Assembly: GCA_017447305.1 (NCBI GenBank)
Contig: JAFSNY010000080.1
Location: 20,884 to 84,883, forward strand
Origin: Bacilli bacterium
GTDB lineage: Bacteria > Bacillota_I > Bacilli_A > RFN20 > CAG-826
Direction: 5' to 3'
DNA length: 64,000 nt
Part shown: in pieces, positions 1 to 64,000 of the stretch
Numbering within the stretch: the stretch's first letter is position 1
How the letters are laid out: the number at the start of each line of letters is the position of its first letter
Notes under the pieces: generated by a model
Seen by the model: only the letters and a program-made list of their open reading frames with translations
Database searches by the model: none
What the model was told of the DNA's origin: nothing
Made by a program: the position numbers and the translations under genes

Positions 1-341
1 AGAAAATTGGAACAAGCACTCCACCAATTAAAACAAGTGATGGCTGGTTAGTCCTTTATCATGGAGTGTCTACTAAAGATGATGCTTACCGTGTTGGAGC
101 GATTCTTCTCGATTTAAAAGATCCTTCCAAGATTCTTGCGAGAACTAAAGATTTCTTAATGGAACCTGAAGAAGAATATGAGACGAATGGCTATTATAAC
201 GGATGTGTCTTCCCAACCGCGACTGTTCCTAAAGATGGTGATTTATACATCTACTATGGCGCGGGAGATAAAGTTATCTGCTTAGCGACATGTAAAGAAA
301 ATGAACTTCTTAAATATTTAAAGGAGGAATGCCATGAATAA
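1..341 (+). CDS. GH130 family glycoside hydrolase / beta-mannoside phosphorylase, C-terminal part. The gene starts upstream of the window, and the frame is open from nt 3.
   Basis: The translation from nt 3 (KIGTSTPPIKTSDGWLVLYHGVSTKDDAYRVGAILLDLKDPSKILART...IYYGAGDKVICLATCKENELL) matches the conserved C-terminal blade of GH130 phosphorylases. It is in frame with the listed ORF 66..341. Confidence 0.7.
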   Translation, partial: KIGTSTPPIKTSDGWLVLYHGVSTKDDAYRVGAILLDLKDPSKILARTKDFLMEPEEEYETNGYYNGCVFPTATVPKDGDLYIYYGAGDKVICLATCKENELLKYLKEECHE

Positions 342-1623
342 AAAGATTAAATTATTCGTCACCGCAGGATTAATCCTTTCTTCTGTTTCTTTGCTTTCTG
401 TCAAAAGTAATAAAACAGGAATTAAAGCGGTGGAAGGAGAATTATATTACGTTGATTTCTTCAATAATTATTTAAGAGAAGAATTCACTCTTTCTAGTGG
501 GTTTACAGGTCGAGGCAATAATGTCATCTATAAGACCGTTCAAGTCACCAAAGACTCCTTAGTGGATAAGCCAGAAGATCCAACAAGAAGAAATTATGAA
601 TTCCAAGGCTGGTATAAAGAAGAAGCTTGCTTAGAAGCGTGGAACTTTGATACTGACAAGGTCATTAAAAACACGAGAATCTTTGCCAAATGGGGAATCT
701 CTAGCAAAGAAGAGATGGTGGAACCAGAATATACACCTCCATCCACGGTGTTAGAAGAAAGTGCGGAAACTGAATATGTTCTTAATTCCGTTATGAACTT
801 TGTTCCTAATGATTTAGATCAAGTTAAGCTTCCAACAGCAGCATTAGAAAAACTCGAAGCTAATAAAAACGACGTTCTTCCACTAATGGAATATAAAGTC
901 AAAGCTAGCAAGAGCATAACTGCGACATATAACAACAATAAAATCACCATTACATGTGGCGATGAGGAGAGAGTTCTTCAAGTCAAAGATGATAGTGAAA
1001 ACTTAACTCTTTCAACTTCTTCTTATGAAACCAAAGCCAAGAATTATGAGAAAAAGGCTCTAGAAGAAGAAAGCTATCACGTCATGCTTGCTGGATCTTC
1101 CTCAATTGAATTCTGGGAATCTTCTAAAGAAGACTTAGCCCCAATCGTTAGCTATAACCACGGTATTGGTGGCACGACGATTGAAGAATGGGATGAAAAA
1201 CTCAATGCGAGACTTGTTCTCCCATATAAACCAAAGATGGTTGTTTATTACGTTGGTATTAATAACGTTATTAACTCCAAGCAAGATAAAGACACCATTT
1301 GGACAAATCTTAAGAAGTTCTTAGATGACACTCATGAGAGTCTTCCAGACACCAAGGTTCAATATATCTTGATGAATTTAATTCCTAACTACACAAGTTA
1401 TTTCGATACGATTAACGCCGTTAATGATCAAGTCATCGAATATCAAAAGAGCAATGAATCATGGTTGACTCTCATTAATCCAGGACTAGCTTTAGTCAAA
1501 GAAAACGGAGTTCCTAACGCGGCATACTTTAGAACCGATGGTCTCCATCTTTCCTATTACGGATATGTCGTTTGGGGAGAAATCGTTAAAGAATCAATCC
1601 TTAACGGACTTGAGAATATGTAA
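334..1623 (+). CDS. Secreted SGNH/GDSL-family hydrolase, a probable carbohydrate esterase, with an N-terminal signal peptide and a Listeria/Bacteroides-type repeat.
   Basis: The N-terminus MNKKIKLFVTAGLILSSVSLLS looks like a signal peptide. The C-terminal half carries SGNH motifs (MLAGSSS..., GGT, DGLHLS). YEFQGWYKEE...W resembles the Flg_new/InlB-B repeat. The start overlaps the GH130 stop. Confidence 0.7.
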   Translation: MNKKIKLFVTAGLILSSVSLLSVKSNKTGIKAVEGELYYVDFFNNYLREEFTLSSGFTGRGNNVIYKTVQVTKDSLVDKPEDPTRRNYEFQGWYKEEACLEAWNFDTDKVIKNTRIFAKWGISSKEEMVEPEYTPPSTVLEESAETEYVLNSVMNFVPNDLDQVKLPTAALEKLEANKNDVLPLMEYKVKASKSITATYNNNKITITCGDEERVLQVKDDSENLTLSTSSYETKAKNYEKKALEEESYHVMLAGSSSIEFWESSKEDLAPIVSYNHGIGGTTIEEWDEKLNARLVLPYKPKMVVYYVGINNVINSKQDKDTIWTNLKKFLDDTHESLPDTKVQYILMNLIPNYTSYFDTINAVNDQVIEYQKSNESWLTLINPGLALVKENGVPNAAYFRTDGLHLSYYGYVVWGEIVKESILNGLENM

Positions 1624-1625
1624 TT

Positions 1626-2114
1626 ATGTTTTATAGCGTCGATGTGAGTGATGAGTATAAGAAAGCTAAATCTAAATTCCTTAGACATTCTTTAATCTTC
1701 TCACTCATCTTCGCTTTAATCATCATCGGTGATGTCTTACTTGTTTACTTCGCAAGTGAAGACTTCACAGTTAATCTTATTATTTCCATTATTCTCACCA
1801 TTATCTTTGCGTGGGGCGCTATCTATTACTTCGTGAATGTATATGGTGAGATTAATACGAGATATCGTTTCTTCAAAGGTTTTGAAAGCGGAATCAAACC
1901 AATTGAAGAAATTGTATTTCTAAAAAAAGAAGATGAACTCCATTACGTTAACGGATTATATGTTTATCGCTTATACGTTAAATATATTGAAAACCTTAAC
2001 GAAAAAGAGAAAATCATCTATACCTTAGAGCCGAATCTAAAGTATGAAAATGGTGATAAATTAACAATTACCACCTATCAGAGAATCCTTATTCAAGCGG
2101 AGAAACATTCATGA
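1626..2114 (+). CDS. Hypothetical 2-TM membrane protein
   Basis: ORF with two hydrophobic helices (LIFSLIFALIIIGDVLLVYF; LIISIILTIIFAWGAIYYF). It is translationally coupled to its neighbours. Confidence 0.5.
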   Translation: MFYSVDVSDEYKKAKSKFLRHSLIFSLIFALIIIGDVLLVYFASEDFTVNLIISIILTIIFAWGAIYYFVNVYGEINTRYRFFKGFESGIKPIEEIVFLKKEDELHYVNGLYVYRLYVKYIENLNEKEKIIYTLEPNLKYENGDKLTITTYQRILIQAEKHS

Positions 2115-2710
2115 ATACGCTTAGAAAAGAAAGGATTAAGGCCGCATTTAAATATACTTGGCCGTTCTACATTATTTCCGCATTAATCATTGGGTTTGGT
2201 TTAAATTTCATTTTCTCCATTACCCATAAAACACCAGCGTATAAGACTTTAACGGTATTTGTTTCTGGTATTGTTAAAGATCTTAAAGCCTTCAAAAAAG
2301 ACACTCTTGCTAAATATGAGGACAAGGAACTAAAAAGTGTCACTTATATTGAAGCGGATCCATCAGAAGGCACTTATTATACGAAACTATCTGTCGCTGG
2401 TTATAGTTCCGCGGATGTCTTAATCATTCCAGTGTCAAAACTGGAGAATCTCAATCTCTCTGCTTTCGCTTTAGAACTTGAAGATTCGTTAATCAACGAG
2501 TACTGTCCAGGATATACATTCTATAAACAAGAAGAGATTAATTATGGAATTAAACTCGATAAGTCGATAATTGAGGAATATGTCTATTTACCTAGTGAAG
2601 ATTGCTATATGTTCTTAAATGCAACAAGCGTTAATCTTGGTGAATATTCAAAGAAACAAATTAAAGAACACGATGTAGCCTTATGTGTCGCTAAAGACTG
2701 GGGGATGTAA
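2111..2710 (+). CDS. Hypothetical single-TM membrane-anchored protein
   Basis: It has one N-terminal TM (WPFYIISALIIGFGLNFIF). ATGA start/stop overlaps occur with the flanking ORFs. Confidence 0.5.
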   Translation: MNTLRKERIKAAFKYTWPFYIISALIIGFGLNFIFSITHKTPAYKTLTVFVSGIVKDLKAFKKDTLAKYEDKELKSVTYIEADPSEGTYYTKLSVAGYSSADVLIIPVSKLENLNLSAFALELEDSLINEYCPGYTFYKQEEINYGIKLDKSIIEEYVYLPSEDCYMFLNATSVNLGEYSKKQIKEHDVALCVAKDWGM

Positions 2711-3588
2711 TGTTTAAAAGAAAAGAAGAAAAACACATCACAGACAAAGACGTTATGAGAACTCTTCCGCACACTAGAAGAGAAGTGTTTTTCGATTTGC
2801 TTAAACACAGAAAGATGAGTTTATTTGCTTTATCTTGTTTTACCTTCATGTTTTTTATTCCTCTTGCAGTGGATTTAATCTTCTTTAACTTCTTACAAAA
2901 CGTCGCAATTGCGAGTGATAAGACGGACTATTTATTCTCCCTATTTTTCTATGAAATGATTATTTTGATTCCATGTATGGTCATCGGATGTTTGGGGCTT
3001 GCTGGGGCCTTTGAAGTGGCAAAAAACATGGTTTGGCAAGAAGGGACAATGCTCGCGAGTGATTTCTTCCATGGAATTAAGACAACATGGCTTCACGCGT
3101 TGACAAATGGACTAATTCTTGGAGTGATTCTTTCCGCGGGTGTTATTGGCAGTTGTTTCTTACTTATATACCAGCCAGTAAGTTCAATTATCATTGGTGT
3201 TGGAATGGGTGCGATGATTCTCTTCTTCCTATTCTTTGGAATGGCGATTGTGATGAATTACACTCAAGATGCCTATTACCAAAACTCTTATGGAGCGATT
3301 TTAAAAAACTCCTTCCGCTTCATGGGATTATTAAACTGGAGATTACTCGTAATCTTCCTTCTATCTACAGGAGTTGTTGTCACCCTTTGTTTCTTCAATA
3401 TGGTGACATTAATTATCGGAATGGCGTTATTTGCAGTTCTTAATAGTGTAGTGGTTATTCTCTACACCTTAGTGTCCCATTCCGCCTTTGATAAATACAT
3501 TAATATGGATAATTACCCCCACTTGGTCGGAAGGGGTTTATATAAAGTCGAAGATAACGACGAAATAAATAAAGACAAGGAGGCCTAG
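2710..3588 (+). CDS. DUF624/YesL-like polytopic membrane protein
   Basis: There are about 6 TM helices. The N-terminal region (REVFFDLLKHRKMSLFALSCFTFMFFIPLAVDL) is reminiscent of the YesL family, which is often found beside sugar ABC transporters. Its start overlaps the upstream stop by 1 nt. Confidence 0.5.
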   Translation: MFKRKEEKHITDKDVMRTLPHTRREVFFDLLKHRKMSLFALSCFTFMFFIPLAVDLIFFNFLQNVAIASDKTDYLFSLFFYEMIILIPCMVIGCLGLAGAFEVAKNMVWQEGTMLASDFFHGIKTTWLHALTNGLILGVILSAGVIGSCFLLIYQPVSSIIIGVGMGAMILFFLFFGMAIVMNYTQDAYYQNSYGAILKNSFRFMGLLNWRLLVIFLLSTGVVVTLCFFNMVTLIIGMALFAVLNSVVVILYTLVSHSAFDKYINMDNYPHLVGRGLYKVEDNDEINKDKEA

Positions 3589-3592
3589 TTTT

Positions 3593-5476
3593 ATGGCAGA
3601 TGTAACACTACGACATGTTTACAAAGTATATGATGGAGGCGTAAGAGCGGTTAACGACTTTGATCTTGATATTAAAGACAAGGAATTCGTTGTTTTCGTT
3701 GGTCCATCTGGATGTGGTAAATCCACAACTTTAAGGATGATCGCTGGACTTGAAGAAATTACCGCTGGTCAATTATTTATTGATGGTGAATTAATGAATG
3801 AGGTTGAACCAAAAAATAGAGATATCGCGATGGTATTCCAAAGCTACGCTCTATATCCTCATATGACCGTCTATGAAAACATGGCCTTTGGATTAAAACT
3901 AAGACATACACCCAAAGATGAAATCGACCGTCGTGTTAAAGCCGCTGCAGAGATTTTGGAAATTTCCGAACTTCTTTCACGTAAGCCAAAAGCCCTTTCT
4001 GGTGGTCAAAGACAACGTGTTGCTTTAGGTAGAACGATCGTTCGTAATCCAAAAGTCTTCCTTCTTGATGAACCTTTATCTAACTTAGACGCGAAATTAC
4101 GTGTTTCAATGAGAAGTGAAATTACTAAACTCCATGAAAAACTTGAAACGACCTTTATTTATGTTACTCACGACCAAACCGAAGCGATGACGATGGGGAA
4201 TCGTATTGTCGTTATGAAAGATGGATTTATTCAACAAGCTGACACTCCTATCACCTTATTTGAAGATCCATGTAACTTATTTGTCGCGACCTTCCTTGGC
4301 TCTCCTCAAATGAATATTATCGACGCTGAATTATTCATGGATGGAAAAACCCTTAAGGCCAAACTTAATGACTGTGATGATTTAATCGTTTCTTTCCCTG
4401 ATATTAAGGCGAAACAACTCGCTGATAAGAAATATATTGGCGGTAAAGTCCTCTTAGGTATTAGACCAGAACACGTTAGACCTAACGCTGGTAATTTAAA
4501 GACCTATGTCGATGTTGTTGAACATTTAGGAGATGAATCCATCCTTTACACAAAGATGGAAAATAGAAAAGATCAATTCATCATCAAGATGCCATTTAAT
4601 TCGAAGATTCATGCGAATGAGAGCATCAGTGTTGAATTTAATATGGATCATGTTTATTTATTCGACTGCGACACTCATAAAGCGATTATGGGTATCCCAA
4701 ATGAAGATGAAATTCCAGTTACCATTCATAAGAATATGATAACGATAGGGGAACAAGAACTTACTCTTTCTGACGAATTTGTTTCTCACCTTCTCGATAG
4801 CGCATTCGACAAAGAAGTCCACCTTGCGATTAAACCAGATTATGTGACACTTGAAGAAGTTCCTAATTCCTTAAAGATTGAAGCTAAATTAGAATTTGTT
4901 GAACAAAAGACAGACTACCAAGCTTTATATTTCTCCATAAAAGGAATTGAAGGTTACTTTGCGATGAAAATAAGAAATGAAGAACAAATTAAACTTGGAA
5001 GCAAAGTTAATCTCTATCTCCCATATTTAAGACTCACCGTTTATGATGAAGACCACAACAAAGCCTTCTCAAGAGAAGTAGTGCATGAGAATCGTGGTGT
5101 TGCTAATGTCGTTAATAAGAATGGTATGACCATTATTAGAGTCGGCGATTCGACACTTGCTTATCCAGATAATGGTCAATATCCTGATGGTCAATATGAC
5201 ATTATCTTTAAACAAGATAAGTTAATGACAATCTTCTCCAAAAAACTTCTTAAGAAGGGTTATGAGAATCCAGAAATGGATGAACCTCGTAACAGAATCA
5301 AAGTCTCAGCGTATGACGAAGATGTCCTTGGCGATAAGCTTCTTACTTATGTTGAAGTCAAAGGATTTGATAATTATGCATCATTTGTTGTGAACAACAA
5401 TTTCTCCGTTTATAAGATGCCTAAATTTGAATTATTTGTCCCTGCTGATGGATTTATCTTAGAACCAAGAAACTAA
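3593..5476 (+). CDS. MalK/MsmX/UgpC-type sugar ABC transporter ATP-binding protein, with a ~260-aa C-terminal extension (additional TOBE-like repeats).
   Basis: Walker A GPSGCGKST; Q-loop; signature LSGGQRQRVALGR; Walker B FLLDEPLSNLD; H-loop VTHDQ. The canonical MalK regulatory domain ends near aa ~365, and a further ~260 aa follows. Confidence 0.9.
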   Translation: MADVTLRHVYKVYDGGVRAVNDFDLDIKDKEFVVFVGPSGCGKSTTLRMIAGLEEITAGQLFIDGELMNEVEPKNRDIAMVFQSYALYPHMTVYENMAFGLKLRHTPKDEIDRRVKAAAEILEISELLSRKPKALSGGQRQRVALGRTIVRNPKVFLLDEPLSNLDAKLRVSMRSEITKLHEKLETTFIYVTHDQTEAMTMGNRIVVMKDGFIQQADTPITLFEDPCNLFVATFLGSPQMNIIDAELFMDGKTLKAKLNDCDDLIVSFPDIKAKQLADKKYIGGKVLLGIRPEHVRPNAGNLKTYVDVVEHLGDESILYTKMENRKDQFIIKMPFNSKIHANESISVEFNMDHVYLFDCDTHKAIMGIPNEDEIPVTIHKNMITIGEQELTLSDEFVSHLLDSAFDKEVHLAIKPDYVTLEEVPNSLKIEAKLEFVEQKTDYQALYFSIKGIEGYFAMKIRNEEQIKLGSKVNLYLPYLRLTVYDEDHNKAFSREVVHENRGVANVVNKNGMTIIRVGDSTLAYPDNGQYPDGQYDIIFKQDKLMTIFSKKLLKKGYENPEMDEPRNRIKVSAYDEDVLGDKLLTYVEVKGFDNYASFVVNNNFSVYKMPKFELFVPADGFILEPRN

Positions 5477-5478
5477 TC

Positions 5479-6215
5479 CATGAAAAAAGATTTTAATCAT
5501 AATTACTATAAAGATTTATATCTAGACATGTTTCTTCCTGAACAAGAAGAGTTTTTTTACCATCATTCATTTTCATGGTGGTGGATTAGTTGAAGGGGAT
5601 AAGGGAGACGCTCATTTATTTTGCGAACATCTATGCAAGCTTGGTTATGCGGTAGTGAGTGCGAATTATAGTCTAATGCCTAAAGCCAAGTTTCCTGATT
5701 ATTTATATGATGCGGCGAATGCGGTTAAATATGTCATGGATAACATATCTAAGCATGGTAAATCGAGAGGATTTATTATCTCTGGCCAATCCGCGGGAGC
5801 GTGGATCACGTTAATGCTTTGCTTTAATAAAGATTATTTAGAATCTGTTGGTATTAACACCAAGATGATATGTGGCTGGGTGAGTGACGCTGCGCAAACG
5901 ACGAGTCATTTTAACATCTTAAAGATTGAAAAGGATCTTCATCCATGGATTCAAAGAATCGATGAATGTGCTCCTCTATATTATGTTAATGAGAAGACCA
6001 CATTTTCTCGTTTATTACTCCTTGCTTATGAAAACGATTTACCAAACCGTATTGAACAAAACCAATTATTACTATCAACAATAAAGTCGTTTGATAAGGA
6101 CGCTGATGTAGAATTCAAAATACTTAAAGGAAATCACTGTCAAGGCAGTTCAACACTTGACTCTGATGGAGAATTTGAAGTTGTAAAAATCATGGAAGTA
6201 TGGTTGGATAAATAG
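5479..6215 (+). pseudogene. Alpha/beta-hydrolase (esterase/lipase, HGGG type) interrupted by a +1 frameshift in a T7 homopolymer.
   Basis: ATG at 5479 gives MKKDFNHNYYKDLYLDMFLPEQEEFF and then a stop. The +1 frame continues ...TIIHFHGGGLVEGDKGDAHLF...GQSAGAW (oxyanion HGGG plus the GxSxG nucleophile elbow). Deleting one T from gagttttttta (~5543-5553) fuses both into a single ORF. Confidence 0.65.
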
Positions 6216-6221
6216 AAAGAA

Positions 6222-6249
6222 AAAAAGATCATCTCGCGGTGATCTTTTT
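6222..6249. terminator. Bidirectional rho-independent terminator between convergent genes
   Basis: aaaaagatca-tctcgcgg-tgatcttttt forms a ~10-bp stem flanked by A-runs and T-runs. Confidence 0.6.
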
Positions 6250-6273
6250 ACATAAAAATGATAGGTATCTCCA

Positions 6274-7335
6274 TTACTTTCTTGTTTTAAGCTTCTTTTT
6301 AGGCGCCCATTTTTCGACGATACGTGGGTAATATTCTCTCCAAATATTCTTAACGTGTTCTTTGCTGTAATAATCACTGATGACTTTGGAACCTTTGGAA
6401 TATTTTTCGTAATACTTTTTATCGCTGGCGAGCTTTTTGACTTCAGCGTCGAACTCATCAACATTTTTGCCAACCGCATAGCATTCTTGATTTTTGAAAA
6501 GAATCTCTTCATATAAATCTAAATCTCTTAATAAGACTGGTTTATAAGAATTGACCGCTTCAAGAATGGACATTGGGAATAATTCAGATAATGAAGGCAT
6601 AAAGAGCATGTCACATAAATTAAAGATTCCATTCATCTCATCACGCGGGATGATACCGATAAATTTAACGTTCTCAGGTGGATTATCCATAATCGCCTTT
6701 AATTCGTGATAACCATCAGTCATTTTTCCAAAGGAAAAACCACCCGCCCAAACGAAGACTTTATCTGGATTTCTTTTTGACACTTCAATGAAATCTAAAA
6801 CACCTTTTCTTGTTTGAACTTGACCACATCCCATGACAACAAATTTATCTAATGGAATGTCATATTTCTTTCTAAGAGCGTCTCTTTCTTCTTGGCTGAT
6901 TTTATAGAATTTTTCGTGGTCAACAAAGTTAGGAATATAAGTGATATTGTCTTTTTCAATTCCAAGTTCCATTAGTGGTGGAATAAAGGAAGGATTAACA
7001 ACGACGATTTCATCCGCTTTACGATAGGTAGAAATAACGTATTTCTTAAAGATTTTGAAAAATAGTTTTGGCATCTTTAATGAGCCATCAAGAGTGGATG
7101 GAATGAAGTGAACATAAGCGACATTAACGTGACGATTATTAAATCTCGCACGATAGGAAGGGTTGACTGTGTGCATATGATAAATATCGAAATTAGATTT
7201 TCTTGAATTAACTTCAACTTCAAAAATATCATCGCATTCTTTGACTAAAGCGAGTTGTTCGATATACGCACTTGCGACACCTTGTCCGTCAACAGAGGTG
7301 GCTTGAGACAACATATTAATTCTGATTTTTCCCAT
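6274..7335 (-). CDS. GT4-family glycosyltransferase, a candidate diacylglycerol glycosyltransferase or glycolipid synthase
   Basis: It shows the GT-B architecture; the C-terminal half has the EX7E-like region (MPSLSELFPMSILEAVNSYKPVL) typical of GT4 retaining transferases. Confidence 0.7.
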   Translation of the reverse strand: MGKIRINMLSQATSVDGQGVASAYIEQLALVKECDDIFEVEVNSRKSNFDIYHMHTVNPSYRARFNNRHVNVAYVHFIPSTLDGSLKMPKLFFKIFKKYVISTYRKADEIVVVNPSFIPPLMELGIEKDNITYIPNFVDHEKFYKISQEERDALRKKYDIPLDKFVVMGCGQVQTRKGVLDFIEVSKRNPDKVFVWAGGFSFGKMTDGYHELKAIMDNPPENVKFIGIIPRDEMNGIFNLCDMLFMPSLSELFPMSILEAVNSYKPVLLRDLDLYEEILFKNQECYAVGKNVDEFDAEVKKLASDKKYYEKYSKGSKVISDYYSKEHVKNIWREYYPRIVEKWAPKKKLKTRK

Positions 7336-7337
7336 AT

Positions 7338-7625
7338 TTACCTAATACCCATAATCCTTTCCATCTTAAATTGTTTTCTCATAAAGAGAGCAAAACTTAA
7401 TATAAACATGATGATTCCCACGACAAAGGCCATCCCAGATACACCTGCGGAAATAATATTTAATTCCGTTTGATTAAATAAATCTGGATCTTTGATGAAT
7501 TGTCTATAGACGTTATAGACGGTTATTCCTCCACCGAGAGTGAGAAGGATACCAAAGATTAAAAATAGAACCCTAAAGGCCTTATATGCACCTCTACGAC
7601 GTTTCGCTTTGTAATAATCCATCAC
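7338..7625 (-). CDS. Small 2-TM membrane protein (95 aa)
   Basis: Basic N-terminus, two TM helices and a basic C-terminus. It is tightly packed in the glycosyltransferase operon. Confidence 0.5.
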   Translation of the reverse strand: MMDYYKAKRRRGAYKAFRVLFLIFGILLTLGGGITVYNVYRQFIKDPDLFNQTELNIISAGVSGMAFVVGIIMFILSFALFMRKQFKMERIMGIR

Positions 7626-7927
7626 ATATGCTCCATCTTTAATATTTTCTCATTTTTTCTGATGCTTTTCCTTACAATTGTTAAAGCAAGGGTAATCATG
7701 ATACCTCCCATAACAATGGCGAAGAGAGCAAAGCCAAGTAAAAACGCTAATTCTTCCTGGTCAGCGTTACTTGGGTTATCAAATATAATCGCTAAAACAG
7801 CGACAATAACAAAAGCTCCTACAGCGGCAAGAGTGGGTCCAACAATAAGGAATACTCTCTTAAGTATTCTCATATCTCTCACTCTTCTTGAAGCGGTTAA
7901 ATAATCGGTAGAATAAATGTCACCCAT
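7622..7927 (-). CDS. Small 2-TM membrane protein (~101 aa), a paralogue-like partner of the 95-aa protein
   Basis: The start is chosen at MGDIYSTDY..., which avoids overlap with the upstream GT2 gene (the listed ORF extends to 7996). It has the same topology as its 95-aa neighbour. Confidence 0.45.
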   Translation of the reverse strand: MGDIYSTDYLTASRRVRDMRILKRVFLIVGPTLAAVGAFVIVAVLAIIFDNPSNADQEELAFLLGFALFAIVMGGIMITLALTIVRKSIRKNEKILKMEHM

Positions 7928-7928
7928 T

Positions 7929-8954
7929 TTAGTTTCTCTCCGTTCTATACATTTTTCTAAACGCCCAAGATAATAATACATTAAATCCACTAGCAAGAAC
8001 CATTCCTAAAGGAATCGATGCCTGATATGGAAATTTTAATAATGTTATCGAGGAGACGAAAGCAAAACAGAAAAGCATCCTAACCGCAGTGAACAACATT
8101 TCTTTAGCGAGCTTTCTAAATGGGGTTTTAGATCTATAAATCAACGAGGATACAAGGAAATATATCAATGAAACAAGGCTATATAAGAGGATGATAACAG
8201 AGTTATAGAATGTATAACCGATATGATACATATAGAAAAGTGAGCCTAATAGTAGGAAGAAACAAATGATTGATGGAATAGCGTGGATAAAAATAATCGA
8301 TTGGATTCTCACTGTATCCAAAAATGGTGAGAAGTGAGAACGAGAATTTCCATCTAGATAAACCGTTTCAATTGTGACAGTGAAGATTGGGTATTGTTTT
8401 AGTTGGAATGAGGTGATTTGATTCATCTCATATTCATAACGGCTCCCCTTAATCTTCACTAATTCATCAATATAACGGACAGGAAAACCTCTTAATCCAC
8501 ATTGGTCATCAGGGATATATTGTTTGGTTAGAAGCGAACGATCGAATTTAGACCATTCATTACCAAATCTACTTCTAAAAGGAACTTTTCGATTAAAGTG
8601 ACGGACTCCAAACACTAGTTCATCTTTATCTTTTAAGGCTTCATACACTCTAACGATATCTTTAGTGAGGTGCTGTCCATCTCCGTCCGCGGTGATGACA
8701 TATTTCGCTTCAGGAAATAGTTCATGTATTTTACTAAATCCAAGTTTTAACGCTGCGCCTTTACCTTTATTAACAGGTTGCTTTAAATACTTAACTAGAG
8801 GAGCGACCTCATTAAAAATAGAGTCGTATTCTTCGGATGAACCATCATTAACCAAAAGAACGTTAAAACCTTCGTCTAAAGCGCTTTTGACCGTTTGAAT
8901 TAATAAGGTATCCGGTTCATAACTTGGTATCAATATGACCGCATCTTTTTTCAT
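7929..8954 (-). CDS. GT2-family glycosyltransferase with a C-terminal multi-TM anchor (GtrB / polyprenyl-phosphate or processive glycolipid transferase-like)
   Basis: LIPSYEPDTLL...VNDGSSEE...ADGDGQH shows the DXD and GT-A motifs. The C-terminal ~110 aa are hydrophobic. Confidence 0.75.
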   Translation of the reverse strand: MKKDAVILIPSYEPDTLLIQTVKSALDEGFNVLLVNDGSSEEYDSIFNEVAPLVKYLKQPVNKGKGAALKLGFSKIHELFPEAKYVITADGDGQHLTKDIVRVYEALKDKDELVFGVRHFNRKVPFRSRFGNEWSKFDRSLLTKQYIPDDQCGLRGFPVRYIDELVKIKGSRYEYEMNQITSFQLKQYPIFTVTIETVYLDGNSRSHFSPFLDTVRIQSIIFIHAIPSIICFFLLLGSLFYMYHIGYTFYNSVIILLYSLVSLIYFLVSSLIYRSKTPFRKLAKEMLFTAVRMLFCFAFVSSITLLKFPYQASIPLGMVLASGFNVLLSWAFRKMYRTERN

Positions 8955-9037
8955 ACAAAAAGAGTTTACTACTTTTTTTGAAATTCTTCTATATTACGAT
9001 GCGAATATACGCCTGCATATGCTAAAATACATGCGGC

Positions 9038-9679
9038 ATGATTAAAATAAATTTCCTCGGTGATTCGATAACTTATGGCTATGCAGTTAAGGATATGAAT
9101 AACTGTTTTGTTAATATTATCGGAAGAACATTACCTGCGGAAGTAAGAAATTATGGAATAAGTGGGACAAGATTCGCTAAACAAATTGTCCCGTCTTTAT
9201 CTCCTAGCTATGATTTATATTTTGGATCACGTGTCAAAGATATGAATCCTGATGCTAATCTGGTCGTGGTGTTTGGGGGAACAAATGATTTTGGTCATGG
9301 AGACGCTCCAATTGGAAATGATAACGATAGAAGTCCAGATACTTTCTACGGTGGAACTCATCATCTGATAAACGAGTTATTAAAACATTATAAAAAGGAA
9401 CAATTACTATTTGTTTTGCCTCTTCATCGTTTATGGGAAACATGCGTCTATGGAAATGGGGAAAAAGAAGTGGCTTCACTTCCTCTATCTGGTTATGCTT
9501 CAATCATTGAGTCAGTGTGCAAAGAATATGATATTGAGACTCTTGATTATCGAAAAGAGATGGGTGAAGCAATTAATAATCCATATCTTGCAGACGGGCT
9601 CCACCTTAATGATAAAGGGCACATCAAATTTGCGTCTCTTCTCATCGAGGACATCAAACGTAAACTTTTACTGAAATAA
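9038..9679 (+). CDS. SGNH/GDSL hydrolase (esterase)
   Basis: Block I GDSITYG, block III GTNDF and block V DGLHLN are all present. Confidence 0.8.
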   Translation: MIKINFLGDSITYGYAVKDMNNCFVNIIGRTLPAEVRNYGISGTRFAKQIVPSLSPSYDLYFGSRVKDMNPDANLVVVFGGTNDFGHGDAPIGNDNDRSPDTFYGGTHHLINELLKHYKKEQLLFVLPLHRLWETCVYGNGEKEVASLPLSGYASIIESVCKEYDIETLDYRKEMGEAINNPYLADGLHLNDKGHIKFASLLIEDIKRKLLLK

Positions 9680-9735
9680 AAAAACATCAAGCACCTTGCT
9701 TGAATGAGAAAGAATATTTATCTAAAATCTAGTGT

Positions 9736-10635
9736 ATGGAAACTGTTAAATTAAAGGCGAAAACTAAAGATTACATCTGGGGTGGTAATAGATTATTTAA
9801 TTATGGAAAAGTCTCTGACACCGACATCATCGCTGAGTCATGGGAATTATCATTTTTTAAAGATATGGAATCCCTTATCGATTCAGGAAAAGATATAGGT
9901 AAAAAGCTTTCTGATGTTGCTAGTGAAAAAGACCTTGGAAAGAATGTTCAAAAATATCCTTTTTTCCCAGTTTTAATAAAATTAATTGATGCGAATGATA
10001 ATCTATCTGTCCAAGTTCATCCAAGTGATGAATACGCTTTAGAACATGAAAATTCCTATGGAAAAACTGAGATGTGGTATGTCCTTGAAGCAAAAGAAGG
10101 ATCTTTCTTACATGTTGGATTAAACAAAGATGTCACTGAAGAAGAAGTGAGAGAAAGAATCAAAGATAACACAATCATGGATATCATGAATCATATTGAA
10201 GTTAAGCCTGGAGATTGCTTCTTTATTCCAAGTGGAACACTTCATGCGATTGGTAAAGGTGTGATGGTCATCGAGATTCAAGAAAACTCCAATCTTACAT
10301 ATCGTGTTTATGACTATGATCGACGTGATAAAAATAACAATCCACGCGAGCTACATATCGAAAAAGCCTTAAAAGTCATGGATTACAAGAAAGCAAAAAT
10401 CGTCAATATTCAAGATGAAGTTCTTGCGGATTATAAATATTTCAAAGTTAAAAAACTATCAAATCCTTGCGTGATTGAAGCACCTCTAGATTCCTTTGCG
10501 TCCTTTACGATTATCGAAGGTGAAGGAAGAGTTGATGATATCGCATTTAAAAAGGGCGATACATTCTTTGTTCCTGCAGGAAAAGTAGCGAATATAAACG
10601 GAAAGAGTAAAGTAATTCTTACGACAATTAACTAA
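9736..10635 (+). CDS. manA: Mannose-6-phosphate isomerase, class I (Bacillus-type cupin PMI)
   Basis: YIWGG, ESWELS, FFPVLIKLIDANDNLSVQVHP and GKTEMWYVL are motifs of type I PMI. Confidence 0.8.
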   Translation: METVKLKAKTKDYIWGGNRLFNYGKVSDTDIIAESWELSFFKDMESLIDSGKDIGKKLSDVASEKDLGKNVQKYPFFPVLIKLIDANDNLSVQVHPSDEYALEHENSYGKTEMWYVLEAKEGSFLHVGLNKDVTEEEVRERIKDNTIMDIMNHIEVKPGDCFFIPSGTLHAIGKGVMVIEIQENSNLTYRVYDYDRRDKNNNPRELHIEKALKVMDYKKAKIVNIQDEVLADYKYFKVKKLSNPCVIEAPLDSFASFTIIEGEGRVDDIAFKKGDTFFVPAGKVANINGKSKVILTTIN

Positions 10636-10636
10636 T

Positions 10637-11476
10637 ATGGATAAGAAAATATTAACAGTGCAAGATATATCTTGTTATGGTCAGTGCTCGATTACTGTCG
10701 CACTTCCAATTTTAAGCGCGTTAGGTCATGAGACCATTATTCTCCCAACCTCAGTGTTATCAACACATACCTCAGGGTTTAAAAACTTTGTTGTTAAAGA
10801 CCTGACTGATCAGTTTGACGCGATATTAAATCATTGGAAGAAGGAACATATTACTTTTGACTGCTTATATACTGGGTATTTAGGAAGCGAAAATCTTGTT
10901 GAATATATCAAATTTATCAAGGATAACTTTATGAATGAAGGTGCTTCTATCATCATTGATCCAGCGATGGGTGATGAAGGGAAATTATATCCAGCCTTTG
11001 ATTTAAAATATGCAAAGAAGATGCAAGAACTCATCCCTCTTTCTGATATTATCCTTCCTAACGTTACAGAAGCATGTTTCTTAAGCGATACTCCTTACGT
11101 TGAAAAATATGATGAAATATATATCAAAGATTTATTAGTTAAATTAGAAGCAAAAGGATGCAAAAAAATCATCCTCACCGATGTCAGTTTTGAAGAAAAT
11201 ACGACAGGAGTGTATTCATTAATTGATGGAAAGTATAGTTATTACAAACATCAAAAGATTGGTAATGGAATACATGGAACTGGGGATGTTTTCTCCTCAA
11301 CATTCGTCGGTGTATATTTATTAAAGAACGATATTCATCTTGCAATTAAGATGGCTGCTGATTTTGTTTATCGATGTATCGTAAACACCATTGATGATAA
11401 GAGTCATTGGTATGGTGTTAAATTCGAAAAACAAATCAAACATTTACTCAAGGGGATTGAAGATGAAAGTTTATAA
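10637..11476 (+). CDS. pdxK: Pyridoxal/pyridoxamine kinase (PfkB ribokinase superfamily)
   Basis: ILTVQDISCYGQCSITVALPILSALGHE is the N-terminal PdxK/PdxY signature. GTGD lies near the C-terminus. Confidence 0.7.
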   Translation: MDKKILTVQDISCYGQCSITVALPILSALGHETIILPTSVLSTHTSGFKNFVVKDLTDQFDAILNHWKKEHITFDCLYTGYLGSENLVEYIKFIKDNFMNEGASIIIDPAMGDEGKLYPAFDLKYAKKMQELIPLSDIILPNVTEACFLSDTPYVEKYDEIYIKDLLVKLEAKGCKKIILTDVSFEENTTGVYSLIDGKYSYYKHQKIGNGIHGTGDVFSSTFVGVYLLKNDIHLAIKMAADFVYRCIVNTIDDKSHWYGVKFEKQIKHLLKGIEDESL

Positions 11477-12036
11477 ACACATTTATGAAAATATTGGTAA
11501 CACTCCATTAGTGGAACTTACTAATTTAGAAAAAGAATTTAGCTTAAGAGCTAAACTCGTTGCCAAGGTTGAAAGTTTTAACAACCAGCAAAGAAATTTA
11601 CGATGATTTAGATGGTCAAATTGATATCTTTGTATCTGGCGTTGGAACTGGTGGAACAATCAGTGGAGTGGGCAAATATCTTAAGGAAAGAATTCCTAAT
11701 GTTAAGATAGTTGCAGTGGAACCAAAGACATCACCAGTTTTATCAAAAGGCGAATCTGGTAAACATAGAATCCAAGGTATTGGAGCAGGTTTTGTTCCTA
11801 ATACTTTAGATACATCCATCTATGATGAGGTTATTACCATTGATGATGAAGATGCCTTTGAAATGGGCAGGATGTCTGCGAAAAAAGAAGGACCTCTTGT
11901 TGGTATTTCTTCAGGAGCCGCTATTAAAGCAGGACTTATCTTAGCTAGTAGAAAAGAAAACGAAGGAAAAACCATTGTCGTATTTCTTCCAGATACAGGC
12001 GGAAGATATTTATCAACTGCAATGTTTGATAAATAA
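11463..12036 (+). pseudogene. cysK: Cysteine synthase (O-acetylserine sulfhydrylase) remnant with an internal deletion and frame change
   Basis: The N-terminal 41 aa MKVYKHIYENIGNTPLVELTN...KVESFN are CysK-like up to the position before the PLP-binding Lys, then run into a stop. A second frame (11560..12036) encodes the CysK C-terminus (GVGTGGTISG...IQGIGAGFVP...GISSGAA). About 120 aa of the middle are missing. Confidence 0.7.
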
Positions 12037-12116
12037 AATAATAGCCATTTTGGTTTGTAATATTTTGTTAGAAATAATACAATTTAGTTAGCGAATATTC
12101 TTAAGGAGAATTTATT

Positions 12117-12527
12117 ATGGCATGTTTTACTGTTAGTATGATTGGTGCGATTGGTGTTGGCGTTGCAAAACACATCGTCAAACATCACGAAAAGAAGATT
12201 GAACTTCAACATCAAGAACCAAAAGAATATAAATTCGGTTCAGATGTTAAATGGAGCAAAAAACTTTCTTATCTAGAACTTACATTATGGACAGGTTCAT
12301 TCCTTTTAGCAGGTGAACATATCCTTCACGGAGAAGTTGTTCCATATCCACCATTCCTGACAGCGATGAATAGTGCGGAAGATACAATGGAAATGCTTCA
12401 AGAAATGGGTACAGTTGGTGTATTGATGTTCGTGTTACTCGTTGTTGCATGGGCCGTTGGTGTATTGATTGTTGACTTTGTCAAATTCCGTAAACACAAA
12501 GAGATTGTAGCTAAGGAGAATGAATAA
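12117..12527 (+). CDS. Hypothetical membrane protein (136 aa)
   Basis: Clean ORF with hydrophobic segments. Its stop overlaps the start of the next ORF. Confidence 0.45.
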   Translation: MACFTVSMIGAIGVGVAKHIVKHHEKKIELQHQEPKEYKFGSDVKWSKKLSYLELTLWTGSFLLAGEHILHGEVVPYPPFLTAMNSAEDTMEMLQEMGTVGVLMFVLLVVAWAVGVLIVDFVKFRKHKEIVAKENE

Positions 12528-12817
12528 TGTATTTCTTAACAGCTTTAGGCTGCACGATTATCGCTACCCTTTTATGGTTCTTCTTTAGAGATCGCAAGAA
12601 TCTCCATTTAGAGATTTTAGCTATCACTTATGGCGCTGCTACATTAATGTGGTTAGTGGACTGCATATTTTCCGCTGCTGGTGGAGAGGGATTCTTAAGT
12701 TTTGAATTCCCAACCGATGGTTGGATTTCCCTTTGGACTGTCTTAGGTGGAATCTTCATCTGGTTAATCCTAGCCTTTATTCTTAACAATAAAGAGAAAA
12801 CTGCGGTCACTGAATAA
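12527..12817 (+). CDS. Hypothetical 3-TM membrane protein (96 aa)
   Basis: Hydrophobic ORF overlapping the upstream stop (ATAATG). Confidence 0.45.
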   Translation: MYFLTALGCTIIATLLWFFFRDRKNLHLEILAITYGAATLMWLVDCIFSAAGGEGFLSFEFPTDGWISLWTVLGGIFIWLILAFILNNKEKTAVTE

Positions 12818-12914
12818 GATAAATTTATAACCGAAAAAATTGATGCATGAAAATGTATCGATTTTTTATTATCTAAATGAAAGTACAAAAAGAAAGTAAT
12901 AGAATATATGTGAT

Positions 12915-15566
12915 ATGAAAAAGCGTATTATCAATCATCGCCAAGAAGAAGCGCCTCGATATAATCCAACCATCGAAGAAGGACTCGATGAAGAAAAGGT
13001 ACTTGAAAGAGTTAGTAGTGGTTTAGTCAACAAAGCTAAAGACCCCACGAATAAGTCTTATCTTCAAATTGTCTTTGGAAATATTTTCACATTCTTTAAT
13101 ATCCTAATGTTTATCATCGCAGGAGTGCTTGTTTTAGTCGTTGGTAAAAAGGTTGTTACTAACTTATTATTCCTTGTCATCATTCTCTGTAATTTGCTAA
13201 TTGGAACAATTCAAGAATGTAAATCAAAACACACGATTGAAAAGTTAAAACTCTTAAATAACAACAAGAGCAAAGTAAAAAGAGGCGGGAAAGACATAGA
13301 AATTCTTCCAAATGAGATTGTTTTAGATGATGTCATTATCCTTTCTCCTGGAGATCAAATTCCTGTTGATGGAGTTATTCTTGATGATGAAATTGTCGAA
13401 GTCAATGAATCCCTTTTAACTGGTGAGTCAGTTCCTGTAAAGAAAACTAGAGGAGATATGTTATACGCTGGATCGTTTGTTGTTTCAGGAATTAACTATA
13501 TCCGCGCAGATAAGATTGGAAATGACACATATATTCAATCAATTCAAAGCAAAGCAAAATTATCTAAACAACCTAAATCGCATTTGATGATTGCGATTAG
13601 CAAGATTATCCGCGTTATGACACTTATCGCTATCCCATTAGCGTTTGTTGTTTTCTTAAACGAATTCTTACATAACATCTCTAATCCAATCTTAGACACT
13701 AAGACAAATGATATCGCTCCGATGTTCCCAACATATTGGGGACAAGATTCCCAAGTATCTGACGCAGTATTCTATGGTGGAGTCACTATCGCATACATGA
13801 TTCCTTACGGAATGGCTCTTTTAGCATCCGTAGCAATGGCCACGGGTGTTGTTAAATTAGCCCAAAGCAAAACACTTGCGCAAAACCTATATTCTGTCGA
13901 ATCATTATCAAGAGTCAATACTCTTTGTTTAGATAAAACGGGAACATTAACAGATGGAACAATGAGTGTTGAAAGTTACACGATTCTCGATGAGAAAGTT
14001 AAAGATGAAGAATTGTTAAAACTCATCAGTTCATATTTATCCGCTTTTAAAGCCTCTAACCAAACATCCATCGCTTTAACAAATAAGTTTGGTAATGAAA
14101 AAGCGTTTGATTTTGATAAGACTATCCAATTCTCAAGTGCGAGAAAGTATTCCGCGGTGAGATTTAAGGAACGTGGATGGTACGCTTTGGGCGCTCCAGA
14201 ATATCTAACCAAGGATAAGGATGTATTAGGGAAAATCGATGAATTTGCTAAACATGGATTAAGAGTAGTGCTTCTATCCAATATTGATGGAGAATTTGTC
14301 GATGAAGAGAAACTTCCTGAAAAGAGAAATAATGTTGCGATGTTTATCATTCGTGACACAATCCGTCCAGAAGTATACGACACGATGAGATGGTTCCATG
14401 AAAATGATGTCGATATTAAGGTCATCTCTGGCGACAACATTGGAACAGTTAGCTACATTGCTAAGCAATGCGGTATTGAAAACTGGGATAAGGTTATCGA
14501 TATGAGCACGATTACTGATAAAGATGATTTCGAAGAAATCGTCATGAATAATGCGATATTTGGACGTGTCAATCCAGATCAAAAAGCCGATATCATTCAA
14601 GTATTAAAGAAACACGGAAGAATCACTGGTGTCACTGGTGATGGATTAAATGATTTATTAGCCTTCAAACAAGCCGATTGTTCTATCGCTCTCGCTAATG
14701 GTGCGGCAGCGACTAAAAATGTTGCGAGCTTGATTCTTTTAGATAGCAACTTTGCTAATATGAAAGAAGCTGTCTTCCAAGGAAGAAGAGTGGTCAATAA
14801 CATTCAAAGATCATCATCATTATTTGTAATGAAAGACTTCCTCTGGTTATTCATTACCATCCTTCCAATTCTTCTTGGTCTCAACCATGTTATCCAGCCG
14901 ACAGTCATGTCGATTGTTAATATCTTCATTACCGGTATTGCTTCACTCTTTGTTGCCTTAGAGCCAGACAAGACAAGAGTGAAAGGTAACTTCTTCAAGA
15001 ACGTTGTAAGAACCGCGATAATCGCAGGATTTTATATGTTTGTCCCGATTCTTTTAATCATGACATATTTCCTAACTAGTCAGATTATCCAAACGCAGTC
15101 TTATGATTTAAGTCAGATGATGACACAGTTTAATAATGGAGAAATTACTAACCTTGGATGGGTACCTGTCATGAGTTTATGTGTAACCATAGCTGGATTT
15201 ATCATCTTCTTTGATAACTGCCGTCCATTCACTAAATTTAGAAAAATCTTATTTGGCTGTATCTTAGGACTTGTTTTACTTGTCCTATATCTCATTCCTG
15301 AATTCTTCATTGTCAGTGGAACAGAAATGCTTAAAGAAACAGTCGTGGACAGCAAATTAGGTTTACTTAATATCTTCAAATATGAAATAGATCACCTTGG
15401 ACCAAACGCTACTCTAATTCTTTATCGTACGATGTCCTTAGAACAGTGGCTATTCCTCGTAGGATGGCTTCTTGCTGCGTATCCGCTTTATCTATTTAAT
15501 AAGAAGTTCTTTGGAAAACTTATGGATGTGCTTTTATTCTCTCATAGAGAGTATAAGGATGATTAA
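12915..15566 (+). CDS. P-type cation-transporting ATPase (type II, Ca2+/Mg2+-like)
   Basis: Phosphorylation site LCLDKTGTLTDG, hinge TGDGLNDLLAFKQADCSIAL, plus the actuator domain and ~10 TM segments. Confidence 0.9.
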   Translation: MKKRIINHRQEEAPRYNPTIEEGLDEEKVLERVSSGLVNKAKDPTNKSYLQIVFGNIFTFFNILMFIIAGVLVLVVGKKVVTNLLFLVIILCNLLIGTIQECKSKHTIEKLKLLNNNKSKVKRGGKDIEILPNEIVLDDVIILSPGDQIPVDGVILDDEIVEVNESLLTGESVPVKKTRGDMLYAGSFVVSGINYIRADKIGNDTYIQSIQSKAKLSKQPKSHLMIAISKIIRVMTLIAIPLAFVVFLNEFLHNISNPILDTKTNDIAPMFPTYWGQDSQVSDAVFYGGVTIAYMIPYGMALLASVAMATGVVKLAQSKTLAQNLYSVESLSRVNTLCLDKTGTLTDGTMSVESYTILDEKVKDEELLKLISSYLSAFKASNQTSIALTNKFGNEKAFDFDKTIQFSSARKYSAVRFKERGWYALGAPEYLTKDKDVLGKIDEFAKHGLRVVLLSNIDGEFVDEEKLPEKRNNVAMFIIRDTIRPEVYDTMRWFHENDVDIKVISGDNIGTVSYIAKQCGIENWDKVIDMSTITDKDDFEEIVMNNAIFGRVNPDQKADIIQVLKKHGRITGVTGDGLNDLLAFKQADCSIALANGAAATKNVASLILLDSNFANMKEAVFQGRRVVNNIQRSSSLFVMKDFLWLFITILPILLGLNHVIQPTVMSIVNIFITGIASLFVALEPDKTRVKGNFFKNVVRTAIIAGFYMFVPILLIMTYFLTSQIIQTQSYDLSQMMTQFNNGEITNLGWVPVMSLCVTIAGFIIFFDNCRPFTKFRKILFGCILGLVLLVLYLIPEFFIVSGTEMLKETVVDSKLGLLNIFKYEIDHLGPNATLILYRTMSLEQWLFLVGWLLAAYPLYLFNKKFFGKLMDVLLFSHREYKDD

Positions 15567-15661
15567 ATCAAAAACCCAAAATAACTATACGTTTTACATA
15601 GTAAAGATGTAAAATATATATAAGCAATGATCTTTTATAAAATTATTGGAGGATATTTATT

Positions 15662-15925
15662 ATGGCTTTAAGAGACACGAACGCTTTTAGAACGCGCGCG
15701 AAAGATGAACTTTGTAAACTTGAGAAGGATGTATACGGAAGAGATATTACACACGAAGAAGTTGAAATCGTCTTCCTCACATACGTCATGGGCTTCATAA
15801 AAGGAATGTTCGTGGTGGCAAATAATACTTGTGGAAGAATTTATGAAATAAGTTCTAATCCAACAAACGGAAGATTATATATTGATGTCTATAAGAAAGA
15901 TGGATCGAAGGTTATCGCTATTTAA
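15662..15925 (+). CDS. Small hypothetical protein (87 aa)
   Basis: Good RBS (ttggagga) 8 nt upstream. There is no recognisable domain. Confidence 0.45.
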   Translation: MALRDTNAFRTRAKDELCKLEKDVYGRDITHEEVEIVFLTYVMGFIKGMFVVANNTCGRIYEISSNPTNGRLYIDVYKKDGSKVIAI

Positions 15926-16038
15926 GTAAAATAATCCATCTATTAATTAATTGAAGAAAAACTGGTGCTTCCTCACCAGTTTTCTTCATATAATCTAAAA
16001 GATTATGCTATATTATATTTGTGGTTTGGAGGAAGCGT

Positions 16039-17473
16039 TATGAAGAGATTCATTAAAGCATTAACAATACCATTTGTTTTAGGAGCGACATTGTCCTTTT
16101 TTGTTGATTTTGAAAGTAAAGAATTTGTTATCGCTCAAGCTAGTGGCGCGCTTCCCACAACAATATCGTTAAGAGATAATACAGAAACAGAAATTAGGAA
16201 TTATTACAATAACCTTAATTCTCTTGCTGAAAGTGAACTTCAAGGTACAAATCTCTTAAAGAACTTAAAACCAATCCTTTCTAATAACCAAAGAATGTAT
16301 TCATATGATAGAAATAATGGTACAGAAATTTGGCAGTTATATGAAATCATTGATCGCGATTGGGAACTATCTCCTGCAAATGAGATAACCACTGGCACAT
16401 ATGATGAATCGACAAAAACGATTACTGGATATACATATGGAAAAAGCGCCAGTAATCCAGGAGATAATCCATATGTCAGAGCGCTTTATGTTGATCGCTC
16501 AGTAGAAAATCCGATGAAAGCTTGGGGCAACCACAATCAAACATATGGAGGAATCAATAGAGAGCACATATGGCCGAAATCGCATGGTTTTGATGAAGAA
16601 TTAAGTGATTCTGACGGAGCTAGGGGAGACCCAATGCATCTTTGGGCCGCAGATGGATATACCAATAATATTCATAATAATTATTTCTATGGGTATGTTG
16701 ATACTTCAAAAACTTATGTCGACTGCCAAGACAAGATTTCTTATTCCGTGGGCAATTATCTCGGAACATCGAAAACATTAGGAAAAGGCACAGTTTTTGA
16801 ACCTCAAGACTCAGATAAAGGCGATATCGCTCGTGCAGTATTCTACATGGTTGCAAGATATAACAACTACGCAGGCGCAACATCTGGAATTGACGCGAAC
16901 GAGCCAAACCTCATTTTAGAAAATAATCTAGATGGGAATAATGTCACTGGAACATCGACGGCGACCACATCGTTCAGCCTAGGTATTCTTCAAGACTTAC
17001 TTGAATGGAATAAATTAGATCCTGTTGATGACTTTGAAATCCATCGTAATAACTTATTATTCAATAACTATACATTTAATAGAAACCCGTTCATTGATTT
17101 CCCAGAATGGGCAGATTACATTTGGGGAACATCAGAAAATGGTGTTTATGACAACACTAGTAAGGGATTTGCTTCCCCATTAACCGACCCTATAAGCCAA
17201 AACCCATCACCTGAGCCTGGCACTAAAGACGAATCAACTACATCAGAATCAGAAAGCGAGTCAATTGTTCCAATACCAGAACCTCAAGATGAATCACCTA
17301 AATTTGATATGAAAATGATTATCATTATTGGTGCGGTCGTTGTGGCGGTCGTTATCATTTTGATTGTCATCTTTGCTAACGCAAGCAAAAAACAAAAAAA
17401 GAAAATGGTGAAGAGCGCAAAGAAGATTGTTAAAAAATCCTCTTCAAAAAAGAAGAGTTCAAGTAAAAAGTAA
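16039..17473 (+). CDS. Extracellular Endonuclease-I family nuclease with a signal peptide and a C-terminal TM anchor plus a Lys-rich tail
   Basis: REHIWPKSHGF, GDPMHLWAADGYTNNIHNNYFYG and FNRNPFIDFPEWADYIW match the Endonuclease I (EndA/Vvn) motifs. C-terminal IIIIGAVVVAVVIILIVIF is followed by KKQKKK.... The start is preceded by a ggagg RBS. Confidence 0.75.
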
Positions 17474-17478
17474 AAAAA

Positions 17479-17503
17479 GCATTCCCTTTGGGGATGTTTT
17501 TCT
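17479..17503. terminator. Rho-independent terminator between convergent nuclease and TetR genes
   Basis: gcattccc-ttt-ggggatg followed by a T-run. Confidence 0.55.
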
Positions 17504-18098
17504 ATTTAACTAAATCTACGATATTTGTTTTTTTGTAACTATCAACGAAGAGAGTCAAGATATTAGCAAGATCATCAAGGTCGCAGTTTAATTCTCCGTT
17601 AAACCAGGCGCGATAAGTATTTAATATGCCACCGATGATATAGCTAAACGTAATGTTGGCAAGCTTTTCATTTCTTATAAAGACGCCTTCTTCCCTTTTC
17701 ATTTGCTCTCTCATCGTTCTAACTATAACTTCAACAAACGCTGCCGACCCCTTCATCCTGAAAATGGAGTGATAATAATCATCTTTTAGTTTTAATTCCT
17801 TATTAATTCCCGCAAAGAGTTCTGAGGAATTATCCGCGAAAGTCTTGCCTTTAAATTCATTGTGAAGTCTTTCGAAAGAATCAACGATATCCTTAGAAAT
17901 ATGATCTTTAATCTCCCATGTTCCGCGGTAGTGTTTATAAAATGTCGTTCTATTAATTCCTGCGGTGTCACAAAGCTCAGTCACACTAATTTGACTGTAA
18001 TGTTTTTGTGATGAGAGGTTGATGAAAGCATTAACTATCAAGCGCTCTATACGATGATAATTACTATTCTTTTCTTTTACGTTTTTTTCCATAAACAT
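17502..18098 (-). CDS. TetR/AcrR-family transcriptional regulator
   Basis: The HTH region YSQISVTELCDTAGINRTTFYKHY is present. The listed ORF begins at a TTG, and the first ATG (MFMEKN...) is used here. Confidence 0.75.
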   Translation of the reverse strand: MFMEKNVKEKNSNYHRIERLIVNAFINLSSQKHYSQISVTELCDTAGINRTTFYKHYRGTWEIKDHISKDIVDSFERLHNEFKGKTFADNSSELFAGINKELKLKDDYYHSIFRMKGSAAFVEVIVRTMREQMKREEGVFIRNEKLANITFSYIIGGILNTYRAWFNGELNCDLDDLANILTLFVDSYKKTNIVDLVK

Positions 18099-18238
18099 TA
18101 TGTATTTTACAATATTTTCAGTGTGTAGACAAATAAACAAATCGGGTAAAAATGTCTAAATGTTTCATGGTTGTTGATTTTTCTTATTATCTAATTTTTG
18201 TTTTACAACAAACGATAAGTAGATAGAATATATTTACT

Positions 18239-20059
18239 ATGAAAGTAGTGTCAATTTATAAAAAACATCTACCTGCGATGATCTTTGGCCCAATGTTAAA
18301 AATAGTGGAGGCTTTTTTTGATTTGCTTATCCCCCTATTCATGAAGGCTATTATCGATCTCCAAAACTATGCGGTTATCGATGATTTTCCAAATAAGTTA
18401 ACAGGATATATTGCTAAATTTATTAGGAGTTTTAGTCCTTGGGTAAGTGATCGCGCTTTAAGCGATGCGTTGATTGGCGGAACATTCATTTTAGCGATGG
18501 GAATTGTTGGATTCTTAATCACGATGGTTTCACAGTTTATCGCCGCCATTACCTGCGTGAAAGTTGGAACTGAGATTAGAAATACAGCCTATCTCCATAC
18601 GATGAAATTATCTAAACGAGAAAGAGAAAAGATTGGGAATGATAGAATTAACACCATTCTTAATAACGATACTTATCAGGTTCAACAAGGAGTCCTTATT
18701 TTTGTTCGATTAATCATAAGAGCACCTTTAGTCCTTATTGGTGCATTAGTCTTTTCCTTTATTCTTAATGTTTCAATCGGATTTATCTTTGTTATGATTG
18801 TTCCAATCATTTCAGTAATCGTTGTTTTTGTAATGTATCGTTCTTCTAATGCATACACAAGGATCCAAGGAGAAGTAGATAACGTTTCTAGTTATACAAG
18901 AGATGCATTACTTGGTAATAAAGTCATTCATGCCTTTGATAAGAAAGAGGAAGAATCCTCCGAATTTAAAAAAGTTAATAATTCTTATAAATATAGAGCG
19001 ATGAACGCAGTGAGGATTACTTCTTTAGTCAATCCTTTAACATTTGCAATTATCTCTCTAGCGATGATTATGGTTGTCTTCTTTGGCGGAACACCGATGT
19101 TTGATAATCCTGACGCTAGTGCGCTTGCTTCAACCATTATGGCGGAAGTTCAATATCTTGGACAAATTCTCTTTGTTGTTATGCAGTTAAGCAACGTTGT
19201 TTTAATCTTCACTAAAGCGAGAGTGTCACGTCATCGTATTGATTCTCTTCTCATGATTAATCCATCAATTATCGATGATGAAAAAGCGTTAACAAAAGAG
19301 ATAAATAACGGGGAATGTCTATATTCTTTTAATGATGTTTCTTATAAATATGAGGAAAATGGTAACGCGGCAATTAGCAAAATTACTTTTGATATAAAGA
19401 AGGGTCAATCAATTGGATTTATCGGTGGAACCGGATCTGGTAAATCAACATTAATATCTTTATTTAATCGTCTTGATGATATCAGTGATGGAAAGCTTTT
19501 ATATAAAGGAATGGATATTAAAGAATATCGATTAAAGAAACTAAGGGATGAAGTTGGTGTTGTTTCTCAAAAAGCCACTTTATTTAATGGCACAATAAAA
19601 TCTAATTTACAAATTGGAAGGTTCGATGCGAGTGAAGATGAAATGATTCACGCTTTAACTATATCCGATGCATATGAATTTGTTTCTAAATATGACGATG
19701 GAATTAATCATGAAGTAGTGGACCAAGGAAAGAACTATTCTGGCGGCCAAAGACAAAGATTATCCATCGCAAGAGCGTTACTTAAAAAAAGAGAAGTTAT
19801 CATCTTTGATGATTCAACCTCCGCATTAGATTTATTAACGGAAAAAAGAGTGAGAGAAAATATCGATAAAGAATATCAAGATATGACAAAGATTATCGTC
19901 TCTCAACGTATTTCCTCAGTGATGAATTGTGACGAGATTTATTTGTTAAATAAAGGACAAATAATCGCTAGGGGAAGTCACAACGAATTATTAAAGTTAT
20001 CTCCTGTGTATAAAGAGATTTACGAAAGCCAAATCGCTAAGGAGGGTGCTTCATTATGA
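18239..20059 (+). CDS. ABC exporter, fused permease-ATPase, subunit 1 of a heterodimeric pair
   Basis: 6-TM domain followed by Walker A GGTGSGKST, signature YSGGQRQRLSIARA and Walker B IIFDDSTSALD. Confidence 0.9.
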   Translation: MKVVSIYKKHLPAMIFGPMLKIVEAFFDLLIPLFMKAIIDLQNYAVIDDFPNKLTGYIAKFIRSFSPWVSDRALSDALIGGTFILAMGIVGFLITMVSQFIAAITCVKVGTEIRNTAYLHTMKLSKREREKIGNDRINTILNNDTYQVQQGVLIFVRLIIRAPLVLIGALVFSFILNVSIGFIFVMIVPIISVIVVFVMYRSSNAYTRIQGEVDNVSSYTRDALLGNKVIHAFDKKEEESSEFKKVNNSYKYRAMNAVRITSLVNPLTFAIISLAMIMVVFFGGTPMFDNPDASALASTIMAEVQYLGQILFVVMQLSNVVLIFTKARVSRHRIDSLLMINPSIIDDEKALTKEINNGECLYSFNDVSYKYEENGNAAISKITFDIKKGQSIGFIGGTGSGKSTLISLFNRLDDISDGKLLYKGMDIKEYRLKKLRDEVGVVSQKATLFNGTIKSNLQIGRFDASEDEMIHALTISDAYEFVSKYDDGINHEVVDQGKNYSGGQRQRLSIARALLKKREVIIFDDSTSALDLLTEKRVRENIDKEYQDMTKIIVSQRISSVMNCDEIYLLNKGQIIARGSHNELLKLSPVYKEIYESQIAKEGASL

Positions 20060-21786
20060 ACAAAGCCTTCTTAAAGCGTTATGTATTCATCTACAAGAAA
20101 GACATCGCTCTTATTTGTCTTTTCGTTGTTTTATTCCTAATCTCTCAACTATCCCAGCCATTCATTATTGGTAACATGCTCGACCACGCTTTGATGAACG
20201 ACAAGCAAACATTCGTCATTGAGATGGTTGTTTTAGCGACATTATCTCTTGTTGGAGTATTTTCTAACTTTGCCTTTGAATATTTATCTGGTGTGATTAC
20301 ACAAAAGGTTATTTATCAAGTTAGAGAAGATATATTTAGAAAATATAATTCCATTTCTATTGAGAAAATGAATCAATATTCATTAGGTGATTTATTACAA
20401 CTTGAAATTAATGATATGGAAAATGTTTCAAATGGAATATTTGCCTTATTTAAATCATTCTTAGAAGGAATAATTGCGATTTTAGTCACAATTATCATCA
20501 TGCTTTATATCAACTGGCTACTTGCTTTAGGTGTCATTCTTCTCACCCCATTAAGCGTTATTATGTCTCGCTTTGTTGGTAAATTCTCGCATACATATTT
20601 CAAGAAACAGAGTAAACTCCAAGCTGAACTTAATTCCATCTCAGTGGAAGCTATCTCTAATGGTGATATTCTCAGTTCATTTAACTATGAAGAAGAAAGC
20701 ATTAAGAAATACATCGCTAAGGATGAAGAATTATCAAAAGAAGCGAAAATCGCACAGTTTTCTGCCTCTTGGATCAATCCATCCACTCGTTTAGTTAATA
20801 ATACGATTTATGCAATTATCGGTATCGCAGGAATCATCATGATTTCATATTCATCAAATAATGTTTTAATCTCACTACTTGCGATAATGAGTGTTGGAAA
20901 ACTTTCATCCTTCCTCTCATATACATCTCAATATTCCAAACCATTTAATGATATTTCTTCGATTATTGGAGAATATGAAGCAATGAAGGCTTCAATTGAT
21001 AGAATGATGAAATTCTTAAATGAAGAAGATGATGTTGATGAAGGTGATAAAACACTCAATAATCTATCATCTATTATCTTTGATAATGTTTCATTCTCTT
21101 ATGATAAGAACAAAACACTAATCGAAGGATTTAACACTAATATTTCATCTGGCATGAAAGTTGCGATTGTTGGGCCAACAGGCGCGGGCAAGACCACTCT
21201 TATCAACCTATTGATGAGATTCTATGATCCTGATTCTGGAATCATCAAATATAACGATATCAATGGAAAAGAAATTAAAAAGTCTTCTTTAAGAAGTAAT
21301 TTTGGTATGGTTCTTCAAGAGACATGGATATTTAAGGGGACGATTTTAGAAAACGTCCGTTATGCGAAAAGAAATGCTACTAACCAAAAAGTTATCGAAG
21401 CGTGTCAACGCGCGCATTTGGACGAATTTGTTTCTTCCTTACCACAAGGATATGAAACAGTTATTTCTTCAAACGACGGTTTATCCGAAGGACAAAGACA
21501 AATGATCTCTATCGCAAGAGTGATGCTCGCTAATCCAAGCATTATTCTTTTAGATGAAGCAACTAGTAACGTTGATACAAGAACAGAGAAATTAATTATC
21601 AATTCCTTCGACAATATGACCAAGGGCAAAACATCAATTGTCATCGCTCATCGATTATCAACGATCGTTAACGCTGATATGATTCTTGTTTTGAAAGATG
21701 GTAATGTCATTGAACAAGGAAATCACGAACAACTACTTAAGAAAAAAGGTTTCTACTATTCAATGTACATTTCCCAGTTTAAATAG
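20056..21786 (+). CDS. ABC exporter, fused permease-ATPase, subunit 2 of a heterodimeric pair
   Basis: Walker A GPTGAGKTT, signature LSEGQRQMISIARV and Walker B ILLDEATSNVD. It overlaps the upstream gene by 4 nt. Confidence 0.9.
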   Translation: MNKAFLKRYVFIYKKDIALICLFVVLFLISQLSQPFIIGNMLDHALMNDKQTFVIEMVVLATLSLVGVFSNFAFEYLSGVITQKVIYQVREDIFRKYNSISIEKMNQYSLGDLLQLEINDMENVSNGIFALFKSFLEGIIAILVTIIIMLYINWLLALGVILLTPLSVIMSRFVGKFSHTYFKKQSKLQAELNSISVEAISNGDILSSFNYEEESIKKYIAKDEELSKEAKIAQFSASWINPSTRLVNNTIYAIIGIAGIIMISYSSNNVLISLLAIMSVGKLSSFLSYTSQYSKPFNDISSIIGEYEAMKASIDRMMKFLNEEDDVDEGDKTLNNLSSIIFDNVSFSYDKNKTLIEGFNTNISSGMKVAIVGPTGAGKTTLINLLMRFYDPDSGIIKYNDINGKEIKKSSLRSNFGMVLQETWIFKGTILENVRYAKRNATNQKVIEACQRAHLDEFVSSLPQGYETVISSNDGLSEGQRQMISIARVMLANPSIILLDEATSNVDTRTEKLIINSFDNMTKGKTSIVIAHRLSTIVNADMILVLKDGNVIEQGNHEQLLKKKGFYYSMYISQFK

Positions 21787-21836
21787 CAATCTAATGGAGA
21801 TACATGCATTTATTTTCAAAAGGAGTGAATGAAAAA

Positions 21837-22424
21837 ATGAAGAAAATTATCTATGTTAACGCGATTATTCGTAAAGATGAATCAAGAACCAAAAGACTCA
21901 TCGATAACATTCTAAATGGAGTGAAAGATGAGGCTGAACTTATCGAAATTAATCTTAATGATTTAGATTTAACTCCATACAATGAAATTTCATATGACGA
22001 TAAAGTACAAAATGGAACCCCAGATCTTTTCTTTAATTATTCAAAGCTTATTGCTGAGAGTGATGGTTTAGTTATTGCTTCTCCGTTTTGGGATATGTCC
22101 TTCCCTTCACTTTTAAAATCATTCCTTGAGAAAATTTCATTATTTGATGTCATGTTTATCAGCGATGATAAGAAATGCATTGGTATCGCTAAATGTCCAT
22201 TCATGTATTATGTGACCACTAGAGGTATGGATATCCATGATGGTGATGAATTAGAACAAGGAACCCCATACCTTAAAGCGTTATGTTGGCTTTGGGGAAT
22301 CAAAAAGTTTGATGTTACATCATGTTCTAACTTCGATTACATAGGTGAAGATGCAATTAATAAAGAGATTGACAGAAAGAGCGTTGAAGGCATTAAAAAA
22401 CTTAAAAAACTTCTTGAGAATTAA
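21837..22424 (+). CDS. Flavodoxin-like NAD(P)H-dependent FMN oxidoreductase (azoreductase/quinone reductase-like)
   Basis: The start at MKKIIYVNA follows an aaggag RBS. ASPFWDMSFPSLLKSFLEKI resembles the AzoR/flavodoxin-like-fold family. Confidence 0.55.
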   Translation: MKKIIYVNAIIRKDESRTKRLIDNILNGVKDEAELIEINLNDLDLTPYNEISYDDKVQNGTPDLFFNYSKLIAESDGLVIASPFWDMSFPSLLKSFLEKISLFDVMFISDDKKCIGIAKCPFMYYVTTRGMDIHDGDELEQGTPYLKALCWLWGIKKFDVTSCSNFDYIGEDAINKEIDRKSVEGIKKLKKLLEN

Positions 22425-22497
22425 TCGACTCTTTCTAATCTTTACTATTTCATATACAATACAATAAAGGGCTACCTTATTAATAAGGAGTGAACTT

Positions 22498-24342
22498 ATG
22501 TCTGACGATATCTTACTTCAACCATTAAAAGCATATAACACTGTGTACCGCGAAAAGTTCAAAGAAACAGCGGAACTCTTTTTCGAAGAACTCAAAAATA
22601 AAGCTGGCACTGATGTTGAACTTAATAAAGAAACAATTAAAAGATTGAAACAAGAACAAGCCGCGAGAGCGCTTCTTGCTAAGAAGAGAAATTCGCAAAA
22701 AGGTCTTAAAGGTTTTGTCATTTTTCTCATCATTCTCTTCTTTATTGCTTCTATCGCGATGGTTATCGTTGGACCAGTTCTTAAGAAGATTCCATATCTA
22801 CCTGCAATATTATCCGCGGTTGGCGCGGTTATTGTCGCAGTTGGATTCATTATCATCGTTGTTAAGATTCTTAACACGAGAATTAAGAAACTAGATGAGG
22901 AAATTGCTAAAAGGGATGCAGCAATAGCGGAATTAACCGAAGAAGCTAAACGTCAAATGGCGTCCCTCAATTCCCTATATGACTGGAATATGGCAGCATC
23001 TGTTTTCACCAGCGTTATTCCATTAACTCAATTAGATCGTATTTTCGATTCAAAGAAACACGCTTTAATGGTGCAAAAATATGGTCTTGATGGAACTAGT
23101 AATCCAGATATCTCCGCTTTATATGTTCAGTCTGGTTCTATCTTAGGAAACCCATTCCTTGTTCAAAGAGCCAAAGTCCATAAGATTATTGATAAGACAT
23201 ACACTGGTAGCTTAACAATTACGTGGACAACCATTTCTCATGACTCTAAGGGTAATTCTTATACGGTCACCCATTCTCAAACTTTAGTGGCCACTGTGAC
23301 AAGACCTGCTCCTGATTATCATCATGAAACAACACTTATCTTTGCTAATCCAGCCGCTCCTGATTTAGTGTTTTCTCGTAAGCCTCAAGGCATGACTGGC
23401 AAAAATGAAAAACAAATCTTTAAATTTGTTAGAGATCAAGAAAAAGAAATTGCTAAACTCGCTGAAAAGTCCATCTCTAGAGGTGGCAACTTCACTCCTT
23501 TGGCAAACTCTGAATTCGAAGCTTTATTCCATGCATGGAATCGTAATCATGAGCAACAATTTAGATTATTGTTCACCCCATTAGCTCAACAAAATGAAGT
23601 TGAGTTAGTAACAAAAACAGATGGATTTGGCGATGACTTTAGTTTCTATAAACATAAGATGATAAATGAAATCGTCTCTAGACATAGTCAAGCTATCGAT
23701 TATAGTGGTAACCCACTTGACTATATTGATATCGATTATGAAGCTGCGAAGCGTAAATTTGTTAATTACTGTATCTTATTCTGCAGTGGTTTATATTTCG
23801 ATTTAGCGCCTCTACTTTCTATTCCTTTATATCAACAAACCAAATCTCTTGAGTTCATCTACGGAGATGACACTCCTGAAAACTATTCATACTATGAGCA
23901 CGAATCGATGGCGAATTCCTTTGATCCAAGGATATTCGCTCACGAAGATACAACAACCGACGTTATTCTTAAGACTTCTTGTATTAGAAAAGATGGGAAG
24001 GCTGATAAGGTTAATGTCACAGCTTATTCTTATCGTGGAGAACCTAGAGTTACCTTCGTTCCAAAACTTGGAGGAGATGGGAGAACTCATAACGTTCCTG
24101 TTCACTGGACCGAATATATTCCAGTTGAAAAAGAATCGACCATGGAAGTTGCTGATACAAGCGCATCAAGGTTTGATTTTAACGATAAAATAAGGAATAA
24201 TGGTTTTGACGAGTTCATCAGAAGATATGCTACTGGTGGCGCATACTCGTTTAGACGCGGTCTACTCGCTATTTTTGGTGGGGAATCATATAGTTCCTCG
24301 TCCGATAGTGAATTAGACGGTTACTTCCGTAAGGAAGAATAA
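22498..24342 (+). CDS. Large hypothetical membrane protein (614 aa) with an N-terminal coiled-coil, two TM helices and a large C-terminal domain
   Basis: Strong RBS (aaggagtg). The TM pair is FVIFLIILFFIASIAMVIV / LPAILSAVGAVIVAVGFIIIVV. There is no recognisable domain. Confidence 0.55.
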   Translation: MSDDILLQPLKAYNTVYREKFKETAELFFEELKNKAGTDVELNKETIKRLKQEQAARALLAKKRNSQKGLKGFVIFLIILFFIASIAMVIVGPVLKKIPYLPAILSAVGAVIVAVGFIIIVVKILNTRIKKLDEEIAKRDAAIAELTEEAKRQMASLNSLYDWNMAASVFTSVIPLTQLDRIFDSKKHALMVQKYGLDGTSNPDISALYVQSGSILGNPFLVQRAKVHKIIDKTYTGSLTITWTTISHDSKGNSYTVTHSQTLVATVTRPAPDYHHETTLIFANPAAPDLVFSRKPQGMTGKNEKQIFKFVRDQEKEIAKLAEKSISRGGNFTPLANSEFEALFHAWNRNHEQQFRLLFTPLAQQNEVELVTKTDGFGDDFSFYKHKMINEIVSRHSQAIDYSGNPLDYIDIDYEAAKRKFVNYCILFCSGLYFDLAPLLSIPLYQQTKSLEFIYGDDTPENYSYYEHESMANSFDPRIFAHEDTTTDVILKTSCIRKDGKADKVNVTAYSYRGEPRVTFVPKLGGDGRTHNVPVHWTEYIPVEKESTMEVADTSASRFDFNDKIRNNGFDEFIRRYATGGAYSFRRGLLAIFGGESYSSSSDSELDGYFRKEE

Positions 24343-24364
24343 ATATTTAGTCGGAGGAAATTTT

Positions 24365-25042
24365 ATGGCTAATGAATTAGACGAACTAGATGAATCGCTA
24401 GTTAATAAGGAAGGACGCGAAACCCACGTCATCGAAAAACAAATCCCAGTTAAGGTTGGCCCAGGTAGCACTGTTTTCCAAATCATGCTTTGGGTTCTCG
24501 GAATCATTCCAGGACTTATCTTCCTCATCATGAAGATTAAAGCGCAAAACTATCTCAGAGGTTTACAACAAAAGATCAACCACAATGCATCACAAATTGA
24601 TAACTACATCGAACAACGTGTTGTTATTCTTCAAAACGTTGCAGCTTTACTTGATAAAGCCGTCGATTTAGATAAAGACACCATGACAAAAGTCGCAAAA
24701 TATCGTGGTGGTGGTAGAGCGGATGCTGATGCTGAACGTAGTGAAATCGGAAGCGCTGTCGAATCAATTTCTAGAACCATCAATGTTGCTTTCGAAGCTT
24801 ATCCAGATTTAAAGGCTCACAAAGAAATCGCGGATGCTATGCAACAAAACTCTTATTTACAAAAAGAGATTACTGCTGCTAGAGAAATCTATAACGATAC
24901 CGTTTTACTTTGGAACCAAGAAATTTTCAAATGGCCAACAAAGATGATCGTTGCCGCCAAAGCTGGATACACAAGCCGTATTCCATTCTCAACCTCTCAA
25001 GAGATTAAGGATAGAAACAGAAGCGAAGTATTCTTCAAATAA
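24365..25042 (+). CDS. lemA: LemA-family protein
   Basis: N-terminal TM; AYPDLKAHKEIADAMQQNSYLQKEITAAREIYNDTVLLWNQEIFKWPTKMIVAAKAGY matches the conserved LemA core. Confidence 0.75.
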   Translation: MANELDELDESLVNKEGRETHVIEKQIPVKVGPGSTVFQIMLWVLGIIPGLIFLIMKIKAQNYLRGLQQKINHNASQIDNYIEQRVVILQNVAALLDKAVDLDKDTMTKVAKYRGGGRADADAERSEIGSAVESISRTINVAFEAYPDLKAHKEIADAMQQNSYLQKEITAAREIYNDTVLLWNQEIFKWPTKMIVAAKAGYTSRIPFSTSQEIKDRNRSEVFFK

Positions 25043-25060
25043 TCAAAAAACAATGAAACG

Positions 25061-25088
25061 AAAATCCTGGGCGACCAGGATTTTTATT
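25061..25088 (+). terminator. Rho-independent terminator after lemA
   Basis: aaatcctgg-gcga-ccaggattt followed by TTTTATTT. Confidence 0.7.
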
Positions 25089-25140
25089 TGTTAAATACAA
25101 ATATCATTGTAAAATAAAGACGTCTCTAGGAGGAATTTAT

Positions 25141-26301
25141 ATGCCAGACATCAAGGAAAGAGTGAGCCAACTCTTCAAAGAAAAATTTGAAAAAGAACCA
25201 CAAGAAATCTTTTCCTGTGGAGGTCGCTTTGAAATATTAGGTAATCATACTGACCACAACCATGGTTTATGTTTAGCGGCGACTTGTAATTTATCAATCA
25301 CCGCAGCGGTAAGTAGAAGAGATGATAATATCATCCACTTTGAATCAGTTGGATATTCTCCATTTGAAATCAATCTTGATGAACTTGATGTTAAAGAAGA
25401 AGAAAAGAATTCCTCACCAGGACTTGCTAGAGGTATTGCCTTTTATTTAAAAGAACATGGTTATAAATATGGTGGATTTAATGCGATATCAGAATCTACG
25501 ATTTTTCCAGGCGCTGGTGTCTCTTCAAGTGCTGCGTTTGAATTATTAGTCGCGGAAATCTATAACTACTTCTATAACCACGATAGAATTGAAAAAATGG
25601 TCCTTTGTAAAGCAGGACAATATGCAGAGAACAATTATTTTGGTAAAAAGTCTGGTCTTTTAGACCAAATTGGTGTGGGATATGGAAATATTGTCGCTAT
25701 CGACTTTAAAGACATCGAAAAGCCAGTTGTTGAGCAAGTTAAATTCCCATTTGAACATTTACATTTCGTTATCGTTAATACTGGTGGAAGTCACGCTGAA
25801 CTTAGCGATTTATATTCTGCAATTCCACAAGATATGTATAACGCCGCAAAGATAATGGGCCATAACTTCTTAAGAGAAGGAACCTTAGAAGAACTTGAAG
25901 AAAAGGTTCATGATATGTCAGTCATGGAGTTTAAACGCGCTCTCCATTTCTATCAAGAAAATAAGAGAGTGGAACTTGCTCTTCAAGCCATTAGAGAACA
26001 AGATGAAGAAACATTCCTTTCTTGCATCAATGAATCATGTATTTCTTCCACAAATAATTTGAGAAACATGATGGTGGGAGATAAGCGCGAAGGATCACCT
26101 CTTGAAGCATGTGAATTAGCCTTAAAAGTCATGGAAGGGCACGGTGCTGCTAAAATCAATGGCGGAGGATTCGCTGGAAGCATCATCTGTGTTGTTCCAA
26201 CCGATTTTCTAGAAACATTTATCACCCAAATGGGAGATAAATATGGAATTGATAATGTCAAAGAAGTATTTGTAAGAAAAACTGGACCAATCGCTGAATG
26301 A
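25141..26301 (+). CDS. galK: Galactokinase-family GHMP kinase
   Basis: GGRFEILGNHTDHNHGLCLAA is the galactokinase signature; PGAGVSSSAAFE is the GHMP ATP-binding motif. Confidence 0.8.
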   Translation: MPDIKERVSQLFKEKFEKEPQEIFSCGGRFEILGNHTDHNHGLCLAATCNLSITAAVSRRDDNIIHFESVGYSPFEINLDELDVKEEEKNSSPGLARGIAFYLKEHGYKYGGFNAISESTIFPGAGVSSSAAFELLVAEIYNYFYNHDRIEKMVLCKAGQYAENNYFGKKSGLLDQIGVGYGNIVAIDFKDIEKPVVEQVKFPFEHLHFVIVNTGGSHAELSDLYSAIPQDMYNAAKIMGHNFLREGTLEELEEKVHDMSVMEFKRALHFYQENKRVELALQAIREQDEETFLSCINESCISSTNNLRNMMVGDKREGSPLEACELALKVMEGHGAAKINGGGFAGSIICVVPTDFLETFITQMGDKYGIDNVKEVFVRKTGPIAE

Positions 26302-26371
26302 TATTAAATCATTGAATTTCCGCCTCTTTTGACTAAAATAGATAATATATTAACCAAAATTTGAGGCAAAT

Positions 26372-26608
26372 ATGACCGCGATATCAATCAAAAAAGACAC
26401 TCCATTAAAAATAAAAATCGCTATTCGACTTAGAACGATTCGTCGAAAGAAAAAAGTATCACAAGAACAATTATGGTTGCTCTCTAGCGTTTCGCTAGGA
26501 TCGATCAAAAGATTTGAAAGAACAGGAGATATCTCTCTAGATTCATTAATCAAAATTGCTACTGCGTTAGATCAACTCGATAGCGTTGAACAATTATTCA
26601 AAAAATAA
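26372..26608 (+). CDS. XRE-family helix-turn-helix transcriptional regulator (78 aa)
   Basis: IRLRTIRRKKKVSQEQLWLLSSVSLGSIKRFERTGD is a typical Cro/C1 HTH. Confidence 0.65.
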   Translation: MTAISIKKDTPLKIKIAIRLRTIRRKKKVSQEQLWLLSSVSLGSIKRFERTGDISLDSLIKIATALDQLDSVEQLFKK

Positions 26609-26616
26609 TATTTAAA

Positions 26617-26643
26617 AAATCTCACACTTGTTGAGATTTTTTC
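26617..26643 (+). terminator. Rho-independent terminator
   Basis: atctca-cacttgt-tgagat followed by TTTTTTC. Confidence 0.6.
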
Positions 26644-26649
26644 TTGATA

Positions 26650-26697
26650 CAATCAATGGTTGATTGAAATAAGATAAACTTATGGTAAAATCATACG
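26650..26697 (+). promoter_or_regulatory. Putative sigma-A promoter with an overlapping perfect inverted repeat (operator candidate) upstream of the second ABC exporter pair
   Basis: IR caatcaa-tgg-ttgattg (26650-26666). TTGAAA -35, a 16-nt spacer and an extended -10 tgGTAAAAT ending at ~26690. Confidence 0.45.
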
Positions 26698-26707
26698 TAA
26701 TAAACTT

Positions 26708-28498
26708 ATGATTTTTAACAAATACATCAACAAATACTACCTCAAATACATATTGTTCTTCGCAATAGGTGTTTTTGCTTTGATTATGGTGGATATCGTT
26801 CAAACACAGATTCCAAAGTTTTTAGGGCAAATTGTTGATAATATTGACGCTCTTTCAAATGATATGAGTGAACTATGGAAAATCATCAGAATGATGATGC
26901 TTTACACTGGCTTGATGTTTGTTGGAAGAGTCGCGTGGAGATTATCAATTTTCCGCGCAAGTACAGGAATTGAAGCTAATCTTCGTAAGGAAATGTTTGA
27001 AAAATCAGAGAGATTACCAACCTCTTTCTACCATGACACGAAAGTAGGAACGATTATGTCGTGGTTCACTAATGATATTGAAACCATTGGTGAATTCTAT
27101 GGATGGGGAACAATCATGCTGGTTGATGCTTTCTTCCTCTCTGTTATCGTTGTCGTTCAAATGATTATGAACGTTGATATTTATTTAACACTTATTGCTT
27201 TAGCGCCAATTCTGTTAATTGTTATCTGGGGCGCTCTTGTAGAAAAATACATGTCAATCAAATGGGAAGAAAGACAAAAAGCCTATGATGATTTATATGA
27301 CTTCGCTCAAGAAAACTTCACTGGTATTAGAGTTATCAAAGCTTTCGTTAAAGAAACAAAAGAAATTCATGCTTTTGCTAAAGTTGCTAAGAGAAATAAA
27401 GACGTCAATATTACTTTCGCTAGAGTCTCAATTCTTTTCGATGTTTTAATCGAATTAATTATCGCTATAGAATTTGCTTGTATCTTAGGTTTCGGTGGAT
27501 GGTTTGCTTTTAATTTTGCAATGGGAACTCCTGTTCTTATTTGGGGTCACCAAGTTGATTTAAGTATTGGTAAATTAATGGAATTCGTTGGATATATCGA
27601 TATCTTAATTTGGCCAATGATTGCTTTGGGTCAAATTGTCACAATGCGTTCAAGAGCGAAAACATCACTTAAACGTATCGCAAACTTCTTAGACACTCCA
27701 GAAGATGTTAAGAGTCCGAAAGACGCGATAGTATTACAAAATGTTAAAGGTAAAATTACCTTCAATCATTTCTCATTTAAATATCCAAGCAATGAATACG
27801 ATTCATTGACCGATGTTTCCTTAACAATTAATCCTGGTGAAAAGGTTGGTATTGTCGGGAAGATTGGCTGCGGTAAAACAACATTAGTCAATTCCTTATT
27901 ACGTTTATATAACATTGAAGAGAACACTATTCTCATCGACGATGTTGATTTGATGAAATGTGACATCACTTCATTAAGACAAAATATTGCATACGCTCCT
28001 CAAGATAATTTCTTATTCTCAGATAAAATTACCAACAATATTGGATTCTCATCTTCAGATCCAAGTGAAGAAGATGTTATTGAGGCCGCTAAATTTGCGG
28101 ATGTTCATGATAATATCGTTGAATTCCCTGATGGCTATAACACTGTGTCTGGTGAAAGAGGCGTCACCCTTTCTGGTGGACAAAAGCAAAGAATATCTAT
28201 TGCACGTGCTTACTTTAAGAAAGCACCAATCCTTATATTAGATGACTCTGTTAGTGCGGTTGATGTCAAAACAGAGGAAGTAATTCTCAAAAATATTATG
28301 GAGAAACGTCAAGGATTAACAACTTTAGTTGTTGCGTCCCGCGTTTCCACCATTATGCATATGGATAAAATCATCGTTTTAAACGAAGGTAAACTTGAAG
28401 CTTTTGGAACCCATAAAGAGCTTTTAGAAACCTCTGAAGTTTATAACAGAATGGTCTATCTCCAAGAACTCGAAGCTGAAGTGGAGGGAGGTAAGTAA
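26708..28498 (+). CDS. ABC exporter, fused permease-ATPase, subunit 1 of the second heterodimeric pair
   Basis: TM domain; Walker A GKIGCGKTT; signature LSGGQKQRISIARA; Walker B LILDDSVSAVD. Confidence 0.9.
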   Translation: MIFNKYINKYYLKYILFFAIGVFALIMVDIVQTQIPKFLGQIVDNIDALSNDMSELWKIIRMMMLYTGLMFVGRVAWRLSIFRASTGIEANLRKEMFEKSERLPTSFYHDTKVGTIMSWFTNDIETIGEFYGWGTIMLVDAFFLSVIVVVQMIMNVDIYLTLIALAPILLIVIWGALVEKYMSIKWEERQKAYDDLYDFAQENFTGIRVIKAFVKETKEIHAFAKVAKRNKDVNITFARVSILFDVLIELIIAIEFACILGFGGWFAFNFAMGTPVLIWGHQVDLSIGKLMEFVGYIDILIWPMIALGQIVTMRSRAKTSLKRIANFLDTPEDVKSPKDAIVLQNVKGKITFNHFSFKYPSNEYDSLTDVSLTINPGEKVGIVGKIGCGKTTLVNSLLRLYNIEENTILIDDVDLMKCDITSLRQNIAYAPQDNFLFSDKITNNIGFSSSDPSEEDVIEAAKFADVHDNIVEFPDGYNTVSGERGVTLSGGQKQRISIARAYFKKAPILILDDSVSAVDVKTEEVILKNIMEKRQGLTTLVVASRVSTIMHMDKIIVLNEGKLEAFGTHKELLETSEVYNRMVYLQELEAEVEGGK

Positions 28499-28499
28499 T

Positions 28500-30275
28500 A
28501 TGGCGCAAGCGCAAGACTTAGATAAATTACGTGGCGATCATAAAATGAAACTTTCCCAAATCTTAAAGAGATCTTGGAAGTATGTAAAAAAAGAAGTGTG
28601 GTGGTTGCTTCTTTCCTTATTCTTCATCACTGTCTGTGTTGGTATTGATGTTGTTTTACCAAGATTAACTATGTTATTTGTCGATTATTTCGATGCCTTA
28701 ACGGCGAATTCAACATTCTCCATCCTTTTAGGAATTGTTATTGGCTATATTGGGTTATCACTTGCAAACCAAGTAATCATGTATTTCCAATCAATGATTC
28801 TTCAAAAAGCAGGCCAAAGAATTGTCTACGCTTTAAGAATGGAAGTGTTTGAGCATATTGAAAGAATGTCACAAAACCAATTCAATGAAATGCCGGTTGG
28901 TTCATTAGTGACTCGTGTTGCCAACTATACTGCGTCAATGAGTGATTTATTCACTGATGTTTTAGTTATTCTCATCAGAGACTTCTTAACTGCGGTTATC
29001 GTCTTTATCATCATGCTCTTCCTATCAATAAAATTATCATTATTCCTTCTCGCGTTTACTCTCGTCGCAGGAGTCATTTCTTATGTCTTCGGGCATATCG
29101 TTGGAAAGATTTTTAGACGCGAAAGACAATATATTTCTGACTTAAATACTTTCTTAAGTGAGAATTTATCAGGTATGAAAATCATCCAAGTTTTCAACCA
29201 AGAAAGACGTAAACAAAAAGAGTTTGATGAAAAGAACTGGAGACTTAGAAGAGCGAGATATAACGTTATCATGGCCTTTGCTTTCTATCGACCAACGATT
29301 AATCTTCTTTACTATGGATCGATCGCGACAACATTCGGTGTTGGCTTATCGCTTTCACTTACCAGTGCGGAAATCGTTGGATTCTATTTATATTTATCTA
29401 AATTCTTTAACCCAATTCAAAACATCGCCGACCAAGTTAATAAGATTCAAAGAGCGATTACAGCTTGTGAAAGATTATATAATCTTATGGATGTCGCTCC
29501 TGAAGTATTAGATAAGGAAGATGCGATTGAAATCGAACACTTCAAAGGCAAAATCGAATTTAAAAATGTTTGGTTTGCTTATGAAGAAGAAAACTGGATT
29601 TTAAAAGATGTTTCCTTTGTCATTAATCCAAAAGAAACTGTAGCGTTTGTTGGTGCGACAGGCGCGGGGAAGACAACGATTTTATCGTTGATTGTTAGAA
29701 ACTATGAGATTCAAAAAGGTCAAATCCTCATCGATGATGTAGATATTACCCATATTAAAGTTGAATCAATTAGAAAGTCAGTGGGGCAAATGCTTCAAGA
29801 TGTTTTCCTCTTCTCAGGAAATATCCGTAATAACATCACCTTGCATGATGATGATATTAGCGATGAACAAATTAACGCTGCGTGCGATTATGTCAACGCC
29901 TCTCATTTCATCAATACTCTTCCAAATAAACTTGATGAAGAAGTAATTGAAAGAGGAGAGAACTTCTCTGCTGGCCAAAGACAATTGCTTAGCTTTGCTA
30001 GATGTGTTGTCCATTCTCCAGAAATCTTGATTCTTGACGAAGCCACCGCGAATATTGACACTGAAACCGAAGTTGTTATTCAAGACTCATTAGAGAAGAT
30101 TAAAAACATTGGAACAATGCTAGTGGTCGCACACCGTTTATCAACAATTCAGCATTCCGACAATATCATTGTTTTACAAAACGGAGAAATAATTGAACAA
30201 GGTAATCACCAACAATTATTAAAGAAGCGCGGTCATTACTATAAACTTTATCAACTACAGTTCGAAGATAAATAA
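28500..30275 (+). CDS. ABC exporter, fused permease-ATPase, subunit 2 of the second heterodimeric pair
   Basis: Walker A GATGAGKTT; signature FSAGQRQLLSFARC; Walker B LILDEATANID. Confidence 0.9.
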   Translation: MAQAQDLDKLRGDHKMKLSQILKRSWKYVKKEVWWLLLSLFFITVCVGIDVVLPRLTMLFVDYFDALTANSTFSILLGIVIGYIGLSLANQVIMYFQSMILQKAGQRIVYALRMEVFEHIERMSQNQFNEMPVGSLVTRVANYTASMSDLFTDVLVILIRDFLTAVIVFIIMLFLSIKLSLFLLAFTLVAGVISYVFGHIVGKIFRRERQYISDLNTFLSENLSGMKIIQVFNQERRKQKEFDEKNWRLRRARYNVIMAFAFYRPTINLLYYGSIATTFGVGLSLSLTSAEIVGFYLYLSKFFNPIQNIADQVNKIQRAITACERLYNLMDVAPEVLDKEDAIEIEHFKGKIEFKNVWFAYEEENWILKDVSFVINPKETVAFVGATGAGKTTILSLIVRNYEIQKGQILIDDVDITHIKVESIRKSVGQMLQDVFLFSGNIRNNITLHDDDISDEQINAACDYVNASHFINTLPNKLDEEVIERGENFSAGQRQLLSFARCVVHSPEILILDEATANIDTETEVVIQDSLEKIKNIGTMLVVAHRLSTIQHSDNIIVLQNGEIIEQGNHQQLLKKRGHYYKLYQLQFEDK

Positions 30276-30381
30276 GGATAAATCTTTTTAAAAAAGATTT
30301 ATTTCTCAAAATAATTTACGAATAACAGAAGATTTCTATTTAAAAATAGAATATAATTGAAATGAACTTAGGAGGATACGT

Positions 30382-30873
30382 ATGAAATCATTAGTTGTTT
30401 ATTTTTCTAGAGATGGAAAAGCCGCTGCTGTGTCAGGCAAAAGCAAAACCCAAATTCTTGCTGAGAAAGTCCAAGAATTAACTGGTTCCGACATCTATAA
30501 AATCGTTCCAGTTGAACCATATTCTCAAGATGATATGGAATGTGATAGAAGAGCCAAAGAAGAAAGCCAAACAAACGCTAAACCAGCCATCAGTGGAGCT
30601 CTTCCAGATGTCAGTGGTTATGAACTAATCTATTTGGGATTCCCTAACTGGTATCGTAGCTTCCCTAGAATTATCGGAACATTCCTCGATAGTGTTGATT
30701 TAAAAGGTAAGATTATTAAACCATTCTGCACGAATGAAGAAGGCGGATTTGGTATTGGTGAATTAGAACTCAAAGGAAGAGCTAAAGGCGCGACACTTAA
30801 AAATGGCTTCTCCTGTAAGAGTGAAGATGTCCTTGGCTGTGATGAAAGACTTAAGGCTTGGCTAATGAAATAA
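30382..30873 (+). CDS. Flavodoxin
   Basis: MKSLVVYFSRDGK... is a flavodoxin-like N-terminus; size 163 aa. Confidence 0.65.
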   Translation: MKSLVVYFSRDGKAAAVSGKSKTQILAEKVQELTGSDIYKIVPVEPYSQDDMECDRRAKEESQTNAKPAISGALPDVSGYELIYLGFPNWYRSFPRIIGTFLDSVDLKGKIIKPFCTNEEGGFGIGELELKGRAKGATLKNGFSCKSEDVLGCDERLKAWLMK

Positions 30874-30884
30874 TGGAGATACAT

Positions 30885-32042
30885 ATGAAAAAAGTTAAAA
30901 ATGATGTCTTTTATGTTGGCGTTAATGATCACCAATTAGATCTCTTTGAAGGCCATTATATCGTTCCTAATGGAATGGCCTACAACTCCTATGTTATCCT
31001 CGATGACAAAGTTGCCGTAATGGACTCTATTGAAGCTCATTTCTTTGATGAGTGGTTGGGGAATATTAAAGAAGTAATCAAAGACAGGAAAGTTGATTAT
31101 CTTGTTGTGCATCATATGGAGCCAGATCATTCCGCGAATATCAAAAACTTCCTAGAAGTATATCCAGATACGACTGTAGTGGCTTCAATGCAAGCGTTCA
31201 AAATGATGTCACAATTCTTCCCAGGATTTGAACCAAAGAATAAGTTAATTGTCAAAGAAAGAGACATTTTACCCTTAGGTAAACATCAACTTAGATTTAT
31301 TGGCGCCCCGATGATTCACTGGCCAGAAGTTATGTTCTCTTATCTAGAAGAGGAAAATATTCTTTTCAGCGCTGATGCCTTTGGTAAATTTGGCGCATTA
31401 GATGTTGAGGAAGAATGGGCTTGTGAAGCAAGAAGATATTATTTTGGTATCGTTGGTAAATTTGGTGTTCAAGTTCAAGCAGTGCTAAAGAAACTTGCTC
31501 CCTATAAAATAGATATTATTTGTCCTCTCCATGGTCCAATCCTTGATAAAGACTTAGATTGCTATCTAAATTTATATAATATTTGGTCATCCTATGGAGT
31601 GGAAAAAGAAGGCGTCGCTATATTCTATACTTCAGTATATGGCCACACCAAAGAAGCCGTTTTATTGCTTCAAGAAGAACTCCTAAAACTTGGATGTGAA
31701 CATGTTGCAGTTAACGACTTAGCAAGAGAAGATATGGCGGAATGTGTTGAAGATGCATTTAAATATGGAAGAATCGTTCTTGCTACAACGACATTCAATA
31801 TGCAAATCTTCCCATATATGAATGAATTCATTAATTCCTTAGTTGAACGTAACTACCAAAATAAAACCATCGGATTTATTGAAAATGGTAGCTGGGCTCC
31901 AGCAGCGGGAAAAGTAATGAAGGAAAAACTTCAAGAATTAAAGAATATTACATATGTTGAACCAATGGTGAAAATCCTCAGTGCGGTTAACGATAAAAAC
32001 AAAGAAGAAATCAAAGAGCTCGCTAAAGCGATGCTTAAATAA
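30885..32042 (+). CDS. fprA: FprA-family flavodiiron protein (A-type flavoprotein; O2/NO reductase)
   Basis: N-terminal metallo-beta-lactamase domain with HHMEPDHSAN, plus a C-terminal flavodoxin domain. The start at MKKVKND follows a ggaga RBS. Confidence 0.8.
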   Translation: MKKVKNDVFYVGVNDHQLDLFEGHYIVPNGMAYNSYVILDDKVAVMDSIEAHFFDEWLGNIKEVIKDRKVDYLVVHHMEPDHSANIKNFLEVYPDTTVVASMQAFKMMSQFFPGFEPKNKLIVKERDILPLGKHQLRFIGAPMIHWPEVMFSYLEEENILFSADAFGKFGALDVEEEWACEARRYYFGIVGKFGVQVQAVLKKLAPYKIDIICPLHGPILDKDLDCYLNLYNIWSSYGVEKEGVAIFYTSVYGHTKEAVLLLQEELLKLGCEHVAVNDLAREDMAECVEDAFKYGRIVLATTTFNMQIFPYMNEFINSLVERNYQNKTIGFIENGSWAPAAGKVMKEKLQELKNITYVEPMVKILSAVNDKNKEEIKELAKAMLK

Positions 32043-32060
32043 ACTAGGAGGAATAATGTT

Positions 32061-32522
32061 ATGGATTCAAGAATTTCAATCGTTATTAAGATCGCTAAAG
32101 CCCTCAATGAAAAGAATGTTAAATGGGCTATTGGCGGATCGGTTTTACTATATTTAAAAGGAATCGTCTTTAGCTTTAATGATTTAGACATCATGATTGA
32201 TGGTGAAGATGTAGAAAAAGCTAGGGAAGCTTTAAAAGCTATTGGCGAATATCATCCAAGCGATCGCAAATCAGATGCCAAAATCTTTGAAGAATTCACA
32301 GTTGATGGACTTGATATTGATGTTATCTCTGGTTTAGTTATTACCGCATACGGAAATACATATGATTGTTCTTTCAAAAATGAAGGAGTGGAACATATGG
32401 AAATCGATGGTGTGAATCTTCCACTTGATTCCTTAGATGCTTGGTATGAGATTTATTCATTGCAAGGAAGAGTGGAAAAGGCTCGTTATATTAAAGACTA
32501 CCAACTCTATCATAAAAAGTAA
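32061..32522 (+). CDS. Nucleotidyltransferase-fold protein (Lnu/ANT-like small NTase)
   Basis: WAIGGSVLLYLKG...FNDLDIMID shows the G[SG]...D.D NTase signature. Size 153 aa. Confidence 0.45.
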   Translation: MDSRISIVIKIAKALNEKNVKWAIGGSVLLYLKGIVFSFNDLDIMIDGEDVEKAREALKAIGEYHPSDRKSDAKIFEEFTVDGLDIDVISGLVITAYGNTYDCSFKNEGVEHMEIDGVNLPLDSLDAWYEIYSLQGRVEKARYIKDYQLYHKK

Positions 32523-32584
32523 TTCCGTTTTGGAATGCATATAAAAAATCGACTTTTTCAAGCCGATTTTTGTTTGTCTAAATA

Positions 32585-34513
32585 TTATCCGATAGCGGCT
32601 AGAACGATGGTTAATTCACGAACGGTTAATTCACCATATTTTGTTCTGCCATTTAATTCAACGCCAGCGTTTTCAAGTGCGACAACCCCAGCGGCTGGAA
32701 TTGTTTTATTCAAGAATGCATCATCTACAACAAGGAGGCCGGCATCTTTTAATGTGGAAAGGTTTTCGTTTTTAGTGTGTTCTTCGAAGTTAGTAACAAC
32801 ATCCGCCATACCTTCGCCGATAGTGTATGACTCATAATATTCTTTATTTGGATCTTCTCCATACTTAACATCTTTACCGGATAAATGAACGCTTCCTGGA
32901 GTTAACAAGAATTTCCAAACGGACTTCATCGTCCAATCATCGCGGTCATCAGACAATGGATCTTTAGTAAAGATATCATCTTCAAAGGCGTCGACGATTT
33001 TTAATTTTTTAACAGCTTTTCCTAAGTCTGAAATCTTTTCATCTTTATCCAAGTATTTGAAGAGACCAGAATCATCGGTAATAAGTGCGCCGATAGTCAT
33101 TTCTTTGAAGGCTGTATCAATTTGACTAATGTTGTAATTACTTAAGTAATTATATAAGGATTCGTTGCCATCAAGGCTATCCTTATCAATGATGTCTTTG
33201 AATGATAAGTTATTAACAGCGCTAGCGAGTTGATTAATTGGGGAATCAGCAACAAGGCTTAAAATCTTGTTTCCCTCTGTATCAATAAATTTATTGAGTG
33301 GTAATGTTTCAATTTCAGTTTTAAGGTTACCGATTTGAATGTCTGCGATAGAAGAAAGGATTTTAGAAGCGCCTAATCCATCATCACCAAGAACTTGTCT
33401 AATTGTTAAAGAATTGATTTTGTCTTGGTTTTTAAGATCGGAAATAAGCCAATCTTTAACGCTTTCAAGGAAGGTATTACCTGCAGGAATTTCACCAATT
33501 GCTTGTTCAATAGTCAAACCATTAATCTTTGCAGAAAGTTTATCTTTGTCCTTAAATTCCGAGATAGTTAAGTCTTTAAGAGCGTAGAGAATGGAGTTAG
33601 ATGGATTAACTTCTCCGAATAATTCTTCAATGGTTAAACTATTAATTCCATCATCACTAATTAACTTGCTAATGGTCCAATCTCTGATTGCGTATAAAAA
33701 TGTATTATCTGGATCAACTTCACCAATTAAATCTTCGACAGTTAAAGTGTTATAAAGTTTATCTTTATCCTTAAGGTCTTTCATTGACCAGTCTTTAATT
33801 GAGTAAAGCAAAGTGTTTTCTGAACTAATGTCACCCATGACTTGGGAGATAGTCAAACTATCAAGTTTGCTTTCATCTTTGAAATCTTCTAAACCCCAAT
33901 CCGCGATAGCGTTAAGAAGTTCATCATTAGGATCGATGTCGCCAAGAACATCTCGGAATTTCATTTGATTGATAATGTCATCGAAAAATCCTTCGGTCAT
34001 GAAGTCGGTGATTGTGTATGGGTCTTCATAATTGTATTCACCATTTTCATCTTTTGGGAAGAGGAAGAGTTTTAAAACTGCGTCAGAATAACGATCGGCG
34101 CCAATCATTGCAGCGATGGTAGCGTTATCTTTAAGGTTTTGAACCATCCAATCGCCGAGTTCTTCAAACTTAATCTTATATAGTTCTTCTTTTGGCCAAG
34201 AGTATCCGATTTGTTCTTCAAACATCTTATTGATTTCATCAACAAGCATATCGACCATTGGAGAAATTCTTGAAAGACCTCCAAGAGTGTCAATGTCATC
34301 ATTTTCGTTTGTCGCGATTGTTTTGATGATTTCAACAATGCTCTTACTTTCATATTCGTCTGTGAAGATATCTTGATTTGCCCAGTTATCAATATCGCTT
34401 CCTTTGATGATAAAACCCGCTGCAGCGATGCCACCAACGACCCCGCCTAAGCCTATAAAGATACCAAGTAATGTGAACAATAAATATCGCCACCAATAAT
34501 GTTTTTTACCCAT
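32585..34513 (-). CDS. N-terminally membrane-anchored protein carrying five tandem ~37-aa repeats
   Basis: The start is taken at MGKKHYWW after a ggagggg RBS. TM LLFTLLGIFIGLGGVVGGIAAAGFII. The repeat consensus is roughly L(L/Y)xAIxDWxIxxLKDKDKLNSLTIEELIGEVxPxNT, repeated 5 times over aa ~205-392. Confidence 0.6.
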   Translation of the reverse strand: MGKKHYWWRYLLFTLLGIFIGLGGVVGGIAAAGFIIKGSDIDNWANQDIFTDEYESKSIVEIIKTIATNENDDIDTLGGLSRISPMVDMLVDEINKMFEEQIGYSWPKEELYKIKFEELGDWMVQNLKDNATIAAMIGADRYSDAVLKLFLFPKDENGEYNYEDPYTITDFMTEGFFDDIINQMKFRDVLGDIDPNDELLNAIADWGLEDFKDESKLDSLTISQVMGDISSENTLLYSIKDWSMKDLKDKDKLYNTLTVEDLIGEVDPDNTFLYAIRDWTISKLISDDGINSLTIEELFGEVNPSNSILYALKDLTISEFKDKDKLSAKINGLTIEQAIGEIPAGNTFLESVKDWLISDLKNQDKINSLTIRQVLGDDGLGASKILSSIADIQIGNLKTEIETLPLNKFIDTEGNKILSLVADSPINQLASAVNNLSFKDIIDKDSLDGNESLYNYLSNYNISQIDTAFKEMTIGALITDDSGLFKYLDKDEKISDLGKAVKKLKIVDAFEDDIFTKDPLSDDRDDWTMKSVWKFLLTPGSVHLSGKDVKYGEDPNKEYYESYTIGEGMADVVTNFEEHTKNENLSTLKDAGLLVVDDAFLNKTIPAAGVVALENAGVELNGRTKYGELTVRELTIVLAAIG

Positions 34514-34659
34514 AATAATCCCCTCCAAAAACAAGGTTTTTTCTATGCAATATTATATACACAAACATATTTACTATTAATGCATTTTTATTCCAAATAA
34601 AAAAATTATTCAAAGAATAATCTTTTCAATTTTCATCGATTAAATCATCGTTCATTATC

Positions 34660-35313
34660 TCATTTTCGAATGAAATAATGCTCGATATCTAAGACGGAAT
34701 CTACAGTTGGACAATCGAAATGATATTCCTTCATTTCTTCTTTGGTTCGATATCCATATGTCACCAATAAAACATCAATATTGGAATTCTTCGCGGTTTC
34801 ATAATCAACATTCGTATCACCTATGTAGCAAGCTTCATCATTGCCAATTTTTAATTCATTCAAAACACGATTGACCATATCAGGATTTGGTTTTTTATTT
34901 AGTGTAGGAACATCACCTTGAATCATGTCAAAAATACCCGGAAAATAATGTGTAATTAAGTTGCTGGTTACCTCATGAATTTTGTTACTGACCACAGCGA
35001 GTTTATACCCGTGTTTTTTCAAATTGGTGAGGGTATGTAGCATGTTTTCGTATGGAATTGTGTTATCGAGATAGTGAGAGAAATAGTGTTTTCTAAACGT
35101 AGAAAGGACATCTTTATAATTTGGATTATCCATCCCGTTTTCAATGCACCTAGAAATAAGAACGGCAACCCCATTTCCTATTGCTTTTCTAACGAATTCC
35201 TTGCTTTTATTTTCGTAACCAAAAACTGTTAATGCATGATTAACAGCATTGGCTAAATCATCTAGTGTATTAAGCACAGTACCATCTAAATCAAAGATTA
35301 ATAGTTTTTTCAT
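34660..35313 (-). CDS. HAD-family hydrolase (phosphoglycolate-phosphatase-like)
   Basis: MKKLLIFDLDGTVLNT is the DxDGT motif I. The size is typical of HAD-IA. Confidence 0.75.
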   Translation of the reverse strand: MKKLLIFDLDGTVLNTLDDLANAVNHALTVFGYENKSKEFVRKAIGNGVAVLISRCIENGMDNPNYKDVLSTFRKHYFSHYLDNTIPYENMLHTLTNLKKHGYKLAVVSNKIHEVTSNLITHYFPGIFDMIQGDVPTLNKKPNPDMVNRVLNELKIGNDEACYIGDTNVDYETAKNSNIDVLLVTYGYRTKEEMKEYHFDCPTVDSVLDIEHYFIRK

Positions 35314-36038
35314 GATATCTTTTTGATAACTTCGATAACATCTTCATCGAAGACTAAGTCACACTCACTATCGTAAGCAGTTCTACCTTTGTTAATCAAA
35401 ACTAAGGAACTACCTTTAAAATAGCGGACATATCCTGCAGCAGGATACACTCTTAAGGATGTACCAATAACAATCATGACATCAGCGGTCATAATTGCGG
35501 ATAAAGCGTATTCAACAGTGAGGTTATCAAGGCCTTCTTCGTATAAAACAACATCAGGTTTGATAATTCCCCCACATTTATCACATCTTGGAGTGCCTTT
35601 CTTTTTCATTATTTGATCGAGAGTATAAAAAGCATTACAGTCCATACAATAATTGCGATGGACGCTTCCATGTAGTTCATAAACTCTCTTTGAACCTGCG
35701 GCTTGATGTAAATTATCGATATTTTGGGTGACAACAGTGACGTTTTTCCCTTGTTTTTCTAAATCAGCAAAATAAAGATGCGCTAAATTAGGCTTAGCCT
35801 CTGGGTAGCACATCTTTTCTTTATAGAATTCAAAGAATTCATCAGGATAAGCCATGAAAAAAGAGTGGGAGATAATTTCTTCAGGGGAATACCCTGTTTT
35901 TGTTTTTTCTGAATATAAACCAGAAGCGCTTCTAAAATCAGGGATGCCAGATGGAACGGAGATGCCCGCTCCTGTAAAGACGACTATTGATCTTGCGTTT
36001 TTAATAACTGATTTTAGTTTTGCATACTTCTCATCCAT
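35310..36038 (-). CDS. cobB: NAD-dependent protein deacylase (Sir2/CobB)
   Basis: GAGISVPSGIPDFRSASGLY is the Sir2 Rossmann motif; the zinc ribbon is CMDC...CDKCGG. Confidence 0.8.
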   Translation of the reverse strand: MDEKYAKLKSVIKNARSIVVFTGAGISVPSGIPDFRSASGLYSEKTKTGYSPEEIISHSFFMAYPDEFFEFYKEKMCYPEAKPNLAHLYFADLEKQGKNVTVVTQNIDNLHQAAGSKRVYELHGSVHRNYCMDCNAFYTLDQIMKKKGTPRCDKCGGIIKPDVVLYEEGLDNLTVEYALSAIMTADVMIVIGTSLRVYPAAGYVRYFKGSSLVLINKGRTAYDSECDLVFDEDVIEVIKKIS

Positions 36039-36039
36039 A

Positions 36040-36654
36040 TTATTCCTCTTGATTAACGGTTTCGCTCTTTACATATAGTTTATCACCGATATCATCTCCG
36101 ATGTCGGTTTTTCTTAAGACATGTTTAATAACGAAAGTAATACTTGGGGATAGAATAATTGTCGTTATAATCTCAACGAGGAAGTTGATTCCGACCAATC
36201 CGATGAGGAATGCTATATAATTTCCGCTAATTCCTAAGCCTTCTTTAAAAACGGTGAAGGCAAAAATAGAGAAGATAAATGTATTGATAACAGGAACGAT
36301 TAACGAACAAATAATCATTCCAGGAACTAAGCTCTTTCCCTTAAATAATTTGAATAACCATCCAGCGATAAAACCAGCAAGTCCCGTCTTCACTACACAA
36401 GTGACAACCGTCCAAAATGGTGAGATAGCGATAAACGCTGCGGATCCTGGTAAAACAGATAATCCATTCACGACACCTAATAAAAGACCGGACCATGGTC
36501 CGTATAATATTGCGCCAATTGCGATAGGTATAAGCGATAAATTGAGTGTCACCCCAGTGATTGGGATGAAATTAGCAATCATTTGAAATATGAAGATTAA
36601 GGCGGCAAGCATTGCGGTGCCTACCATCTTCTTAGTAAGTTTTCTCTTATCCAT
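36040..36654 (-). CDS. ECF-transporter S component-like polytopic membrane protein (vitamin uptake)
   Basis: 6 TM in ~204 aa, with an N-terminus MDKRKLTKKMVGTAMLAALIFIF typical of S components. It overlaps the cobB start. Confidence 0.45.
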   Translation of the reverse strand: MDKRKLTKKMVGTAMLAALIFIFQMIANFIPITGVTLNLSLIPIAIGAILYGPWSGLLLGVVNGLSVLPGSAAFIAISPFWTVVTCVVKTGLAGFIAGWLFKLFKGKSLVPGMIICSLIVPVINTFIFSIFAFTVFKEGLGISGNYIAFLIGLVGINFLVEIITTIILSPSITFVIKHVLRKTDIGDDIGDKLYVKSETVNQEE

Positions 36655-36776
36655 TTTGTCCTCCCTCTAGGCCTCATATGAGGTCCCATAAGAAACATAA
36701 CTATTATATATAAATATAATGAAAAATAAACAAAGAAATTGATATAATATTGATAGTTAAAAAGTGAGGAAAACAT

Positions 36777-37145
36777 ATGCAATTTTTTAAATGCAAACAC
36801 TGTGGAAAAATTATCGCCATTGTCAAAGGATGTCCATGTCCAACTATTTGCTGTGGTGAACCAATGGAAGAACTAGTTGCAAACACTCAAGAAGCATCTT
36901 TTGAAAAACATATTCCTGTTGTCACCGTTAAAGACAATATCGTCCATGTTGAAGTAGGTTCGACATTGCACCCAATGCTTGAAGCTCATTTCATCGAATG
37001 GATTGCTCTTCAAACAAAAAATGGCAATCAAAGAAAAGTTTTAAAACCAGGTGACGCTCCTGTTGCAGACTTCGCGCTTCTCCCAGGTGATGAGGTTGTT
37101 GCCTGCTATGCTTATTGCAATCTCCATGGTCTTTGGAAAGCATAA
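36777..37145 (+). CDS. dfx: Desulfoferrodoxin (2Fe superoxide reductase)
   Basis: The N-terminal desulforedoxin Cys cluster is CKHCGKII...CPCPTICCGEP; the SOR centre is EKHIPVV, H...H, C..H (CNLHGLW). Confidence 0.8.
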   Translation: MQFFKCKHCGKIIAIVKGCPCPTICCGEPMEELVANTQEASFEKHIPVVTVKDNIVHVEVGSTLHPMLEAHFIEWIALQTKNGNQRKVLKPGDAPVADFALLPGDEVVACYAYCNLHGLWKA

Positions 37146-37162
37146 AATTATATAAACTTATA

Positions 37163-37187
37163 AGCGAGGTGAAAACCTCGTTTTTTT
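37163..37187 (+). terminator. Rho-independent terminator after dfx
   Basis: gcgagg-tgaaaa-cctcg followed by TTTTTTTG. Confidence 0.75.
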
Positions 37188-37313
37188 GTGTTTTTTAATC
37201 TTTTATTTTTTAAGTAGATAATTTATAATATAGACAAGTTCAGAAAGTATTGATTAAAGCAAAGTCTAATTAGGGTCTAGATTTTTGCTGCGGTCAATAG
37301 AACAGTCATAATT

Positions 37314-37372
37314 TAATCCCACCAGCTTAAAGTTTCATAGTCTTTTTTCTCCTTGTATGGTGGGATTTTTTG
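37314..37372 (+). terminator. Long-loop hairpin followed by a T-run (second terminator-like or attenuator-like structure upstream of ldh)
   Basis: atcccacca ... tggtgggat forms a 9-bp stem with a ~33-nt loop, followed by TTTTTTG. Confidence 0.4.
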
Positions 37373-37390
37373 TTGCCTATAAGTTATATT

Positions 37391-37432
37391 ACATTGAAAC
37401 AATGTAGAATCTTTTATGATATAATGAGGGAA
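37391..37432 (+). promoter_or_regulatory. Putative ldh promoter (extended -10) with a perfect palindrome over the -35 region
   Basis: Palindrome ACATTGaaaCAATGT (37391-37405). TTGAAA ... TGaTATAAT (37417-37425). RBS ggaggga before the ATG at 37451. Confidence 0.5.
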
Positions 37433-37450
37433 TGATATAGGAGGGATCTT

Positions 37451-38392
37451 ATGATTAATAGGAAAATTGCAATTATCGGTGATGGCGCGGTCGGATCATC
37501 AATCGCCTTCGCTTTAACGCTTAGCGACCTCGTTAGTGAGATTGTTATTATCGATATTAACAAGGCTAAAGTAGAAGGAGATGTCCTTGATTTAAACCAT
37601 AGCATGTCCTTGACTCACCCAAAGAAAATTATCGCAGGAGAATATAAGGATATCGAGAACGCGAAAGTCATTGTCTTGGCTTGTGGAGTGGGTCAAAGAG
37701 AAGGTGAAACAAGAATTCAACTATTAGAAAGAAATAAGAGGGTATTCGATTCAGTTATTGACTCAATGAAACCATATATCCATAAAGAAGCAATTGTTTT
37801 AGTTGTTTCTAATCCTGTCGACATCTTGTCCTATTACACATCTACAAAATTAAATCTTCCTAAATCACAAGTCTTTGGTAGCGGAACAGTGTTGGACACT
37901 GCAAGATTAAAATATCTTCTTTCCGCGGATACAGGAATTGATCCAAGAAATATCCACGCTTATGTTATTGGAGAACATGGCGATAGTGAAATCGCAGCCT
38001 TTTCAGTTACATCTATCGCTGGACTTTCGATTGAGAAATTCTGCGAAGGATGTAAGAGATGTAAAGGATTTAAGGAACGTGGGTTCGCTGCGATGCAAGA
38101 TGATGTTAGACATGCAGCTTATGAAATAATTCAAAAGAAGGGAGCGACATATTATGGTATTGCCGCTTCAACAAAAAGAATTATCCAAGCTATCTTAAAC
38201 AATGAACATAGTGTCCTCACCATTTCGACATATCTCGAAAATGAATTTAATGGAAAGGTAAATGATGTTTATTTATCTTTACCAGTTGTTGTTGGTAGTA
38301 TGGGTGTTGAAAGAATTATTCGCCCAGAATATAGTAAAGAAGAAGTTGAAGGACTGGTGAAGTCCGCAGAAATCTTAAAACAAAATAGATAA
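37451..38392 (+). CDS. ldh: L-lactate dehydrogenase
   Basis: KIAIIGDGAVGSS (NAD-binding), VVSNPVD, and the substrate-binding region IGEHGDSE are all present. Confidence 0.9.
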   Translation: MINRKIAIIGDGAVGSSIAFALTLSDLVSEIVIIDINKAKVEGDVLDLNHSMSLTHPKKIIAGEYKDIENAKVIVLACGVGQREGETRIQLLERNKRVFDSVIDSMKPYIHKEAIVLVVSNPVDILSYYTSTKLNLPKSQVFGSGTVLDTARLKYLLSADTGIDPRNIHAYVIGEHGDSEIAAFSVTSIAGLSIEKFCEGCKRCKGFKERGFAAMQDDVRHAAYEIIQKKGATYYGIAASTKRIIQAILNNEHSVLTISTYLENEFNGKVNDVYLSLPVVVGSMGVERIIRPEYSKEEVEGLVKSAEILKQNR

Positions 38393-38436
38393 TTTATTGC
38401 TTCTTCATGATATAATCATGCTAAGGTCATAATAAA

Positions 38437-38964
38437 ATGGATAAAAAAGAAAAATGTATTAAAAGCAATGTCATATATAAAGGGAAGATTCTCACTTTAA
38501 ACTGTGACGATGTTTTATGCTCTAACGGGGAAGAAACCAAAAGAGAAATCATCCATCATCGTGGAGGGGTTTGTATCCTTGCGGAAGTTGACGGGAAAAT
38601 TGCTTTTGTTAAACAATATCGTTATGCCTATGGAGAAGAAGTATTAGAACTTCCTGCAGGAAAAATAGAAGAAGGGGAAAATCCATATGATTCCGCGTTA
38701 AGAGAACTAACTGAAGAAGTTGGATTAGTCGCGGAAAGACTCGAGGATTATGGAGTGATGTATCCAAGTCCAGGATACACGAATGAAAAGATTCATCTTT
38801 ATGTTGCGACAGGATTAAAACACGGAGAGCAACATTTCGATTCTGACGAAGTCCTTGATGTTGAATATTTATCACATGATGTAATCAAAAAATATCTCAA
38901 AGATAACACAATAAAGGATGCAAAAACGATTTGTTTGTTGTATAAATACTTTGGAAATAAGTAG
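38437..38964 (+). CDS. nudF: NUDIX hydrolase (ADP-ribose pyrophosphatase-like)
   Basis: Nudix box GKIEEGENPYDSALRELTEEVGL. Confidence 0.8.
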   Translation: MDKKEKCIKSNVIYKGKILTLNCDDVLCSNGEETKREIIHHRGGVCILAEVDGKIAFVKQYRYAYGEEVLELPAGKIEEGENPYDSALRELTEEVGLVAERLEDYGVMYPSPGYTNEKIHLYVATGLKHGEQHFDSDEVLDVEYLSHDVIKKYLKDNTIKDAKTICLLYKYFGNK

Positions 38965-38977
38965 GAGTTTATAAGAA

Positions 38978-39883
38978 ATGAAACTAGTAATTCTCGCTGC
39001 TGGAATGGGATCGCGTTTCGGTGGACTAAAACAAATGGAACCAATGGATGAATATGGAAACTTCATTCTTGATTATTCCATCTATGATGCAATAAGAGCC
39101 GGATTTGACAGTGTTGTTTTCATTATTAAAAGAGAACACCTCGATATCTTTAGAGAAACAATTGGCAAACGTGTAGAACCATTAATTAAAACGGAATATG
39201 CTTTCCAAGAATTAACAGATTTACCAAAACCATATGTCTGCCCAAAAGATCGTGAAAAACCATGGGGCACCGCGCATGCTATTTTAGCGGCCCGTGACCT
39301 TATCGATGATGATTTCATTATCATCAACGGTGATGACTATTATGGAAAAGAAACATATGAAGTCGCCACAGAATATTTAAGAAGCCTCAAACCAGGTAGC
39401 GAAGGAAGATACGCAAACGTCGCATTTAGAGTGTCTAATACACTTGCAGAAAATGGTTCAGTAAAACGTGGTATTTGCTTCTATGATGGAAGTAGATTAT
39501 TAACTAAGATGATTGAATCAAGCGTTGAAAGAAAAGAGAATGGCGATATCATCGCGACACCTCTTGATACAAATCTTGAACCATTCAAATGCGATCCAAA
39601 TCAACTCGTCTCCATGAACTTATTTATCTTCACAAAAGATATCATTCAAAAGTTAATGGAAAAATTCCCTGAATTCTTAAAAGATAATGTTAATAATTCA
39701 AAAGCTGAATATCTTATTCCTGAAGTTGTCAGCCAACTCGTTAATGGCGGTAAGGCTTCCCTTGAACTTCTCGAAACCCCATCAGTGTGGTATGGAGTGA
39801 CATATCGTGAAGATAAACCAGCGGTTGTCAAAGCTTTGAAAGCTTTAACTGATAAAGGGTTATACAAAAAAGGCTTATATTAG
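38978..39883 (+). CDS. Sugar-phosphate nucleotidyltransferase (LicC/IspD-like NTP-transferase fold)
   Basis: MKLVILAAGMGSRFG is a glycine-rich NTP-binding loop; INGDDYY is present. Confidence 0.6.
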   Translation: MKLVILAAGMGSRFGGLKQMEPMDEYGNFILDYSIYDAIRAGFDSVVFIIKREHLDIFRETIGKRVEPLIKTEYAFQELTDLPKPYVCPKDREKPWGTAHAILAARDLIDDDFIIINGDDYYGKETYEVATEYLRSLKPGSEGRYANVAFRVSNTLAENGSVKRGICFYDGSRLLTKMIESSVERKENGDIIATPLDTNLEPFKCDPNQLVSMNLFIFTKDIIQKLMEKFPEFLKDNVNNSKAEYLIPEVVSQLVNGGKASLELLETPSVWYGVTYREDKPAVVKALKALTDKGLYKKGLY

Positions 39884-39984
39884 AAATAAGAACAATTAAC
39901 AAAAAAGGCATCGTTGATGTCTTTTTTTCATGTTGAATAAAAATATATTTACTATAAAATATATATGCACGGAAAGTATAAATT

Positions 39985-42309
39985 ATGAAAAAGAAATTAT
40001 TAATCCTTTTACCGCTTATTTTCTTAACTCTTTCTGCATGTAATAAACAAAAACCTACATCAGAATCCGAAGAAAAAAGCGAATCTTTAACTAGCAGTGA
40101 AGTGTCCGCTCCTGAAGAAGAGTCTCCAATTGAGAGCGTTGAATCGTTTGCTGATAGTGAAGAATCTGAAACCCATCCATTTGAACCAGAAGAATCAGAA
40201 TCAGAAGAAAGCTTAATTTCAAGTGAAGAAAGCACAATCGAAAGCGAAGAAGAGAGTGTTATTCCTTCCGAAGAAGAGAGTGTTCCACCTCAAGAATCAG
40301 AAGAAGAATCAATCTTTGAATCAGAAGAAGAAAGCATCCTTCCAAGTGAAGCAGAATCTCAAGAAGAATCCATTCCTGTTGAAGAATCTTCTGCAGAAGA
40401 AGTTAGTGAATCTATTGTTGAATCAGAAACTGAAATTGTTTCAGAAGAAGAGTCTGAAATAGAAAGCGAAACTGAAATTTATACTGATTCCAGTGAGTCC
40501 GGAGAAGAGAGTCTGCTTCCTTCTGAAGAGGAATCAATTGCTGAATCTGAAGAAGAAAGTGAAATCATCTCTGAAGAAGAAAGCGAAAGCGAACAACCAG
40601 TTTATGAAAAAGGTCTAGAAGGCGACCCAATTAGAACTGACGCTGTCGCTCAAGATTATTATAAAAATATTTCAAGCACCGCGACTGGCGATAGTCTCGC
40701 TAGTGCTTTATATACACTCGTAAATAAGAATAGATGCACAACCGGATATGGCTCACTTTGGAGTTATTATCCATACTGTGACGCTGATCCAGACAATCCA
40801 TCTAGCAATAAGGTCATCGCGTTCTACCGTGGTACCCCATCAGATTCTGGTTCAATGAATAAAGAACATGTTTGGCCAAATTCTCGTGGAGGAAACCTTG
40901 TTGAGGGTGACCCACATATGACTAGACCAACATTAACGAGTGATAACTCTTCACGTGGCAACTCATTCTATGTTGAAGGTAGATGCTCAACTCAAGATGG
41001 ATGGGATCCAAAAGAAGATGGATTAAATGAGAATTTCCGTGGTGATTCCGCTAGAATTATTTTCTATGCCGCTATTGCAAAATATGGTGAACTTACACTT
41101 GTTGACAAAACAAACGACACTACTAGTAACTATACAATGGGTAAATTATATGACCTCATTAAATGGAATTTTGAATACCCGATTAGCAAATATGAAATTT
41201 TAAGAAATGAAGTTCTTTCTGGTGAAAGAAGCGTTAAAGGATCTAATTATCACTTTAATAGAAATCCATTCATCGATGATAGAACTCTTCCATGTAAGAT
41301 TTGGGGCAATACAAATAGTAATATCAGCGCGCTTTGTCAGATGCATATGCAAAGAAAAGCCCCTACCCAAATTCATTTGAATAAAACATCATTAACTTTA
41401 GGTTTAGAGGAACAATATAAATTAGAAGTAGAATCCGTATCTCCTGCTGATGCATTCACTGGTGTCACTTGGTCAACAAGTGATGATAGTGTTGTCACTG
41501 TTGATGATATAGGAAATATTAAAGCTATTGACCAGGGAGTTGCCACAATCATTGCAACATCAGAGGTTGATAAGAAAATCACCGCGACATGTACTGTTAC
41601 TGTTAAAGCAGAAGATGTCGCTCTTACAAAAATTACTGTTACTTCATCTTTACCTTTAAAGGTAGGATCTACTGGAAAAATTGATGTTGCATACACCCCG
41701 TCCAACGTTTATCCTCGTCCAACATTATCTTTCAGCATCGATGATGATAGTGTCGCTACAGTTGATAATAATGGTGTTGTTACAGGAGTTAGTGAAGGTT
41801 CAGCGGTTGTTACCGTCGAAGCGAAACAAAACGACATTACACGATATGGAAGCTGCGACGTTACTGTCGTTAATAACACAACATTTAAGAAAGTTACAAG
41901 CAATCAAACGAACTGGGAGGGACAATATTTAATTGTTAATGAATCTAATTCCAAAGCGTTTGATTCGTCCGCTTCATCGATTGATAGCAGCGCGAATGCG
42001 ATAAGCGTCTCGATAAGCAATAATGAGATTCAAATGACTGACAAGTTATTAGCGGCGTTAGTTGTGGTTGAGAAGAGTGGGAATAACTACATTATGAAGA
42101 CATCCACTGGATTAACCATTTCTAACAGCAGCAAAAATATTATCACTACCGCTGGAGGAACTACCACAACAACGTTTACAATGAGTGGAACCAATGTAAA
42201 TATCGCTAGTGGAAGTGATTATCTAATTAAATACAATTCAAGTGCGTCAATGTTTAGGTACTACAACACTTCAACTATGCAGAACGTCCAAATGTACAAA
42301 CTTGTTTAA
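39985..42309 (+). CDS. Lipoprotein: an acidic Ser/Glu-repeat linker, an Endonuclease-I family nuclease domain, two Big_2 (Ig-like) domains and a C-terminal domain
   Basis: Lipobox LTLSAC. About 190 aa of SEEES/ESEEE low complexity. NKEHVWPNSRGG, GDPHMTRPTLTSDNSSRGNSFY and FNRNPFIDD are Endonuclease I motifs. VTWSTSDDSVVTVDD...ATIIATS is Big_2. Confidence 0.75.
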   Translation: MKKKLLILLPLIFLTLSACNKQKPTSESEEKSESLTSSEVSAPEEESPIESVESFADSEESETHPFEPEESESEESLISSEESTIESEEESVIPSEEESVPPQESEEESIFESEEESILPSEAESQEESIPVEESSAEEVSESIVESETEIVSEEESEIESETEIYTDSSESGEESLLPSEEESIAESEEESEIISEEESESEQPVYEKGLEGDPIRTDAVAQDYYKNISSTATGDSLASALYTLVNKNRCTTGYGSLWSYYPYCDADPDNPSSNKVIAFYRGTPSDSGSMNKEHVWPNSRGGNLVEGDPHMTRPTLTSDNSSRGNSFYVEGRCSTQDGWDPKEDGLNENFRGDSARIIFYAAIAKYGELTLVDKTNDTTSNYTMGKLYDLIKWNFEYPISKYEILRNEVLSGERSVKGSNYHFNRNPFIDDRTLPCKIWGNTNSNISALCQMHMQRKAPTQIHLNKTSLTLGLEEQYKLEVESVSPADAFTGVTWSTSDDSVVTVDDIGNIKAIDQGVATIIATSEVDKKITATCTVTVKAEDVALTKITVTSSLPLKVGSTGKIDVAYTPSNVYPRPTLSFSIDDDSVATVDNNGVVTGVSEGSAVVTVEAKQNDITRYGSCDVTVVNNTTFKKVTSNQTNWEGQYLIVNESNSKAFDSSASSIDSSANAISVSISNNEIQMTDKLLAALVVVEKSGNNYIMKTSTGLTISNSSKNIITTAGGTTTTTFTMSGTNVNIASGSDYLIKYNSSASMFRYYNTSTMQNVQMYKLV

Positions 42310-42456
42310 AAAGAAGCGGGATATCATATAGTTTTCTTATAAAAATAACACTGAGAGTAAGAATAATCTTGCTCTCTTTTTAATCCAAAAGTTTTTTCTT
42401 TCTTTAATAGAAATGAAAAAAATAGTATAATGCATTCATAAAGCGGAGGACTATAT

Positions 42457-43203
42457 ATGCATAAATTAGTCTTAATTAGACACGGCGAGTCAGAGTGGAA
42501 TAAACTCAATTTATTTACTGGCTGGACTGATGTTGAACTTAGTGAAAAAGGCGTTGAAGAAGCACATCGCGCTGGTAAAGTGCTTAGAGAAAACGGATAT
42601 GACTTTGATGTCGTTCACACCTCATTATTAAAAAGAGCCATTCATACAATGAATAATGTTTTGTTTGAACTCGATAGAGAATGGCTTCCAGTTTATAAGT
42701 CATGGAGACTAAATGAACGTCATTATGGCGCTCTCCAAGGACTTAACAAAGCTGAAACAGCGGCCAAATATGGAGAAGACCAAGTTAAGGTTTGGCGTCG
42801 TTCCTATGATGTACCACCACCAGCACTTGAAAAAGATGATCCAAGAAACCCAGCTCTTCAAGATCAATTCCGTGAAGTAGATCCAAAAGATCTTCCATTA
42901 TGTGAATCACTTGAATTAACTGTTAGAAGAGCGGTTCCATACTTCGAAGAAGTAATTAAACCAGAAATGGAAGCAGGGAAACGCGTTTTAGTGGTCGCTC
43001 ATGGTAACTCACTTCGCGCTCTCGTTAAATACTTCGATAACATGAAGGATGAAGACATCGTTGGTGTTAACATTCCTACTGGTGTTCCACTAGTGTATGA
43101 ATTTGATGACAATATGAAAGCCGTCAACCATTACTACTTAATGGACGAAGAAGAACTCAAAAAACAAATGGACGCTGTTGCCAATCAAGGCAAAGCAAAA
43201 TAA
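42457..43203 (+). CDS. gpmA: 2,3-bisphosphoglycerate-dependent phosphoglycerate mutase
   Basis: [29 protein letters not shown] contains the catalytic RHGE motif; size 248 aa. Confidence 0.9.
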
Positions 43204-43222
43204 AACCTAAATCATTCATGAA

Positions 43223-43250
43223 AAGCGGTATCAACGATATCGCTTTTTTT
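43223..43250 (+). terminator. Rho-independent terminator after gpmA
   Basis: gcggtatc-aac-gatatcgc followed by TTTTTTTC. Confidence 0.7.
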
Positions 43251-43288
43251 CTATGTATTTGAATTTTTATGCTATTATGTATGCACGT

Positions 43289-45307
43289 ATGAAAAAGATT
43301 TATTGTTTGCTACTACTACCATTCCTTCTCAGCGCTTGTGCTCTCAATAGAAGAACACCAACGAGTGAGGAGTCATCAAATCAGAGTGAACCTGTTTCCG
43401 AAAGTAAAGAAGAAAGCGAATTAGAGTCTATTTCAGAAGAGGAGTCTGAAATGGAAACAGAAAGCTCACACGCATTCACCCAACCATCCGAAGAAGAATC
43501 TAAAGAAACTTCAACTGAAACGTATAGTTCGGAAGAAGAAATAGAAAGTGAATTGGATTCTCCTGAGATTATAAGTGAAGAAGAATCAATTCCAGCGGAA
43601 GAATCTTCTCTAGAAGAAAGCGAAGCTGAAGATCTATCAGAATCTGAAGCAGAAGAAGAATCTGTTGAGCCTTCCGAAGAAGAAAGCATTCTCCCTAGTG
43701 AGGAAGAATCTGAAGAAGAGAGCGCCCTTCCAAGTGAAGAAGAAAGTGTTGTTGCTTCCGAAGAAGAATCCGTAATTGAGTCTGAAGAAGAGATTGACTA
43801 CCCATATTTAAGTGGAGATAAGCTTCTTTTAAATCCTTATGGTGATTATGTCACAACCACCAAAGAATCAAGTTCATTACCTGGTTTATATAGTGATTTA
43901 TGCAAAACAGTGAAATCTAGCACGAACGGAGTGTTACAGTCCGTCTATCAAAAAGGATTAGTGGAATTCTTTAATTACGAGAATAAAGTCGATATTAAGT
44001 TAAATATTTCTAGAGATACTCTCGAAGATCTTCAATATGATCACGAAACAAATAACAAAGAATCGTTTAGAGCATGCTCCATCGACATCACTTACTTAGA
44101 TATGACCTTCCATTATGAAGAAGTCGGTATTAGACAAAAAGGTAATACATCACGTGGCTCTATCCTTAATGGTGATGGAGTTAATTCTCGTCACTATAAA
44201 CTTTCATTTGAAGAAACCTTTGATGATGAATATGTCGATGATCCAAAGGTTTGGGTTGATGATGAGGCCTACGAATATCGTAAAGATCGTGACTTCTTTG
44301 GATTAAGTAAGATTGATTTCAGATGGAATCGTAACGCTGATGCGACATACATGAAAGAATACTACGCCTTTGAAATGTATCGTGGCAACGGTAATCTTGC
44401 TGCAAGAACAAATCCAGTTCATTTCATGATGGATGTTGATGGTGAAGTTTTAAATCATGGTGTTTATCTCGCGGTTGAAACTATTACTAAGAGTTTTATC
44501 AAACGTAACTTTGTTAAATCGGCAAGAAATGGTGATTTATACAAATTATCATGGGGAAGTGGACAAGGAGCGAAATTTAATCCTGTTAACGACGACTTCT
44601 TCGGTGTTGAAACACAATATCGAAATGATAATTCTTTCTGGCAACGTAGTTACACCTATGAGTTAAAGACAAATAAAGACACTAGCACCCATGAAGCAAT
44701 TAAAACATTTATTTCCGTACTTAATGAACAACATGGTAACACTGCTTATGAATTCGCTAATCAATATATGAATTATCAGCAATTCCTCACTTATGCATCA
44801 ATCAGTTATTTATTAGGCGATCCAGATGATTTAAGAAGCAATTATAACAACGCTTATATCTATTTCACTGGTGACACTAATCAAATGTATATCATCCCAA
44901 TTGATAATGACCGTGTTCTAGGCGCGAGTGGTGATGGAGGCAATCCAACCGGACATCATGGTGCGCTTTGCAAACCATTTGATAAAGCAACTGGTTATGG
45001 AGGAGAAAATGATTCCAATTTATTTAATAAATTAATTTTCTCAACTAATTCCACAACCATCCGTCCAGAATATATCACCCGTATTGGCGAAATTATCGAT
45101 GATGGGTGGATGAGTATTGATAAATTCCGCGAGTATTATGAAGCTTTCTACGCTCATTACAAGGATGACATCAATCTTTCAAGTAAGGTTCATGGTCAAT
45201 ACGTTGAATTTTCAATTAATGAATCAACAGACATTTATAGCAATCAAAATTTAAGTGCTGAAACATATATGAACACTAAAGTTCAAACATATAACGATAA
45301 CAAATAG
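43289..45307 (+). CDS. Lipoprotein with an acidic Ser/Glu-repeat linker and a CotH-like (atypical kinase fold) domain
   Basis: Start MKKIYCLLLLPFLLSAC (lipobox LSAC). SEEES repeats run over aa ~30-170. YYAFEMYRGNGNLAARTNPVHFMMDVDGEVLNHGVYLAVETITKSFIKRNF...GDLYKLSWG resembles the CotH family. Confidence 0.6.
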   Translation: MKKIYCLLLLPFLLSACALNRRTPTSEESSNQSEPVSESKEESELESISEEESEMETESSHAFTQPSEEESKETSTETYSSEEEIESELDSPEIISEEESIPAEESSLEESEAEDLSESEAEEESVEPSEEESILPSEEESEEESALPSEEESVVASEEESVIESEEEIDYPYLSGDKLLLNPYGDYVTTTKESSSLPGLYSDLCKTVKSSTNGVLQSVYQKGLVEFFNYENKVDIKLNISRDTLEDLQYDHETNNKESFRACSIDITYLDMTFHYEEVGIRQKGNTSRGSILNGDGVNSRHYKLSFEETFDDEYVDDPKVWVDDEAYEYRKDRDFFGLSKIDFRWNRNADATYMKEYYAFEMYRGNGNLAARTNPVHFMMDVDGEVLNHGVYLAVETITKSFIKRNFVKSARNGDLYKLSWGSGQGAKFNPVNDDFFGVETQYRNDNSFWQRSYTYELKTNKDTSTHEAIKTFISVLNEQHGNTAYEFANQYMNYQQFLTYASISYLLGDPDDLRSNYNNAYIYFTGDTNQMYIIPIDNDRVLGASGDGGNPTGHHGALCKPFDKATGYGGENDSNLFNKLIFSTNSTTIRPEYITRIGEIIDDGWMSIDKFREYYEAFYAHYKDDINLSSKVHGQYVEFSINESTDIYSNQNLSAETYMNTKVQTYNDNK

Positions 45308-45312
45308 TAAAA

Positions 45313-46134
45313 ATGGGTAGAAAAGTAGGAGCGTTTGAAAAAAGAATCCACGAAGTGGACCTCATTAGAGGTATTTTGATTCTAATCGTTATTCTCGATC
45401 ATCTTTTCTATTTCCTTAAAACTAATAACCTGGCATGGTATGACCAAACAGGAGCAGAATTCTTTAACGGCATTTACCGCGTTACAAACTTCTATTGGAC
45501 TAGCCAAACAAGAGAAGTAATTAGACAAATTGTCTTATTCTTCTTTGTCTTTATTTCTGGTGTTTCTTGTTCTTTCTCAAGAAATAACTGGAAAAGAGCA
45601 GCGAAAATGATTGTTGTTTGGGGTGTATTAAGTGTTGTCACTAATATTGGTGACCGTTTATTTAACGGCGGTATTGGTGGATGGATTATCGATTTTAATG
45701 TTATCGGTGTCCTTGCTTGGTCTGTTCTTATTTATTGTTTCATGCAGAATTGTTCTTGGAAAGGATTAACCGCGGCAGGATTAATATGTTTCCTTGTTAC
45801 GGTTTTAGTTATTTATCCAATCCCAGCTTCTATTAGAAATCAGATTTATCTTCCTTCAATGTGGGCTCCTGCTTCACTTGTGAGACCAGCAATTGAAGGT
45901 GCGACAGGGCCAAAGGGAGACTGGATGCCTCTCTTCCCGTATATTTGTTACTTCTTCATGGGGGCGGTAGCGGCAAGATTTATCTATAAAGATAAGAAAT
46001 CATTATTTAAGAGACATGAATGGGAAAGATGGATTTGCTTCACTGGAAGAAATACCATCTGGGTTTATTTATTACATGAACCAATCCTTCTAGGTATTTT
46101 TGCCTTATTAGGACTTATTATTGTTGGAGCATAA
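45313..46134 (+). CDS. Polytopic membrane protein (DUF1624/acyltransferase-3-like)
   Basis: EVDLIRGILILIVILDH is an N-terminal motif typical of DUF1624/HGSNAT-like proteins. It has about 8 TM. Confidence 0.5.
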   Translation: MGRKVGAFEKRIHEVDLIRGILILIVILDHLFYFLKTNNLAWYDQTGAEFFNGIYRVTNFYWTSQTREVIRQIVLFFFVFISGVSCSFSRNNWKRAAKMIVVWGVLSVVTNIGDRLFNGGIGGWIIDFNVIGVLAWSVLIYCFMQNCSWKGLTAAGLICFLVTVLVIYPIPASIRNQIYLPSMWAPASLVRPAIEGATGPKGDWMPLFPYICYFFMGAVAARFIYKDKKSLFKRHEWERWICFTGRNTIWVYLLHEPILLGIFALLGLIIVGA

Positions 46135-46138
46135 TCAA

Positions 46139-47800
46139 ATGTTAGATTTAAAAGGAAAAACGATGTATGAAGCGCTTTTAGAGAGTGCGAACGACTTCCC
46201 TAATGGTACGGCAATTTATTACCAAGGGAAGAAGATTTCTTTTAGAAACTTAATTAGACGCATCGACCGTATGGCGGATATTTTATATAATCGTCTTGAT
46301 ATCAAAAGAAATGATGTTGTTTTAATCGCCCAACCTAATATCCCTGACACTTTAGTTATTTTCTACGCTGCAAACAAGATTGGGGCAATCTCTAACTTTG
46401 TTCACCCATTTACCCCGTTTAACCAAGTTCGAGTCATCATGCAAAAAACAAATACGAAAGTCGCCTTCCTCTTTGAACAAAGAATCGCTAAAGAGGTTGA
46501 TCGTTATCGTAAATTAGTGGATAAAATCTATGTCACAAGAATCGAAGATGATTTACCTTTAGCGCAAAAGATTATCTACCATAGTTTTTATAACAACAAA
46601 ATTAGAAAAAAACTTGGAAAGTGGAGAGGTAAGTTCCCTGGATTTAAATATGTCAAAGATTTAAAACCAACAGGCAAAGGCTCACCATTTGTCAAAGGAA
46701 ACGATAAAGAAACATCAATTCTCCTTCATAGTGGATCAACCACCGGAGATCCAAAAACCATATGCTTATCATCGTGGAATTTCAATTTCCTTTCCGAAAG
46801 AGCGTGTGATTTCTTATCTTGTGAACCTGAGTTCATTAGAGGAAAAGGTATGCTTTCTGTTCTTCCATCATTCCATGGTTTTGGTTTATGTATGACCATG
46901 CATGCACCTATGGTAAATCGTTTTGCCTCCATCTTAATGCCTAAGTTTAGCGCGGAAGGCACAGCGAAGATTATGAAACGTATTAAAGTCGCTTCTATCT
47001 GTGGTGTTCCAACCATGTATGAGAATTTATTAAAATGCGATAAATTCACAAAGAGTAAACATCTTAAAGATTTATATGTTTGTTTCTGTGGCGGAGATAC
47101 AATGCCTATTTCTTTAAAAGAAAGATGGGATAAAGCGATGAAAGAAAATGGCTCTAACTGTCAAATCTTTGAAGGATATGGACTTACTGAGGCGGTATGT
47201 GTTAACGCCGTTAATACATATTCCGCGAATAGAGTTGGCTCATTTGGTAAAGCTGCGAGAGACGTAACTTTTAGAATTGTTGATGAAAAAGGTAATGAAG
47301 TTCCTAGAGGCACTATCGGGGAAGTAACATTAAAATCTGAAGCGATGATGAACGGATATTTTAAGGATCCAGAAAATACAAAGAAAGCCATTGTTGATGG
47401 GTGGCTATATACTGGAGACTTAGGTTATATGGACAAAGATGACTTTATTTTCTTTAAGCAAAGAAAAAAGAGAGTTGTTAAAGTCTCTGGTGTTGGTATC
47501 TTCCCAACTGAAATAGAAAGATTAGTGGAAACCGTTCCTGGTGTTGAAGCTGTCTGCGCGATTCGCATTCCTGACGAAAGACTCCAAAGCGCGATAAAAC
47601 TTTTAGTGGTCGCGAAATACTTTGATGAGGAAGGAATGAAGGAAGCGATTATGGATACTTGCTCAAAATATCTAATTCGTTGGGCAATGCCGAAAGAAAT
47701 TGAATTTAGAGATTCTCTCCCTCTCACTCAGCTTGGAAAAGTAGACTTTAGAAAACTGCAAGAAGAGGAAGACGAAAAAAGAGGAATATCTAAAAAGTAA
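46139..47800 (+). CDS. AMP-dependent synthetase/ligase (acyl-CoA synthetase family)
   Basis: AMP-binding motifs LHSGSTTGDPKT (box I), YGLTE, YTGDLGY and KVSG. The start may instead be the ATG at 46163, which is preceded by aaaggaaaa. Confidence 0.8.
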   Translation: MLDLKGKTMYEALLESANDFPNGTAIYYQGKKISFRNLIRRIDRMADILYNRLDIKRNDVVLIAQPNIPDTLVIFYAANKIGAISNFVHPFTPFNQVRVIMQKTNTKVAFLFEQRIAKEVDRYRKLVDKIYVTRIEDDLPLAQKIIYHSFYNNKIRKKLGKWRGKFPGFKYVKDLKPTGKGSPFVKGNDKETSILLHSGSTTGDPKTICLSSWNFNFLSERACDFLSCEPEFIRGKGMLSVLPSFHGFGLCMTMHAPMVNRFASILMPKFSAEGTAKIMKRIKVASICGVPTMYENLLKCDKFTKSKHLKDLYVCFCGGDTMPISLKERWDKAMKENGSNCQIFEGYGLTEAVCVNAVNTYSANRVGSFGKAARDVTFRIVDEKGNEVPRGTIGEVTLKSEAMMNGYFKDPENTKKAIVDGWLYTGDLGYMDKDDFIFFKQRKKRVVKVSGVGIFPTEIERLVETVPGVEAVCAIRIPDERLQSAIKLLVVAKYFDEEGMKEAIMDTCSKYLIRWAMPKEIEFRDSLPLTQLGKVDFRKLQEEEDEKRGISKK

Positions 47801-47827
47801 TGGAGATAACATATAGTTTTCTCTAAA

Positions 47828-47911
47828 TGCGATCGTGGCGGAATTGGTATACGCGCTAGCCTCAGAAACTAGTGACTTAGTCATGGAAGTTCAAATCTTC
47901 TCGGTCGCACC
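47828..47911 (+). tRNA. tRNA-Leu (anticodon CAG), type II with a long variable arm
   Basis: Acceptor GCGATCG/CGGTCGC; D-arm with GG; anticodon loop CTCAGAA; variable hairpin TGACTTAGTCA; T-arm GGAAG-TTCAAAT-CTTCT; 3' ACCA. There is one C·A mismatch closing the anticodon stem. Confidence 0.75.
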
Positions 47912-48064
47912 AAAAAGGTAGAATTGGTTCAACATAAAAGTGTCGAACCTTTTTTGTATTATGAACTAACATAAATATTTTTAAAAACTCGGATGCAAAA
48001 AAACTAAGAAATATTTTACATTTGCCCCCAAATGTACTAAAATACATTTAGGAGATTTATTGAT

Positions 48065-48451
48065 ATGTTCAATCAGCAAGAATACATTAATGGTTTTATC
48101 AAAGATAAATATAAGACATTAAAAATACGAATTAGAAAAGATAATAAATTGCTTATTTATAAACTTTCTAGTGTTGACAACATCAATAGATATGTTGTTT
48201 CTTTGATATTGGATGATATCTACAAGAATCGTTCATATAAATTTATTAATAACGAAATAAAAATAGATTTCGAATTGTCGAAAACAATGAAAAATCTCGT
48301 TGAAGAAGCTGAAATCGCTGATATCTTGGAAGATTACGGCTTATATATGAATCTTGCAGACGCTATTGATTCTCAAGGAAAAAAAGAAGTTGCGCATCAT
48401 TTATTGAGAGAAAGTCAATGGAAAAAACTAACTAAGAGGTATTGCTTATGA
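48065..48451 (+). CDS. Small hypothetical protein (128 aa), a candidate partner/antitoxin (HipS-like?) of the downstream HipA-like kinase
   Basis: Its stop overlaps the kinase start by 10 nt (ATGATAAAGATGA). It has no HTH. Confidence 0.5.
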   Translation: MFNQQEYINGFIKDKYKTLKIRIRKDNKLLIYKLSSVDNINRYVVSLILDDIYKNRSYKFINNEIKIDFELSKTMKNLVEEAEIADILEDYGLYMNLADAIDSQGKKEVAHHLLRESQWKKLTKRYCL

Positions 48452-49392
48452 TAAAGATGATAGATTTTTCTAATTGCAAATTGAGTTCGAGAAACCTTGA
48501 ATATGGTGGAAGAGCTGGAGAAAAGAAGGGTATTTTTTATAATAACGAGTTTTGGTTTTTAAAATTTCCAAAGAGTACCTCTGGAATGAATGATATCAAA
48601 GGATTGTCCTATGCAACATCTCCTTTAAGTGAATATATAGGCAGTCATATATATCAAATTCTTGGATATGATGTCCACAAAACTCTTTTGGGTATTTGTT
48701 TTGATGGGAAAAGATACAAGGTTGTTTGCGCTTGTAAAGATTTTATTAAAGATGACAAAACCGAATTGCTAATCCCATACACCGCTTTAAGAAATGACAC
48801 AAACCCAGAGGTAATGGGCCGAGATGAAGAATCATCATTGTCTGCATCAAATATTAATGAGATTATTTTTCAACTCGACCACAACACGGTTTTGAAAAAT
48901 ATAAAAAATGCGAAAGAAAGATTTTGGGATGTTGTTCTCATTGATATGCTCATTAATAACAATGATAGAAACGAAGATAATTGGGGAGTTATCAAAGATA
49001 AAACTAACAGCACATATCGTCTATCACCAATTTATGATTGCGGCAATTGCTTTTATGGAAAGACTAGCGAAGAAAGAATTTTAGAAATACTCTCTGATGA
49101 AGCTAGATTGTTAAGCAGTGCCTTAAATGGAATAACAGCTTACGAGGACGATGAAGAAAAAAGAATTAGAAATGAAGATATCGTTAAATTGAATAATGGA
49201 GAACTCCGCAATTCTATTTATAGAGTTTATACTCTATTTTCAAACAAAATGGGCGAAATCACAAATTTTATTAACGAAATACCAGAATCTTATCAAAATG
49301 TTGTTGTGATGAGCAGTCAAAGGAAAAAATACTATATTAAAACAATTATGATTAGGTTGGAAAAGATATTGTTTCCATGCGTTACAAAATAA
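48442..49392 (+). CDS. Short HipA-homologous Ser/Thr kinase (HipT/CtkA-like, lacking the HipA N-terminal subdomain)
   Basis: The Gly-rich loop YGGRAGEKKG resembles HipA VAGAQEKT. The catalytic/Mg motif DMLINNNDRNEDNWGVIKDKTNSTYRLSPIYDCG resembles HipA ...DGHAKNFS...LTPFYD. It is 316 aa, against ~440 for HipA. Confidence 0.65.
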   Translation: MLMIKMIDFSNCKLSSRNLEYGGRAGEKKGIFYNNEFWFLKFPKSTSGMNDIKGLSYATSPLSEYIGSHIYQILGYDVHKTLLGICFDGKRYKVVCACKDFIKDDKTELLIPYTALRNDTNPEVMGRDEESSLSASNINEIIFQLDHNTVLKNIKNAKERFWDVVLIDMLINNNDRNEDNWGVIKDKTNSTYRLSPIYDCGNCFYGKTSEERILEILSDEARLLSSALNGITAYEDDEEKRIRNEDIVKLNNGELRNSIYRVYTLFSNKMGEITNFINEIPESYQNVVVMSSQRKKYYIKTIMIRLEKILFPCVTK

Positions 49393-49452
49393 AAAGTGTT
49401 CCACAACTTTCTACATTTAAAACCCACGTTATTTATTTAAATCGAATCAACT

Positions 49453-50265
49453 CTAATGGCTTTTTTTCTTTGAAAGAAGAATCTTTTTAATTACCCAGTT
49501 TTGGAATTTCTTTGGAGTGATGTTAAGCATTATTAAAAGCGGATTGCGATTAATCTTATATACATATCTTGGTTTCTTCTTAATGAGTATTTTATAAACG
49601 AGATTAGCAATCTTCTCTGGGGGTATTTTCTTATTTTCAACACTATCGACGATACTCTTAAACTTTTCTGCGTTATATTTATATAATTCCGTATTCTTTG
49701 TGAACTCATCAAGACGAGAAGTGGAGACATCTAATAATGACGTGTTGACCGCGCCTGGTCTAATGACCACGACTTGTTTATTGAGCAATTGAAGTTCCAT
49801 TCTTAATGAATAAGCATATTTTTCAATCGTGGATTTTGTTATCGCATAAAGCCCAGTGAATGGCAAAGGATCTAATGGAGCGAGTTCGCTAGAAATCATG
49901 ATGACTTTTCCTCTCTCCTTTAGCATATGAACAAACACTTTATTTAATCGATATATCGCGAAGACATTTATATCAAAGATTTTCATGAAATCTTCTTCAC
50001 TAATTTCGATAAGTGAATTTAGATCATAAATCCCCGCGGTGTTTATAATCGCATCTATCTCTTTTGTAACTTCATTAACTTTATCAAAAGCTTCCAATAT
50101 GGAATTAGAGTCTCTTAAGTTTGTCTTAATGAAAATGAGATTATCAATCTCTTCACTAACTGGCTTGATGTCTAAACCAAAAACTGTGTAGCCATCTTTG
50201 GTTAATCGCTTCGCTATTGCAAGGCCCATTCCACCAGATACACCGGATAGAACAACATATTTCAT
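49453..50265 (-). CDS. Short-chain dehydrogenase/reductase (SDR)
   Basis: MKYVVLSGVSGGMGLAIAKRL is the TGxxxGxG-type cofactor motif, and YAITKSTIE is the YxxxK active site. Confidence 0.8.
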   Translation of the reverse strand: MKYVVLSGVSGGMGLAIAKRLTKDGYTVFGLDIKPVSEEIDNLIFIKTNLRDSNSILEAFDKVNEVTKEIDAIINTAGIYDLNSLIEISEEDFMKIFDINVFAIYRLNKVFVHMLKERGKVIMISSELAPLDPLPFTGLYAITKSTIEKYAYSLRMELQLLNKQVVVIRPGAVNTSLLDVSTSRLDEFTKNTELYKYNAEKFKSIVDSVENKKIPPEKIANLVYKILIKKKPRYVYKINRNPLLIMLNITPKKFQNWVIKKILLSKKKSH

Positions 50266-50275
50266 TAATTAATTA

Positions 50276-51304
50276 CTACCACCTATTTTTAACCATCTCA
50301 GCAAATCCGATGAGATTATCGATTAAGTATGTTTTTCCATCGACTTTTATCTCACCTCTAAAGTAGCCAAAGACTTGATGCTGATTACTTTGAATGATTA
50401 ATGCATTCGTGTTGGAGTGTCGATCAATAATTGGACGGAATAATAAATCAACACTTCCGTCTTTACTTTTAATTTCCCATTCTTCAAGGAATTTTGGTTT
50501 ATCTTTTAAATCTTTTGGAATAATAAATTCAATATCTTCTAACTTATAGGCTTCTTTATCGAAGAAGAACATATTTTCTGACGCTGCTGAGGTATCACCA
50601 AAACCATATCCTAAGTTAAAACCAATACGATGACCGTCATATGTATAAGCGTTTAAGCTAGACCAATACCAAGTGTTGGAATAAGTCCAAACGCCTCTTC
50701 CCCAGTCTAAAACTCCTAATGTTTCATCTTTCTTAAATTGATGGAACTGTTTCCCTAATTTAAAGAAGCCTTTAGCTTTTAGTAAGTTGATCTTTTGATT
50801 GTAATAGAAATGTTTTTTCTTTAAGAAAGGAGTAGCGATAACCATCGATTTATTTAATGTGTTCTCCAAGGTAATATCGCAGTCAAAATCTTCTCCCTTT
50901 CTCACGTTCTTCATATGACACACTAAACGTCTTTTTCCGTTTTTGTTAGAGAAATACATTGAGTATTTTCTTCCTTCACAAAAGACGTCACCATCCGCAG
51001 AAGATGAGGGGAATTTAATTTCACCAAAGGTGAGCCAACGCATATGCGATTTAGTTACTTCTTTTTGCTTTTGATAATCGATGACAGAGACAGAAACAAG
51101 ACCCATATATGAGTTATCATCAATGGTTAAAGCAACACCGAATTCTTTATCTCCGATGTAGTAATAATCCCATTCTTTAATTCTTATTTTTAAACCTTTA
51201 ATGGCTTTTCGATTATATTCTTTAACAAGTTCAAAAGCGTATCCTGCTTCATTGAGATTTCCCTTCTCATCAAGCAAAGGACCACGTGAAAGTAGATGTT
51301 GCAT
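50276..51304 (-). CDS. Hypothetical protein, DUF2804-like
   Basis: 342 aa, soluble, with a WDYYYIGD motif; it is homology-poor. Confidence 0.4.
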   Translation of the reverse strand: MQHLLSRGPLLDEKGNLNEAGYAFELVKEYNRKAIKGLKIRIKEWDYYYIGDKEFGVALTIDDNSYMGLVSVSVIDYQKQKEVTKSHMRWLTFGEIKFPSSSADGDVFCEGRKYSMYFSNKNGKRRLVCHMKNVRKGEDFDCDITLENTLNKSMVIATPFLKKKHFYYNQKINLLKAKGFFKLGKQFHQFKKDETLGVLDWGRGVWTYSNTWYWSSLNAYTYDGHRIGFNLGYGFGDTSAASENMFFFDKEAYKLEDIEFIIPKDLKDKPKFLEEWEIKSKDGSVDLLFRPIIDRHSNTNALIIQSNQHQVFGYFRGEIKVDGKTYLIDNLIGFAEMVKNRW

Positions 51305-51400
51305 ACGCTATATTCTCCTTTTTCACTAATATTATATATTCATTTACAAATGTATCTAATGATAATATTCGATGAAACGTGTAAAATAATCTTGCAATAT

Positions 51401-51478
51401 GCGCCTGTAGCTCAGTTGGATTAGAGCATAACCCCCCGAAGGTTAGAGTCACACGTTCAAGTCGTGCCAGGCGCTCCA
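51401..51478 (+). tRNA. tRNA-Arg (anticodon CCG), with atypical C33
   Basis: Acceptor GCGCCTG/CAGGCGC; D-arm GCTC-AGTTGGATTA-GAGC; anticodon stem TAACC/GGTTA with loop CCCCGAA; T-loop TTCAAGT; 3' TCCA. Confidence 0.6.
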
Positions 51479-51529
51479 AAAGATAATTCGAATGCATTTA
51501 AAATATATATCAAAGAGGGATTAAGAATC

Positions 51530-53026
51530 ATGAGCAGACAAGAATTTAAAGATTTAGTATTCTATGAGATTTACCCAACTTCTTTTTATGACTCTAATAA
51601 TGATGGAATTGGAGACTTAAAAGGAATCGAATTAAAACTAGATTATGTTAAAGAATTAGGATGTAACGCAATTTGGTTAAATCCATTCTTTAAATCCCCA
51701 TTTTTCGATGGCGGATATGACGTTGAAGATTTCTTTGATGTCGATCCTCGATTTGGCAATATCGAAGATTTTAAATCCCTCATTAAAACCGCTCATGAAA
51801 AAGGAATCAAAATCATCCTTGATTTAGTCGCAGGACATGCCTCAATAAAAAATAAAGAATTCCAAAAAAGTACAGAGCCAAAAAGAAATGAATATTCTGA
51901 TTTATTTGTCTGGAATGATTCGGTATGGGAATGGAACCCAAATTTCCGTTTAATGGCGGGTATCTATCAAAGAAGTGGTGCGTTCCTCGTTAATTTCTTC
52001 GCACATCAACCAGCATTTAATTACGGATTTAATATCATTGATCGCCCATGGCAAATGTCTTATGAAGATCCAAGAACATATCAAGCAAGAGAATACATGC
52101 TTAAAGTCATGAGACATTGGCTAGGGTTAGGCGCGGATGGCTTTAGAGTCGATATGGCGGACTCCCTTGTCAAAAACGATAACGAAAAAGATGCAACCAT
52201 CAAAGTATGGAAATGTATGTTCTCAATTATCAGAAAAGAATATCCAAATGCATATTTCGTTTCCGAATGGTCCAACCCTTCCAGAGCGTTAGAAGCTGGT
52301 TTTGACGCTGACTTTGTCTTAGACCACTGGGATAACTTCTATCATCACATGGTCAGAAGTAATGAAAACACGAGAGGCAAATCACTCTTGAATGGTAGCG
52401 ATGATTTCGAATATGTCATTAAAGATATGAAATATCGCTTTGAAGAAGCAAATAAGCATGATGCTTATATCGCTCTTATCAGTGGTAATCATGACACTCC
52501 TAGAATTGCAGATTCATTAGATTTAAATAGACTGAAAATGTTCTATCTCTATCAATTAAGTATGCCAGGCACTCCATTCATTTATTATGGTGATGAATTA
52601 ATGATGAAAACAATGCCTCTAGATTCTAAAGATGGCGGTTATCAAAGAACTGGTGTTCGTATCCCGATGGTGTGGAATAACCAAGATAAATATCATGGAT
52701 TCTCGAACACTAAAGGAGAAACATATTTACCATTTTACGATGTAAATAAAGTTTCAGTGGAAGACGCGATTAAAGACGAGGAATCTCTGTATAATTTCAT
52801 CAAGCGTTTAATCGCTCTTAGAAAAGAAAATAGCGGACTACGTACATCAAATTTAGCGATAAAAGAAGATAAAAAGGTCATTGAAATCACTCGTGGAGAT
52901 AATCTCAAAGTTGTCCTCAATTTATCAAATAATGACTATAAGGTTGAAGGTAACATTTTAATTGCGTCCCAAGATGTTAAAGACAATCTTCTCCCTTCAT
53001 TCTCAGGTGCGATTATTAAGCAATAA
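51530..53026 (+). CDS. GH13 alpha-glucosidase (oligo-1,6-glucosidase / alpha-phosphotrehalase-like)
   Basis: VFYEIYPTSFYDSNNDGIGDLKGI, LGCNAIWLNPFFKSP, GYDVEDFFDVDPRFG, GFRVDMAD, EW and GNHD are the conserved GH13 regions I-IV. The start at MSRQEF follows an aaagaggga RBS; the listed ORF start lies inside the tRNA. Confidence 0.85.
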   Translation: MSRQEFKDLVFYEIYPTSFYDSNNDGIGDLKGIELKLDYVKELGCNAIWLNPFFKSPFFDGGYDVEDFFDVDPRFGNIEDFKSLIKTAHEKGIKIILDLVAGHASIKNKEFQKSTEPKRNEYSDLFVWNDSVWEWNPNFRLMAGIYQRSGAFLVNFFAHQPAFNYGFNIIDRPWQMSYEDPRTYQAREYMLKVMRHWLGLGADGFRVDMADSLVKNDNEKDATIKVWKCMFSIIRKEYPNAYFVSEWSNPSRALEAGFDADFVLDHWDNFYHHMVRSNENTRGKSLLNGSDDFEYVIKDMKYRFEEANKHDAYIALISGNHDTPRIADSLDLNRLKMFYLYQLSMPGTPFIYYGDELMMKTMPLDSKDGGYQRTGVRIPMVWNNQDKYHGFSNTKGETYLPFYDVNKVSVEDAIKDEESLYNFIKRLIALRKENSGLRTSNLAIKEDKKVIEITRGDNLKVVLNLSNNDYKVEGNILIASQDVKDNLLPSFSGAIIKQ

Positions 53027-53072
53027 TAAATCTTTTATTTTCACGGATAAATCATTATAATTAACTCGCTAC

Positions 53073-53160
53073 GCTCGAGTGGCGAAACTAGGTAGACGCA
53101 GTAGACTCAAAATCTACCGATAGTGATATCATACCGGTTCGATTCCGGTCTCGAGCACCA
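53073..53160 (+). tRNA. tRNA-Leu (anticodon CAA), type II
   Basis: Perfect acceptor GCTCGAG/CTCGAGC; anticodon stem GTAGA/TCTAC with loop CTCAAAA; 15-nt variable arm; T-arm ACCGG-TTCGATT-CCGGT; 3' ACCA. Confidence 0.85.
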
Positions 53161-53678
53161 AATTAAATAGTACCCCTTTTTCTGGATGAAACACTTCAGA
53201 GAGAGGGATTTTTTGTTCGCAAAAAATCATTAATAAACGTGGCTGCAAAATAAAATATCTGGGTGTCAATACGTAGTATTGAGTTAGCACTCGCACGCGT
53301 AGAGTGCTTGCAAGAAGAAGAAGATATACTCCTATTATGTGAATTTCGGAAATCCATGTAATGGATAGTCGTTGATGGTCAAGACGACTTAGACATGGAA
53401 TGAGATTTCCGAGGTTACTGTAAGGAAAGTTACGTTTAGAAAATGAATGCATGATTTTCTATCAATATGATTCTCCTTACGTCAGTGAATTAGCATTTGT
53501 CCAATTGGTGGACACAAAAAATCGCTAATAAGCTGACAAACAACATACTAATTGAGTAGTCCGTGTGTGATGAAATGGGATTCACAAAAAACACGAGATG
53601 AAAGATTAGCTTACTTCATGTTGTTCATATACCGCACAGTTAACGTTACTGGCGGATAAAGGAAAGGAGATTTTTTAT

Positions 53679-56366
53679 ATGAACAAATTATTAACAAAGA
53701 TTGTCGGTGTGACATTGGGTCTCACTATGGCAATCGGTGTGGGTGTTGCTGTTGGAAACAGAACCAATACAAGAATAGCAAAGGCCGATACGTATACTGG
53801 TACGGTAAACATGGGGTCTGGATATTGGAACCCAAGAGATAAATGGTCTACGCCTTCTTCGCCAGCAGTGGATACGTTCACTGATAATTTGGGAAACACT
53901 TGGACGTGTACTTATAGTTTTAGCACTTATGGTGGAAGCGCGAATGCGTCATTTATTCAATTTGGTACAAGCTCAAACCCTGCAAGTAGTGTAGTCTTTA
54001 CAACCACACTCTCAAGTTCACAAACCATCAGTGCCTTTTCAACCAAAGTTGGTGGGTATTCTGGTACTGCAGGTACAATCAATTTGAAGGTTGGGTCAAC
54101 CGTTGTTGGAACTGGATCATTTAATACAACCAGTGATGTAACCGTCAATGCCTCAAATACTACTGAGACAGGAACTGTGCTGACCGTTCAACTTCTTCCA
54201 TCAGCAAAAGGAATTAAAGTATATAATTTTTCTTATACTTATAGTACTGGTGCTGCAGATAGTATCACAGAAAAAGCTGCTTCTTTTGACGTTTACAATG
54301 GTGAAACATTAACATTAAGTACCTGCGTAACAACAACTGGAAGTGGTGCGCTTTCTTTTAGCGCCAATACTACTTCTTATGGCACAATCACTGCCGGAGT
54401 CTTTACTGCATCTGCTGTTGGAGGACCAACAACTATTACTGCAACAAAAGGCTCGGCGTCAACCACTTTTACAATTTGTGTTTTAGATTTACCAACATAT
54501 TCTAAGGTTACATCTACAGCTAACTTAACTCCTGGGTCTGAATTGATCCTTATTTATGATGGAACAAACGGAACGCTCGCAGCTAATGCTAAGAGTGGTA
54601 CTTTCTTGACCACAACATCTGTAACGATTTCTACCAATACAATCAAAACACGTTCTGCGTTAGTTTTTACTTTAGGCGGAACAAGCGGTGCTTGGACATT
54701 AAAAAATGGAGATGATTACTATGGTGTTTCATCAGCTAGTTCCAACAAATTAGCTACAAAAGCCACAGAACCAATTGCCTCTGATACTGGTTATTTATGG
54801 ACCATCTCGTTTAGTTCTAACAAGCTTGTTATGGCAACGAAATTAGGTGGCGGAAACCTTCAATTTAATTATAATGGTGGAACTAACCCTCGAATCACAA
54901 ACTATACCAGTGTGCAAGAAGATTCACTATATATGTTTGCAATTTTGGCTCCACAAGTCACCCCATCAGTTTCATCAGCTACAATTTACACACCAAATGC
55001 ACCAACTGCCGTTGAAGTAACCTTATCCTATAAGAATATTACTCCAGGAAGTGGAACCGCTGTGACTTCAAGTGATGTTTCGGTTATTCCTGTTGCAAAT
55101 TGCGTTTTCACAAATGAATATCAAACATTAACCATTAGTCAAAATAGTGTAACTGGTTCATCAACAATTACAGTTAACGCTACTGATGGTAGTCAAAATT
55201 GTAGTTGCACAATTGCAATTACGGTTGCTAACAATGCTGCAACATTATCAAGCATTAGTATCACAACCGCTCCAACCAACACAACTTTCTATGTTGGCAA
55301 TAAATTAGATTTAAGTGGAATGGTTGTTAAAGCATCTTGGAGTAGTGGAGATCCAACTGACGTCACTGAAGATTGTGTTATTTATCTTGGCGATGGAACT
55401 GGATCCGCTTATGACGATGAAGCATTAGTAGCTGAGAACGATCTTGTAACAATTAAGTACACATTTAGCGGAACTACAAAATCAACAACTCAAGCAATTT
55501 CTGTTGTTGCGTTCCCATACTCAGTCGCTTCTTCAATTAATGGTGGCGATAAAGTAATAATTGCTGCTGGAACAAGATATTTACAATCCATTGGTGATAT
55601 TAATAAAAAAACCGTTGGAATAGCAGCTGATTTCGGCAATGGTATCTACCCATCAACCGATAATACATACACCATTGTCGCTGGGAGTTCCGACGGAACA
55701 GTCGCATTCAAGCAAGGAGCTAATTATTTAAGCTTCTCGGGTAGCGACAACCAATTATTAACTTCTACCACATTGAATGCTGAATCATCATGGACTGTTA
55801 GCATCACAACAAATATTGCAACTATCACAAACGTTGCCTCTGATACGAGAATAATTAAATATGCCAATGGTGATAGATTTGCTGCATATGATAACGCTAC
55901 CGCAACAACAGTTCAATTATGGAAATTGAATGGTGCTTCTGGACAATCTGCAGCAGAAGATTTTGCTGACGATTTCAAAGAATACATCGTCGACAATATT
56001 TGTGCTGTCAATGATGCATCATTTGATACAGACATGGCTGAATTCTGGGAATTAGAAGCAGAAACATATGCAAGTTTAAGCAGTGAAGCAAAAGCTTACA
56101 TCGCTTCTAAATCAGCTAACGCATCTGGCGACAAAGTCGAAAAGATGCTTGCTGAATACAACCACATTTATGGTGTATATGGAACATCGCTCAGTTTGAG
56201 CAACTTCTTATCCAGAGTTGAAGCAGTTAAAGCCTCTAACTCCATCGGACCTGCTATTAATGCTTCCCAAGGTTCATCCACAACTACTTTAGTTATTATT
56301 CTTTCTATCGTCGGTTTCATTACCGTCGGTGGTTACTTCTTAATTAGAAGACGTAAAGAAAACTAA
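53679..56366 (+). CDS. Large Thr/Ser/Gly-rich surface protein (895 aa) with a signal peptide, Ig-like beta-repeat regions and a C-terminal TM anchor (no LPXTG)
   Basis: Signal peptide MNKLLTKIVGVTLGLTMAIGVGVAVG. Repeated T/S/G-rich blocks. The C-terminus is LVIILSIVGFITVGGYFLIRRRKEN. An RBS (aggaga) precedes it. Confidence 0.7.
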   Translation: MNKLLTKIVGVTLGLTMAIGVGVAVGNRTNTRIAKADTYTGTVNMGSGYWNPRDKWSTPSSPAVDTFTDNLGNTWTCTYSFSTYGGSANASFIQFGTSSNPASSVVFTTTLSSSQTISAFSTKVGGYSGTAGTINLKVGSTVVGTGSFNTTSDVTVNASNTTETGTVLTVQLLPSAKGIKVYNFSYTYSTGAADSITEKAASFDVYNGETLTLSTCVTTTGSGALSFSANTTSYGTITAGVFTASAVGGPTTITATKGSASTTFTICVLDLPTYSKVTSTANLTPGSELILIYDGTNGTLAANAKSGTFLTTTSVTISTNTIKTRSALVFTLGGTSGAWTLKNGDDYYGVSSASSNKLATKATEPIASDTGYLWTISFSSNKLVMATKLGGGNLQFNYNGGTNPRITNYTSVQEDSLYMFAILAPQVTPSVSSATIYTPNAPTAVEVTLSYKNITPGSGTAVTSSDVSVIPVANCVFTNEYQTLTISQNSVTGSSTITVNATDGSQNCSCTIAITVANNAATLSSISITTAPTNTTFYVGNKLDLSGMVVKASWSSGDPTDVTEDCVIYLGDGTGSAYDDEALVAENDLVTIKYTFSGTTKSTTQAISVVAFPYSVASSINGGDKVIIAAGTRYLQSIGDINKKTVGIAADFGNGIYPSTDNTYTIVAGSSDGTVAFKQGANYLSFSGSDNQLLTSTTLNAESSWTVSITTNIATITNVASDTRIIKYANGDRFAAYDNATATTVQLWKLNGASGQSAAEDFADDFKEYIVDNICAVNDASFDTDMAEFWELEAETYASLSSEAKAYIASKSANASGDKVEKMLAEYNHIYGVYGTSLSLSNFLSRVEAVKASNSIGPAINASQGSSTTTLVIILSIVGFITVGGYFLIRRRKEN

Positions 56367-56383
56367 TAAACATTTATAGGATT

Positions 56384-56420
56384 AACCCAGATAGGAATTG
56401 ACCACCCTCTGGGTTCTTCC
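56384..56420 (+). terminator. Hairpin (terminator-like) after the surface-protein gene
   Basis: aacccaga-(16 nt)-tctgggtt; the T-run is weak (ttcttcctttat). Confidence 0.4.
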
Positions 56421-56811
56421 TTTATGGGTTCTCGATTAGAACCTATAAGGGAGGAGAATCATCCTCTACACACTATAGCTACATATGCATCCACTCTAGG
56501 AGTGATTAGTTATTGTGTGTTGGACTTTCCGTTGAGAGGCTTCCTTCTTTAAGGACTTTATGTCCAGCCAGTATACGGATTGAGATCTCAAAAGGATCAT
56601 TTAATGAATAAGACCTACTCCATTCATTAATTCCATGGCTATCTTGTTATCTAATTTCTCAACTTTCTGCGATAAAAGAAGATAGTTTGAAAAGTCACAT
56701 TCCATTGACAGTACTGACCATACCTAGGAATGTGGCTTTTTATATCTATAATCAGTTAGTTTTCTATTCAACTAACTTTATATTTAATCAATAAAAAGTT
56801 ATCATATATCC

Positions 56812-57903
56812 ATGAATATTAATTCCTACATTCGTAAGTTTGGACAGAAGAGTTTTGAAGAATTAAGCTTCAATGATATCGATGCTTTAATTTTAGCGGA
56901 GCTTTCATATATCGACATCGATACGCTTTTTGAAGAAGGACAAACAGAGATATGTATCAATGATATCGATATTAAAAACGCGAAGAAATCCACGTTTTCT
57001 AGCAGTGTTGATGCCTTATATAACAAGACAATGCTTAAGAACATGATTAACTCTGTTCGTTACAAAGATTTAGTTATTAAAGATGTCATTAGGAAGTATT
57101 CTATCAAGGATATCAATCAGTTTTATGCTTTAAATGTCGTTTTTCCTAATGGTGATTGTTATCTTTCTTATCGAGGAACAGATATCACTTTAATTGGCTG
57201 GAAAGAAGATTTTCTCATTACATATCAGAAAACGATGTTATCGCAGATACAAGCATTAGAGTATGCGGATGAAGTATTATGTAAATCTGACTGTAGATTT
57301 TATCTAGGTGGTCACTCCAAAGGTGGAAACCTCGCTTTCTACACCGCTTTGAATTTAGGGAAGAAATACGAAGATCGATTAATCCTCGCTTATTCTTTTG
57401 ATGGACCAGGATTTAGAGATGGAATAACAGACTTTGTATCCTATGAAAAAGTTATCGATAAGATGATTAAATATCGTACATACAATGATGTTATTGGAGC
57501 GTTCTTCAATAACATGACTAGATATAAAGTTGTCCACTCAACAGGCCTTCTTTTTGGGGGGCATGACCCTTTCTTTTGGCAAATAAATGGTACGAAGGGC
57601 CAGTTCATGTATGCGAAAGATATCTCTGCTCCTTCAAAGAAATACTCCGCGCGTTTTATGGCGTGGCTGAATTCTTTATCTTATGATGACCGCGCTTTAA
57701 CAACTGATGCCTTTTTCGAAATGATAAAAGAAAACGAGACAGTCTATGATCTTTTAAAAAACTTTGGAAAGAACGTCGCATTTAGAAAGAAATCACTAAG
57801 TAGATATAGTGAAAACGAAAGAACAAGATTAAAAATTATTATTAAAACGCTACTTAAATATCTTTTTTCTTCAAAAAACCTAATCGAGAAGAAAAATGAT
57901 TAA
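56812..57903 (+). CDS. Mbeg1-like / DUF2974 alpha/beta-hydrolase (lipase class-3-like)
   Basis: YRGTDITLIGWKEDFLITYQ and LGGHSKGGNLAFYTA are hallmark DUF2974/Mbeg1 motifs. Confidence 0.7.
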   Translation: MNINSYIRKFGQKSFEELSFNDIDALILAELSYIDIDTLFEEGQTEICINDIDIKNAKKSTFSSSVDALYNKTMLKNMINSVRYKDLVIKDVIRKYSIKDINQFYALNVVFPNGDCYLSYRGTDITLIGWKEDFLITYQKTMLSQIQALEYADEVLCKSDCRFYLGGHSKGGNLAFYTALNLGKKYEDRLILAYSFDGPGFRDGITDFVSYEKVIDKMIKYRTYNDVIGAFFNNMTRYKVVHSTGLLFGGHDPFFWQINGTKGQFMYAKDISAPSKKYSARFMAWLNSLSYDDRALTTDAFFEMIKENETVYDLLKNFGKNVAFRKKSLSRYSENERTRLKIIIKTLLKYLFSSKNLIEKKND

Positions 57904-57959
57904 GAAAAGACACTTTAAATTGAATTATTTAAACAAATCTTTATAATAATGTTTGCAAT

Positions 57960-58035
57960 GGGTCCATAGCTCATCTGGAAGAGCGCATCGTTCGCAACGA
58001 TGAGGTGGCGAGTTCGAGCCTCGTTGGATCCACCA
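57960..58035 (+). tRNA. tRNA-Ala (anticodon CGC)
   Basis: Acceptor GGGTCCA/TGGATCC with the G3·U70 alanine identity pair; D-arm GCTC-ATCTGGAA-GAGC; anticodon stem CATCG/CGATG with loop TTCGCAA; T-loop TTCGAGC; 3' ACCA. Confidence 0.85.
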
Positions 58036-58198
58036 AATAACACACAATTGTAGTTGGCCAAAGTCGCTTATCCAAAAATGTCCAAAGTTGACTACTTAGA
58101 TAATGGTGGTGCAGAAACCCCAAAATTGCTCACTCTTCTGAGTGGGTTTTGGTTTTTTAAGGGGTGTTTTTTTGTTATGAAACATTATCAAATTAATT

Positions 58199-58441
58199 AT
58201 GTATAATGAAAATATCAATAAGGGAATAAAAATAGCGAGTGATTTAGGAAAAAGCTGTAAGCTTAAAAAGATAAAAATTAATTATCCAAATGGTGATGTT
58301 TATGAAGGAATGGGCGCTGCCTATTATAATCCACCGTACGAACCTCATGGAATAGGTCGATATTATCAAAGTCTAGTGGAATTACTTTCGAAGCAGACTG
58401 GGAGTGGAGAAGAGGACCAGACTTTAAATCGATACGAATAA
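58199..58441 (+). CDS. Small MORN-repeat-like hypothetical protein (80 aa); possibly the 5' part of a disrupted gene
   Basis: YPNGDVYEGMGAAYY is MORN-like. The ORF ends at TAA TAA, and another frame continues downstream. Confidence 0.35.
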   Translation: MYNENINKGIKIASDLGKSCKLKKIKINYPNGDVYEGMGAAYYNPPYEPHGIGRYYQSLVELLSKQTGSGEEDQTLNRYE

Positions 58442-58443
58442 TA

Positions 58444-58809
58444 AATAAGCCATTAGGAAAATCGTTTGTTATTTTACAGGTTTACGCTGGTGAGATTTAT
58501 GGCGATTTAGTTCATCTTGATATAATCGAGGCAAAAGAAGGAGAATACGCCTTTAAAGATTTGCCATCTATCATCTTAGAACCACATAGTTGGTCTAATT
58601 ACTTATTTAGAATTAAAAAAGTTACCGATAATGAATTAACGTTTGATTTTGTTGGCCCTAAAGTTGACCATGGTAAATTCATCGATTTTGTAGCCCCTAG
58701 AGGCGAATCCAAAAAATATGAGTCCACATTTTCTTCAACAATCATTTGGGACCATGGTAATGAGTATGATGTCACACAAAGCGCCAAGATAGAAATATTA
58801 TATTTCTAG
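58444..58809 (+). CDS. Hypothetical ORF (listed with a TTG start at 58561; the open frame extends back to 58444)
   Basis: The frame is open from just after the upstream stop and lacks an ATG. It may be a -1-shifted continuation of the preceding ORF. Confidence 0.3.
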   Translation, partial: NKPLGKSFVILQVYAGEIYGDLVHLDIIEAKEGEYAFKDLPSIILEPHSWSNYLFRIKKVTDNELTFDFVGPKVDHGKFIDFVAPRGESKKYESTFSSTIIWDHGNEYDVTQSAKIEILYF

Positions 58810-58934
58810 GTTAGCTTTTATTCAGCATCGTTAGGAATAAATTCGACATACTTTTCTAGATATTGATGATATTGCTCATCATTTTCTAGTTCGTAATCGT
58901 TAAATAAGTATTTATATAAATCGTTAATTAAAAT

Positions 58935-58996
58935 CAAATAAAAAAACTAGAATTGGCTTCTATGTTTTATAGGTTTGCCTTTTCTAGTTTTTTAAT
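58935..58996. terminator. Long hairpin (bidirectional terminator-like) downstream of the SBP gene
   Basis: aaaaactagaa-(ggcttctatgttttataggtttgcc)-ttctagttttt. Confidence 0.5.
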
Positions 58997-59001
58997 GCTT
59001 A

Positions 59002-60276
59002 TTAATCTGGGAATTCGCCGAATTTAGCAATAGCTTCGTCGATAGTTAATGGGTTTTCTAAAGCGATGATTGAATCGCCCGCTTTTCTAACTTGCTTATC
59101 AGCCCAATCGGACAATCCAATTTGAGATGGGGTGAAGCAACGTTCTTGCTTAAGTTTTCCAAATCCTGCAAACAATCCATCTAAGGACATCTTTTTACAA
59201 GGGGATGTCATACGTTTATCATTGTTCATCTTGTTTAATTCGGTAGTGGAGACGATGAATCTCATGAATTCATTGGCCATATCGAGTTTAGTACTTTTCT
59301 TATTAACGGAGAAGCATAATTCGACTGTGTTATACATATATCCACCCTCATCGGTGGTTGGAACAGGGGCAAAACTATATTTGAATAATGGTAACTTGTT
59401 ACCATGTTCGTCTTTGGGTTCTCTTTTTTCTGTGCCGGAGAAGGTGTTGCCTTTGGCAAGCATCATTGCAACATCACCCTCGAAGAATCTCTTAATGGTT
59501 GCATCATAGTCATCTTTGATGGCTGCGCATGCTTCAAGATCGACGTAGTCGTGGGACATGAATTCATTTAACATAGTTAAACTTGGTCTCATGTATTCTC
59601 CAGCGGATTTATCTTTGCTGTTTAATTTGTCAACTTTTTCTTGATCGCCAAGGATAGATGCGCAGAAATGAGGGAAGAAAATTGGATAAACAATCATGCT
59701 GTTATGTGCGAGCATTGGATAAATGCCATCCATTTCTTGGAATTTGTCACAAGCGGTAATTAATTCGTTATATGTTTCAGGAATTTTAATATTATTGTTC
59801 TTAAAGAGATCCTCGTTGACCATCATTCCATATGTTGCGGTAAAGATAGGAACATACGGAACTTTTCCGTTCGCATCCCTATAAATATATGCATCTTTGA
59901 TGCAATCTAAATTAATATCTAGATCTTCCGTTGCTAAATCTTCAGTGTATTCATCGTATAAAGAGAAATCTAAAGATGAATATGTGAAGAAGATATCTGG
60001 TGGGGTATCTCCTGATAAAGTGGTAATCAAATTCTTTTTGTGGCTTGGGTCACAAACGTAATTAATTTCAACGTTTGGATAATATTTTTGGAATCTTGCT
60101 ACTGCAAAATCTAGGGCTTCAAAGTTACTATAATGTCCCCTTACTTCTAATTCCATCTCAATATTTGTGTCTAGTCTTGGCTTAAAAGCTCTTTCACCAT
60201 TATTGTTTCCACATGAGGTAAAAGACATCGTCATAAACATTGACATTGAAAGCATTAATAATCTTTTCATACGCAT
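59002..60276 (-). CDS. Extracellular solute-binding lipoprotein (family 1 sugar ABC SBP)
   Basis: Lipobox MSFTSCGNN. ~424 aa with a carbohydrate-SBP-like fold and composition. Confidence 0.7.
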   Translation of the reverse strand: MRMKRLLMLSMSMFMTMSFTSCGNNNGERAFKPRLDTNIEMELEVRGHYSNFEALDFAVARFQKYYPNVEINYVCDPSHKKNLITTLSGDTPPDIFFTYSSLDFSLYDEYTEDLATEDLDINLDCIKDAYIYRDANGKVPYVPIFTATYGMMVNEDLFKNNNIKIPETYNELITACDKFQEMDGIYPMLAHNSMIVYPIFFPHFCASILGDQEKVDKLNSKDKSAGEYMRPSLTMLNEFMSHDYVDLEACAAIKDDYDATIKRFFEGDVAMMLAKGNTFSGTEKREPKDEHGNKLPLFKYSFAPVPTTDEGGYMYNTVELCFSVNKKSTKLDMANEFMRFIVSTTELNKMNNDKRMTSPCKKMSLDGLFAGFGKLKQERCFTPSQIGLSDWADKQVRKAGDSIIALENPLTIDEAIAKFGEFPD

Positions 60277-60347
60277 ACCTCTCTTTGCCTCTAATATATG
60301 ATATTTGTCATTTATATGAAAGATTTTGTGTTAGAATAACAACAAAG

Positions 60348-62891
60348 ATGAAAGACCAAAGAAAGAACAAACTGACAACACTTTTGATTGTTGCTATTAA
60401 CGTTATTTTCGTCATTGGTTTATTTTTCGCGGAATTCCAATATATTTCTTCGACTAGAAGACAAACCATCGATAGAAACGAACAGAGTTTTAAAAACACC
60501 AATGTCTCTCTCGTTAGCATGACCAATAATTATCTAGTTGGAGAAAGAAACTTATGCCGATCATGGTCTAATTATCTAAATAACGATGTTCAAACAATGG
60601 AGGACGCCATTGATTTTGTTAGAACTGCTATTACCGATACTGATGTCATGGGTCATATTGTTTACAAAACAAAAACAAAATTGACTGGATACTCGACAAA
60701 AGCAAGTTCTTCTAACCCATCAGATTTTAGAGTTGATTATAGTTCAATTAGCTCATTAGTTTTCACTTCTGAAGAATCGGGTGTTAGAGTTTCCTCTTCC
60801 TATATCAATCCAATTAATGGATCCCCATCAATTGCTTTTTATAACGACATCAAATTAAAAGACCCAGATGATAATTCACAAGAAGTTGATGCTTATTTAC
60901 TCCGTGTAGTTTTAAGAGATAATTTCAAGCAAAGATGGACATTCCCAAGTGGTTCTTTTAAAAATCTTCAAGTTACACTTATTGATAAGGATGGTAACTA
61001 TATCATCTCCGGAAAATCATTTAGAGGCTCCAACTTTTTTGCATTTTATAGGTCCTATAACAAAGCAAATGATGAAACGATTGCGAATTTAAAACAAGAA
61101 GTTACCACAAACAGTGGAATTATGAAGATGTTTAATGCGGTTGGAGAAGAATGTTACATCGCTTATTCTCATCTCTCTAGCCCTGTTGATTGGATTATTC
61201 TTACTTATACCCCCGCAAGTGATATCACATCCGTTCCAACGGACTGGTTGCTTATTTCAATTTTGGCCATTGGGTTAGTAGCGTTATTTATTATCGACCT
61301 TTCATTCTTGCTCAAACTTAATAAAAACTTAGTGGAAACCGCAAAGGTTGCCGATAGCGCCAACAAAGCTAAAACAGATTTCTTAAGTACGATGTCTCAT
61401 GATATTAGAACCCCAATCAATGCGATTATTGGCTTTACCGCTTTAGCGAAGAATGAGCAAAACAACCCAACATCCACCCAAGACTCACTTAAAAAGATTG
61501 AACTTGCAAGCAATCATCTTTTGACATTGATTAATGACATCTTAGATTTATCTAAGATTGAAAGCGGAGCAATCAATATCAATTATATTGATTTCTCTAT
61601 TGTGGATATATTTGAAAACTTGTTAAATATTTCTCAACCAATGGTGAAATCAAAAAATATCAATTTCTCATTTAGAGTACATAACTGTGATAACGAATGG
61701 TTGTTTGCAGACAAACTCAGACTTAGTCAAATATTCACCAATCTATCAAGCAACGCCTTGAAATACACACCTGAAAACGGCAATGTCTTTATCGACGTTG
61801 AAGAACAACCAAGTGACAAAGAAGGATATGTAAAACTTATCTATAGAGTGCAAGACACTGGTATTGGTATGTCTCAAGAATTTGTAGATAGAATGTATGA
61901 ACCATTCTCTAGAGCGACTGATAGTAGAGTTAATTCCATTCAAGGCACCGGCCTAGGTTTAGCTATCACCAAACGTATGGTGGATATCATGGGTGGGACA
62001 ATTGACTGTCAAAGTGAATTAGGTAAAGGAACAACCTTCACGGTAACACTTGATATCAAGATTGCCGAACGAGAAGATGAAAAACTTAGCCTTCCAGAAA
62101 CTAATATTCTCCTTGTTGATAGTGACGATGCGATTCTCGAATCAGCCTCTAATACTTTAATTTCCCTAGGAGCGAAAGTGGATATTGCTTCAAGTGGAAA
62201 AGATGCCTTAGAAAAAGCTAAGGATAATCAATATCGTGTTGTCATTACTAATTACAAATTAACGGATATGAGTGGTCTTGATTTAATTAAAGAAATTAAG
62301 AAGATTTCTCATGGTGAATTAGATGTTTTAATGTCTACGTACGATTGGTCGGATGTTGAAAAAGAATCAAAAGATGAAAATATCACCGACTTAATCTTTA
62401 AGCCATTCTTTAGAAGCGTCCTTTATGAAAAGATTATTGAAGTCGTTAATCCTGAACTTAAGAGTAGTGTTGTCAAAGAAGAAGAAACCTATTTCAACGA
62501 TATTAACGTATTAGTTACTGAAGATAATGAAATTAACTGGGAGATTATTTCCTCGCTCCTAGAGATGTATGGAGTTACCAGTGAACGTGCGGAAAATGGT
62601 AAAGTTGCTCTTAATTTATTAGAAGACGCTAATAATGATGGTAAATGGGATATCGTCTTCATGGATATTCAAATGCCGGTTATGAACGGACTTGATGCGA
62701 CGAGAGCGATTCGTAAGATTGATAGAGAATATACGAAGAATGTTCCAATTATCGCGATGACCGCGGATGCTTTCTCAGAGAACGTCATCGAATGTTTAAA
62801 CGCTGGCATGAACGGACATATTGCAAAACCAATCGATATTAATCTTGTCCTTAATGAGATTAGAAAAATACACGCAAAGAAGAACAAATAA
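60348..62891 (+). CDS. Hybrid sensor histidine kinase: extracytoplasmic sensor domain between 2 TMs, HisKA, HATPase_c and two C-terminal receiver domains
   Basis: The H-box is FLSTMSHDIRTPINAIIGF; the N, G1 and G2 boxes are NLSSNALKYTPENGNV...DTGIGM...GTGLGLAI. REC1 is ILLVDSDD..., and REC2 is VLVTEDNEIN...DIVFMDIQMPVMNG...K. The start at MKDQRKNK (ATG 60348) is preferred over the listed 60240. Confidence 0.85.
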   Translation: MKDQRKNKLTTLLIVAINVIFVIGLFFAEFQYISSTRRQTIDRNEQSFKNTNVSLVSMTNNYLVGERNLCRSWSNYLNNDVQTMEDAIDFVRTAITDTDVMGHIVYKTKTKLTGYSTKASSSNPSDFRVDYSSISSLVFTSEESGVRVSSSYINPINGSPSIAFYNDIKLKDPDDNSQEVDAYLLRVVLRDNFKQRWTFPSGSFKNLQVTLIDKDGNYIISGKSFRGSNFFAFYRSYNKANDETIANLKQEVTTNSGIMKMFNAVGEECYIAYSHLSSPVDWIILTYTPASDITSVPTDWLLISILAIGLVALFIIDLSFLLKLNKNLVETAKVADSANKAKTDFLSTMSHDIRTPINAIIGFTALAKNEQNNPTSTQDSLKKIELASNHLLTLINDILDLSKIESGAININYIDFSIVDIFENLLNISQPMVKSKNINFSFRVHNCDNEWLFADKLRLSQIFTNLSSNALKYTPENGNVFIDVEEQPSDKEGYVKLIYRVQDTGIGMSQEFVDRMYEPFSRATDSRVNSIQGTGLGLAITKRMVDIMGGTIDCQSELGKGTTFTVTLDIKIAEREDEKLSLPETNILLVDSDDAILESASNTLISLGAKVDIASSGKDALEKAKDNQYRVVITNYKLTDMSGLDLIKEIKKISHGELDVLMSTYDWSDVEKESKDENITDLIFKPFFRSVLYEKIIEVVNPELKSSVVKEEETYFNDINVLVTEDNEINWEIISSLLEMYGVTSERAENGKVALNLLEDANNDGKWDIVFMDIQMPVMNGLDATRAIRKIDREYTKNVPIIAMTADAFSENVIECLNAGMNGHIAKPIDINLVLNEIRKIHAKKNK

Positions 62892-62893
62892 TT

Positions 62894-64000
62894 ATGAAAA
62901 CAGATGTTAGAAGAGAAAAAGAACTCGAAATTAAAAAGACCATCCTCATTGTCGAAGATGATGAAATTAATGGTGACATCCTCGCCTCTTTTTTAGAACA
63001 TGACTTCTATCTTCTCCGTGCGTACAACGGAAAAGAATGCTTAGAAATCTTAAATAGAGACGACAGAATGATTGATTTAGTTCTTCTTGATATTTTCATG
63101 CCAATAATGAATGGATATGAGGTTCTTCACGAAAGACAATATAATCCAAAACTAAAAAGAATCCCGTTTATCGTCATGACCGCGGAAGCAAAGATTGAAG
63201 AAGAATGCTTCCACCTCGGAGTTAATGATTTTATCAAAAAACCATATGATAACCCCGATATTATTGTCGCAAGAATCAAAAGGATGATTGAACTCTATGA
63301 AGATAGAAGCATCATCAAAGAAGTTAAAAGAGATAAGCTGACTAATCTCTATTCAATGGAGTTCTTCAAGAAGTACTGCGCGCAGTTCAACTTAAGACAC
63401 CCAAAGATTAAGAAAGATTTGTTAGCGATTAACATTACACGCTTCCATTTGTTGAATGAACTATATGGACGTGATTATGCTGACGAGATCTTAAAAGATA
63501 TTGCTGATTCAATTAAGAATTTCGTGAGACAAAATGAAGGAATTGCCGCTCGCGCTAGTGGAGATAATTTCTATATCTACTGTCATCACCAAGATGATTA
63601 TTCAGAATTCTTTAATAACGTCATCGAACACGTTAAAGGGTTAACACATGTGAATATTGTTCACGTTCGTGTCGGTATTTATCCAAATGTTAATCCAAAT
63701 ATGGATATCGATATTGTCATCGGCAGAGCGATGGCAGCCTCTTTAATAGTTAAAGAAGATGTTAATAAGATCTTTGCTGTTTATGACGAATCTTCAGAAG
63801 AACAAGTTCATTTTAATGAGCATCTCATCAATTCATTTGAAGATTCGATTAAAAACAAAGATTTCAAAGTCTTCTTCCAGCCAAAATACAATATTCAAGG
63901 AGAAAGAAATAGACTTGCTTCAGCGGAAGCTTTAGTGAGATGGTTCCATCCAAAATATGGAATGATTTCTCCTGGTATTTTCATTCCATTATTTGAGAAG
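62894..64000 (+). CDS. Response regulator REC-GGDEF(degenerate)-EAL; it runs off the 3' end of the window
   Basis: REC is KTILIVEDDEING...DLVLLDIFMPIMNG...K. The GGDEF-like region has RASGDNF instead of RxGGDEF. The EAL domain starts at AEALVRWFHPKYGMISPGIFIPLFE. Confidence 0.8.
   Translation, partial: MKTDVRREKELEIKKTILIVEDDEINGDILASFLEHDFYLLRAYNGKECLEILNRDDRMIDLVLLDIFMPIMNGYEVLHERQYNPKLKRIPFIVMTAEAKIEEECFHLGVNDFIKKPYDNPDIIVARIKRMIELYEDRSIIKEVKRDKLTNLYSMEFFKKYCAQFNLRHPKIKKDLLAINITRFHLLNELYGRDYADEILKDIADSIKNFVRQNEGIAARASGDNFYIYCHHQDDYSEFFNNVIEHVKGLTHVNIVHVRVGIYPNVNPNMDIDIVIGRAMAASLIVKEDVNKIFAVYDESSEEQVHFNEHLINSFEDSIKNKDFKVFFQPKYNIQGERNRLASAEALVRWFHPKYGMISPGIFIPLFEK

What the first reader, a model, noticed from the sequence alone, without database searches (positions are those of the whole stretch)
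1626..5476. MalK-type sugar ABC ATPase co-transcribed with three non-canonical membrane proteins instead of MalF/G permeases
Genes 334-5476 form a single translationally coupled operon. Adjacent stops and starts overlap by 1-4 nt or are separated by only 2-4 nt. The gene order is secreted SGNH esterase, 2-TM protein, 1-TM protein, ~6-TM DUF624/YesL-like protein, then a MalK/MsmX-family ATPase.

No MalF/MalG-type permease or SBP gene is present in the operon. DUF624/YesL proteins are recurrently found beside carbohydrate ABC systems, but their function is unknown. This arrangement may be an uncharacterised transporter or membrane complex that recruits a MalK-type ATPase. Alternatively it may be a multitask MsmX-like ATPase parked in a glycan-esterase operon.
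Basis: partly seen in the sequence, partly recalled or inferred. Interest (0 to 1): 0.65.

Follow-up and report, generated by a model that had tools for sequence, protein, structure and literature searches.

The report
MalK ATPase with odd membrane partners
The sugar-transporter ATPase does have ordinary permease and binding-protein genes just left of the window, but it is also part of a widely conserved, unnamed four-gene module with three unusual membrane proteins that may form a new kind of ABC membrane complex.

Summary
The gene order, tight coupling, TM counts and MalK/UgpC identity of the ATPase are confirmed. The claim that no MalF/G permease or SBP is in the operon is a window-edge artefact. 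The same contig in a metagenome shows LacI, GH130, two EAA-loop permeases, a 534-aa SBP, two lipoproteins and GH130 directly upstream, with every gap 21 nt or less. The DUF624 call fails formally for the window protein, but 11 of 100 relatives hit PF04854 weakly.

The set of 2-TM, 1-TM and 6-TM proteins plus a MalK-class NBD recurs in shuffled gene orders. In two distant lineages it stands alone with an NBD-only ATPase and no permease nearby. The 6-TM protein also occurs fused to an NBD at either end. 14 of 15 diverged loci keep an NBD within 2.5 kb.

AlphaFold models show the 6-TM protein with a three-hairpin fold closest to PNS1/CTL1 and CysZ, and no ABC transmembrane fold. The 1-TM protein is a membrane-anchored single lobe of a sugar SBP. 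The ATPase tail begins with a second MalK regulatory domain.

My best reading is that the trio docks the ATPase as an uncharacterised ABC membrane complex, and that the ATPase probably also serves the canonical permeases here. This is inference only.

The parts
1..341 (+). 3' end of a GH130 beta-mannoside phosphorylase gene, cut by the window edge. It shows that the operon continues to the left.
   Evidence: Pfam Glyco_hydro_130 at 1.4e-21. The full 338-aa gene and the upstream permeases and SBP are seen in L001.
334..1623 (+). Secreted SGNH/GDSL esterase with a List_Bact_rpt domain.
   Evidence: Pfam Flg_new and Lipase_GDSL_2. N-terminal hydrophobic segment at aa 5-25.
1626..2114 (+). m162: a 2-TM hairpin protein with a beta-rich C-terminal domain of about 80 aa, predicted to be cytoplasmic.
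   Evidence: Hydropathy. Conserved next to m199 and m292 in all close loci, with same-architecture proteins in distant loci. No Pfam or PDB match.
2111..2710 (+). m199: an N-terminal TM anchor plus an extracytoplasmic alpha/beta domain of about 155 aa that resembles a single lobe of a family-1 sugar SBP.
2710..3588 (+). m292: a 6-TM protein with both termini in the cytoplasm, remotely related to DUF624, with a three-hairpin CTL/CysZ-like fold. It is the proposed NBD-docking membrane core.
3593..4312 (+). ATPase NBD (aa 1-240), with Walker A, Q-loop, LSGGQ signature, Walker B and H-loop all intact.
   Evidence: ABC_tran at 2.8e-33. Motifs are read directly from the translation. Median identity among orthologues is 96%.
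4313..4687 (+). MalK-type regulatory domain (OB_MalK plus TOBE_2), aa 241-365.
   Evidence: Pfam hits at aa 236-295 and 288-357. The UgpC model is covered over aa 1-365.
4688..5476 (+). C-terminal extension (aa 366-627). Its first ~120 aa are a second copy of the regulatory domain and the rest is unassigned.
   Evidence: hhalign of the regulatory domain against the extension: 96.9%, E=1.5e-10. No Pfam or PDB match. Length varies from 625 to 834 aa among orthologues.
5480..6215 (+). Abhydrolase_3/BD-FAE acetyl-esterase gene, the last gene of the operon, broken by a +1 frameshift in a T-run near 5547-5553.
   Evidence: The gene is intact in L007 and other loci.

Best explanation
Window 1-6215 is the distal third of a ~15-kb, 13-gene beta-mannan/manno-oligosaccharide utilisation operon of an uncultured gut/rumen Bacilli MAG. 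The operon already encodes a canonical CUT1 importer: two EAA-loop permeases and a lipoprotein SBP.

Embedded in it is a separately conserved four-gene module, m162-m199-m292-ATPase. I propose that the three membrane proteins assemble into a membrane complex that docks the MalK-class NBD dimer.
- m292 is the docking core. It has 6 TM in three helical hairpins with three amphipathic helices. Both termini and most family-invariant residues lie on the cytoplasmic face.
- m199 presents a membrane-anchored, single-lobe remnant of a sugar SBP on the outside.
- m162 adds a 2-TM hairpin and a small cytoplasmic beta-domain.

ATP hydrolysis would drive a conformational cycle in this complex: transport of an unidentified solute, or mechanical work at the outer face. 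In this operon the same ATPase probably also energises the upstream permease pair, because it is the only importer-type ATPase gene in the operon.

Shown: gene content, conservation, fusions and predicted folds. Inferred: physical docking, stoichiometry, substrate and ATPase sharing.
For: 1. The whole operon is conserved in 16 species-level MAG loci, with m292 followed by the ATPase at a 3-5 nt gap.
2. Distant relatives at 24-27% identity (L023, L024) carry NBD-only ATPase, a 2-TM protein, an m199-like and an m292-like gene with overlapping junctions. No BPD_transp_1 or SBP gene lies in the held flanks (L023 ±10 kb; L024 120 nt upstream, 10 kb downstream). In L023 this module is the only transporter candidate in a GDPD-GH20C-...-isomerase-G1PDH-like-ROK operon.
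3. The same four genes occur in permuted orders in L092, L096, L093, L083-type and L034.
4. Among 60%-identity cluster representatives with at least 1.5 kb on both flanks, 14 of 15 have an NBD within 2.5 kb, 12 of 15 an m199-like gene and 10 of 15 an m162-like gene.
5. Natural fusions exist in both orders. P0230 is NBD then m292-like, on 2 contigs. P0217 is m292-like then NBD, with 14 contigs read in the contig look-up, including an NCBI genome. This fits the termini-in topology.
6. All partner NBDs belong to the type-I importer MalK/UgpC/GlcV/PotA class.
8. Family-invariant m292 residues (P20, R23, D29, Y190, N200, F260, D261, N265, G276) map to predicted cytoplasmic segments.
Against: - There is no experimental or modelled complex.
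- In three independent architectures (the window type, the L083 type and the P0217 locus) canonical SBP and permease genes lie in the same locus. The trio could therefore be an accessory of the canonical importer rather than an autonomous system.
- The m292 fold matches no known ABC transmembrane domain and has no EAA motif. Its nearest solved relatives, CTL1 and PNS1, are argued by their authors not to be transporters (PMC13160678).
- Foldseek support for the CTL similarity is weak (E=0.11, TM 0.44).
- m162 homology to the distant 2-TM proteins rests mainly on shared architecture (hhalign 45%).
- Some 'stand-alone' contigs are short, so permeases could lie beyond them.
- One relative, L094, has no adjacent NBD.
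Confidence: 0.45

Rival explanations
1. The trio is a set of accessory or regulatory subunits of the canonical CUT1 importer. m199, as an SBP N-lobe mimic, and m292/m162 would associate with the LplB/C-MalK2 complex to tether, gate or regulate it. They would not form an independent ATP-driven machine.
For: Canonical SBP and permeases sit in the same operon or locus in the window type, the L083/85/88/98 type and the P0217 locus. Ordinary DUF624 genes are known to sit in and be co-induced with CUT1 loci (bioRxiv 10.1101/2022.03.08.483560). m292-like proteins occur in loci for different glycans (mannan, fructan with GH32, GH2, GH20C), which suggests a role that does not depend on the substrate.
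Against: Modules with NBD-only ATPases and no permease or SBP gene in the held flanks (L023 ±10 kb; L024 mainly downstream). TMD-NBD fusions are typical of core transporter subunits rather than accessories. The gene-order permutations always keep the NBD beside the trio, not beside the permeases.
Confidence: 0.3
2. The ATPase is simply the energiser of the upstream canonical importer, or an MsmX-like multitask ATPase. The three membrane proteins are functionally unrelated passengers of the glycan operon.
For: The ATPase is a full-length UgpC/MalK match above the NCBIfam cut-off. It is the only importer-type ATPase gene in an operon that has EAA-loop permeases. NCBI annotates it as UgpC and m292 as hypothetical.
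Against: 14 of 15 diverged loci keep an NBD next to m292-like genes. There are two independent fusions, and shuffled orders preserve the four-gene set. Chance adjacency across 25%-identity relatives is implausible.
Confidence: 0.1
3. One reading: in this operon the three membrane proteins replace MalF/G and no canonical permease or SBP partners the ATPase.
For: Within the window itself no BPD_transp_1 or SBP gene lies near the ATPase.
Against: The identical contig L001, and 16 orthologous loci, carry two BPD_transp_1 permeases and an SBP upstream in the same tightly packed operon.
Confidence: 0.03

Closest known systems
CUT1 / MalFGK2-type (type I) sugar ABC importers, LplABC-like subgroup, with an MsmX/MalK/UgpC ATPase
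   Same: The ATPase NBD and first regulatory domain. The operon also holds EAA-loop permeases and a large lipoprotein SBP. The setting is glycan utilisation. m199 is structurally derived from this system's SBP.
   Different: Three extra membrane proteins are conserved with the NBD. The ATPase carries a duplicated regulatory domain plus a further tail. In other lineages the NBD lacks any regulatory domain and pairs with the trio alone. m292 has no BPD_transp_1 fold and no EAA loop.
DUF624 / YesL family (PF04854), membrane proteins of unknown function in Firmicutes and Bifidobacterium sugar loci
   Same: Multi-TM protein in CUT1 glycan loci. 11 of 100 m292-family members, and one homologue 63% identical to the window protein, hit PF04854.
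   Different: The window protein gives no hit. The Pfam model covers only 77 positions. This clade is almost always next to, or fused with, an ABC NBD and comes with m199-like and m162-like partners. I found no such link in the literature the tool could reach.
CTL/SLC44 proteins (yeast PNS1, human CTL1) and CysZ
   Different: 6 TM rather than 10. About 10-13% sequence identity. No Choline_transpo Pfam hit. Foldseek TM-score is only 0.39-0.44. CTL and CysZ are not known to pair with ATPases.
ABC systems with non-canonical membrane partners (ECF transporters; SBD-fused type I importers such as OpuA and GlnPQ)
   Same: An ABC NBD coupled to membrane proteins outside the classical permease fold, and a substrate-binding-type domain tethered to the membrane.
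   Different: The NBD here is MalK-class, not CbiO/EcfA. There is no EcfT or S-component similarity. The tethered domain is only one SBP lobe and sits on its own 1-TM protein.

Membership tests
CUT1 MalK/UgpC/MsmX ATPase | Full-length match to the UgpC/MalK models, with ABC motifs plus an OB_MalK/TOBE regulatory domain | tested here: met
   NF008653 at 488 bits, above the 432 cut-off. ABC_tran, OB_MalK and TOBE_2 hits. Walker A, Q-loop, LSGGQ, Walker B and H-loop are read in the sequence.
CUT1 MalK/UgpC/MsmX ATPase | Typical length of about 360-380 aa, ending after the regulatory domain | tested here: not met
   627 aa. aa 366-627 are extra, and the first part is a second regulatory-domain copy.
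Canonical type I ABC importer (operon level) | Two BPD_transp_1 permeases with EAA loops and an SBP encoded with the ATPase | tested here: met
   Not inside the window, but in the same operon on the identical contig L001 and in 16 orthologous loci.
DUF624 / YesL (PF04854), for the 292-aa protein | Pfam PF04854 match at or above the gathering score | tested here: not met
   No hit at E up to 10.
DUF624 / YesL (PF04854), for the 292-aa protein | Remote homology through family relatives | tested here: inconclusive
   11 of 100 diverse relatives hit PF04854, best E=4.4e-5. P0219 scores 26.4 bits against a 24.2 cut-off. P0277, 63% identical to the window protein, has a precomputed PF04854 hit.
MalF/MalG-type permease (BPD_transp_1), for the 292-aa protein | BPD_transp_1 fold or HMM and an EAA coupling loop | tested here: not met
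   [not shown]
Family-1 extracellular solute-binding protein, for the 199-aa protein | SBP_bac_1 or SBP_bac_8 HMM match | tested here: not met
   No Pfam or NCBIfam hit.
Family-1 extracellular solute-binding protein, for the 199-aa protein | Two alpha/beta lobes joined by a hinge (about 380-540 aa) | tested here: not met
   The ectodomain is only about 155 aa. About 120 residues align to part of the SBP chains.
Family-1 extracellular solute-binding protein, for the 199-aa protein | Structural similarity of the domain to SBPs | tested here: met
   [not shown]
CTL/SLC44 (Choline_transpo) | 10-TM architecture and a Pfam match | tested here: not met
   6 TM and no Pfam hit. The similarity is at fold level only.
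Proposed trio-NBD complex | Physical docking of the NBD on m292, m162 or m199 | not testable with these tools
   No multimer modelling and no access to model coordinates.

The most novel reading that the evidence does not exclude
The m162/m199/m292 trio with a MalK-class NBD is a previously unrecognised class of ABC membrane machine. Its transmembrane core has a DUF624/CTL/CysZ-like three-hairpin fold instead of any of the known ABC transmembrane-domain folds. It descends from a type I sugar importer, having kept the NBD and one SBP lobe. It occurs both autonomously and side by side with canonical permeases that share its ATPase. If true, this would assign a first mechanistic context to DUF624. 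It would also give a prokaryotic, ATPase-coupled relative of the enigmatic SLC44/CTL fold.
Probability: 0.35. Interest if true: 0.85.

Novelty: new variant of a known kind. Interest (0 to 1): 0.66.

Why it matters
ABC transporters are classified by a small number of transmembrane folds. An NBD of the best-studied importer class that is consistently linked, and twice fused, to a membrane protein of a different fold would extend that catalogue. It would also explain why DUF624-type genes accompany sugar ABC loci in gut Firmicutes.

The family is large (949 clusters at 50% identity) and common in rumen and gut Bacilli that degrade mannan, fructan and host glycans. Its role therefore bears on models of glycan uptake.

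The fold link to CTL/SLC44 and CysZ, whose mechanisms are disputed, offers a tractable bacterial system. Even the conservative reading corrects the annotation. The operon is a complete mannan locus with a canonical importer. The 'hypothetical' genes form a defined module with a half-SBP. The ATPase carries a duplicated regulatory domain.

Tried and rejected
- Pfam and NCBIfam on the three membrane proteins at E up to 10 gave nothing usable. The weak DUF3671 and DUF6585 hits on m162 are TM-composition noise.
- BLASTP of m162 against the L023 and L024 2-TM proteins showed no similarity, and hhalign gave only 45%.
- hhalign of the m162 C-terminal domain against the MalK regulatory domain and the extension gave no relation. 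The m162 profile against PDB gave nothing.
- The extension against Pfam and PDB gave nothing. Only its first part is explained, by internal duplication.
- A profile search of the 5.8-billion-sequence set with the diverse alignment A2 was swamped by the densely sampled rumen clade and added little.
- The search for related loci with A2 and A3 failed because no stretch was conserved enough. It succeeded with the narrower A4.
- The afdb50 library was unavailable.
- Literature searches for DUF624, PF04854 and YesL found no functional study.
- The promoter and terminator scan gave no signal above shuffled controls inside the operon.
- I considered an ECF-like system and rejected it: the NBD is MalK-class and there is no EcfT or S-component similarity.
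Full report
**Observation**

- SGNH esterase: 334-1623
- 162-aa protein, here m162: 1626-2114
- 199-aa protein, m199: 2111-2710
- 292-aa protein, m292: 2710-3588
- ATPase: 3593-5476

The spacings are +2, -4, -1 and +4 nt. Shine-Dalgarno-like purine runs precede the starts, and the one before the ATPase is strong (AAGGAGG).

Hydropathy and AlphaFold give 2, 1 and 6 TM segments. The esterase has a signal peptide, a List_Bact_rpt domain and a GDSL domain.

The ATPase matches UgpC at 488 bits (cut-off 432), MalK at 438 bits, and ABC_tran, OB_MalK and TOBE_2. All ABC motifs are intact in the translation.

- The ATPase is 627 aa, about 260 aa longer than MalK.
- The operon runs on at both ends. A GH130 gene cut by the window edge overlaps the esterase start by 8 nt. 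An Abhydrolase_3 acetyl-esterase gene starts 3 nt after the ATPase stop and is broken by a +1 frameshift in a T-run.

**The 'no permease, no SBP' claim is a window-edge artefact**

The esterase and the 292-aa protein occur with identical sequence on a 91-kb metagenome scaffold, L001. Upstream, on the same strand, the scaffold carries:
- a LacI regulator
- GH130
- two BPD_transp_1 permeases
- a 534-aa lipoprotein SBP
- a 510-aa lipoprotein
- an 889-aa lipoprotein
- GH130

Then come the genes seen in the window. All intergenic distances are between -8 and +21 nt. Both permeases carry canonical EAA loops: EAADIDGATRLQKIWHITLP and ESAKIDGANDIIIFVKIFLP.

The part of this arrangement from the second permease to the ATPase is kept in all 11 of the 16 close genome loci that are long enough to show it, and the shorter contigs agree as far as they reach. 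They are rumen and gut MAGs labelled Bacilli, Erysipelotrichaceae or Bacillales.

So this is a complete beta-mannan/manno-oligosaccharide utilisation operon with a canonical LplABC-like CUT1 importer. The ATPase is its only importer-type ATPase gene. The other ABC genes in the window are exporter-type half-transporters.

**The DUF624 assignment**

The 292-aa protein has no Pfam or NCBIfam hit, even at E=10. NCBI calls it hypothetical (MBR0295531.1).

An exhaustive profile search found a large family: 949 cluster representatives at 50% identity with E of 1e-3 or better, and 611 at 1e-10 or better. Nearly all are full-length at about 280 aa.

Of 100 diverse members, 11 hit PF04854 weakly. One passes the gathering score (P0219, 26.4 against 24.2 bits). 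One close homologue has a precomputed PF04854 hit.

The protein is therefore best described as a divergent clade related to DUF624. It is not a member by the Pfam criterion.

**The four-gene module is real**

In two distant genome loci the genes run NBD-only ATPase (242 or 252 aa), a 2-TM protein, an m199 homologue, then an m292 homologue. The junctions overlap, and no permease or SBP gene lies in the flanks held (±10 kb for L023; 120 nt upstream and 10 kb downstream for L024).
- These loci are L023 (Bacilli MAG) and L024 (Acholeplasmatales DTU067), at 24-27% identity to m292.
- The m199 relationship is confirmed by profile comparison (98.9%).
- L023's operon is GDPD, GH20C, the module, a sugar-phosphate isomerase or epimerase, a G1P-dehydrogenase-like gene and ROK. 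The module is its only transporter candidate.

Sixty-four metagenome loci and several contig look-ups show the same four genes in permuted orders:
- m162, m199, m292, long ATPase
- m292, ATPase, 163-aa 2-TM protein, m199 (L092)
- m292, GFO/IDH oxidoreductase, ATPase, m162, m199 (L096)
- divergent 359-aa ATPase, then m162, m199, m292, SBP-like lipoprotein, permease, permease (L083 type)
- ATPase, m292 (L093)
- PfkB, m292, 629-aa ATPase in a GH32 fructan locus (L032)
- 163 aa, 163 aa, m292 (a DUF624 hit), 481-aa ATPase (L034)

I counted one representative per 60%-identity cluster with at least 1.5 kb on both flanks. Of 15 such loci:
- 14 have an NBD within 2.5 kb
- 12 have an m199-like gene
- 10 have an m162-like gene by HMM; two more have a protein of the same architecture

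The exception is L094, which looks like an ordinary DUF624 gene in a CUT1 locus.

Two natural fusions exist.
- P0230 (527 aa) is NBD then m292-like, and occurs on two independent contigs.
- P0217 (543 aa) is m292-like then NBD. The contig look-up read 14 contigs that carry it, including an NCBI genome (the cluster table records 9). It lies beside GH2 and an SBP-permease-permease set.

Fusion at either end fits the predicted topology with both termini in the cytoplasm.

All partner NBDs, fused or free, best match the type-I importer class: UgpC, MalK, GlcV, PotA, CysA.

**What the parts look like**

*m292.* The AF2 model is confident (pLDDT 94.6, pTM 0.89).
- It shows three TM hairpins, each preceded by a short helix: aa 23-33, 115-125 and 194-207.
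- Foldseek ranks PNS1 with probability 0.99. However, the TM-score is 0.44, E is 0.11, and no hit reaches E of 1e-3. The similarity is at the level of fold topology.
- The CTL/PNS1 fold is described as three hairpins plus three membrane-parallel amphipathic helices. CysZ and SLC25 are its only known relatives, and its function is disputed (PMC13160678).
- Invariant or near-invariant residues of the family map mostly to the cytoplasmic N-terminus, loops and tail. This mapping is an inference from the positive-inside rule plus the model. It would be expected if a conserved cytoplasmic partner binds there.

*m199.* The AF2 model has pLDDT 89.8.
- It shows a TM helix followed by a beta-alpha-beta domain.
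- The best profile hit in PDB is also an SBP (E=0.0036).
- The ectodomain is only about 155 aa. It is a membrane-anchored single SBP lobe, not a complete binding protein.

*m162.* It has two TM helices and a beta-rich C-terminal domain of about 80 aa that should be cytoplasmic. No relative was found.

*ATPase extension.* The first ~120 residues are a second copy of the MalK regulatory domain (hhalign 96.9%, E=1.5e-10). The remainder is unassigned, although its last ~60 residues read like a TOBE motif, which is my inference. Orthologues range from 625 to 834 aa. The NBD is 96% conserved, against 54-65% for the extension.

**Interpretation**

The idea of a membrane complex that recruits a MalK-type ATPase is supported by neighbourhood conservation across about 25% sequence identity, by gene-order shuffling that preserves the set, by stand-alone modules and by fusions.

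I rate 'the trio docks the NBD as an uncharacterised ABC membrane complex, with the ATPase probably shared with the canonical permeases here' at 0.45.

The main rival, at 0.30, is that the trio is an accessory or regulatory part of the canonical importer. Its support is the frequent co-location with SBP and permease genes and the lack of substrate specificity in the contexts.

'Unrelated passengers' gets 0.10 and the literal replacement model 0.03. The remaining 0.12 is unassigned.

One pattern is suggestive. In most loci where no canonical components are seen the ATPase is short and NBD-only (L023, L024, L092, L093, L096; L032 and L034 have long ones). The two operon types that include permeases carry ATPases with regulatory domains. 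The P0217 locus is a counter-example.

**Novelty**

I found no description of this module or of any DUF624-NBD link. The literature tool covers only open-access papers and preprints. I classify the finding as a new variant of a known kind, an ABC system with unorthodox membrane partners. The stronger reading, a new ABC transmembrane-domain class, is given separately at probability 0.35.

All mechanistic steps are inferred: docking, stoichiometry, substrate and ATPase sharing.

Noticed in passing
window 5480-6215: The Abhydrolase_3/BD-FAE acetyl-esterase gene at the end of the operon is broken by a +1 frameshift in a T7 run near 5547-5553. Orthologues in other loci are intact at 240-249 aa. It may be a pseudogene, a homopolymer assembly error or a slippage site. 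The independent metagenome contig L001 has the same short 179-aa gene call.
   Followed up: partly
window 4688-5476 (ATPase aa 366-627); L008, L010, L011, L015: The ATPase C-terminal extension begins with a duplicate of the MalK regulatory (OB/TOBE) domain. It varies from 625 to 834 aa among orthologues while the NBD stays about 96% identical. Partner ATPases in other lineages range from NBD-only (237-252 aa) to 481-785 aa.
   Followed up: partly
[not shown]
   Followed up: partly
window 2111-2710 (model me523fc48e148): A 1-TM protein whose ectodomain is a single lobe of a MalE-type sugar SBP. Such 'half-SBP' anchored proteins have no Pfam family.
   Followed up: yes
window 11391-12036: A cysteine synthase (PALP) gene appears internally deleted. 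A 71-aa ORF holds the CysK N-terminus and is followed by a 158-aa ORF with the C-terminal part. The same split is called on L001 and L006.
   Followed up: no
L012 and L016 (the same MAG, ruminal_MAG_226): Two contigs of one MAG each carry m162-m199-m292-ATPase. This is either two copies per genome or strain variants binned together.
   Followed up: no
L032 1-9782 (NCBI GCA_964504595.1): A fructan locus: GH32, two large lipoproteins with repeated 'NGGFE(S/T)GD..GW' motifs and no Pfam match, LacI and PfkB. It ends with an m292-like gene plus a 629-aa MalK-like ATPase and has no m162 or m199. No permease lies in the 7 kb upstream that could be read.
   Followed up: partly
window 18239-21786, 26708-30275, 15965-17473, 39985-42309, 60240-62891: The rest of the window holds two pairs of ABC_membrane+ABC_tran half-transporter genes, two secreted Endonuclease_1 proteins (one with Big_2 domains) and a hybrid histidine kinase/response regulator. 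It has no further MalK-class ATPase among its large ORFs.
   Followed up: no

Follow-up and report, generated by a model that had tools for sequence, protein, structure and literature searches.

The C-terminal ~260 amino acids of a 627-aa MsmX/UgpC-type ABC-importer ATPase, encoded in the 64,000-nt stretch of Bacilli DNA analysed here (the window), are two additional MalK-type regulatory domains (RDs). The protein has the architecture NBD-RD1-RD2-RD3, in which the nucleotide-binding domain (NBD) and a canonical RD1 have been extended by tandem duplication. MalK/MsmX-type ATPases are the textbook model of how ABC importers are powered and how they are switched off post-translationally, and to our knowledge all characterised members carry one regulatory domain. 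Literature searches turned up no earlier description of ATPases of this type with TOBE or regulatory domains in tandem or in several copies. The long ATPases are labelled simply "UgpC" by annotation pipelines, which leaves 40% of each of them unannotated. By analogy with known RDs, and with a probability of roughly one half, we propose that RD2-RD3 may form an extra tethered docking/regulatory tier that would control closure of the ATPase via one or more protein partners.

Results

The ATPase gene lies at positions 3593..5476 of the forward strand as one uninterrupted ORF which, according to the ORF listing, starts with ATG and stops with TAA at 5474–5476. A ribosome-binding site AAGGAGG (3577..3583, + strand) can be read in the sequence 9 nt before the ATG, where it overlaps the 3' end of the preceding gene, and since no promoter-like site was seen directly 5' of the ORF and no terminator-like site after its stop, the gene is placed inside an operon. 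A near-identical 627-aa orthologue comes from another metagenome (P0126/L038). The NBD (aa 1–235; 3593..4297, +) matches Pfam ABC_tran at aa 21–162 (E=2.8e-33) and has all its motifs intact, namely Walker A (GPSGCGKST), the Q-loop, the signature (LSGGQRQR), Walker B (VFLLDEPLS) and the H-loop (YVTHDQ); among orthologues its identity is ~95% and its dN/dS 0.00–0.06. With the NCBIfam model of the UgpC subfamily (NF008653), which covers aa 1–365, the protein scores 488.3 bits and exceeds the cut-off of 432, whereas with the MalK equivalog model (NF008233) it reaches 438 bits and stays below the cut-off of 568, making it a member of the UgpC subfamily and not a MalK equivalog. These sequence features identify it as an MsmX/UgpC-type nucleotide-binding subunit that is catalytically competent and belongs to a type-I (CUT1) sugar ABC importer, and judged from orthologous operons its partners are probably two BPD_transp_1 permeases and a solute-binding protein.

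RD1 (aa 236–367; 4298..4693, +) is the canonical MalK/MsmX regulatory domain with Pfam matches to OB_MalK (236–295, E=6e-11) and TOBE_2 (288–357, E=2e-8). In a Foldseek search its best match was MsmX 6yir (E=5e-7, 30% identity), the further top matches being MalK-type structures, and its boundaries agree with those of the MsmX regulatory domain, residues 236–365 (PMC7658222). An earlier inspection of the letters alone (the sequence-only reading) had let the canonical part end at this point, in line with the ends of the TOBE_2 match at 357 and of the UgpC model at 365. It had also given a typical length of ~365–375 aa for such proteins, and solved MalK/MsmX-type chains indeed have 362–406 residues as deposited, tags counted. 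With 627 aa and three RDs, compared to about 360–380 aa and a single RD in the canonical form, the ATPase is classed as a variant. Its extension, which had been noticed at 4690–5476, comprises aa 368–627 (nt 4694–5473).

RD2 (aa 368–497; 4694..5083, +) is a second full-length RD copy according to profile searches against the PDB, hhalign, the UgpC HMM and pLDDT. Positions 1–126 of its profile A3 align to residues 235–367 of Clo1313_2554 from Clostridium thermocellum (PDB 7X0Q, E=8e-9), and further matches were obtained to the 'multitask' CUT1 ATPase MsmX from Bacillus subtilis (PDB 6YIR, E=3e-7) and to the RD of E. coli MalK (residues 234–360, E=2e-3). The alignments span the solved RDs from end to end. 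Clo1313_2554 and MsmX have the NBD and a MalK-type RD in common with the ATPase described here, but MsmX has one RD in 365 aa, in contrast to three RDs (four in some lineages) in 627 aa. A comparison of RD1 with RD2 by hhalign gave 88% (E=2.9e-6), and the UgpC HMM also detects the extension alone (E=0.0017). At the level of its sequence RD2 is a duplicate of the whole MalK/MsmX regulatory domain; at its start the hinge motif recurs (MGIPNEDE, cf. LGSPQMN), having been duplicated together with the domain.

RD3 (aa 498–627; 5084..5473, +) is a third RD copy recognisable by fold alone, as hhalign showed no significant match to either RD1 or RD2 and its sequence profile found no match in the PDB. 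Both RD2 and RD3 are predicted to fold with pLDDT >90, and in the predicted models both adopt a double beta-barrel fold superimposable on known RDs. The best structural match of RD3 is ModC from Methanosarcina acetivorans (PDB 3D31), which shares its fold at only 15% sequence identity. Pfam returned no family for the extension alone, with neither RD2 nor RD3 being found by TOBE_2 or OB_MalK, and the evidence for both domains comes from profile–profile, PDB-profile and fold comparison. The sequence-only reading had described two TOBE-like repeats and suggested TOBE_2 as a check, which gave no match in the extension. Both segments are present, but each makes up the C-terminal half of one complete RD (OB_MalK-like plus TOBE-like) and not a lone TOBE domain, and the expected similarity to TOBE/MOP folds was found for RD2 by sequence and fold and for RD3 by fold. 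Solved chains align to one RD of the model at most, the longest alignment comprising 128 of 392 residues. In the di-Mop proteins ModE/ModG (PDB 1H9R, 1B9M, 1H9J) two tandem Mop units correspond to one RD and not to an RD1-RD2-RD3 array, and unlike the ATPase these oxyanion-binding proteins are without an ABC domain. Nucleic-acid binding, as might be considered for OB-like domains, is unlikely given the acidic pI of RD2 (4.8) and RD3 (5.4).

An artefactual origin of the 627-aa ORF, be it through mis-assembly, a missed stop or the joining of msmX to a downstream stand-alone TOBE-domain gene, can almost certainly be dismissed. One metagenome contig (L020) has the ATPase orthologue called as two genes, but this split is due to one in-frame TGA in the NBD signature (LSGGQ*QR), far from the domain boundaries. 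Many database matches are short, but all of them begin at an internal Met in RD1 or RD2 and are fragments; a stand-alone RD2-RD3 gene was not found among them. Of the 19 species-level genomes, all have a single long ORF except one that is cut by a contig end (18 of 19), and among the best 120 protein clusters found with NBD+RD1 as query 118 are 616–639 aa long and the other two are fragments. The near-identical independent contig mentioned above, a composition that is even across the junction and purifying selection on both extra domains also argue against an artefact. Recurrence as a single ORF and the fragment nature of the short matches lead us to reject the fusion or missed stop that the sequence-only reading had named as its own refutation.

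The extension is conserved in every orthologue and the three-RD architecture persists in homologues with just 22–35% identity in the extension. The lineage of long ATPases is conserved and abundant in uncultured rumen/gut Bacilli and Erysipelotrichia, with >100 protein clusters and 19 species genomes. This breadth was obtained from an exhaustive phmmer search and the NBD+RD1 query, as word-indexed searches with the extension, using a single sequence or a 13-sequence profile, captured the family very incompletely and gave neither distant nor named members. In some sister lineages a further duplication of RD2 has led to four RDs in 747–788 aa, the additional insert being an RD2 copy (hhalign 99.5%, E=3e-22), and large acidic or coiled-coil inserts are found in variable loops of L017, P0029 and P0042. 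The invariant motifs of RD2/RD3, EFVEQKTDYQAVYFS and the RD3 family motifs SAYDEDVLG and NNFSVYKMPKF, are rich in aromatic and acidic/polar residues, apparently of surface type and kept down to 25–35% overall identity. Purifying selection acts on the extension with dN/dS of 0.06–0.34 (0.06–0.23 for RD2), and RD2 and RD3 evolve faster than RD1. Their faster evolution could also be explained by a relaxed constraint on a mainly structural appendage, a point to be held against the docking function discussed below. Between the ATPase and its nearest orthologue the NBD is 100% identical and RD3 82%, a difference that made us consider positive or diversifying selection on RD3; with an omega of 0.22 this was rejected.

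The ATPase gene is the final transporter gene in a mannan/beta-mannoside utilisation operon. In the window this operon starts with the 3' end of a GH130 (beta-mannoside phosphorylase family) gene (1..341, +), whose L006 orthologue matches Glyco_hydro_130 (E=3.7e-57), followed by a lipoprotein with Flg_new and GDSL esterase matches in Pfam (334..1623, +), which belongs to the same operon and is syntenic in all related loci. The next three genes encode membrane proteins. Two of them are conserved operon members of no known family, namely mem162 (1626..2114, +; 2-TM with a ~90-aa C-terminal soluble domain) and mem199 (2111..2710, +; single-TM with a ~165-aa extracytoplasmic domain), for which family searches gave scattered weak sub-threshold matches and no consistent family. 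The third, mem292 (2710..3588, +), has 5–6 TM segments in a TM scan, ends 4 nt before the ATPase gene and is probably a divergent DUF624/YesL-like protein: 3 of its 13 orthologues match Pfam DUF624 (PF04854, best E=2e-4), the window copy being without a match, and its profile finds no relative in the PDB. N- and C-terminal motifs are conserved in the mem292 family. A BD-FAE/alpha-beta-hydrolase esterase gene (5480..6215, +) starts 3 nt after the ATPase stop.

The remaining genes of the operon lie upstream of window position 1, and the permeases and the solute-binding protein are thereby outside the window. Both are present in the ATPase operon in L029, L026 and L032, with the full operon visible in L029. 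The orthologous order is a LacI regulator, GH130, two BPD_transp_1 permeases, a ~530-aa SBP_bac_8-like solute-binding lipoprotein and two lipoproteins, and then a second GH130, the GDSL esterase, the three membrane proteins, the ATPase, esterases, PMI and PMM; synteny at the ATPase locus holds across L001–L022. In this lineage the ATPase is located inside a complete transporter and glycan-utilisation operon and is not an orphan shared ATPase, in contrast to msmX, which is an orphan gene. L036 and L037, which are the most distant of the long homologues, are orphans like msmX and have no mem292 neighbour, whereas in the fructan locus L035 a mem292 homologue (HMM E=6e-78) is found directly upstream of the long ATPase. 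An obligatory association of the extension with the mannan cassette or the trio of membrane proteins was rejected, as L035 has the mem292 homologue only and L036/L037 are orphans.

Discussion

If RD2-RD3 act as a docking/regulatory tier, NBD-RD1 would keep its normal role, with two copies docking on the permease pair and RD1 forming the usual base of the NBD dimer, and RD2-RD3 would hang off RD1 into the cytoplasm by a flexible linker of ~10 residues. We derive this tethered appendage from the predicted three-domain model, in which the putative RD1-RD2 linker HKAIMGIPNE (~aa 361–370; 4673..4702, +; model residues 126–135) is the sole internal segment with pLDDT <50, while both extra domains are confidently folded and the short RD2-RD3 junction has a predicted pLDDT of at least 82. 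RD2-RD3 could then bind one or more protein partners, by analogy with the ancestral RD of MalK, which binds EIIA-Glc (inducer exclusion) and MalT (sequestration) (PMC11466899; PMC10710835). E. coli MalK (PDB 1Q12, 2R6G) belongs to the same domain family, has a single RD and is the precedent for an RD as transport-regulating docking platform, and the RD has been described as regulatory and as the most variable part of such NBDs (PMC7658222). Partner binding might either restrain the NBD closure required for ATP hydrolysis or sequester a regulator, with the outcome that sugar uptake would be coupled to the carbon status of the cell. The partner might be a PTS/HPr-type signal protein, a transcription factor or the co-transcribed membrane protein of YesL type, and the count of RD modules, 3 or 4, would determine how many inputs are received or their valency. 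An integration of several inhibitory inputs by the repeats, as suggested by the sequence-only reading, is plausible.

In favour of docking, the pair of mem292 and ATPase genes recurs in the fructan locus and hence with a different substrate. The orphans L036/L037 without a mem292 neighbour speak against it, as does the best structural match of RD3, ModC, whose RD binds a small molecule and not a protein. We regard it as quite unlikely that RD2-RD3 serves specifically for docking of the co-transcribed YesL/DUF624-like or another operon-encoded membrane protein. In mannan and fructan loci alike, a YesL/DUF624-like gene is found directly before that of the long ATPase, but the canonical MsmX with its one RD functions together with YesL-containing loci in B. 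subtilis, so a YesL-like partner alone does not require extra RDs. DUF624/YesL is a family of long-standing unknown function, and a literature search for it found nothing relevant.

The ModC match also brings in a small-molecule sensor. ModC and E. coli MetN control NBD closure through a C-terminal domain that lies below the NBD, a documented mechanism (PMC10710835), and MetN uses a different fold for it, a C2 domain of NIL fold (PMC11466899). ModC has one RD with molybdate/tungstate bound at the RD dimer interface, and RD2 and/or RD3 might similarly mediate trans-inhibition, with a ligand such as the imported manno-oligosaccharide, mannose-1-phosphate or a general carbon-status metabolite at an RD-RD interface locking the NBDs apart. 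The invariant RD2/RD3 motifs would fit a binding site of this kind, since their aromatic and acidic/polar composition is common at sugar-binding sites. We nevertheless consider a sensor unlikely: by its sequence RD2 derives from the MalK/MsmX RD, for which we know of protein partners only and of no small-molecule ligands, and the same architecture occurs in mannan loci, one fructan locus and orphan genes, which makes a substrate-specific ligand unlikely and would call for a general metabolite.

Doubtful, too, is a purely structural stalk, in which RD2 and RD3 would homodimerise like RD1 and add dimerisation tiers without any signal input, keeping the two ATPase subunits paired when away from the membrane or lengthening the complex. 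The C-terminal domains are a known dimerisation element and promote NBD dimers in crystals (PMC7658222), the copy number changes between 3 and 4 without other changes, the loops tolerate the large inserts described above, and the fast evolution of RD2 and RD3 compared to RD1 would suit a stalk as well. However, conservation of their motifs in distant homologues and the low dN/dS of the extension argue for a constraint more specific than that of a spacer, and canonical MsmX serves many transporters without a stalk and even crystallises as a monomer (PMC7658222).

Should the extra RDs take regulatory inputs, as in the docking/regulatory tier that we favour, they would represent an unexplored layer of control over the uptake of plant polysaccharides (mannan, fructan) in the rumen and a natural system for studying how RD-mediated gating scales with domain number. 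The consistent pairing of the long ATPase with a YesL/DUF624-like gene could also help to assign a function to the DUF624 family. If docking to the membrane protein proved true, the two proteins would form a previously unrecognised accessory/regulatory sub-complex of CUT1 importers and give the first functional handle on DUF624, and RD copy number (3 or 4) would tune multi-input control of sugar uptake in rumen Bacilli.

Two minor observations concern the 3' part of the locus. Compared with the nearest orthologue dS rises toward the 3' end of the ATPase gene, which points to mosaicism or recombination. In the window the reading frame of the esterase gene that follows is interrupted at a T7 run (5552–5558) by a +1 frameshift; in L038, L006 and L001 this gene is intact with 244 aa.

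Results and Discussion

The long ATPase is encoded by an uninterrupted ORF with an ATG start (3593..5476, + strand, 627 aa) preceded by the ribosome-binding site AAGGAGG (3577-3583) within the end of the preceding gene. Base composition is even throughout the gene and no terminator-like site was found 3' of its stop codon. Pfam assigns ABC_tran (aa 21-162), OB_MalK (aa 236-295) and TOBE_2 (aa 288-357), and aa 1-365 match the NCBIfam UgpC subfamily model with 488 bits at a cut-off of 432, while the protein falls short of the NCBIfam MalK equivalog threshold. All catalytic motifs were intact in a motif check and the nucleotide-binding domain (NBD) is competent. From this coverage, the end of the canonical protein falls at about aa 367, as the sequence-only reading had it, and Pfam gave no match to the ~260 residues beyond. 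Solved chains of the family comprise 362-406 residues as deposited, and the regulatory domain (RD) of MsmX spans residues 236-365 (PMC7658222). In every feature tested, the long ATPase belongs with the MsmX/UgpC CUT1 ATPases; the one exception is its architecture, since canonical members of this subfamily have a single RD.

For the analysis of the extension we defined three C-terminal units, RD1 (aa 236-367), RD2 (aa 368-497) and RD3 (aa 498-627). Profile-profile comparison of the RD1 and RD2 orthologue alignments gave 88% probability (E=2.9e-6), and the UgpC HMM matched the extension alone with E=0.0017, covering the C-terminal region of the model. We also built a profile (A3) from 13 divergent extensions, and it aligns with the whole regulatory domain of MsmX-type ATPases of known structure, namely 7x0q (A3 positions 1-126 to residues 235-367, E=8e-9), MsmX 6yir (E=3e-7) and E. 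coli MalK (E=2e-3), with further matches to 2d62, 1v43 and AlgS, and its alignment begins at the hinge motif (igvPkeN vs IGSPQMN). To judge from these alignments, RD2 is a complete sequence-level duplicate of an RD including the hinge, because A3 aligns over the whole domain from this motif onwards. RD3 of the most divergent homologues keeps a classical TOBE-like motif, '...DADVLGENTIVYAIVDG...IGDKIKFVITPEHITFLD'. RD2 and RD3, the two copies additional to the canonical RD1, are members of the TOBE/Mop-type regulatory fold, which supports the earlier proposal of extra TOBE-like repeats. In the predicted structure the RD1-RD2 linker is flexible and the RD2-RD3 junction has a pLDDT of 82 or higher. 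Di-Mop proteins such as ModE or ModG are equivalent to a single RD rather than to an array of RDs.

Scanning species-representative genomes, we identified 19 loci. Their sources are MAGs of rumen or gut origin that carry the labels Bacilli, Bacillales or Erysipelotrichaceae, plus one 'Bacteroidaceae' contig that is probably mis-binned. The orthologue is a single ORF in 18 of the 19 loci (597-632 aa in 15, 747-788 aa in three), the remaining one being cut by the contig end; the 597-aa orthologue of L007 is without ~30 NBD residues. Among the best 120 clusters found with the NBD+RD1 part as query (identity at least 89%), 118 are 616-639 aa in length, leaving two fragments, and a near-identical 627-aa protein (P0126, on contig L038) comes from an independent assembly. 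An artefactual ORF is rejected by this recurrence, and the C-terminal extension first noticed in the sequence is confirmed as part of an intact and recurrent architecture. Every short database match begins at an internal Met within RD1 or RD2 and is therefore a contig-edge fragment; no stand-alone RD2-RD3 gene was seen among the database matches. At locus L020 (9461-11368) an in-frame TGA replaces the AGA (Arg) codon of the LSGGQRQR signature and the gene was called as two. This split reflects either a pseudogene or an error in sequencing the metagenome contig and does not mark a domain boundary, as the lone TGA sits inside the NBD. The dN/dS ratios were 0.00-0.06 for the NBD, 0.01-0.17 for RD1, 0.06-0.23 for RD2 and 0.065-0.34 for RD3, and the low values of the latter two indicate purifying selection on both extra domains.

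Divergence from the nearest relative (L038) is greatest in RD3 (82% identity vs 100% for the NBD). Nucleotide identity is ~97% in NBD and RD1 and 77-90% across RD3 (window 5033-5473), and dS climbs from 0.18 to 0.47 toward the 3' end of the gene. Together with an omega of 0.22 for RD3, this rise disfavours positive selection on RD3 and suggests that a recombination or mosaic boundary lies within the gene and that faster protein evolution is not the sole cause.

An exhaustive phmmer search with the extension against 1.84 billion representatives yielded 57 clusters at 50% identity bearing it, among them full-length proteins of 611-699 aa with extensions just 22-35% identical to the window copy. 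Sources that name these proteins call them 'UgpC' or 'multiple sugar transport system ATP-binding protein' (e.g., NLN80069.1 from an Erysipelotrichia MAG), and the extra domains are absent from all annotations of the long homologues. Our searches gave no description of multi-RD MalK/MsmX ATPases in the literature, nor any ABC ATPase with three or four tandem RDs among the solved structures and literature searched. The multi-RD ATPase is a real, conserved and unannotated protein, common in rumen metagenomes and made wholly of a known module.

Upstream of the gene, the window carries the 3' end of a GH130 gene, a Flg_new/GDSL esterase gene and three small membrane-protein genes, mem162 (1626-2114, 162 aa, 2-TM), mem199 (2111-2710, 199 aa, 1-TM) and mem292 (2710-3588, 292 aa, 5-6 TM helices), with gaps or overlaps of 1-8 nt; on the other side, the start of a BD-FAE esterase gene lies 3 nt past the ATPase stop. 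This order is common to all related loci of sufficient length, and it also holds for L021 and L022, whose homologues have ~30% extension identity. Sequence further upstream in orthologous loci shows the operon to begin with a LacI-type regulator, GH130, two BPD_transp_1 permeases and a ~530-aa SBP lipoprotein, continuing with two more lipoproteins, a second GH130, a GDSL lipoprotein, the three membrane proteins and the long ATPase, and downstream follow esterases, phosphomannomutase, mannose-6-P isomerase and NUDIX. It is a mannan/beta-mannoside utilisation locus that encodes a complete type-I ABC importer, with the long protein as the ATPase. The extension also occurs outside such loci: the homologue P0067 (L035, 29.5% GC) lies within a GH32 fructan locus and P0070 (L036) and P0118 (L037) are orphan genes, as is B. 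subtilis msmX.

All three membrane-protein genes are present in every mannan-type locus, packed tightly between esterase and ATPase. No known family was matched by mem162 and mem199. Three of 13 mem292 orthologues match PF04854 (best E=2e-4), which marks mem292 as a putative divergent DUF624/YesL-like protein. The fructan locus is without mem162 and mem199 and has a mem292 homologue directly upstream of the long ATPase and overlapping it (L035 9109-10014, HMM E=6e-78); no mem292 homologue lies beside the long ATPase in the orphan loci.

With NBD-RD1 running the normal transport cycle, RD2-RD3 would be an appendage in the cytoplasm with additional capacity for docking or regulation. We tentatively favour protein docking (probability roughly 0.35-0.4), because the MalK/MsmX RD is the direct ancestor of RD2 and is documented to bind regulatory proteins: EIIA-Glc, which blocks the NBD rotations required for hydrolysis, and MalT (PMC11466899; PMC10710835). 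The conserved mem292-ATPase gene pair makes mem292 a candidate partner. Trans-inhibition by a small molecule in the manner of ModC or MetN would fit the resemblance of RD3 to the ModC fold and the aromatic and acidic residues of the conserved motifs, but is rather improbable given that the architecture occurs in loci for different substrates. A purely structural, added dimerisation stalk is similarly doubtful; the tolerance of large inserts and the faster evolution of both domains are consistent with it. Nucleic-acid binding is unlikely as both domains are acidic.

The 747-788-aa variants (L015-L017, P0037, P0007, P0009) have four RDs, the extra one being an RD2 copy (hhalign 99.5%, E=3e-22) located within RD2 (ORFs L015 6906-9149, L016 6906-9149 and L017 6723-9089). 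Tandem duplication is evidently still adding domains in this family. The extra unit of L017 includes a ~40-aa acidic low-complexity insert. In the distant homologues P0053 (561 aa) and P0083 (536 aa) most of the RD1 TOBE half is gone and RD2 and RD3 are kept, so extra RDs can outlast reduction of the canonical one. P0042 (699 aa) and P0029 carry inserts in the variable mid-RD3 loop that comes after the short KKxxKK helix; that of P0042 is helical and coiled-coil-like (~70 aa), that of P0029 acidic and PE-rich. The distant orphan long forms P0077/P0118 (L037 10001-11947) and P0088 from higher-GC genomes show a degenerate Q-loop, signature and H-loop, P0088 having also lost the Walker B glutamate, and keep RD1-RD2-RD3; by their motifs they may be non-catalytic, purely regulatory 'pseudo-ATPases'. 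P0036 (172 aa, on a 2265-nt contig) fuses a GH25 lysozyme-like N-terminus to the C-terminal half of RD3 and is probably a chimeric assembly or truncated rearrangement.

The BD-FAE/alpha-beta-hydrolase esterase gene (window 5480-6215) carries a +1 frameshift in a 7-T run (5552-5558), and with a single T removed the gene encodes a 244-aa protein that is collinear with the intact orthologues in L038, L006 and L001. Either the homopolymer was misread in sequencing, or the gene is a recent pseudogene or a phase variant. Elsewhere in the window, two adjacent half-transporter pairs (ABC_membrane + ABC_tran) at 18239-21786 (606+576 aa) and 26708-30275 (596+591 aa) have the typical layout of heterodimeric ABC exporters and no relation to the long ATPase. 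The 64 kb also hold two Endonuclease_1 nuclease paralogues, one of 502 aa (15965-17473) and one of 774 aa with Big_2 repeats (39985-42309).

What the first reader, a model, noticed from the sequence alone, without database searches (positions are those of the whole stretch)
6274..8954. GT2 + GT4 glycosyltransferase operon containing two paralogous mini 2-TM proteins
Four genes are tightly packed on the minus strand, with overlaps or gaps of 1-4 nt. They are a membrane-anchored GT2 (GtrB-like), two small proteins of ~100 and 95 aa, and a GT4.

The two small proteins share the same architecture: a basic N-terminus, a TM, a short loop, a second TM and a basic C-terminus. The arrangement resembles glycolipid or lipid-linked sugar synthesis with small flippase-like or regulatory subunits (GtrA is 4-TM and ~120 aa). 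The duplicated 2-TM pair might form a split GtrA-like flippase. For a wall-less organism this is a candidate membrane glycolipid pathway.
Basis: inference. Interest (0 to 1): 0.5.

Follow-up and report, generated by a model that had tools for sequence, protein, structure and literature searches.

The report
Glycosyltransferase operon with orphan hairpin proteins
Four tightly packed genes in an uncultured rumen Bacilli genome encode two ordinary sugar-transferring enzymes with two real but very narrowly distributed two-helix membrane proteins between them. The small proteins are not a split GtrA flippase, because the first enzyme already carries its own GtrA-like membrane domain.

Summary
On the minus strand lie GT2 (8954-7929, 341 aa), S1 (7927-7622, 101 aa), S2 (7622-7338, 94 aa) and GT4 (7335-6274, 353 aa), with junctions of +1, -1 and +2 nt. 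S1 and S2 are paralogous 2-TM hairpins with both ends cytoplasmic.

They are real genes. They are kept between GT2 and GT4 in two other lineages, with pN/pS of 0.27-0.42 at saturated synonymous divergence.

They are also an orphan family. A HMMER scan of 1.84 billion proteins found only themselves, one S2 orthologue and one marginal relative.

None of 90 loci with GT2 relatives carries them, nor do seven distinct neighbourhoods of GT4 orthologues (67-90% identity). One sister lineage has S1 only.

The GT2's own C-terminal 4-TM region is a divergent GtrA/DPMS domain (49 of 70 relatives hit PF04138; hhalign probability 97%). The S family shows no similarity to GtrA, DUF2304, DPM2 or DPM3.

GT4 resembles diacylglycerol glycolipid synthases and is normally a solitary gene.

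Best reading: a lineage-specific juxtaposition of a self-sufficient polyprenyl-phosphate sugar synthase and a housekeeping glycolipid synthase. S1 and S2 are probably dispensable accessory membrane partners, which is inferred, not shown. The split-GtrA idea is not supported. Interest is low to moderate.

The parts
8310..8954 (-). GT2 catalytic (GT-A) domain, residues 1-215 of the 341-aa protein. It carries an invariant D90-G-D92 (DxD) motif.
   Evidence: PF00535 at E 4.4e-16. Best NCBIfam hits are PpgS (E 9e-16) and AglJ, both far below cutoff. A family profile hits ArnC structures 9hwj, 9bhc and 8vxh at E 1e-7, with ITADGDGQH aligned to ArnC ITLDADLQN. The motif is invariant in 11 orthologues.
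7929..8309 (-). GT2 C-terminal membrane domain, residues 216-341 plus the stop codon. It has four TM helices and is a divergent GtrA/DPMS-type domain.
   Evidence: Four hydrophobic segments, with K/R-rich 275-284 loop and C-terminus. PF04138 is hit by 49 of 70 C-terminal domains of family members, best E 9.6e-20. hhalign of the window clade against the alignment of the distant relatives' C-terminal domains, most of which hit PF04138, gives probability 97%, E 9e-11, over 129 columns. The window sequence alone does not reach Pfam.
7622..7927 (-). S1: a 101-aa two-TM helical hairpin with both ends cytoplasmic. The N-terminal motif DYLTA(S/T)RR is conserved.
   Evidence: ORF and Shine-Dalgarno sequence. 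Topology. AlphaFold2 hairpin at pLDDT 80.5. Orthologues in L020 (57% identity) and L025 (67%) sit in the same position. pN/pS is 0.27-0.39 and dN/dS is about 0.17. No family hit in Pfam, NCBIfam or PHROGs.
7338..7622 (-). S2: a 94-aa paralogue of S1 with the same topology. Its ATG overlaps the S1 stop codon by 1 nt.
   Evidence: BLASTP against S1 gives E 6e-8. The shuffle control gives z = 6.2. The orthologue P0124 in L025 is 52% identical, with pN/pS 0.42. S2 is absent from L020.
6274..7335 (-). GT4: a retaining glycosyltransferase of 353 aa with no TM segment. It resembles diacylglycerol glycolipid synthases. An E-x7-E motif (ELFPMSILE) is visible in the sequence.
   Evidence: PF00534, PF13439 and PF13692. 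NCBIfam IagA/BgsA at E 8e-44 and Dgs at E 2e-34, both below the equivalog cutoffs. No hydrophobic segment. There are 4224 homologues, many 70-90% identical.
6222..6249 (-). Terminator-like hairpin followed by a U-run, after GT4. It is shared with the convergent hydrolase gene.
   Evidence: The fold is AAAAAGAUCA-CCGCGAG-UGAUCUUUUU at -9.2 kcal/mol, z = -1.0, so it is weak. The consensus scan did not pick it up.
8955..9037 (.). An 83-nt divergent intergenic region between GT2 and the GDSL-lipase gene. It is presumed to hold the promoter.
   Evidence: Sequence. No strong sigma-70 consensus match lies inside it. This is an inference only.

Best explanation
This is a lineage-specific four-gene transcription unit. 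It was made by bringing together two glycosyltransferase genes that are independent in every other genome sampled.

**GT2.** It is a polyprenyl-phosphate sugar synthase of the DPMS/ArnC/PpgS kind. Its C-terminus is a fused, divergent GtrA/DPMS-type 4-TM domain, the architecture of type-III DPMS. It is therefore already membrane-anchored and carries the module proposed to handle or flip the lipid-linked product.

**GT4.** It is the peripheral diacylglycerol glycolipid synthase of this group of Bacilli. It is highly conserved and normally monocistronic.

**S1 and S2.** They are real, translationally coupled products of a tandem duplication. Each is a 2-TM helical hairpin whose basic N- and C-terminal helical extensions project into the cytoplasm.

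**Inferred mechanism (not shown).** The hairpins pack against the TM domain of GT2, and possibly also contact the peripheral GT4. They would act as dispensable accessory or regulatory subunits. This is analogous, not homologous, to GacJ/Rv3632 with GacI/PpgS and to DPM2/DPM3 with eukaryotic DPM synthase. They are not a flippase.
For: **Shown: gene structure.** Tight coupling and Shine-Dalgarno sequences.

**Shown: S1 and S2 are real genes.** The order GT2-S1-(S2)-GT4 and the 1-nt GT2/S1 spacing are kept in L020 and L025. This holds although synonymous sites are saturated (pS 0.63-0.81), and pN/pS is 0.27-0.42.

**Shown: GT2 identity.** PF00535, PpgS/AglJ/ArnC similarity and a DxD motif.

**Shown: the GT2 C-terminus is GtrA/DPMS-type.** 49 of 70 relatives hit PF04138, and hhalign gives probability 97%.

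**Shown: GT4 identity and independence.** IagA/BgsA/Dgs-like with no TM segment. Its orthologues at 67-90% identity are solitary in every neighbourhood looked at.

**Shown: the S family is restricted.** Four hits among 1.84e9 representative proteins.

**Precedent from the literature.**
- GacJ, a 113-aa membrane protein encoded directly downstream of gacI, forms a complex with GacI. It lowers the Km for Und-P and raises Vmax. Rv3632 does the same for PpgS (bioRxiv 10.1101/180810).
- PfDPMS has a GtrA-like TM domain that may flip its own product (PMC12992685).
- The 2-TM protein DPM2 modulates both the GT2 DPM synthase and GPI-GnT, the GPI N-acetylglucosaminyltransferase complex. It does so even where Dpm1 has its own TM domain (PMC7728079). 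That the catalytic subunit of this complex (PIG-A/Spt14) belongs to family GT4 is from my own knowledge, not from the paper.
Against: - No direct evidence links S1 or S2 to either enzyme.
- GT2 relatives in 90 loci, and GT4 orthologues in every neighbourhood looked at, do without them.
- S2 has been lost cleanly in L020.
- The S family shows no detectable similarity to DUF2304, DPM2, DPM3 or GtrA.
- The only distant relative, P0125 (E 6.8e-4), follows a peptidase M3 gene with no glycosyltransferase in view.
- Co-transcription is inferred from spacing only.
- The sugar and the lipid acceptor of both enzymes are unknown.
Confidence: 0.35

Rival explanations
1. S1 and S2 are lineage-specific small membrane proteins whose function has nothing to do with either glycosyltransferase. 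The cluster would be a fortuitous product of the rapid gene-order shuffling seen in these genomes.
For: - The family is an orphan.
- Both enzymes work without it everywhere else.
- Gene order around GT4 differs even between orthologues 82-90% identical.
- S2 was lost in L020.
- The distant homologue P0125 lies behind a peptidase gene.
- S1 and S2 evolve much faster than the enzymes.
Against: - The small genes are retained exactly between GT2 and GT4 in all three lineages that have them.
- The 1-nt GT2/S1 junction is conserved and the genes look translationally coupled.
- Tightly coupled genes in one operon are usually functionally linked (general knowledge).
Confidence: 0.33
2. S1 and S2 serve the GT4. 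They would tether or regulate the peripheral glycolipid synthase at the membrane, or handle its glycolipid product.
For: - GT4 has no TM segment.
- It lies directly downstream of S2, or of S1 in L020.
- DPM2 enhances GPI-GnT, the GPI N-acetylglucosaminyltransferase complex, in eukaryotes (PMC7728079). That its catalytic subunit (PIG-A) belongs to family GT4 is from my own knowledge.
Against: - GT4 orthologues up to 90% identical are solitary genes with no small membrane ORF beside them.
- Related enzymes such as alMGS and alDGS bind membranes on their own (established knowledge).
- The gap before GT4 is 14 nt with its own Shine-Dalgarno sequence in L020 and L025. That is looser than the GT2/S1 junction.
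Confidence: 0.12
3. S1 and S2 assemble 2+2 into a split GtrA-like 4-TM flippase for the lipid-linked sugar made by GT2.
For: - Small membrane proteins next to a polyprenyl-phosphate GT2 are often GtrA-type. The GtrA family is said to include proteins of 2 to 4 TM helices (PMC12992685).
- The two proteins are paralogues with the same topology.
Against: - The GT2 already has its own GtrA/DPMS domain.
- The S family gives probability 6% against the GtrA-like domain alignment, where the positive control gave 97%. It gives 0.2% against phage SfX GtrA.
- No member hits PF04138 at E <= 10 among the families listed.
- L020 has one hairpin only.
- The S1 TM helices contain no charged residues, and the only polar ones are two or three threonines. 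No hydrophilic path is evident.
Confidence: 0.05
4. S1 and S2 are holin-like or stress-type pore-forming hairpins. Class II holins are also 2-TM, with both ends cytoplasmic and a charged C-terminus.
For: - The architecture matches.
- There are sub-threshold Phage_holin_3_6 matches in 4 of 7 members, at 14-17 bits against a cutoff of 28.4.
Against: - No PHROG hit for any of six members.
- No lysin or phage gene is nearby.
- The weak Pfam matches scatter over dozens of unrelated TM families.
Confidence: 0.03

Closest known systems
Type-III dolichyl-phosphate mannose synthase (Pyrococcus furiosus DPMS) and bacterial GT2-GtrA fusions (PF00535 + PF04138)
   Same: An N-terminal GT-A catalytic domain with a DxD motif is followed by a 4-TM GtrA-like domain in one polypeptide. 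The family relatives of the window GT2 hit PF04138 directly. The literature proposes that this TM domain handles or flips the enzyme's own product (PMC12992685).
   Different: The TM domain of the window clade is too diverged to reach Pfam on its own. There is no PDB hit for that domain. The organism is bacterial. The sugar and lipid are unknown, and no structure could be modelled (single-sequence pLDDT 47).
GacI/GacJ (Streptococcus pyogenes) and PpgS/Rv3632 (Mycobacterium tuberculosis): a GT2 with a small DUF2304 activator
   Same: A small membrane protein gene lies immediately downstream of a PpgS-like GT2 (the best NCBIfam model for the window GT2 is PpgS). In those systems the small protein binds the GT2 and stimulates it.
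   Different: GacJ has 3 TM helices, 113 aa, and belongs to DUF2304. S1 and S2 are 2-TM and show no DUF2304 hit. NCBIfam's PpgS model is only 226 positions long and covers only the catalytic domain of the window GT2 (residues 4-217), so PpgS-type enzymes have no fused 4-TM domain. The window GT2 has one. Here the small gene is duplicated, and it is absent from GT2 orthologues.
Eukaryotic DPM synthase subunits DPM2 and DPM3 (PF07297, PF08285)
   Same: Small hydrophobic membrane proteins partner a GT2 polyprenyl-phosphate sugar synthase. DPM2 (two predicted TM regions) also enhances GPI-GnT, the GPI N-acetylglucosaminyltransferase complex; that its catalytic subunit (PIG-A) belongs to family GT4 is from my own knowledge. 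This echoes the order GT2-S-S-GT4. In yeast, the DPM2 homologue acts on a Dpm1 that has its own TM domain (PMC7728079).
   Different: There is no detectable homology: hhalign probability is 0.3% and 0.05%. Those proteins sit in the eukaryotic ER. DPM3's role is to tether a TM-less DPM1, which is not needed here.
GtrA, and the ArnE/ArnF small flippase candidates
   Same: They are small membrane proteins, paralogous pairs in the case of ArnE/ArnF. They are encoded beside ArnC/GtrB-type GT2 genes.
   Different: They have 4 TM helices each and belong to the PF04138 or EamA/SMR families. S1 and S2 have 2 TM helices each and no significant match.
IagA/BgsA (streptococcal and enterococcal LTA-anchor glycolipid synthases) and Acholeplasma laidlawii alDGS
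   Same: The window GT4 has the same GT4 fold domains. These are its best NCBIfam hits, aligned over almost full length: 12-321 of 333 and 40-322 of 332 profile positions. It is likewise a soluble or peripheral enzyme with no TM segment.
   Different: Its scores of 150 and 119 bits are far below the equivalog cutoffs of 460 and 500. Substrate and linkage therefore cannot be assigned.

Membership tests
GtrA family (PF04138), asked of S1/S2 | Sequence match to the GtrA/DPMS TM profile | tested here: not met
   PF04138 is not among the hits for S1 or S2 at E <= 1. It is not among the 25 families listed for 7 family members at E <= 10, nor at E <= 0.05. hhalign against a 51-sequence alignment of the C-terminal domains of the distant GT2 relatives, most of which hit PF04138, gives probability 6.3%; the positive control gave 97%. 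Against phage SfX GtrA it gives 0.2%.
GtrA family (PF04138), asked of S1/S2 | Four TM helices in one roughly 120-aa chain, or a 2+2 assembly with the same fold | not testable with these tools
   Each protein has 2 TM helices. No multimer prediction was available. L020 carries only one hairpin gene, so a heterodimer is not obligatory.
GtrA/DPMS TM domain (PF04138), asked of the GT2 C-terminus | Profile match plus a 4-TM topology fused to, or next to, a GT2 | tested here: met
   Four hydrophobic segments. 49 of 70 homologous C-terminal domains hit PF04138, best E 9.6e-20. hhalign of the window clade against the alignment of the distant relatives' C-terminal domains, most of which hit PF04138, gives probability 97%, E 9e-11. 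The window sequence alone is below detection.
DUF2304 / GacJ / Rv3632 (PF10066) | Pfam DUF2304 match, about 110 aa, 3 TM helices | tested here: not met
   No DUF2304 hit. There are 2 TM helices, not 3.
DUF2304 / GacJ / Rv3632 (PF10066) | Encoded directly downstream of a GacI/PpgS-type GT2 | tested here: met
   S1 starts 1 nt after the stop codon of a GT2 whose best model is PpgS. The same junction is found in L020 and L025.
DUF2304 / GacJ / Rv3632 (PF10066) | Forms a complex with the GT2 and stimulates it | not testable with these tools
   This needs co-expression, pull-down and kinetics, as in bioRxiv 10.1101/180810.
DPM2 / DPM3 | Sequence match to PF07297 or PF08285 | tested here: not met
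   hhalign of the S family against human DPM2 and DPM3 gives probability 0.3% and 0.05%. Neither family appears in the Pfam scans of S1 or S2.
Polyprenyl-phosphate glycosyltransferases (GT2: DPMS/GtrB/ArnC/PpgS) | GT-A domain (PF00535) with a DxD motif, and similarity to characterised members | tested here: met
   PF00535 at E 4e-16. D90-G-D92 is invariant. A profile hits ArnC at E 1e-7, with the DxD motif aligned. The PpgS and AglJ models match but lie far below the equivalog cutoffs, so the sugar and lipid are unassigned.
Polyprenyl-phosphate glycosyltransferases (GT2: DPMS/GtrB/ArnC/PpgS) | Transfers a sugar to a polyprenyl phosphate | not testable with these tools
   This needs a biochemical assay.
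Diacylglycerol glycolipid synthases of GT4 (IagA/BgsA, alDGS) | Score above the NCBIfam equivalog cutoff | tested here: not met
   150 bits against a cutoff of 460, and 119 bits against 500. It is a relative, not an equivalog.
Diacylglycerol glycolipid synthases of GT4 (IagA/BgsA, alDGS) | GT-B/GT4 domains, an E-x7-E motif, and no TM segment | tested here: met
   PF13439 plus PF00534. ELFPMSILE is in the sequence. There is no hydrophobic segment.

The most novel reading that the evidence does not exclude
S1 and S2 would be a convergently evolved bacterial counterpart of eukaryotic DPM2/DPM3. They would be small 2-TM hairpin subunits that dock on the GtrA-like TM domain of the polyprenyl-phosphate sugar synthase. 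They would also recruit or tune the peripheral GT4 glycolipid synthase. Lipid-carrier sugar synthesis and membrane glycolipid synthesis would then be physically coupled in one complex, in a Mollicutes-like rumen bacterium.
Probability: 0.1. Interest if true: 0.55.

Novelty: new variant of a known kind. Interest (0 to 1): 0.22.

Why it matters
Little changes if the ordinary reading holds. The two enzymes are routine members of large families, already annotated generically in the source MAG. Orphan small membrane proteins are common.

The useful result is negative and specific. The split-GtrA idea can be dropped, because the GtrA-like module is fused to the GT2.

If S1 and S2 do modulate the enzymes, they would be a third, unrelated solution to the same problem. 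GacJ/DUF2304 and DPM2/DPM3 are the other two: a small membrane partner that tunes a polyprenyl-phosphate sugar synthase. The system would also be cheap to test in E. coli membranes.

Tried and rejected
1. **Word-indexed homologue searches with S1 and S2**. They found only near-identical sequences plus P0002.
2. **Pattern scan of JGI metagenomes with the S-family alignment**. It found no relatives.
3. **AlphaFold2 of the GT2.** The single-sequence model had pLDDT 47 and was not used for fold search.
4. **PDB sequence search with the GT2 alone** **and with its C-terminal domain profile**. Neither gave a hit.
5. **Foldseek of the S1 hairpin against the PDB**. Only generic helical hairpins came up, best E 0.25. 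The ArnC TM hairpin at rank 6 is not significant.
6. **The afdb50 library** was unavailable.
7. **Weak NCBIfam matches of S1 and S2 to the TM part of the MAG1210 family**. I tested them against the MAG1210 protein in the window. hhalign gave probability 2.6%, so this was rejected as TM composition.
8. **S family as a duplicated half of the GT2 TM domain.** Rejected, with hhalign probability 0.1%.
9. **Holin idea.** Rejected; no PHROG hits.
10. **The acyltransferase/ACP cluster that follows GT2 orthologues.** I looked for it in the window. It is absent.
11. **Spurious small ORFs.** Rejected on conservation, pN/pS and Shine-Dalgarno sequences.
12. **Single-sequence hhalign against phage GtrA.** This has little power. 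The positive control, the GT2 C-terminus, also fails it. The alignment-based test is the one that counts.


Full report
**Observation.**
- GT2: 8954..7929, 341 aa.
- S1: 7927..7622, 101 aa from the ATG.
- S2: 7622..7338, 94 aa from the ATG, or 95 aa from the GTG at 7625.
- GT4: 7335..6274, 353 aa.

The junctions are a 1-nt gap, a 1-nt overlap (ATGTGATGG) and a 2-nt gap. GGAG-type ribosome-binding sites precede S1 and S2. An 83-nt divergent intergenic region lies upstream. A weak terminator-like hairpin with a U-run (6249..6222) follows GT4.

Pfam confirms GT2 (PF00535) and GT4 (PF00534/PF13439/PF13692). It finds nothing above threshold for S1 or S2. The source is an uncultured rumen 'Bacilli bacterium' MAG. 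There the four proteins are annotated as GT family 2, two hypotheticals and GT family 4.

**The small proteins are real and paralogous.** Each has two hydrophobic segments. The termini are rich in K/R and the connecting loops are acidic or neutral, so both ends are cytoplasmic. An AlphaFold2 model of S1, built from a 6-sequence alignment, has pLDDT 80.5. It is a hairpin of two long helices (3-50 and 57-100), so about 20 N-terminal and about 14 C-terminal residues extend the TM helices into the cytoplasm.

S1 and S2 align at 29% identity over 90 residues, E 6e-8. An HMM made only from S1 orthologues scores the window S2 at 25.0 bits. Segment-preserving shuffles average 3.9 +/- 3.4 bits, with a maximum of 16.2 in 1000. 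The similarity is therefore more than TM composition.

Two short metagenomic contigs carry the same arrangement.
- L025: GT2 C-terminus, then S1 (67% identity), then S2 (52%), then GT4 N-terminus.
- L020: GT2, then S1 (57%), then GT4, with no S2 and only 14 nt between S1 and GT4.

Across these lineages synonymous sites are saturated (pS 0.63-0.81). pN/pS is 0.27-0.39 for S1 and 0.42 for S2, against 0.05-0.19 for the flanking enzyme fragments. Both small genes are thus under purifying selection, but evolve fast. S2 is also dispensable in at least one lineage.

**The family is an orphan.** Word-indexed searches found only near-identical sequences and P0002. An exhaustive HMMER scan of 1.84 billion representative proteins, using a joint S1/S2 profile, returned four proteins:
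- S1 itself;
- S2 itself;
- the L025 S2 orthologue (P0124, E 2.9e-12);
- one marginal relative (P0125, E 6.8e-4).

P0125 scores 35.6 bits against 3.9 +/- 4.1 for segment shuffles, so it is probably a true distant homologue. It sits in a high-GC contig behind a peptidase M3 gene and another 2-TM ORF of the same architecture. No glycosyltransferase is visible, although the contig ends 140 nt downstream.

Pfam, NCBIfam and PHROGs give only scattered sub-threshold TM matches for seven family members. A Foldseek search of the S1 model against the PDB finds only generic helical hairpins, best E 0.25.

**The small ORFs are mostly not conserved in orthologous operons.**
- Ten species-representative genomes with GT2 orthologues (50-57% identity; rumen Bacilli or Erysipelotrichaceae MAGs) have no S-like ORF and no GT4 nearby. 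In six of the ten the GT2 is followed by an acyltransferase, an AMP-dependent ligase, a carrier protein, a phosphopantetheinyl transferase and DegV; the phosphopantetheinyl transferase is not seen in two of them, L005 and L009.
- Eighty further metagenomic loci with GT2 relatives (33-64% identity) likewise contain no S-family ORF (best hmmsearch E 0.03 in that tiny database) and no GT4.
- GT4 orthologues at 90, 88, 88, 87, 82, 74 and 67% identity are solitary genes in varied neighbourhoods, several of them BioY-GT4-MscS. None has a GT2 or a small membrane ORF beside it.

The four-gene unit is therefore a recent, clade-restricted juxtaposition. It is not a conserved pathway module. GT4 (4224 homologues, many 70-90% identical) is a core gene that works without the other three.

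**What the enzymes are.** The best NCBIfam matches for GT4 are the IagA/BgsA LTA-anchor glycolipid synthase model (E 8e-44) and the Acholeplasma-type processive diacylglycerol glucosyltransferase model (E 2e-34). Both align over nearly full length but score far below the equivalog cutoffs. GT4 has the E-x7-E motif and no TM segment. It is a diacylglycerol-glycolipid-synthase-like enzyme of unassigned specificity.

The GT2 catalytic domain matches PpgS and AglJ models weakly. As a family profile it hits ArnC structures at E 1e-7, with its invariant DGD aligned to ArnC's DAD. This places it among the polyprenyl-phosphate sugar synthases.

**The GT2 already carries a GtrA-like domain.** Its C-terminal 125 residues form four TM helices. 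The window sequence alone does not reach Pfam. However, 49 of 70 homologous C-terminal domains hit PF04138 'GtrA/DPMS transmembrane domain', best E 9.6e-20. A profile of the window clade aligns to the alignment of the distant relatives' C-terminal domains, most of which hit PF04138, with hhalign probability 97%, E 9e-11, over 129 columns.

This is the architecture of type-III DPMS. For that enzyme a 2026 crystallographic study proposes that the GtrA-like domain may flip the enzyme's own product (PMC12992685).

**Consequence for the split-GtrA hypothesis.** The GtrA-like module is already present, fused to the enzyme.
- Against the same GtrA-like domain alignment, the S family gives probability 6%.
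- Against the window clade's domain it gives 0.1%.
- Against phage SfX GtrA it gives 0.2%. The single-sequence test has little power, because the positive control also fails it.
- One lineage keeps only one hairpin.
- The S1 TM helices contain no charged residues, and the only polar ones are two or three threonines.

I rate the split-flippase idea at about 5%. A 2+2 assembly could not be modelled, because no multimer tool was available.

**Most likely mechanism (inferred).** Small membrane proteins encoded directly after a polyprenyl-phosphate GT2 have two documented roles other than flipping.
- GacJ (DUF2304, 3 TM helices) binds GacI, lowers its Km for Und-P and raises Vmax. Rv3632 does the same for PpgS (bioRxiv 10.1101/180810).
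- In eukaryotes the small hydrophobic membrane proteins DPM2 (two predicted TM regions) and DPM3 stabilise and regulate the GT2 DPM1. DPM2 also enhances GPI-GnT, the GPI N-acetylglucosaminyltransferase complex. The yeast DPM2 homologue acts on a Dpm1 that has its own TM domain (PMC7728079). That the catalytic subunit of that complex (PIG-A/Spt14) belongs to family GT4 is from my own knowledge.

S1 and S2 are not homologous to any of these. Their position, their translational coupling to GT2 and their long basic cytoplasmic helical extensions fit a dispensable accessory or regulatory partner that packs against the GT2 TM domain. I give this 0.35.

The main rival, at 0.33, is that they are unrelated lineage-specific membrane proteins caught in a fortuitous cluster. 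Their orphan distribution, the independence of both enzymes elsewhere and the context of P0125 favour it. A role directed at GT4 gets 0.12. A holin-like role gets 0.03.

**Host.** Whether the organism is wall-less cannot be decided from this window. A MAG1210-family protein (626 bits), a Mycoplasma-type family, lies at 22498-24342. Among the 27 window proteins I scanned against Pfam or NCBIfam there was no peptidoglycan gene, which proves nothing.

**Verdict.**
- Both enzymes are ordinary.
- The small proteins are a real but orphan hairpin family of unproven role.
- Novelty: at most a new variant of the known 'GT2 plus small membrane partner' theme.
- Interest: 0.22.

Noticed in passing
L002:7095-11055; the same order in L003, L004 and L007, and without the phosphopantetheinyl transferase in L005 and L009. 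L027-L029 start with the same acyltransferase.: In other rumen Bacilli, close orthologues of the window GT2 are followed by a conserved cluster. It comprises a PF01553 acyltransferase, an AMP-binding ligase, a PP-binding carrier protein, a phosphopantetheinyl transferase and DegV. It looks like a lipid-acylation module linked to a GtrA-domain GT2. It is absent from the 64-kb window.
   Followed up: partly
L047, L052, L057, L060, L064, L074, L076, L078, L081-L085, L088-L090, L093, L095, L097, L099-L101 and L104 (gene after the GT2); L041-L045 and L050: More distant GtrA-domain GT2 relatives (33-43% identity) are followed by one of two genes. Most have a single-TM protein with the N-terminal motif LDTFVI; the two that I scanned (L057, L083) are NAGPA phosphodiester glycosidases (PF09992). 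A smaller group has a multi-TM membrane protein; the one that I scanned (L042) is Rce1-like.
   Followed up: partly
L026:3702-4425: A high-GC contig (Logan DRR658084) carries two overlapping tandem ORFs of the same basic-TM-loop-TM-basic architecture after a peptidase M3 gene. The second (P0125) is the only distant relative of the S family. The first is not detectably homologous (4.8 bits).
   Followed up: partly
window 22498-24342 (+): A 614-aa MAG1210-family protein (NCBIfam NF046000, 626 bits) with an N-terminal 2-TM region. The family is named after a Mycoplasma agalactiae protein, which hints at a Mollicutes-like host.
   Followed up: partly
window 15965-17473 (+), 39985-42309 (+), 43253-45307 (+): Two Endonuclease I-domain proteins, one of them with Big_2 repeats, and a CotH kinase-like protein. 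They are probably surface or secreted nucleases of a host-associated, nutrient-scavenging organism.
   Followed up: no
window 32585-34534 (-), 53679-56366 (+): Two large ORFs (649 and 895 aa) with no NCBIfam hit at E <= 1e-10 and no Pfam hit at E <= 1e-5.
   Followed up: no
window 3593-5476 (+): A MalK/MsmK-type ABC ATPase of 627 aa. That is about 250 residues longer than usual, with an uncharacterised C-terminal extension after the TOBE/OB domains.
   Followed up: no
window 5655-6215 (+): The convergent neighbour of GT4 is a short (186-aa, GTG-start) alpha/beta-hydrolase ORF. It matches only positions 34-146 of the 210-position Abhydrolase_3 profile. It may be N-terminally truncated.
   Followed up: no
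window 9038-9679 (+) and 334-1623 (+): Two GDSL-type lipase/acylhydrolase genes lie near the cluster. One is divergent from GT2. The other is fused to a Listeria-Bacteroides repeat domain.
   Followed up: no
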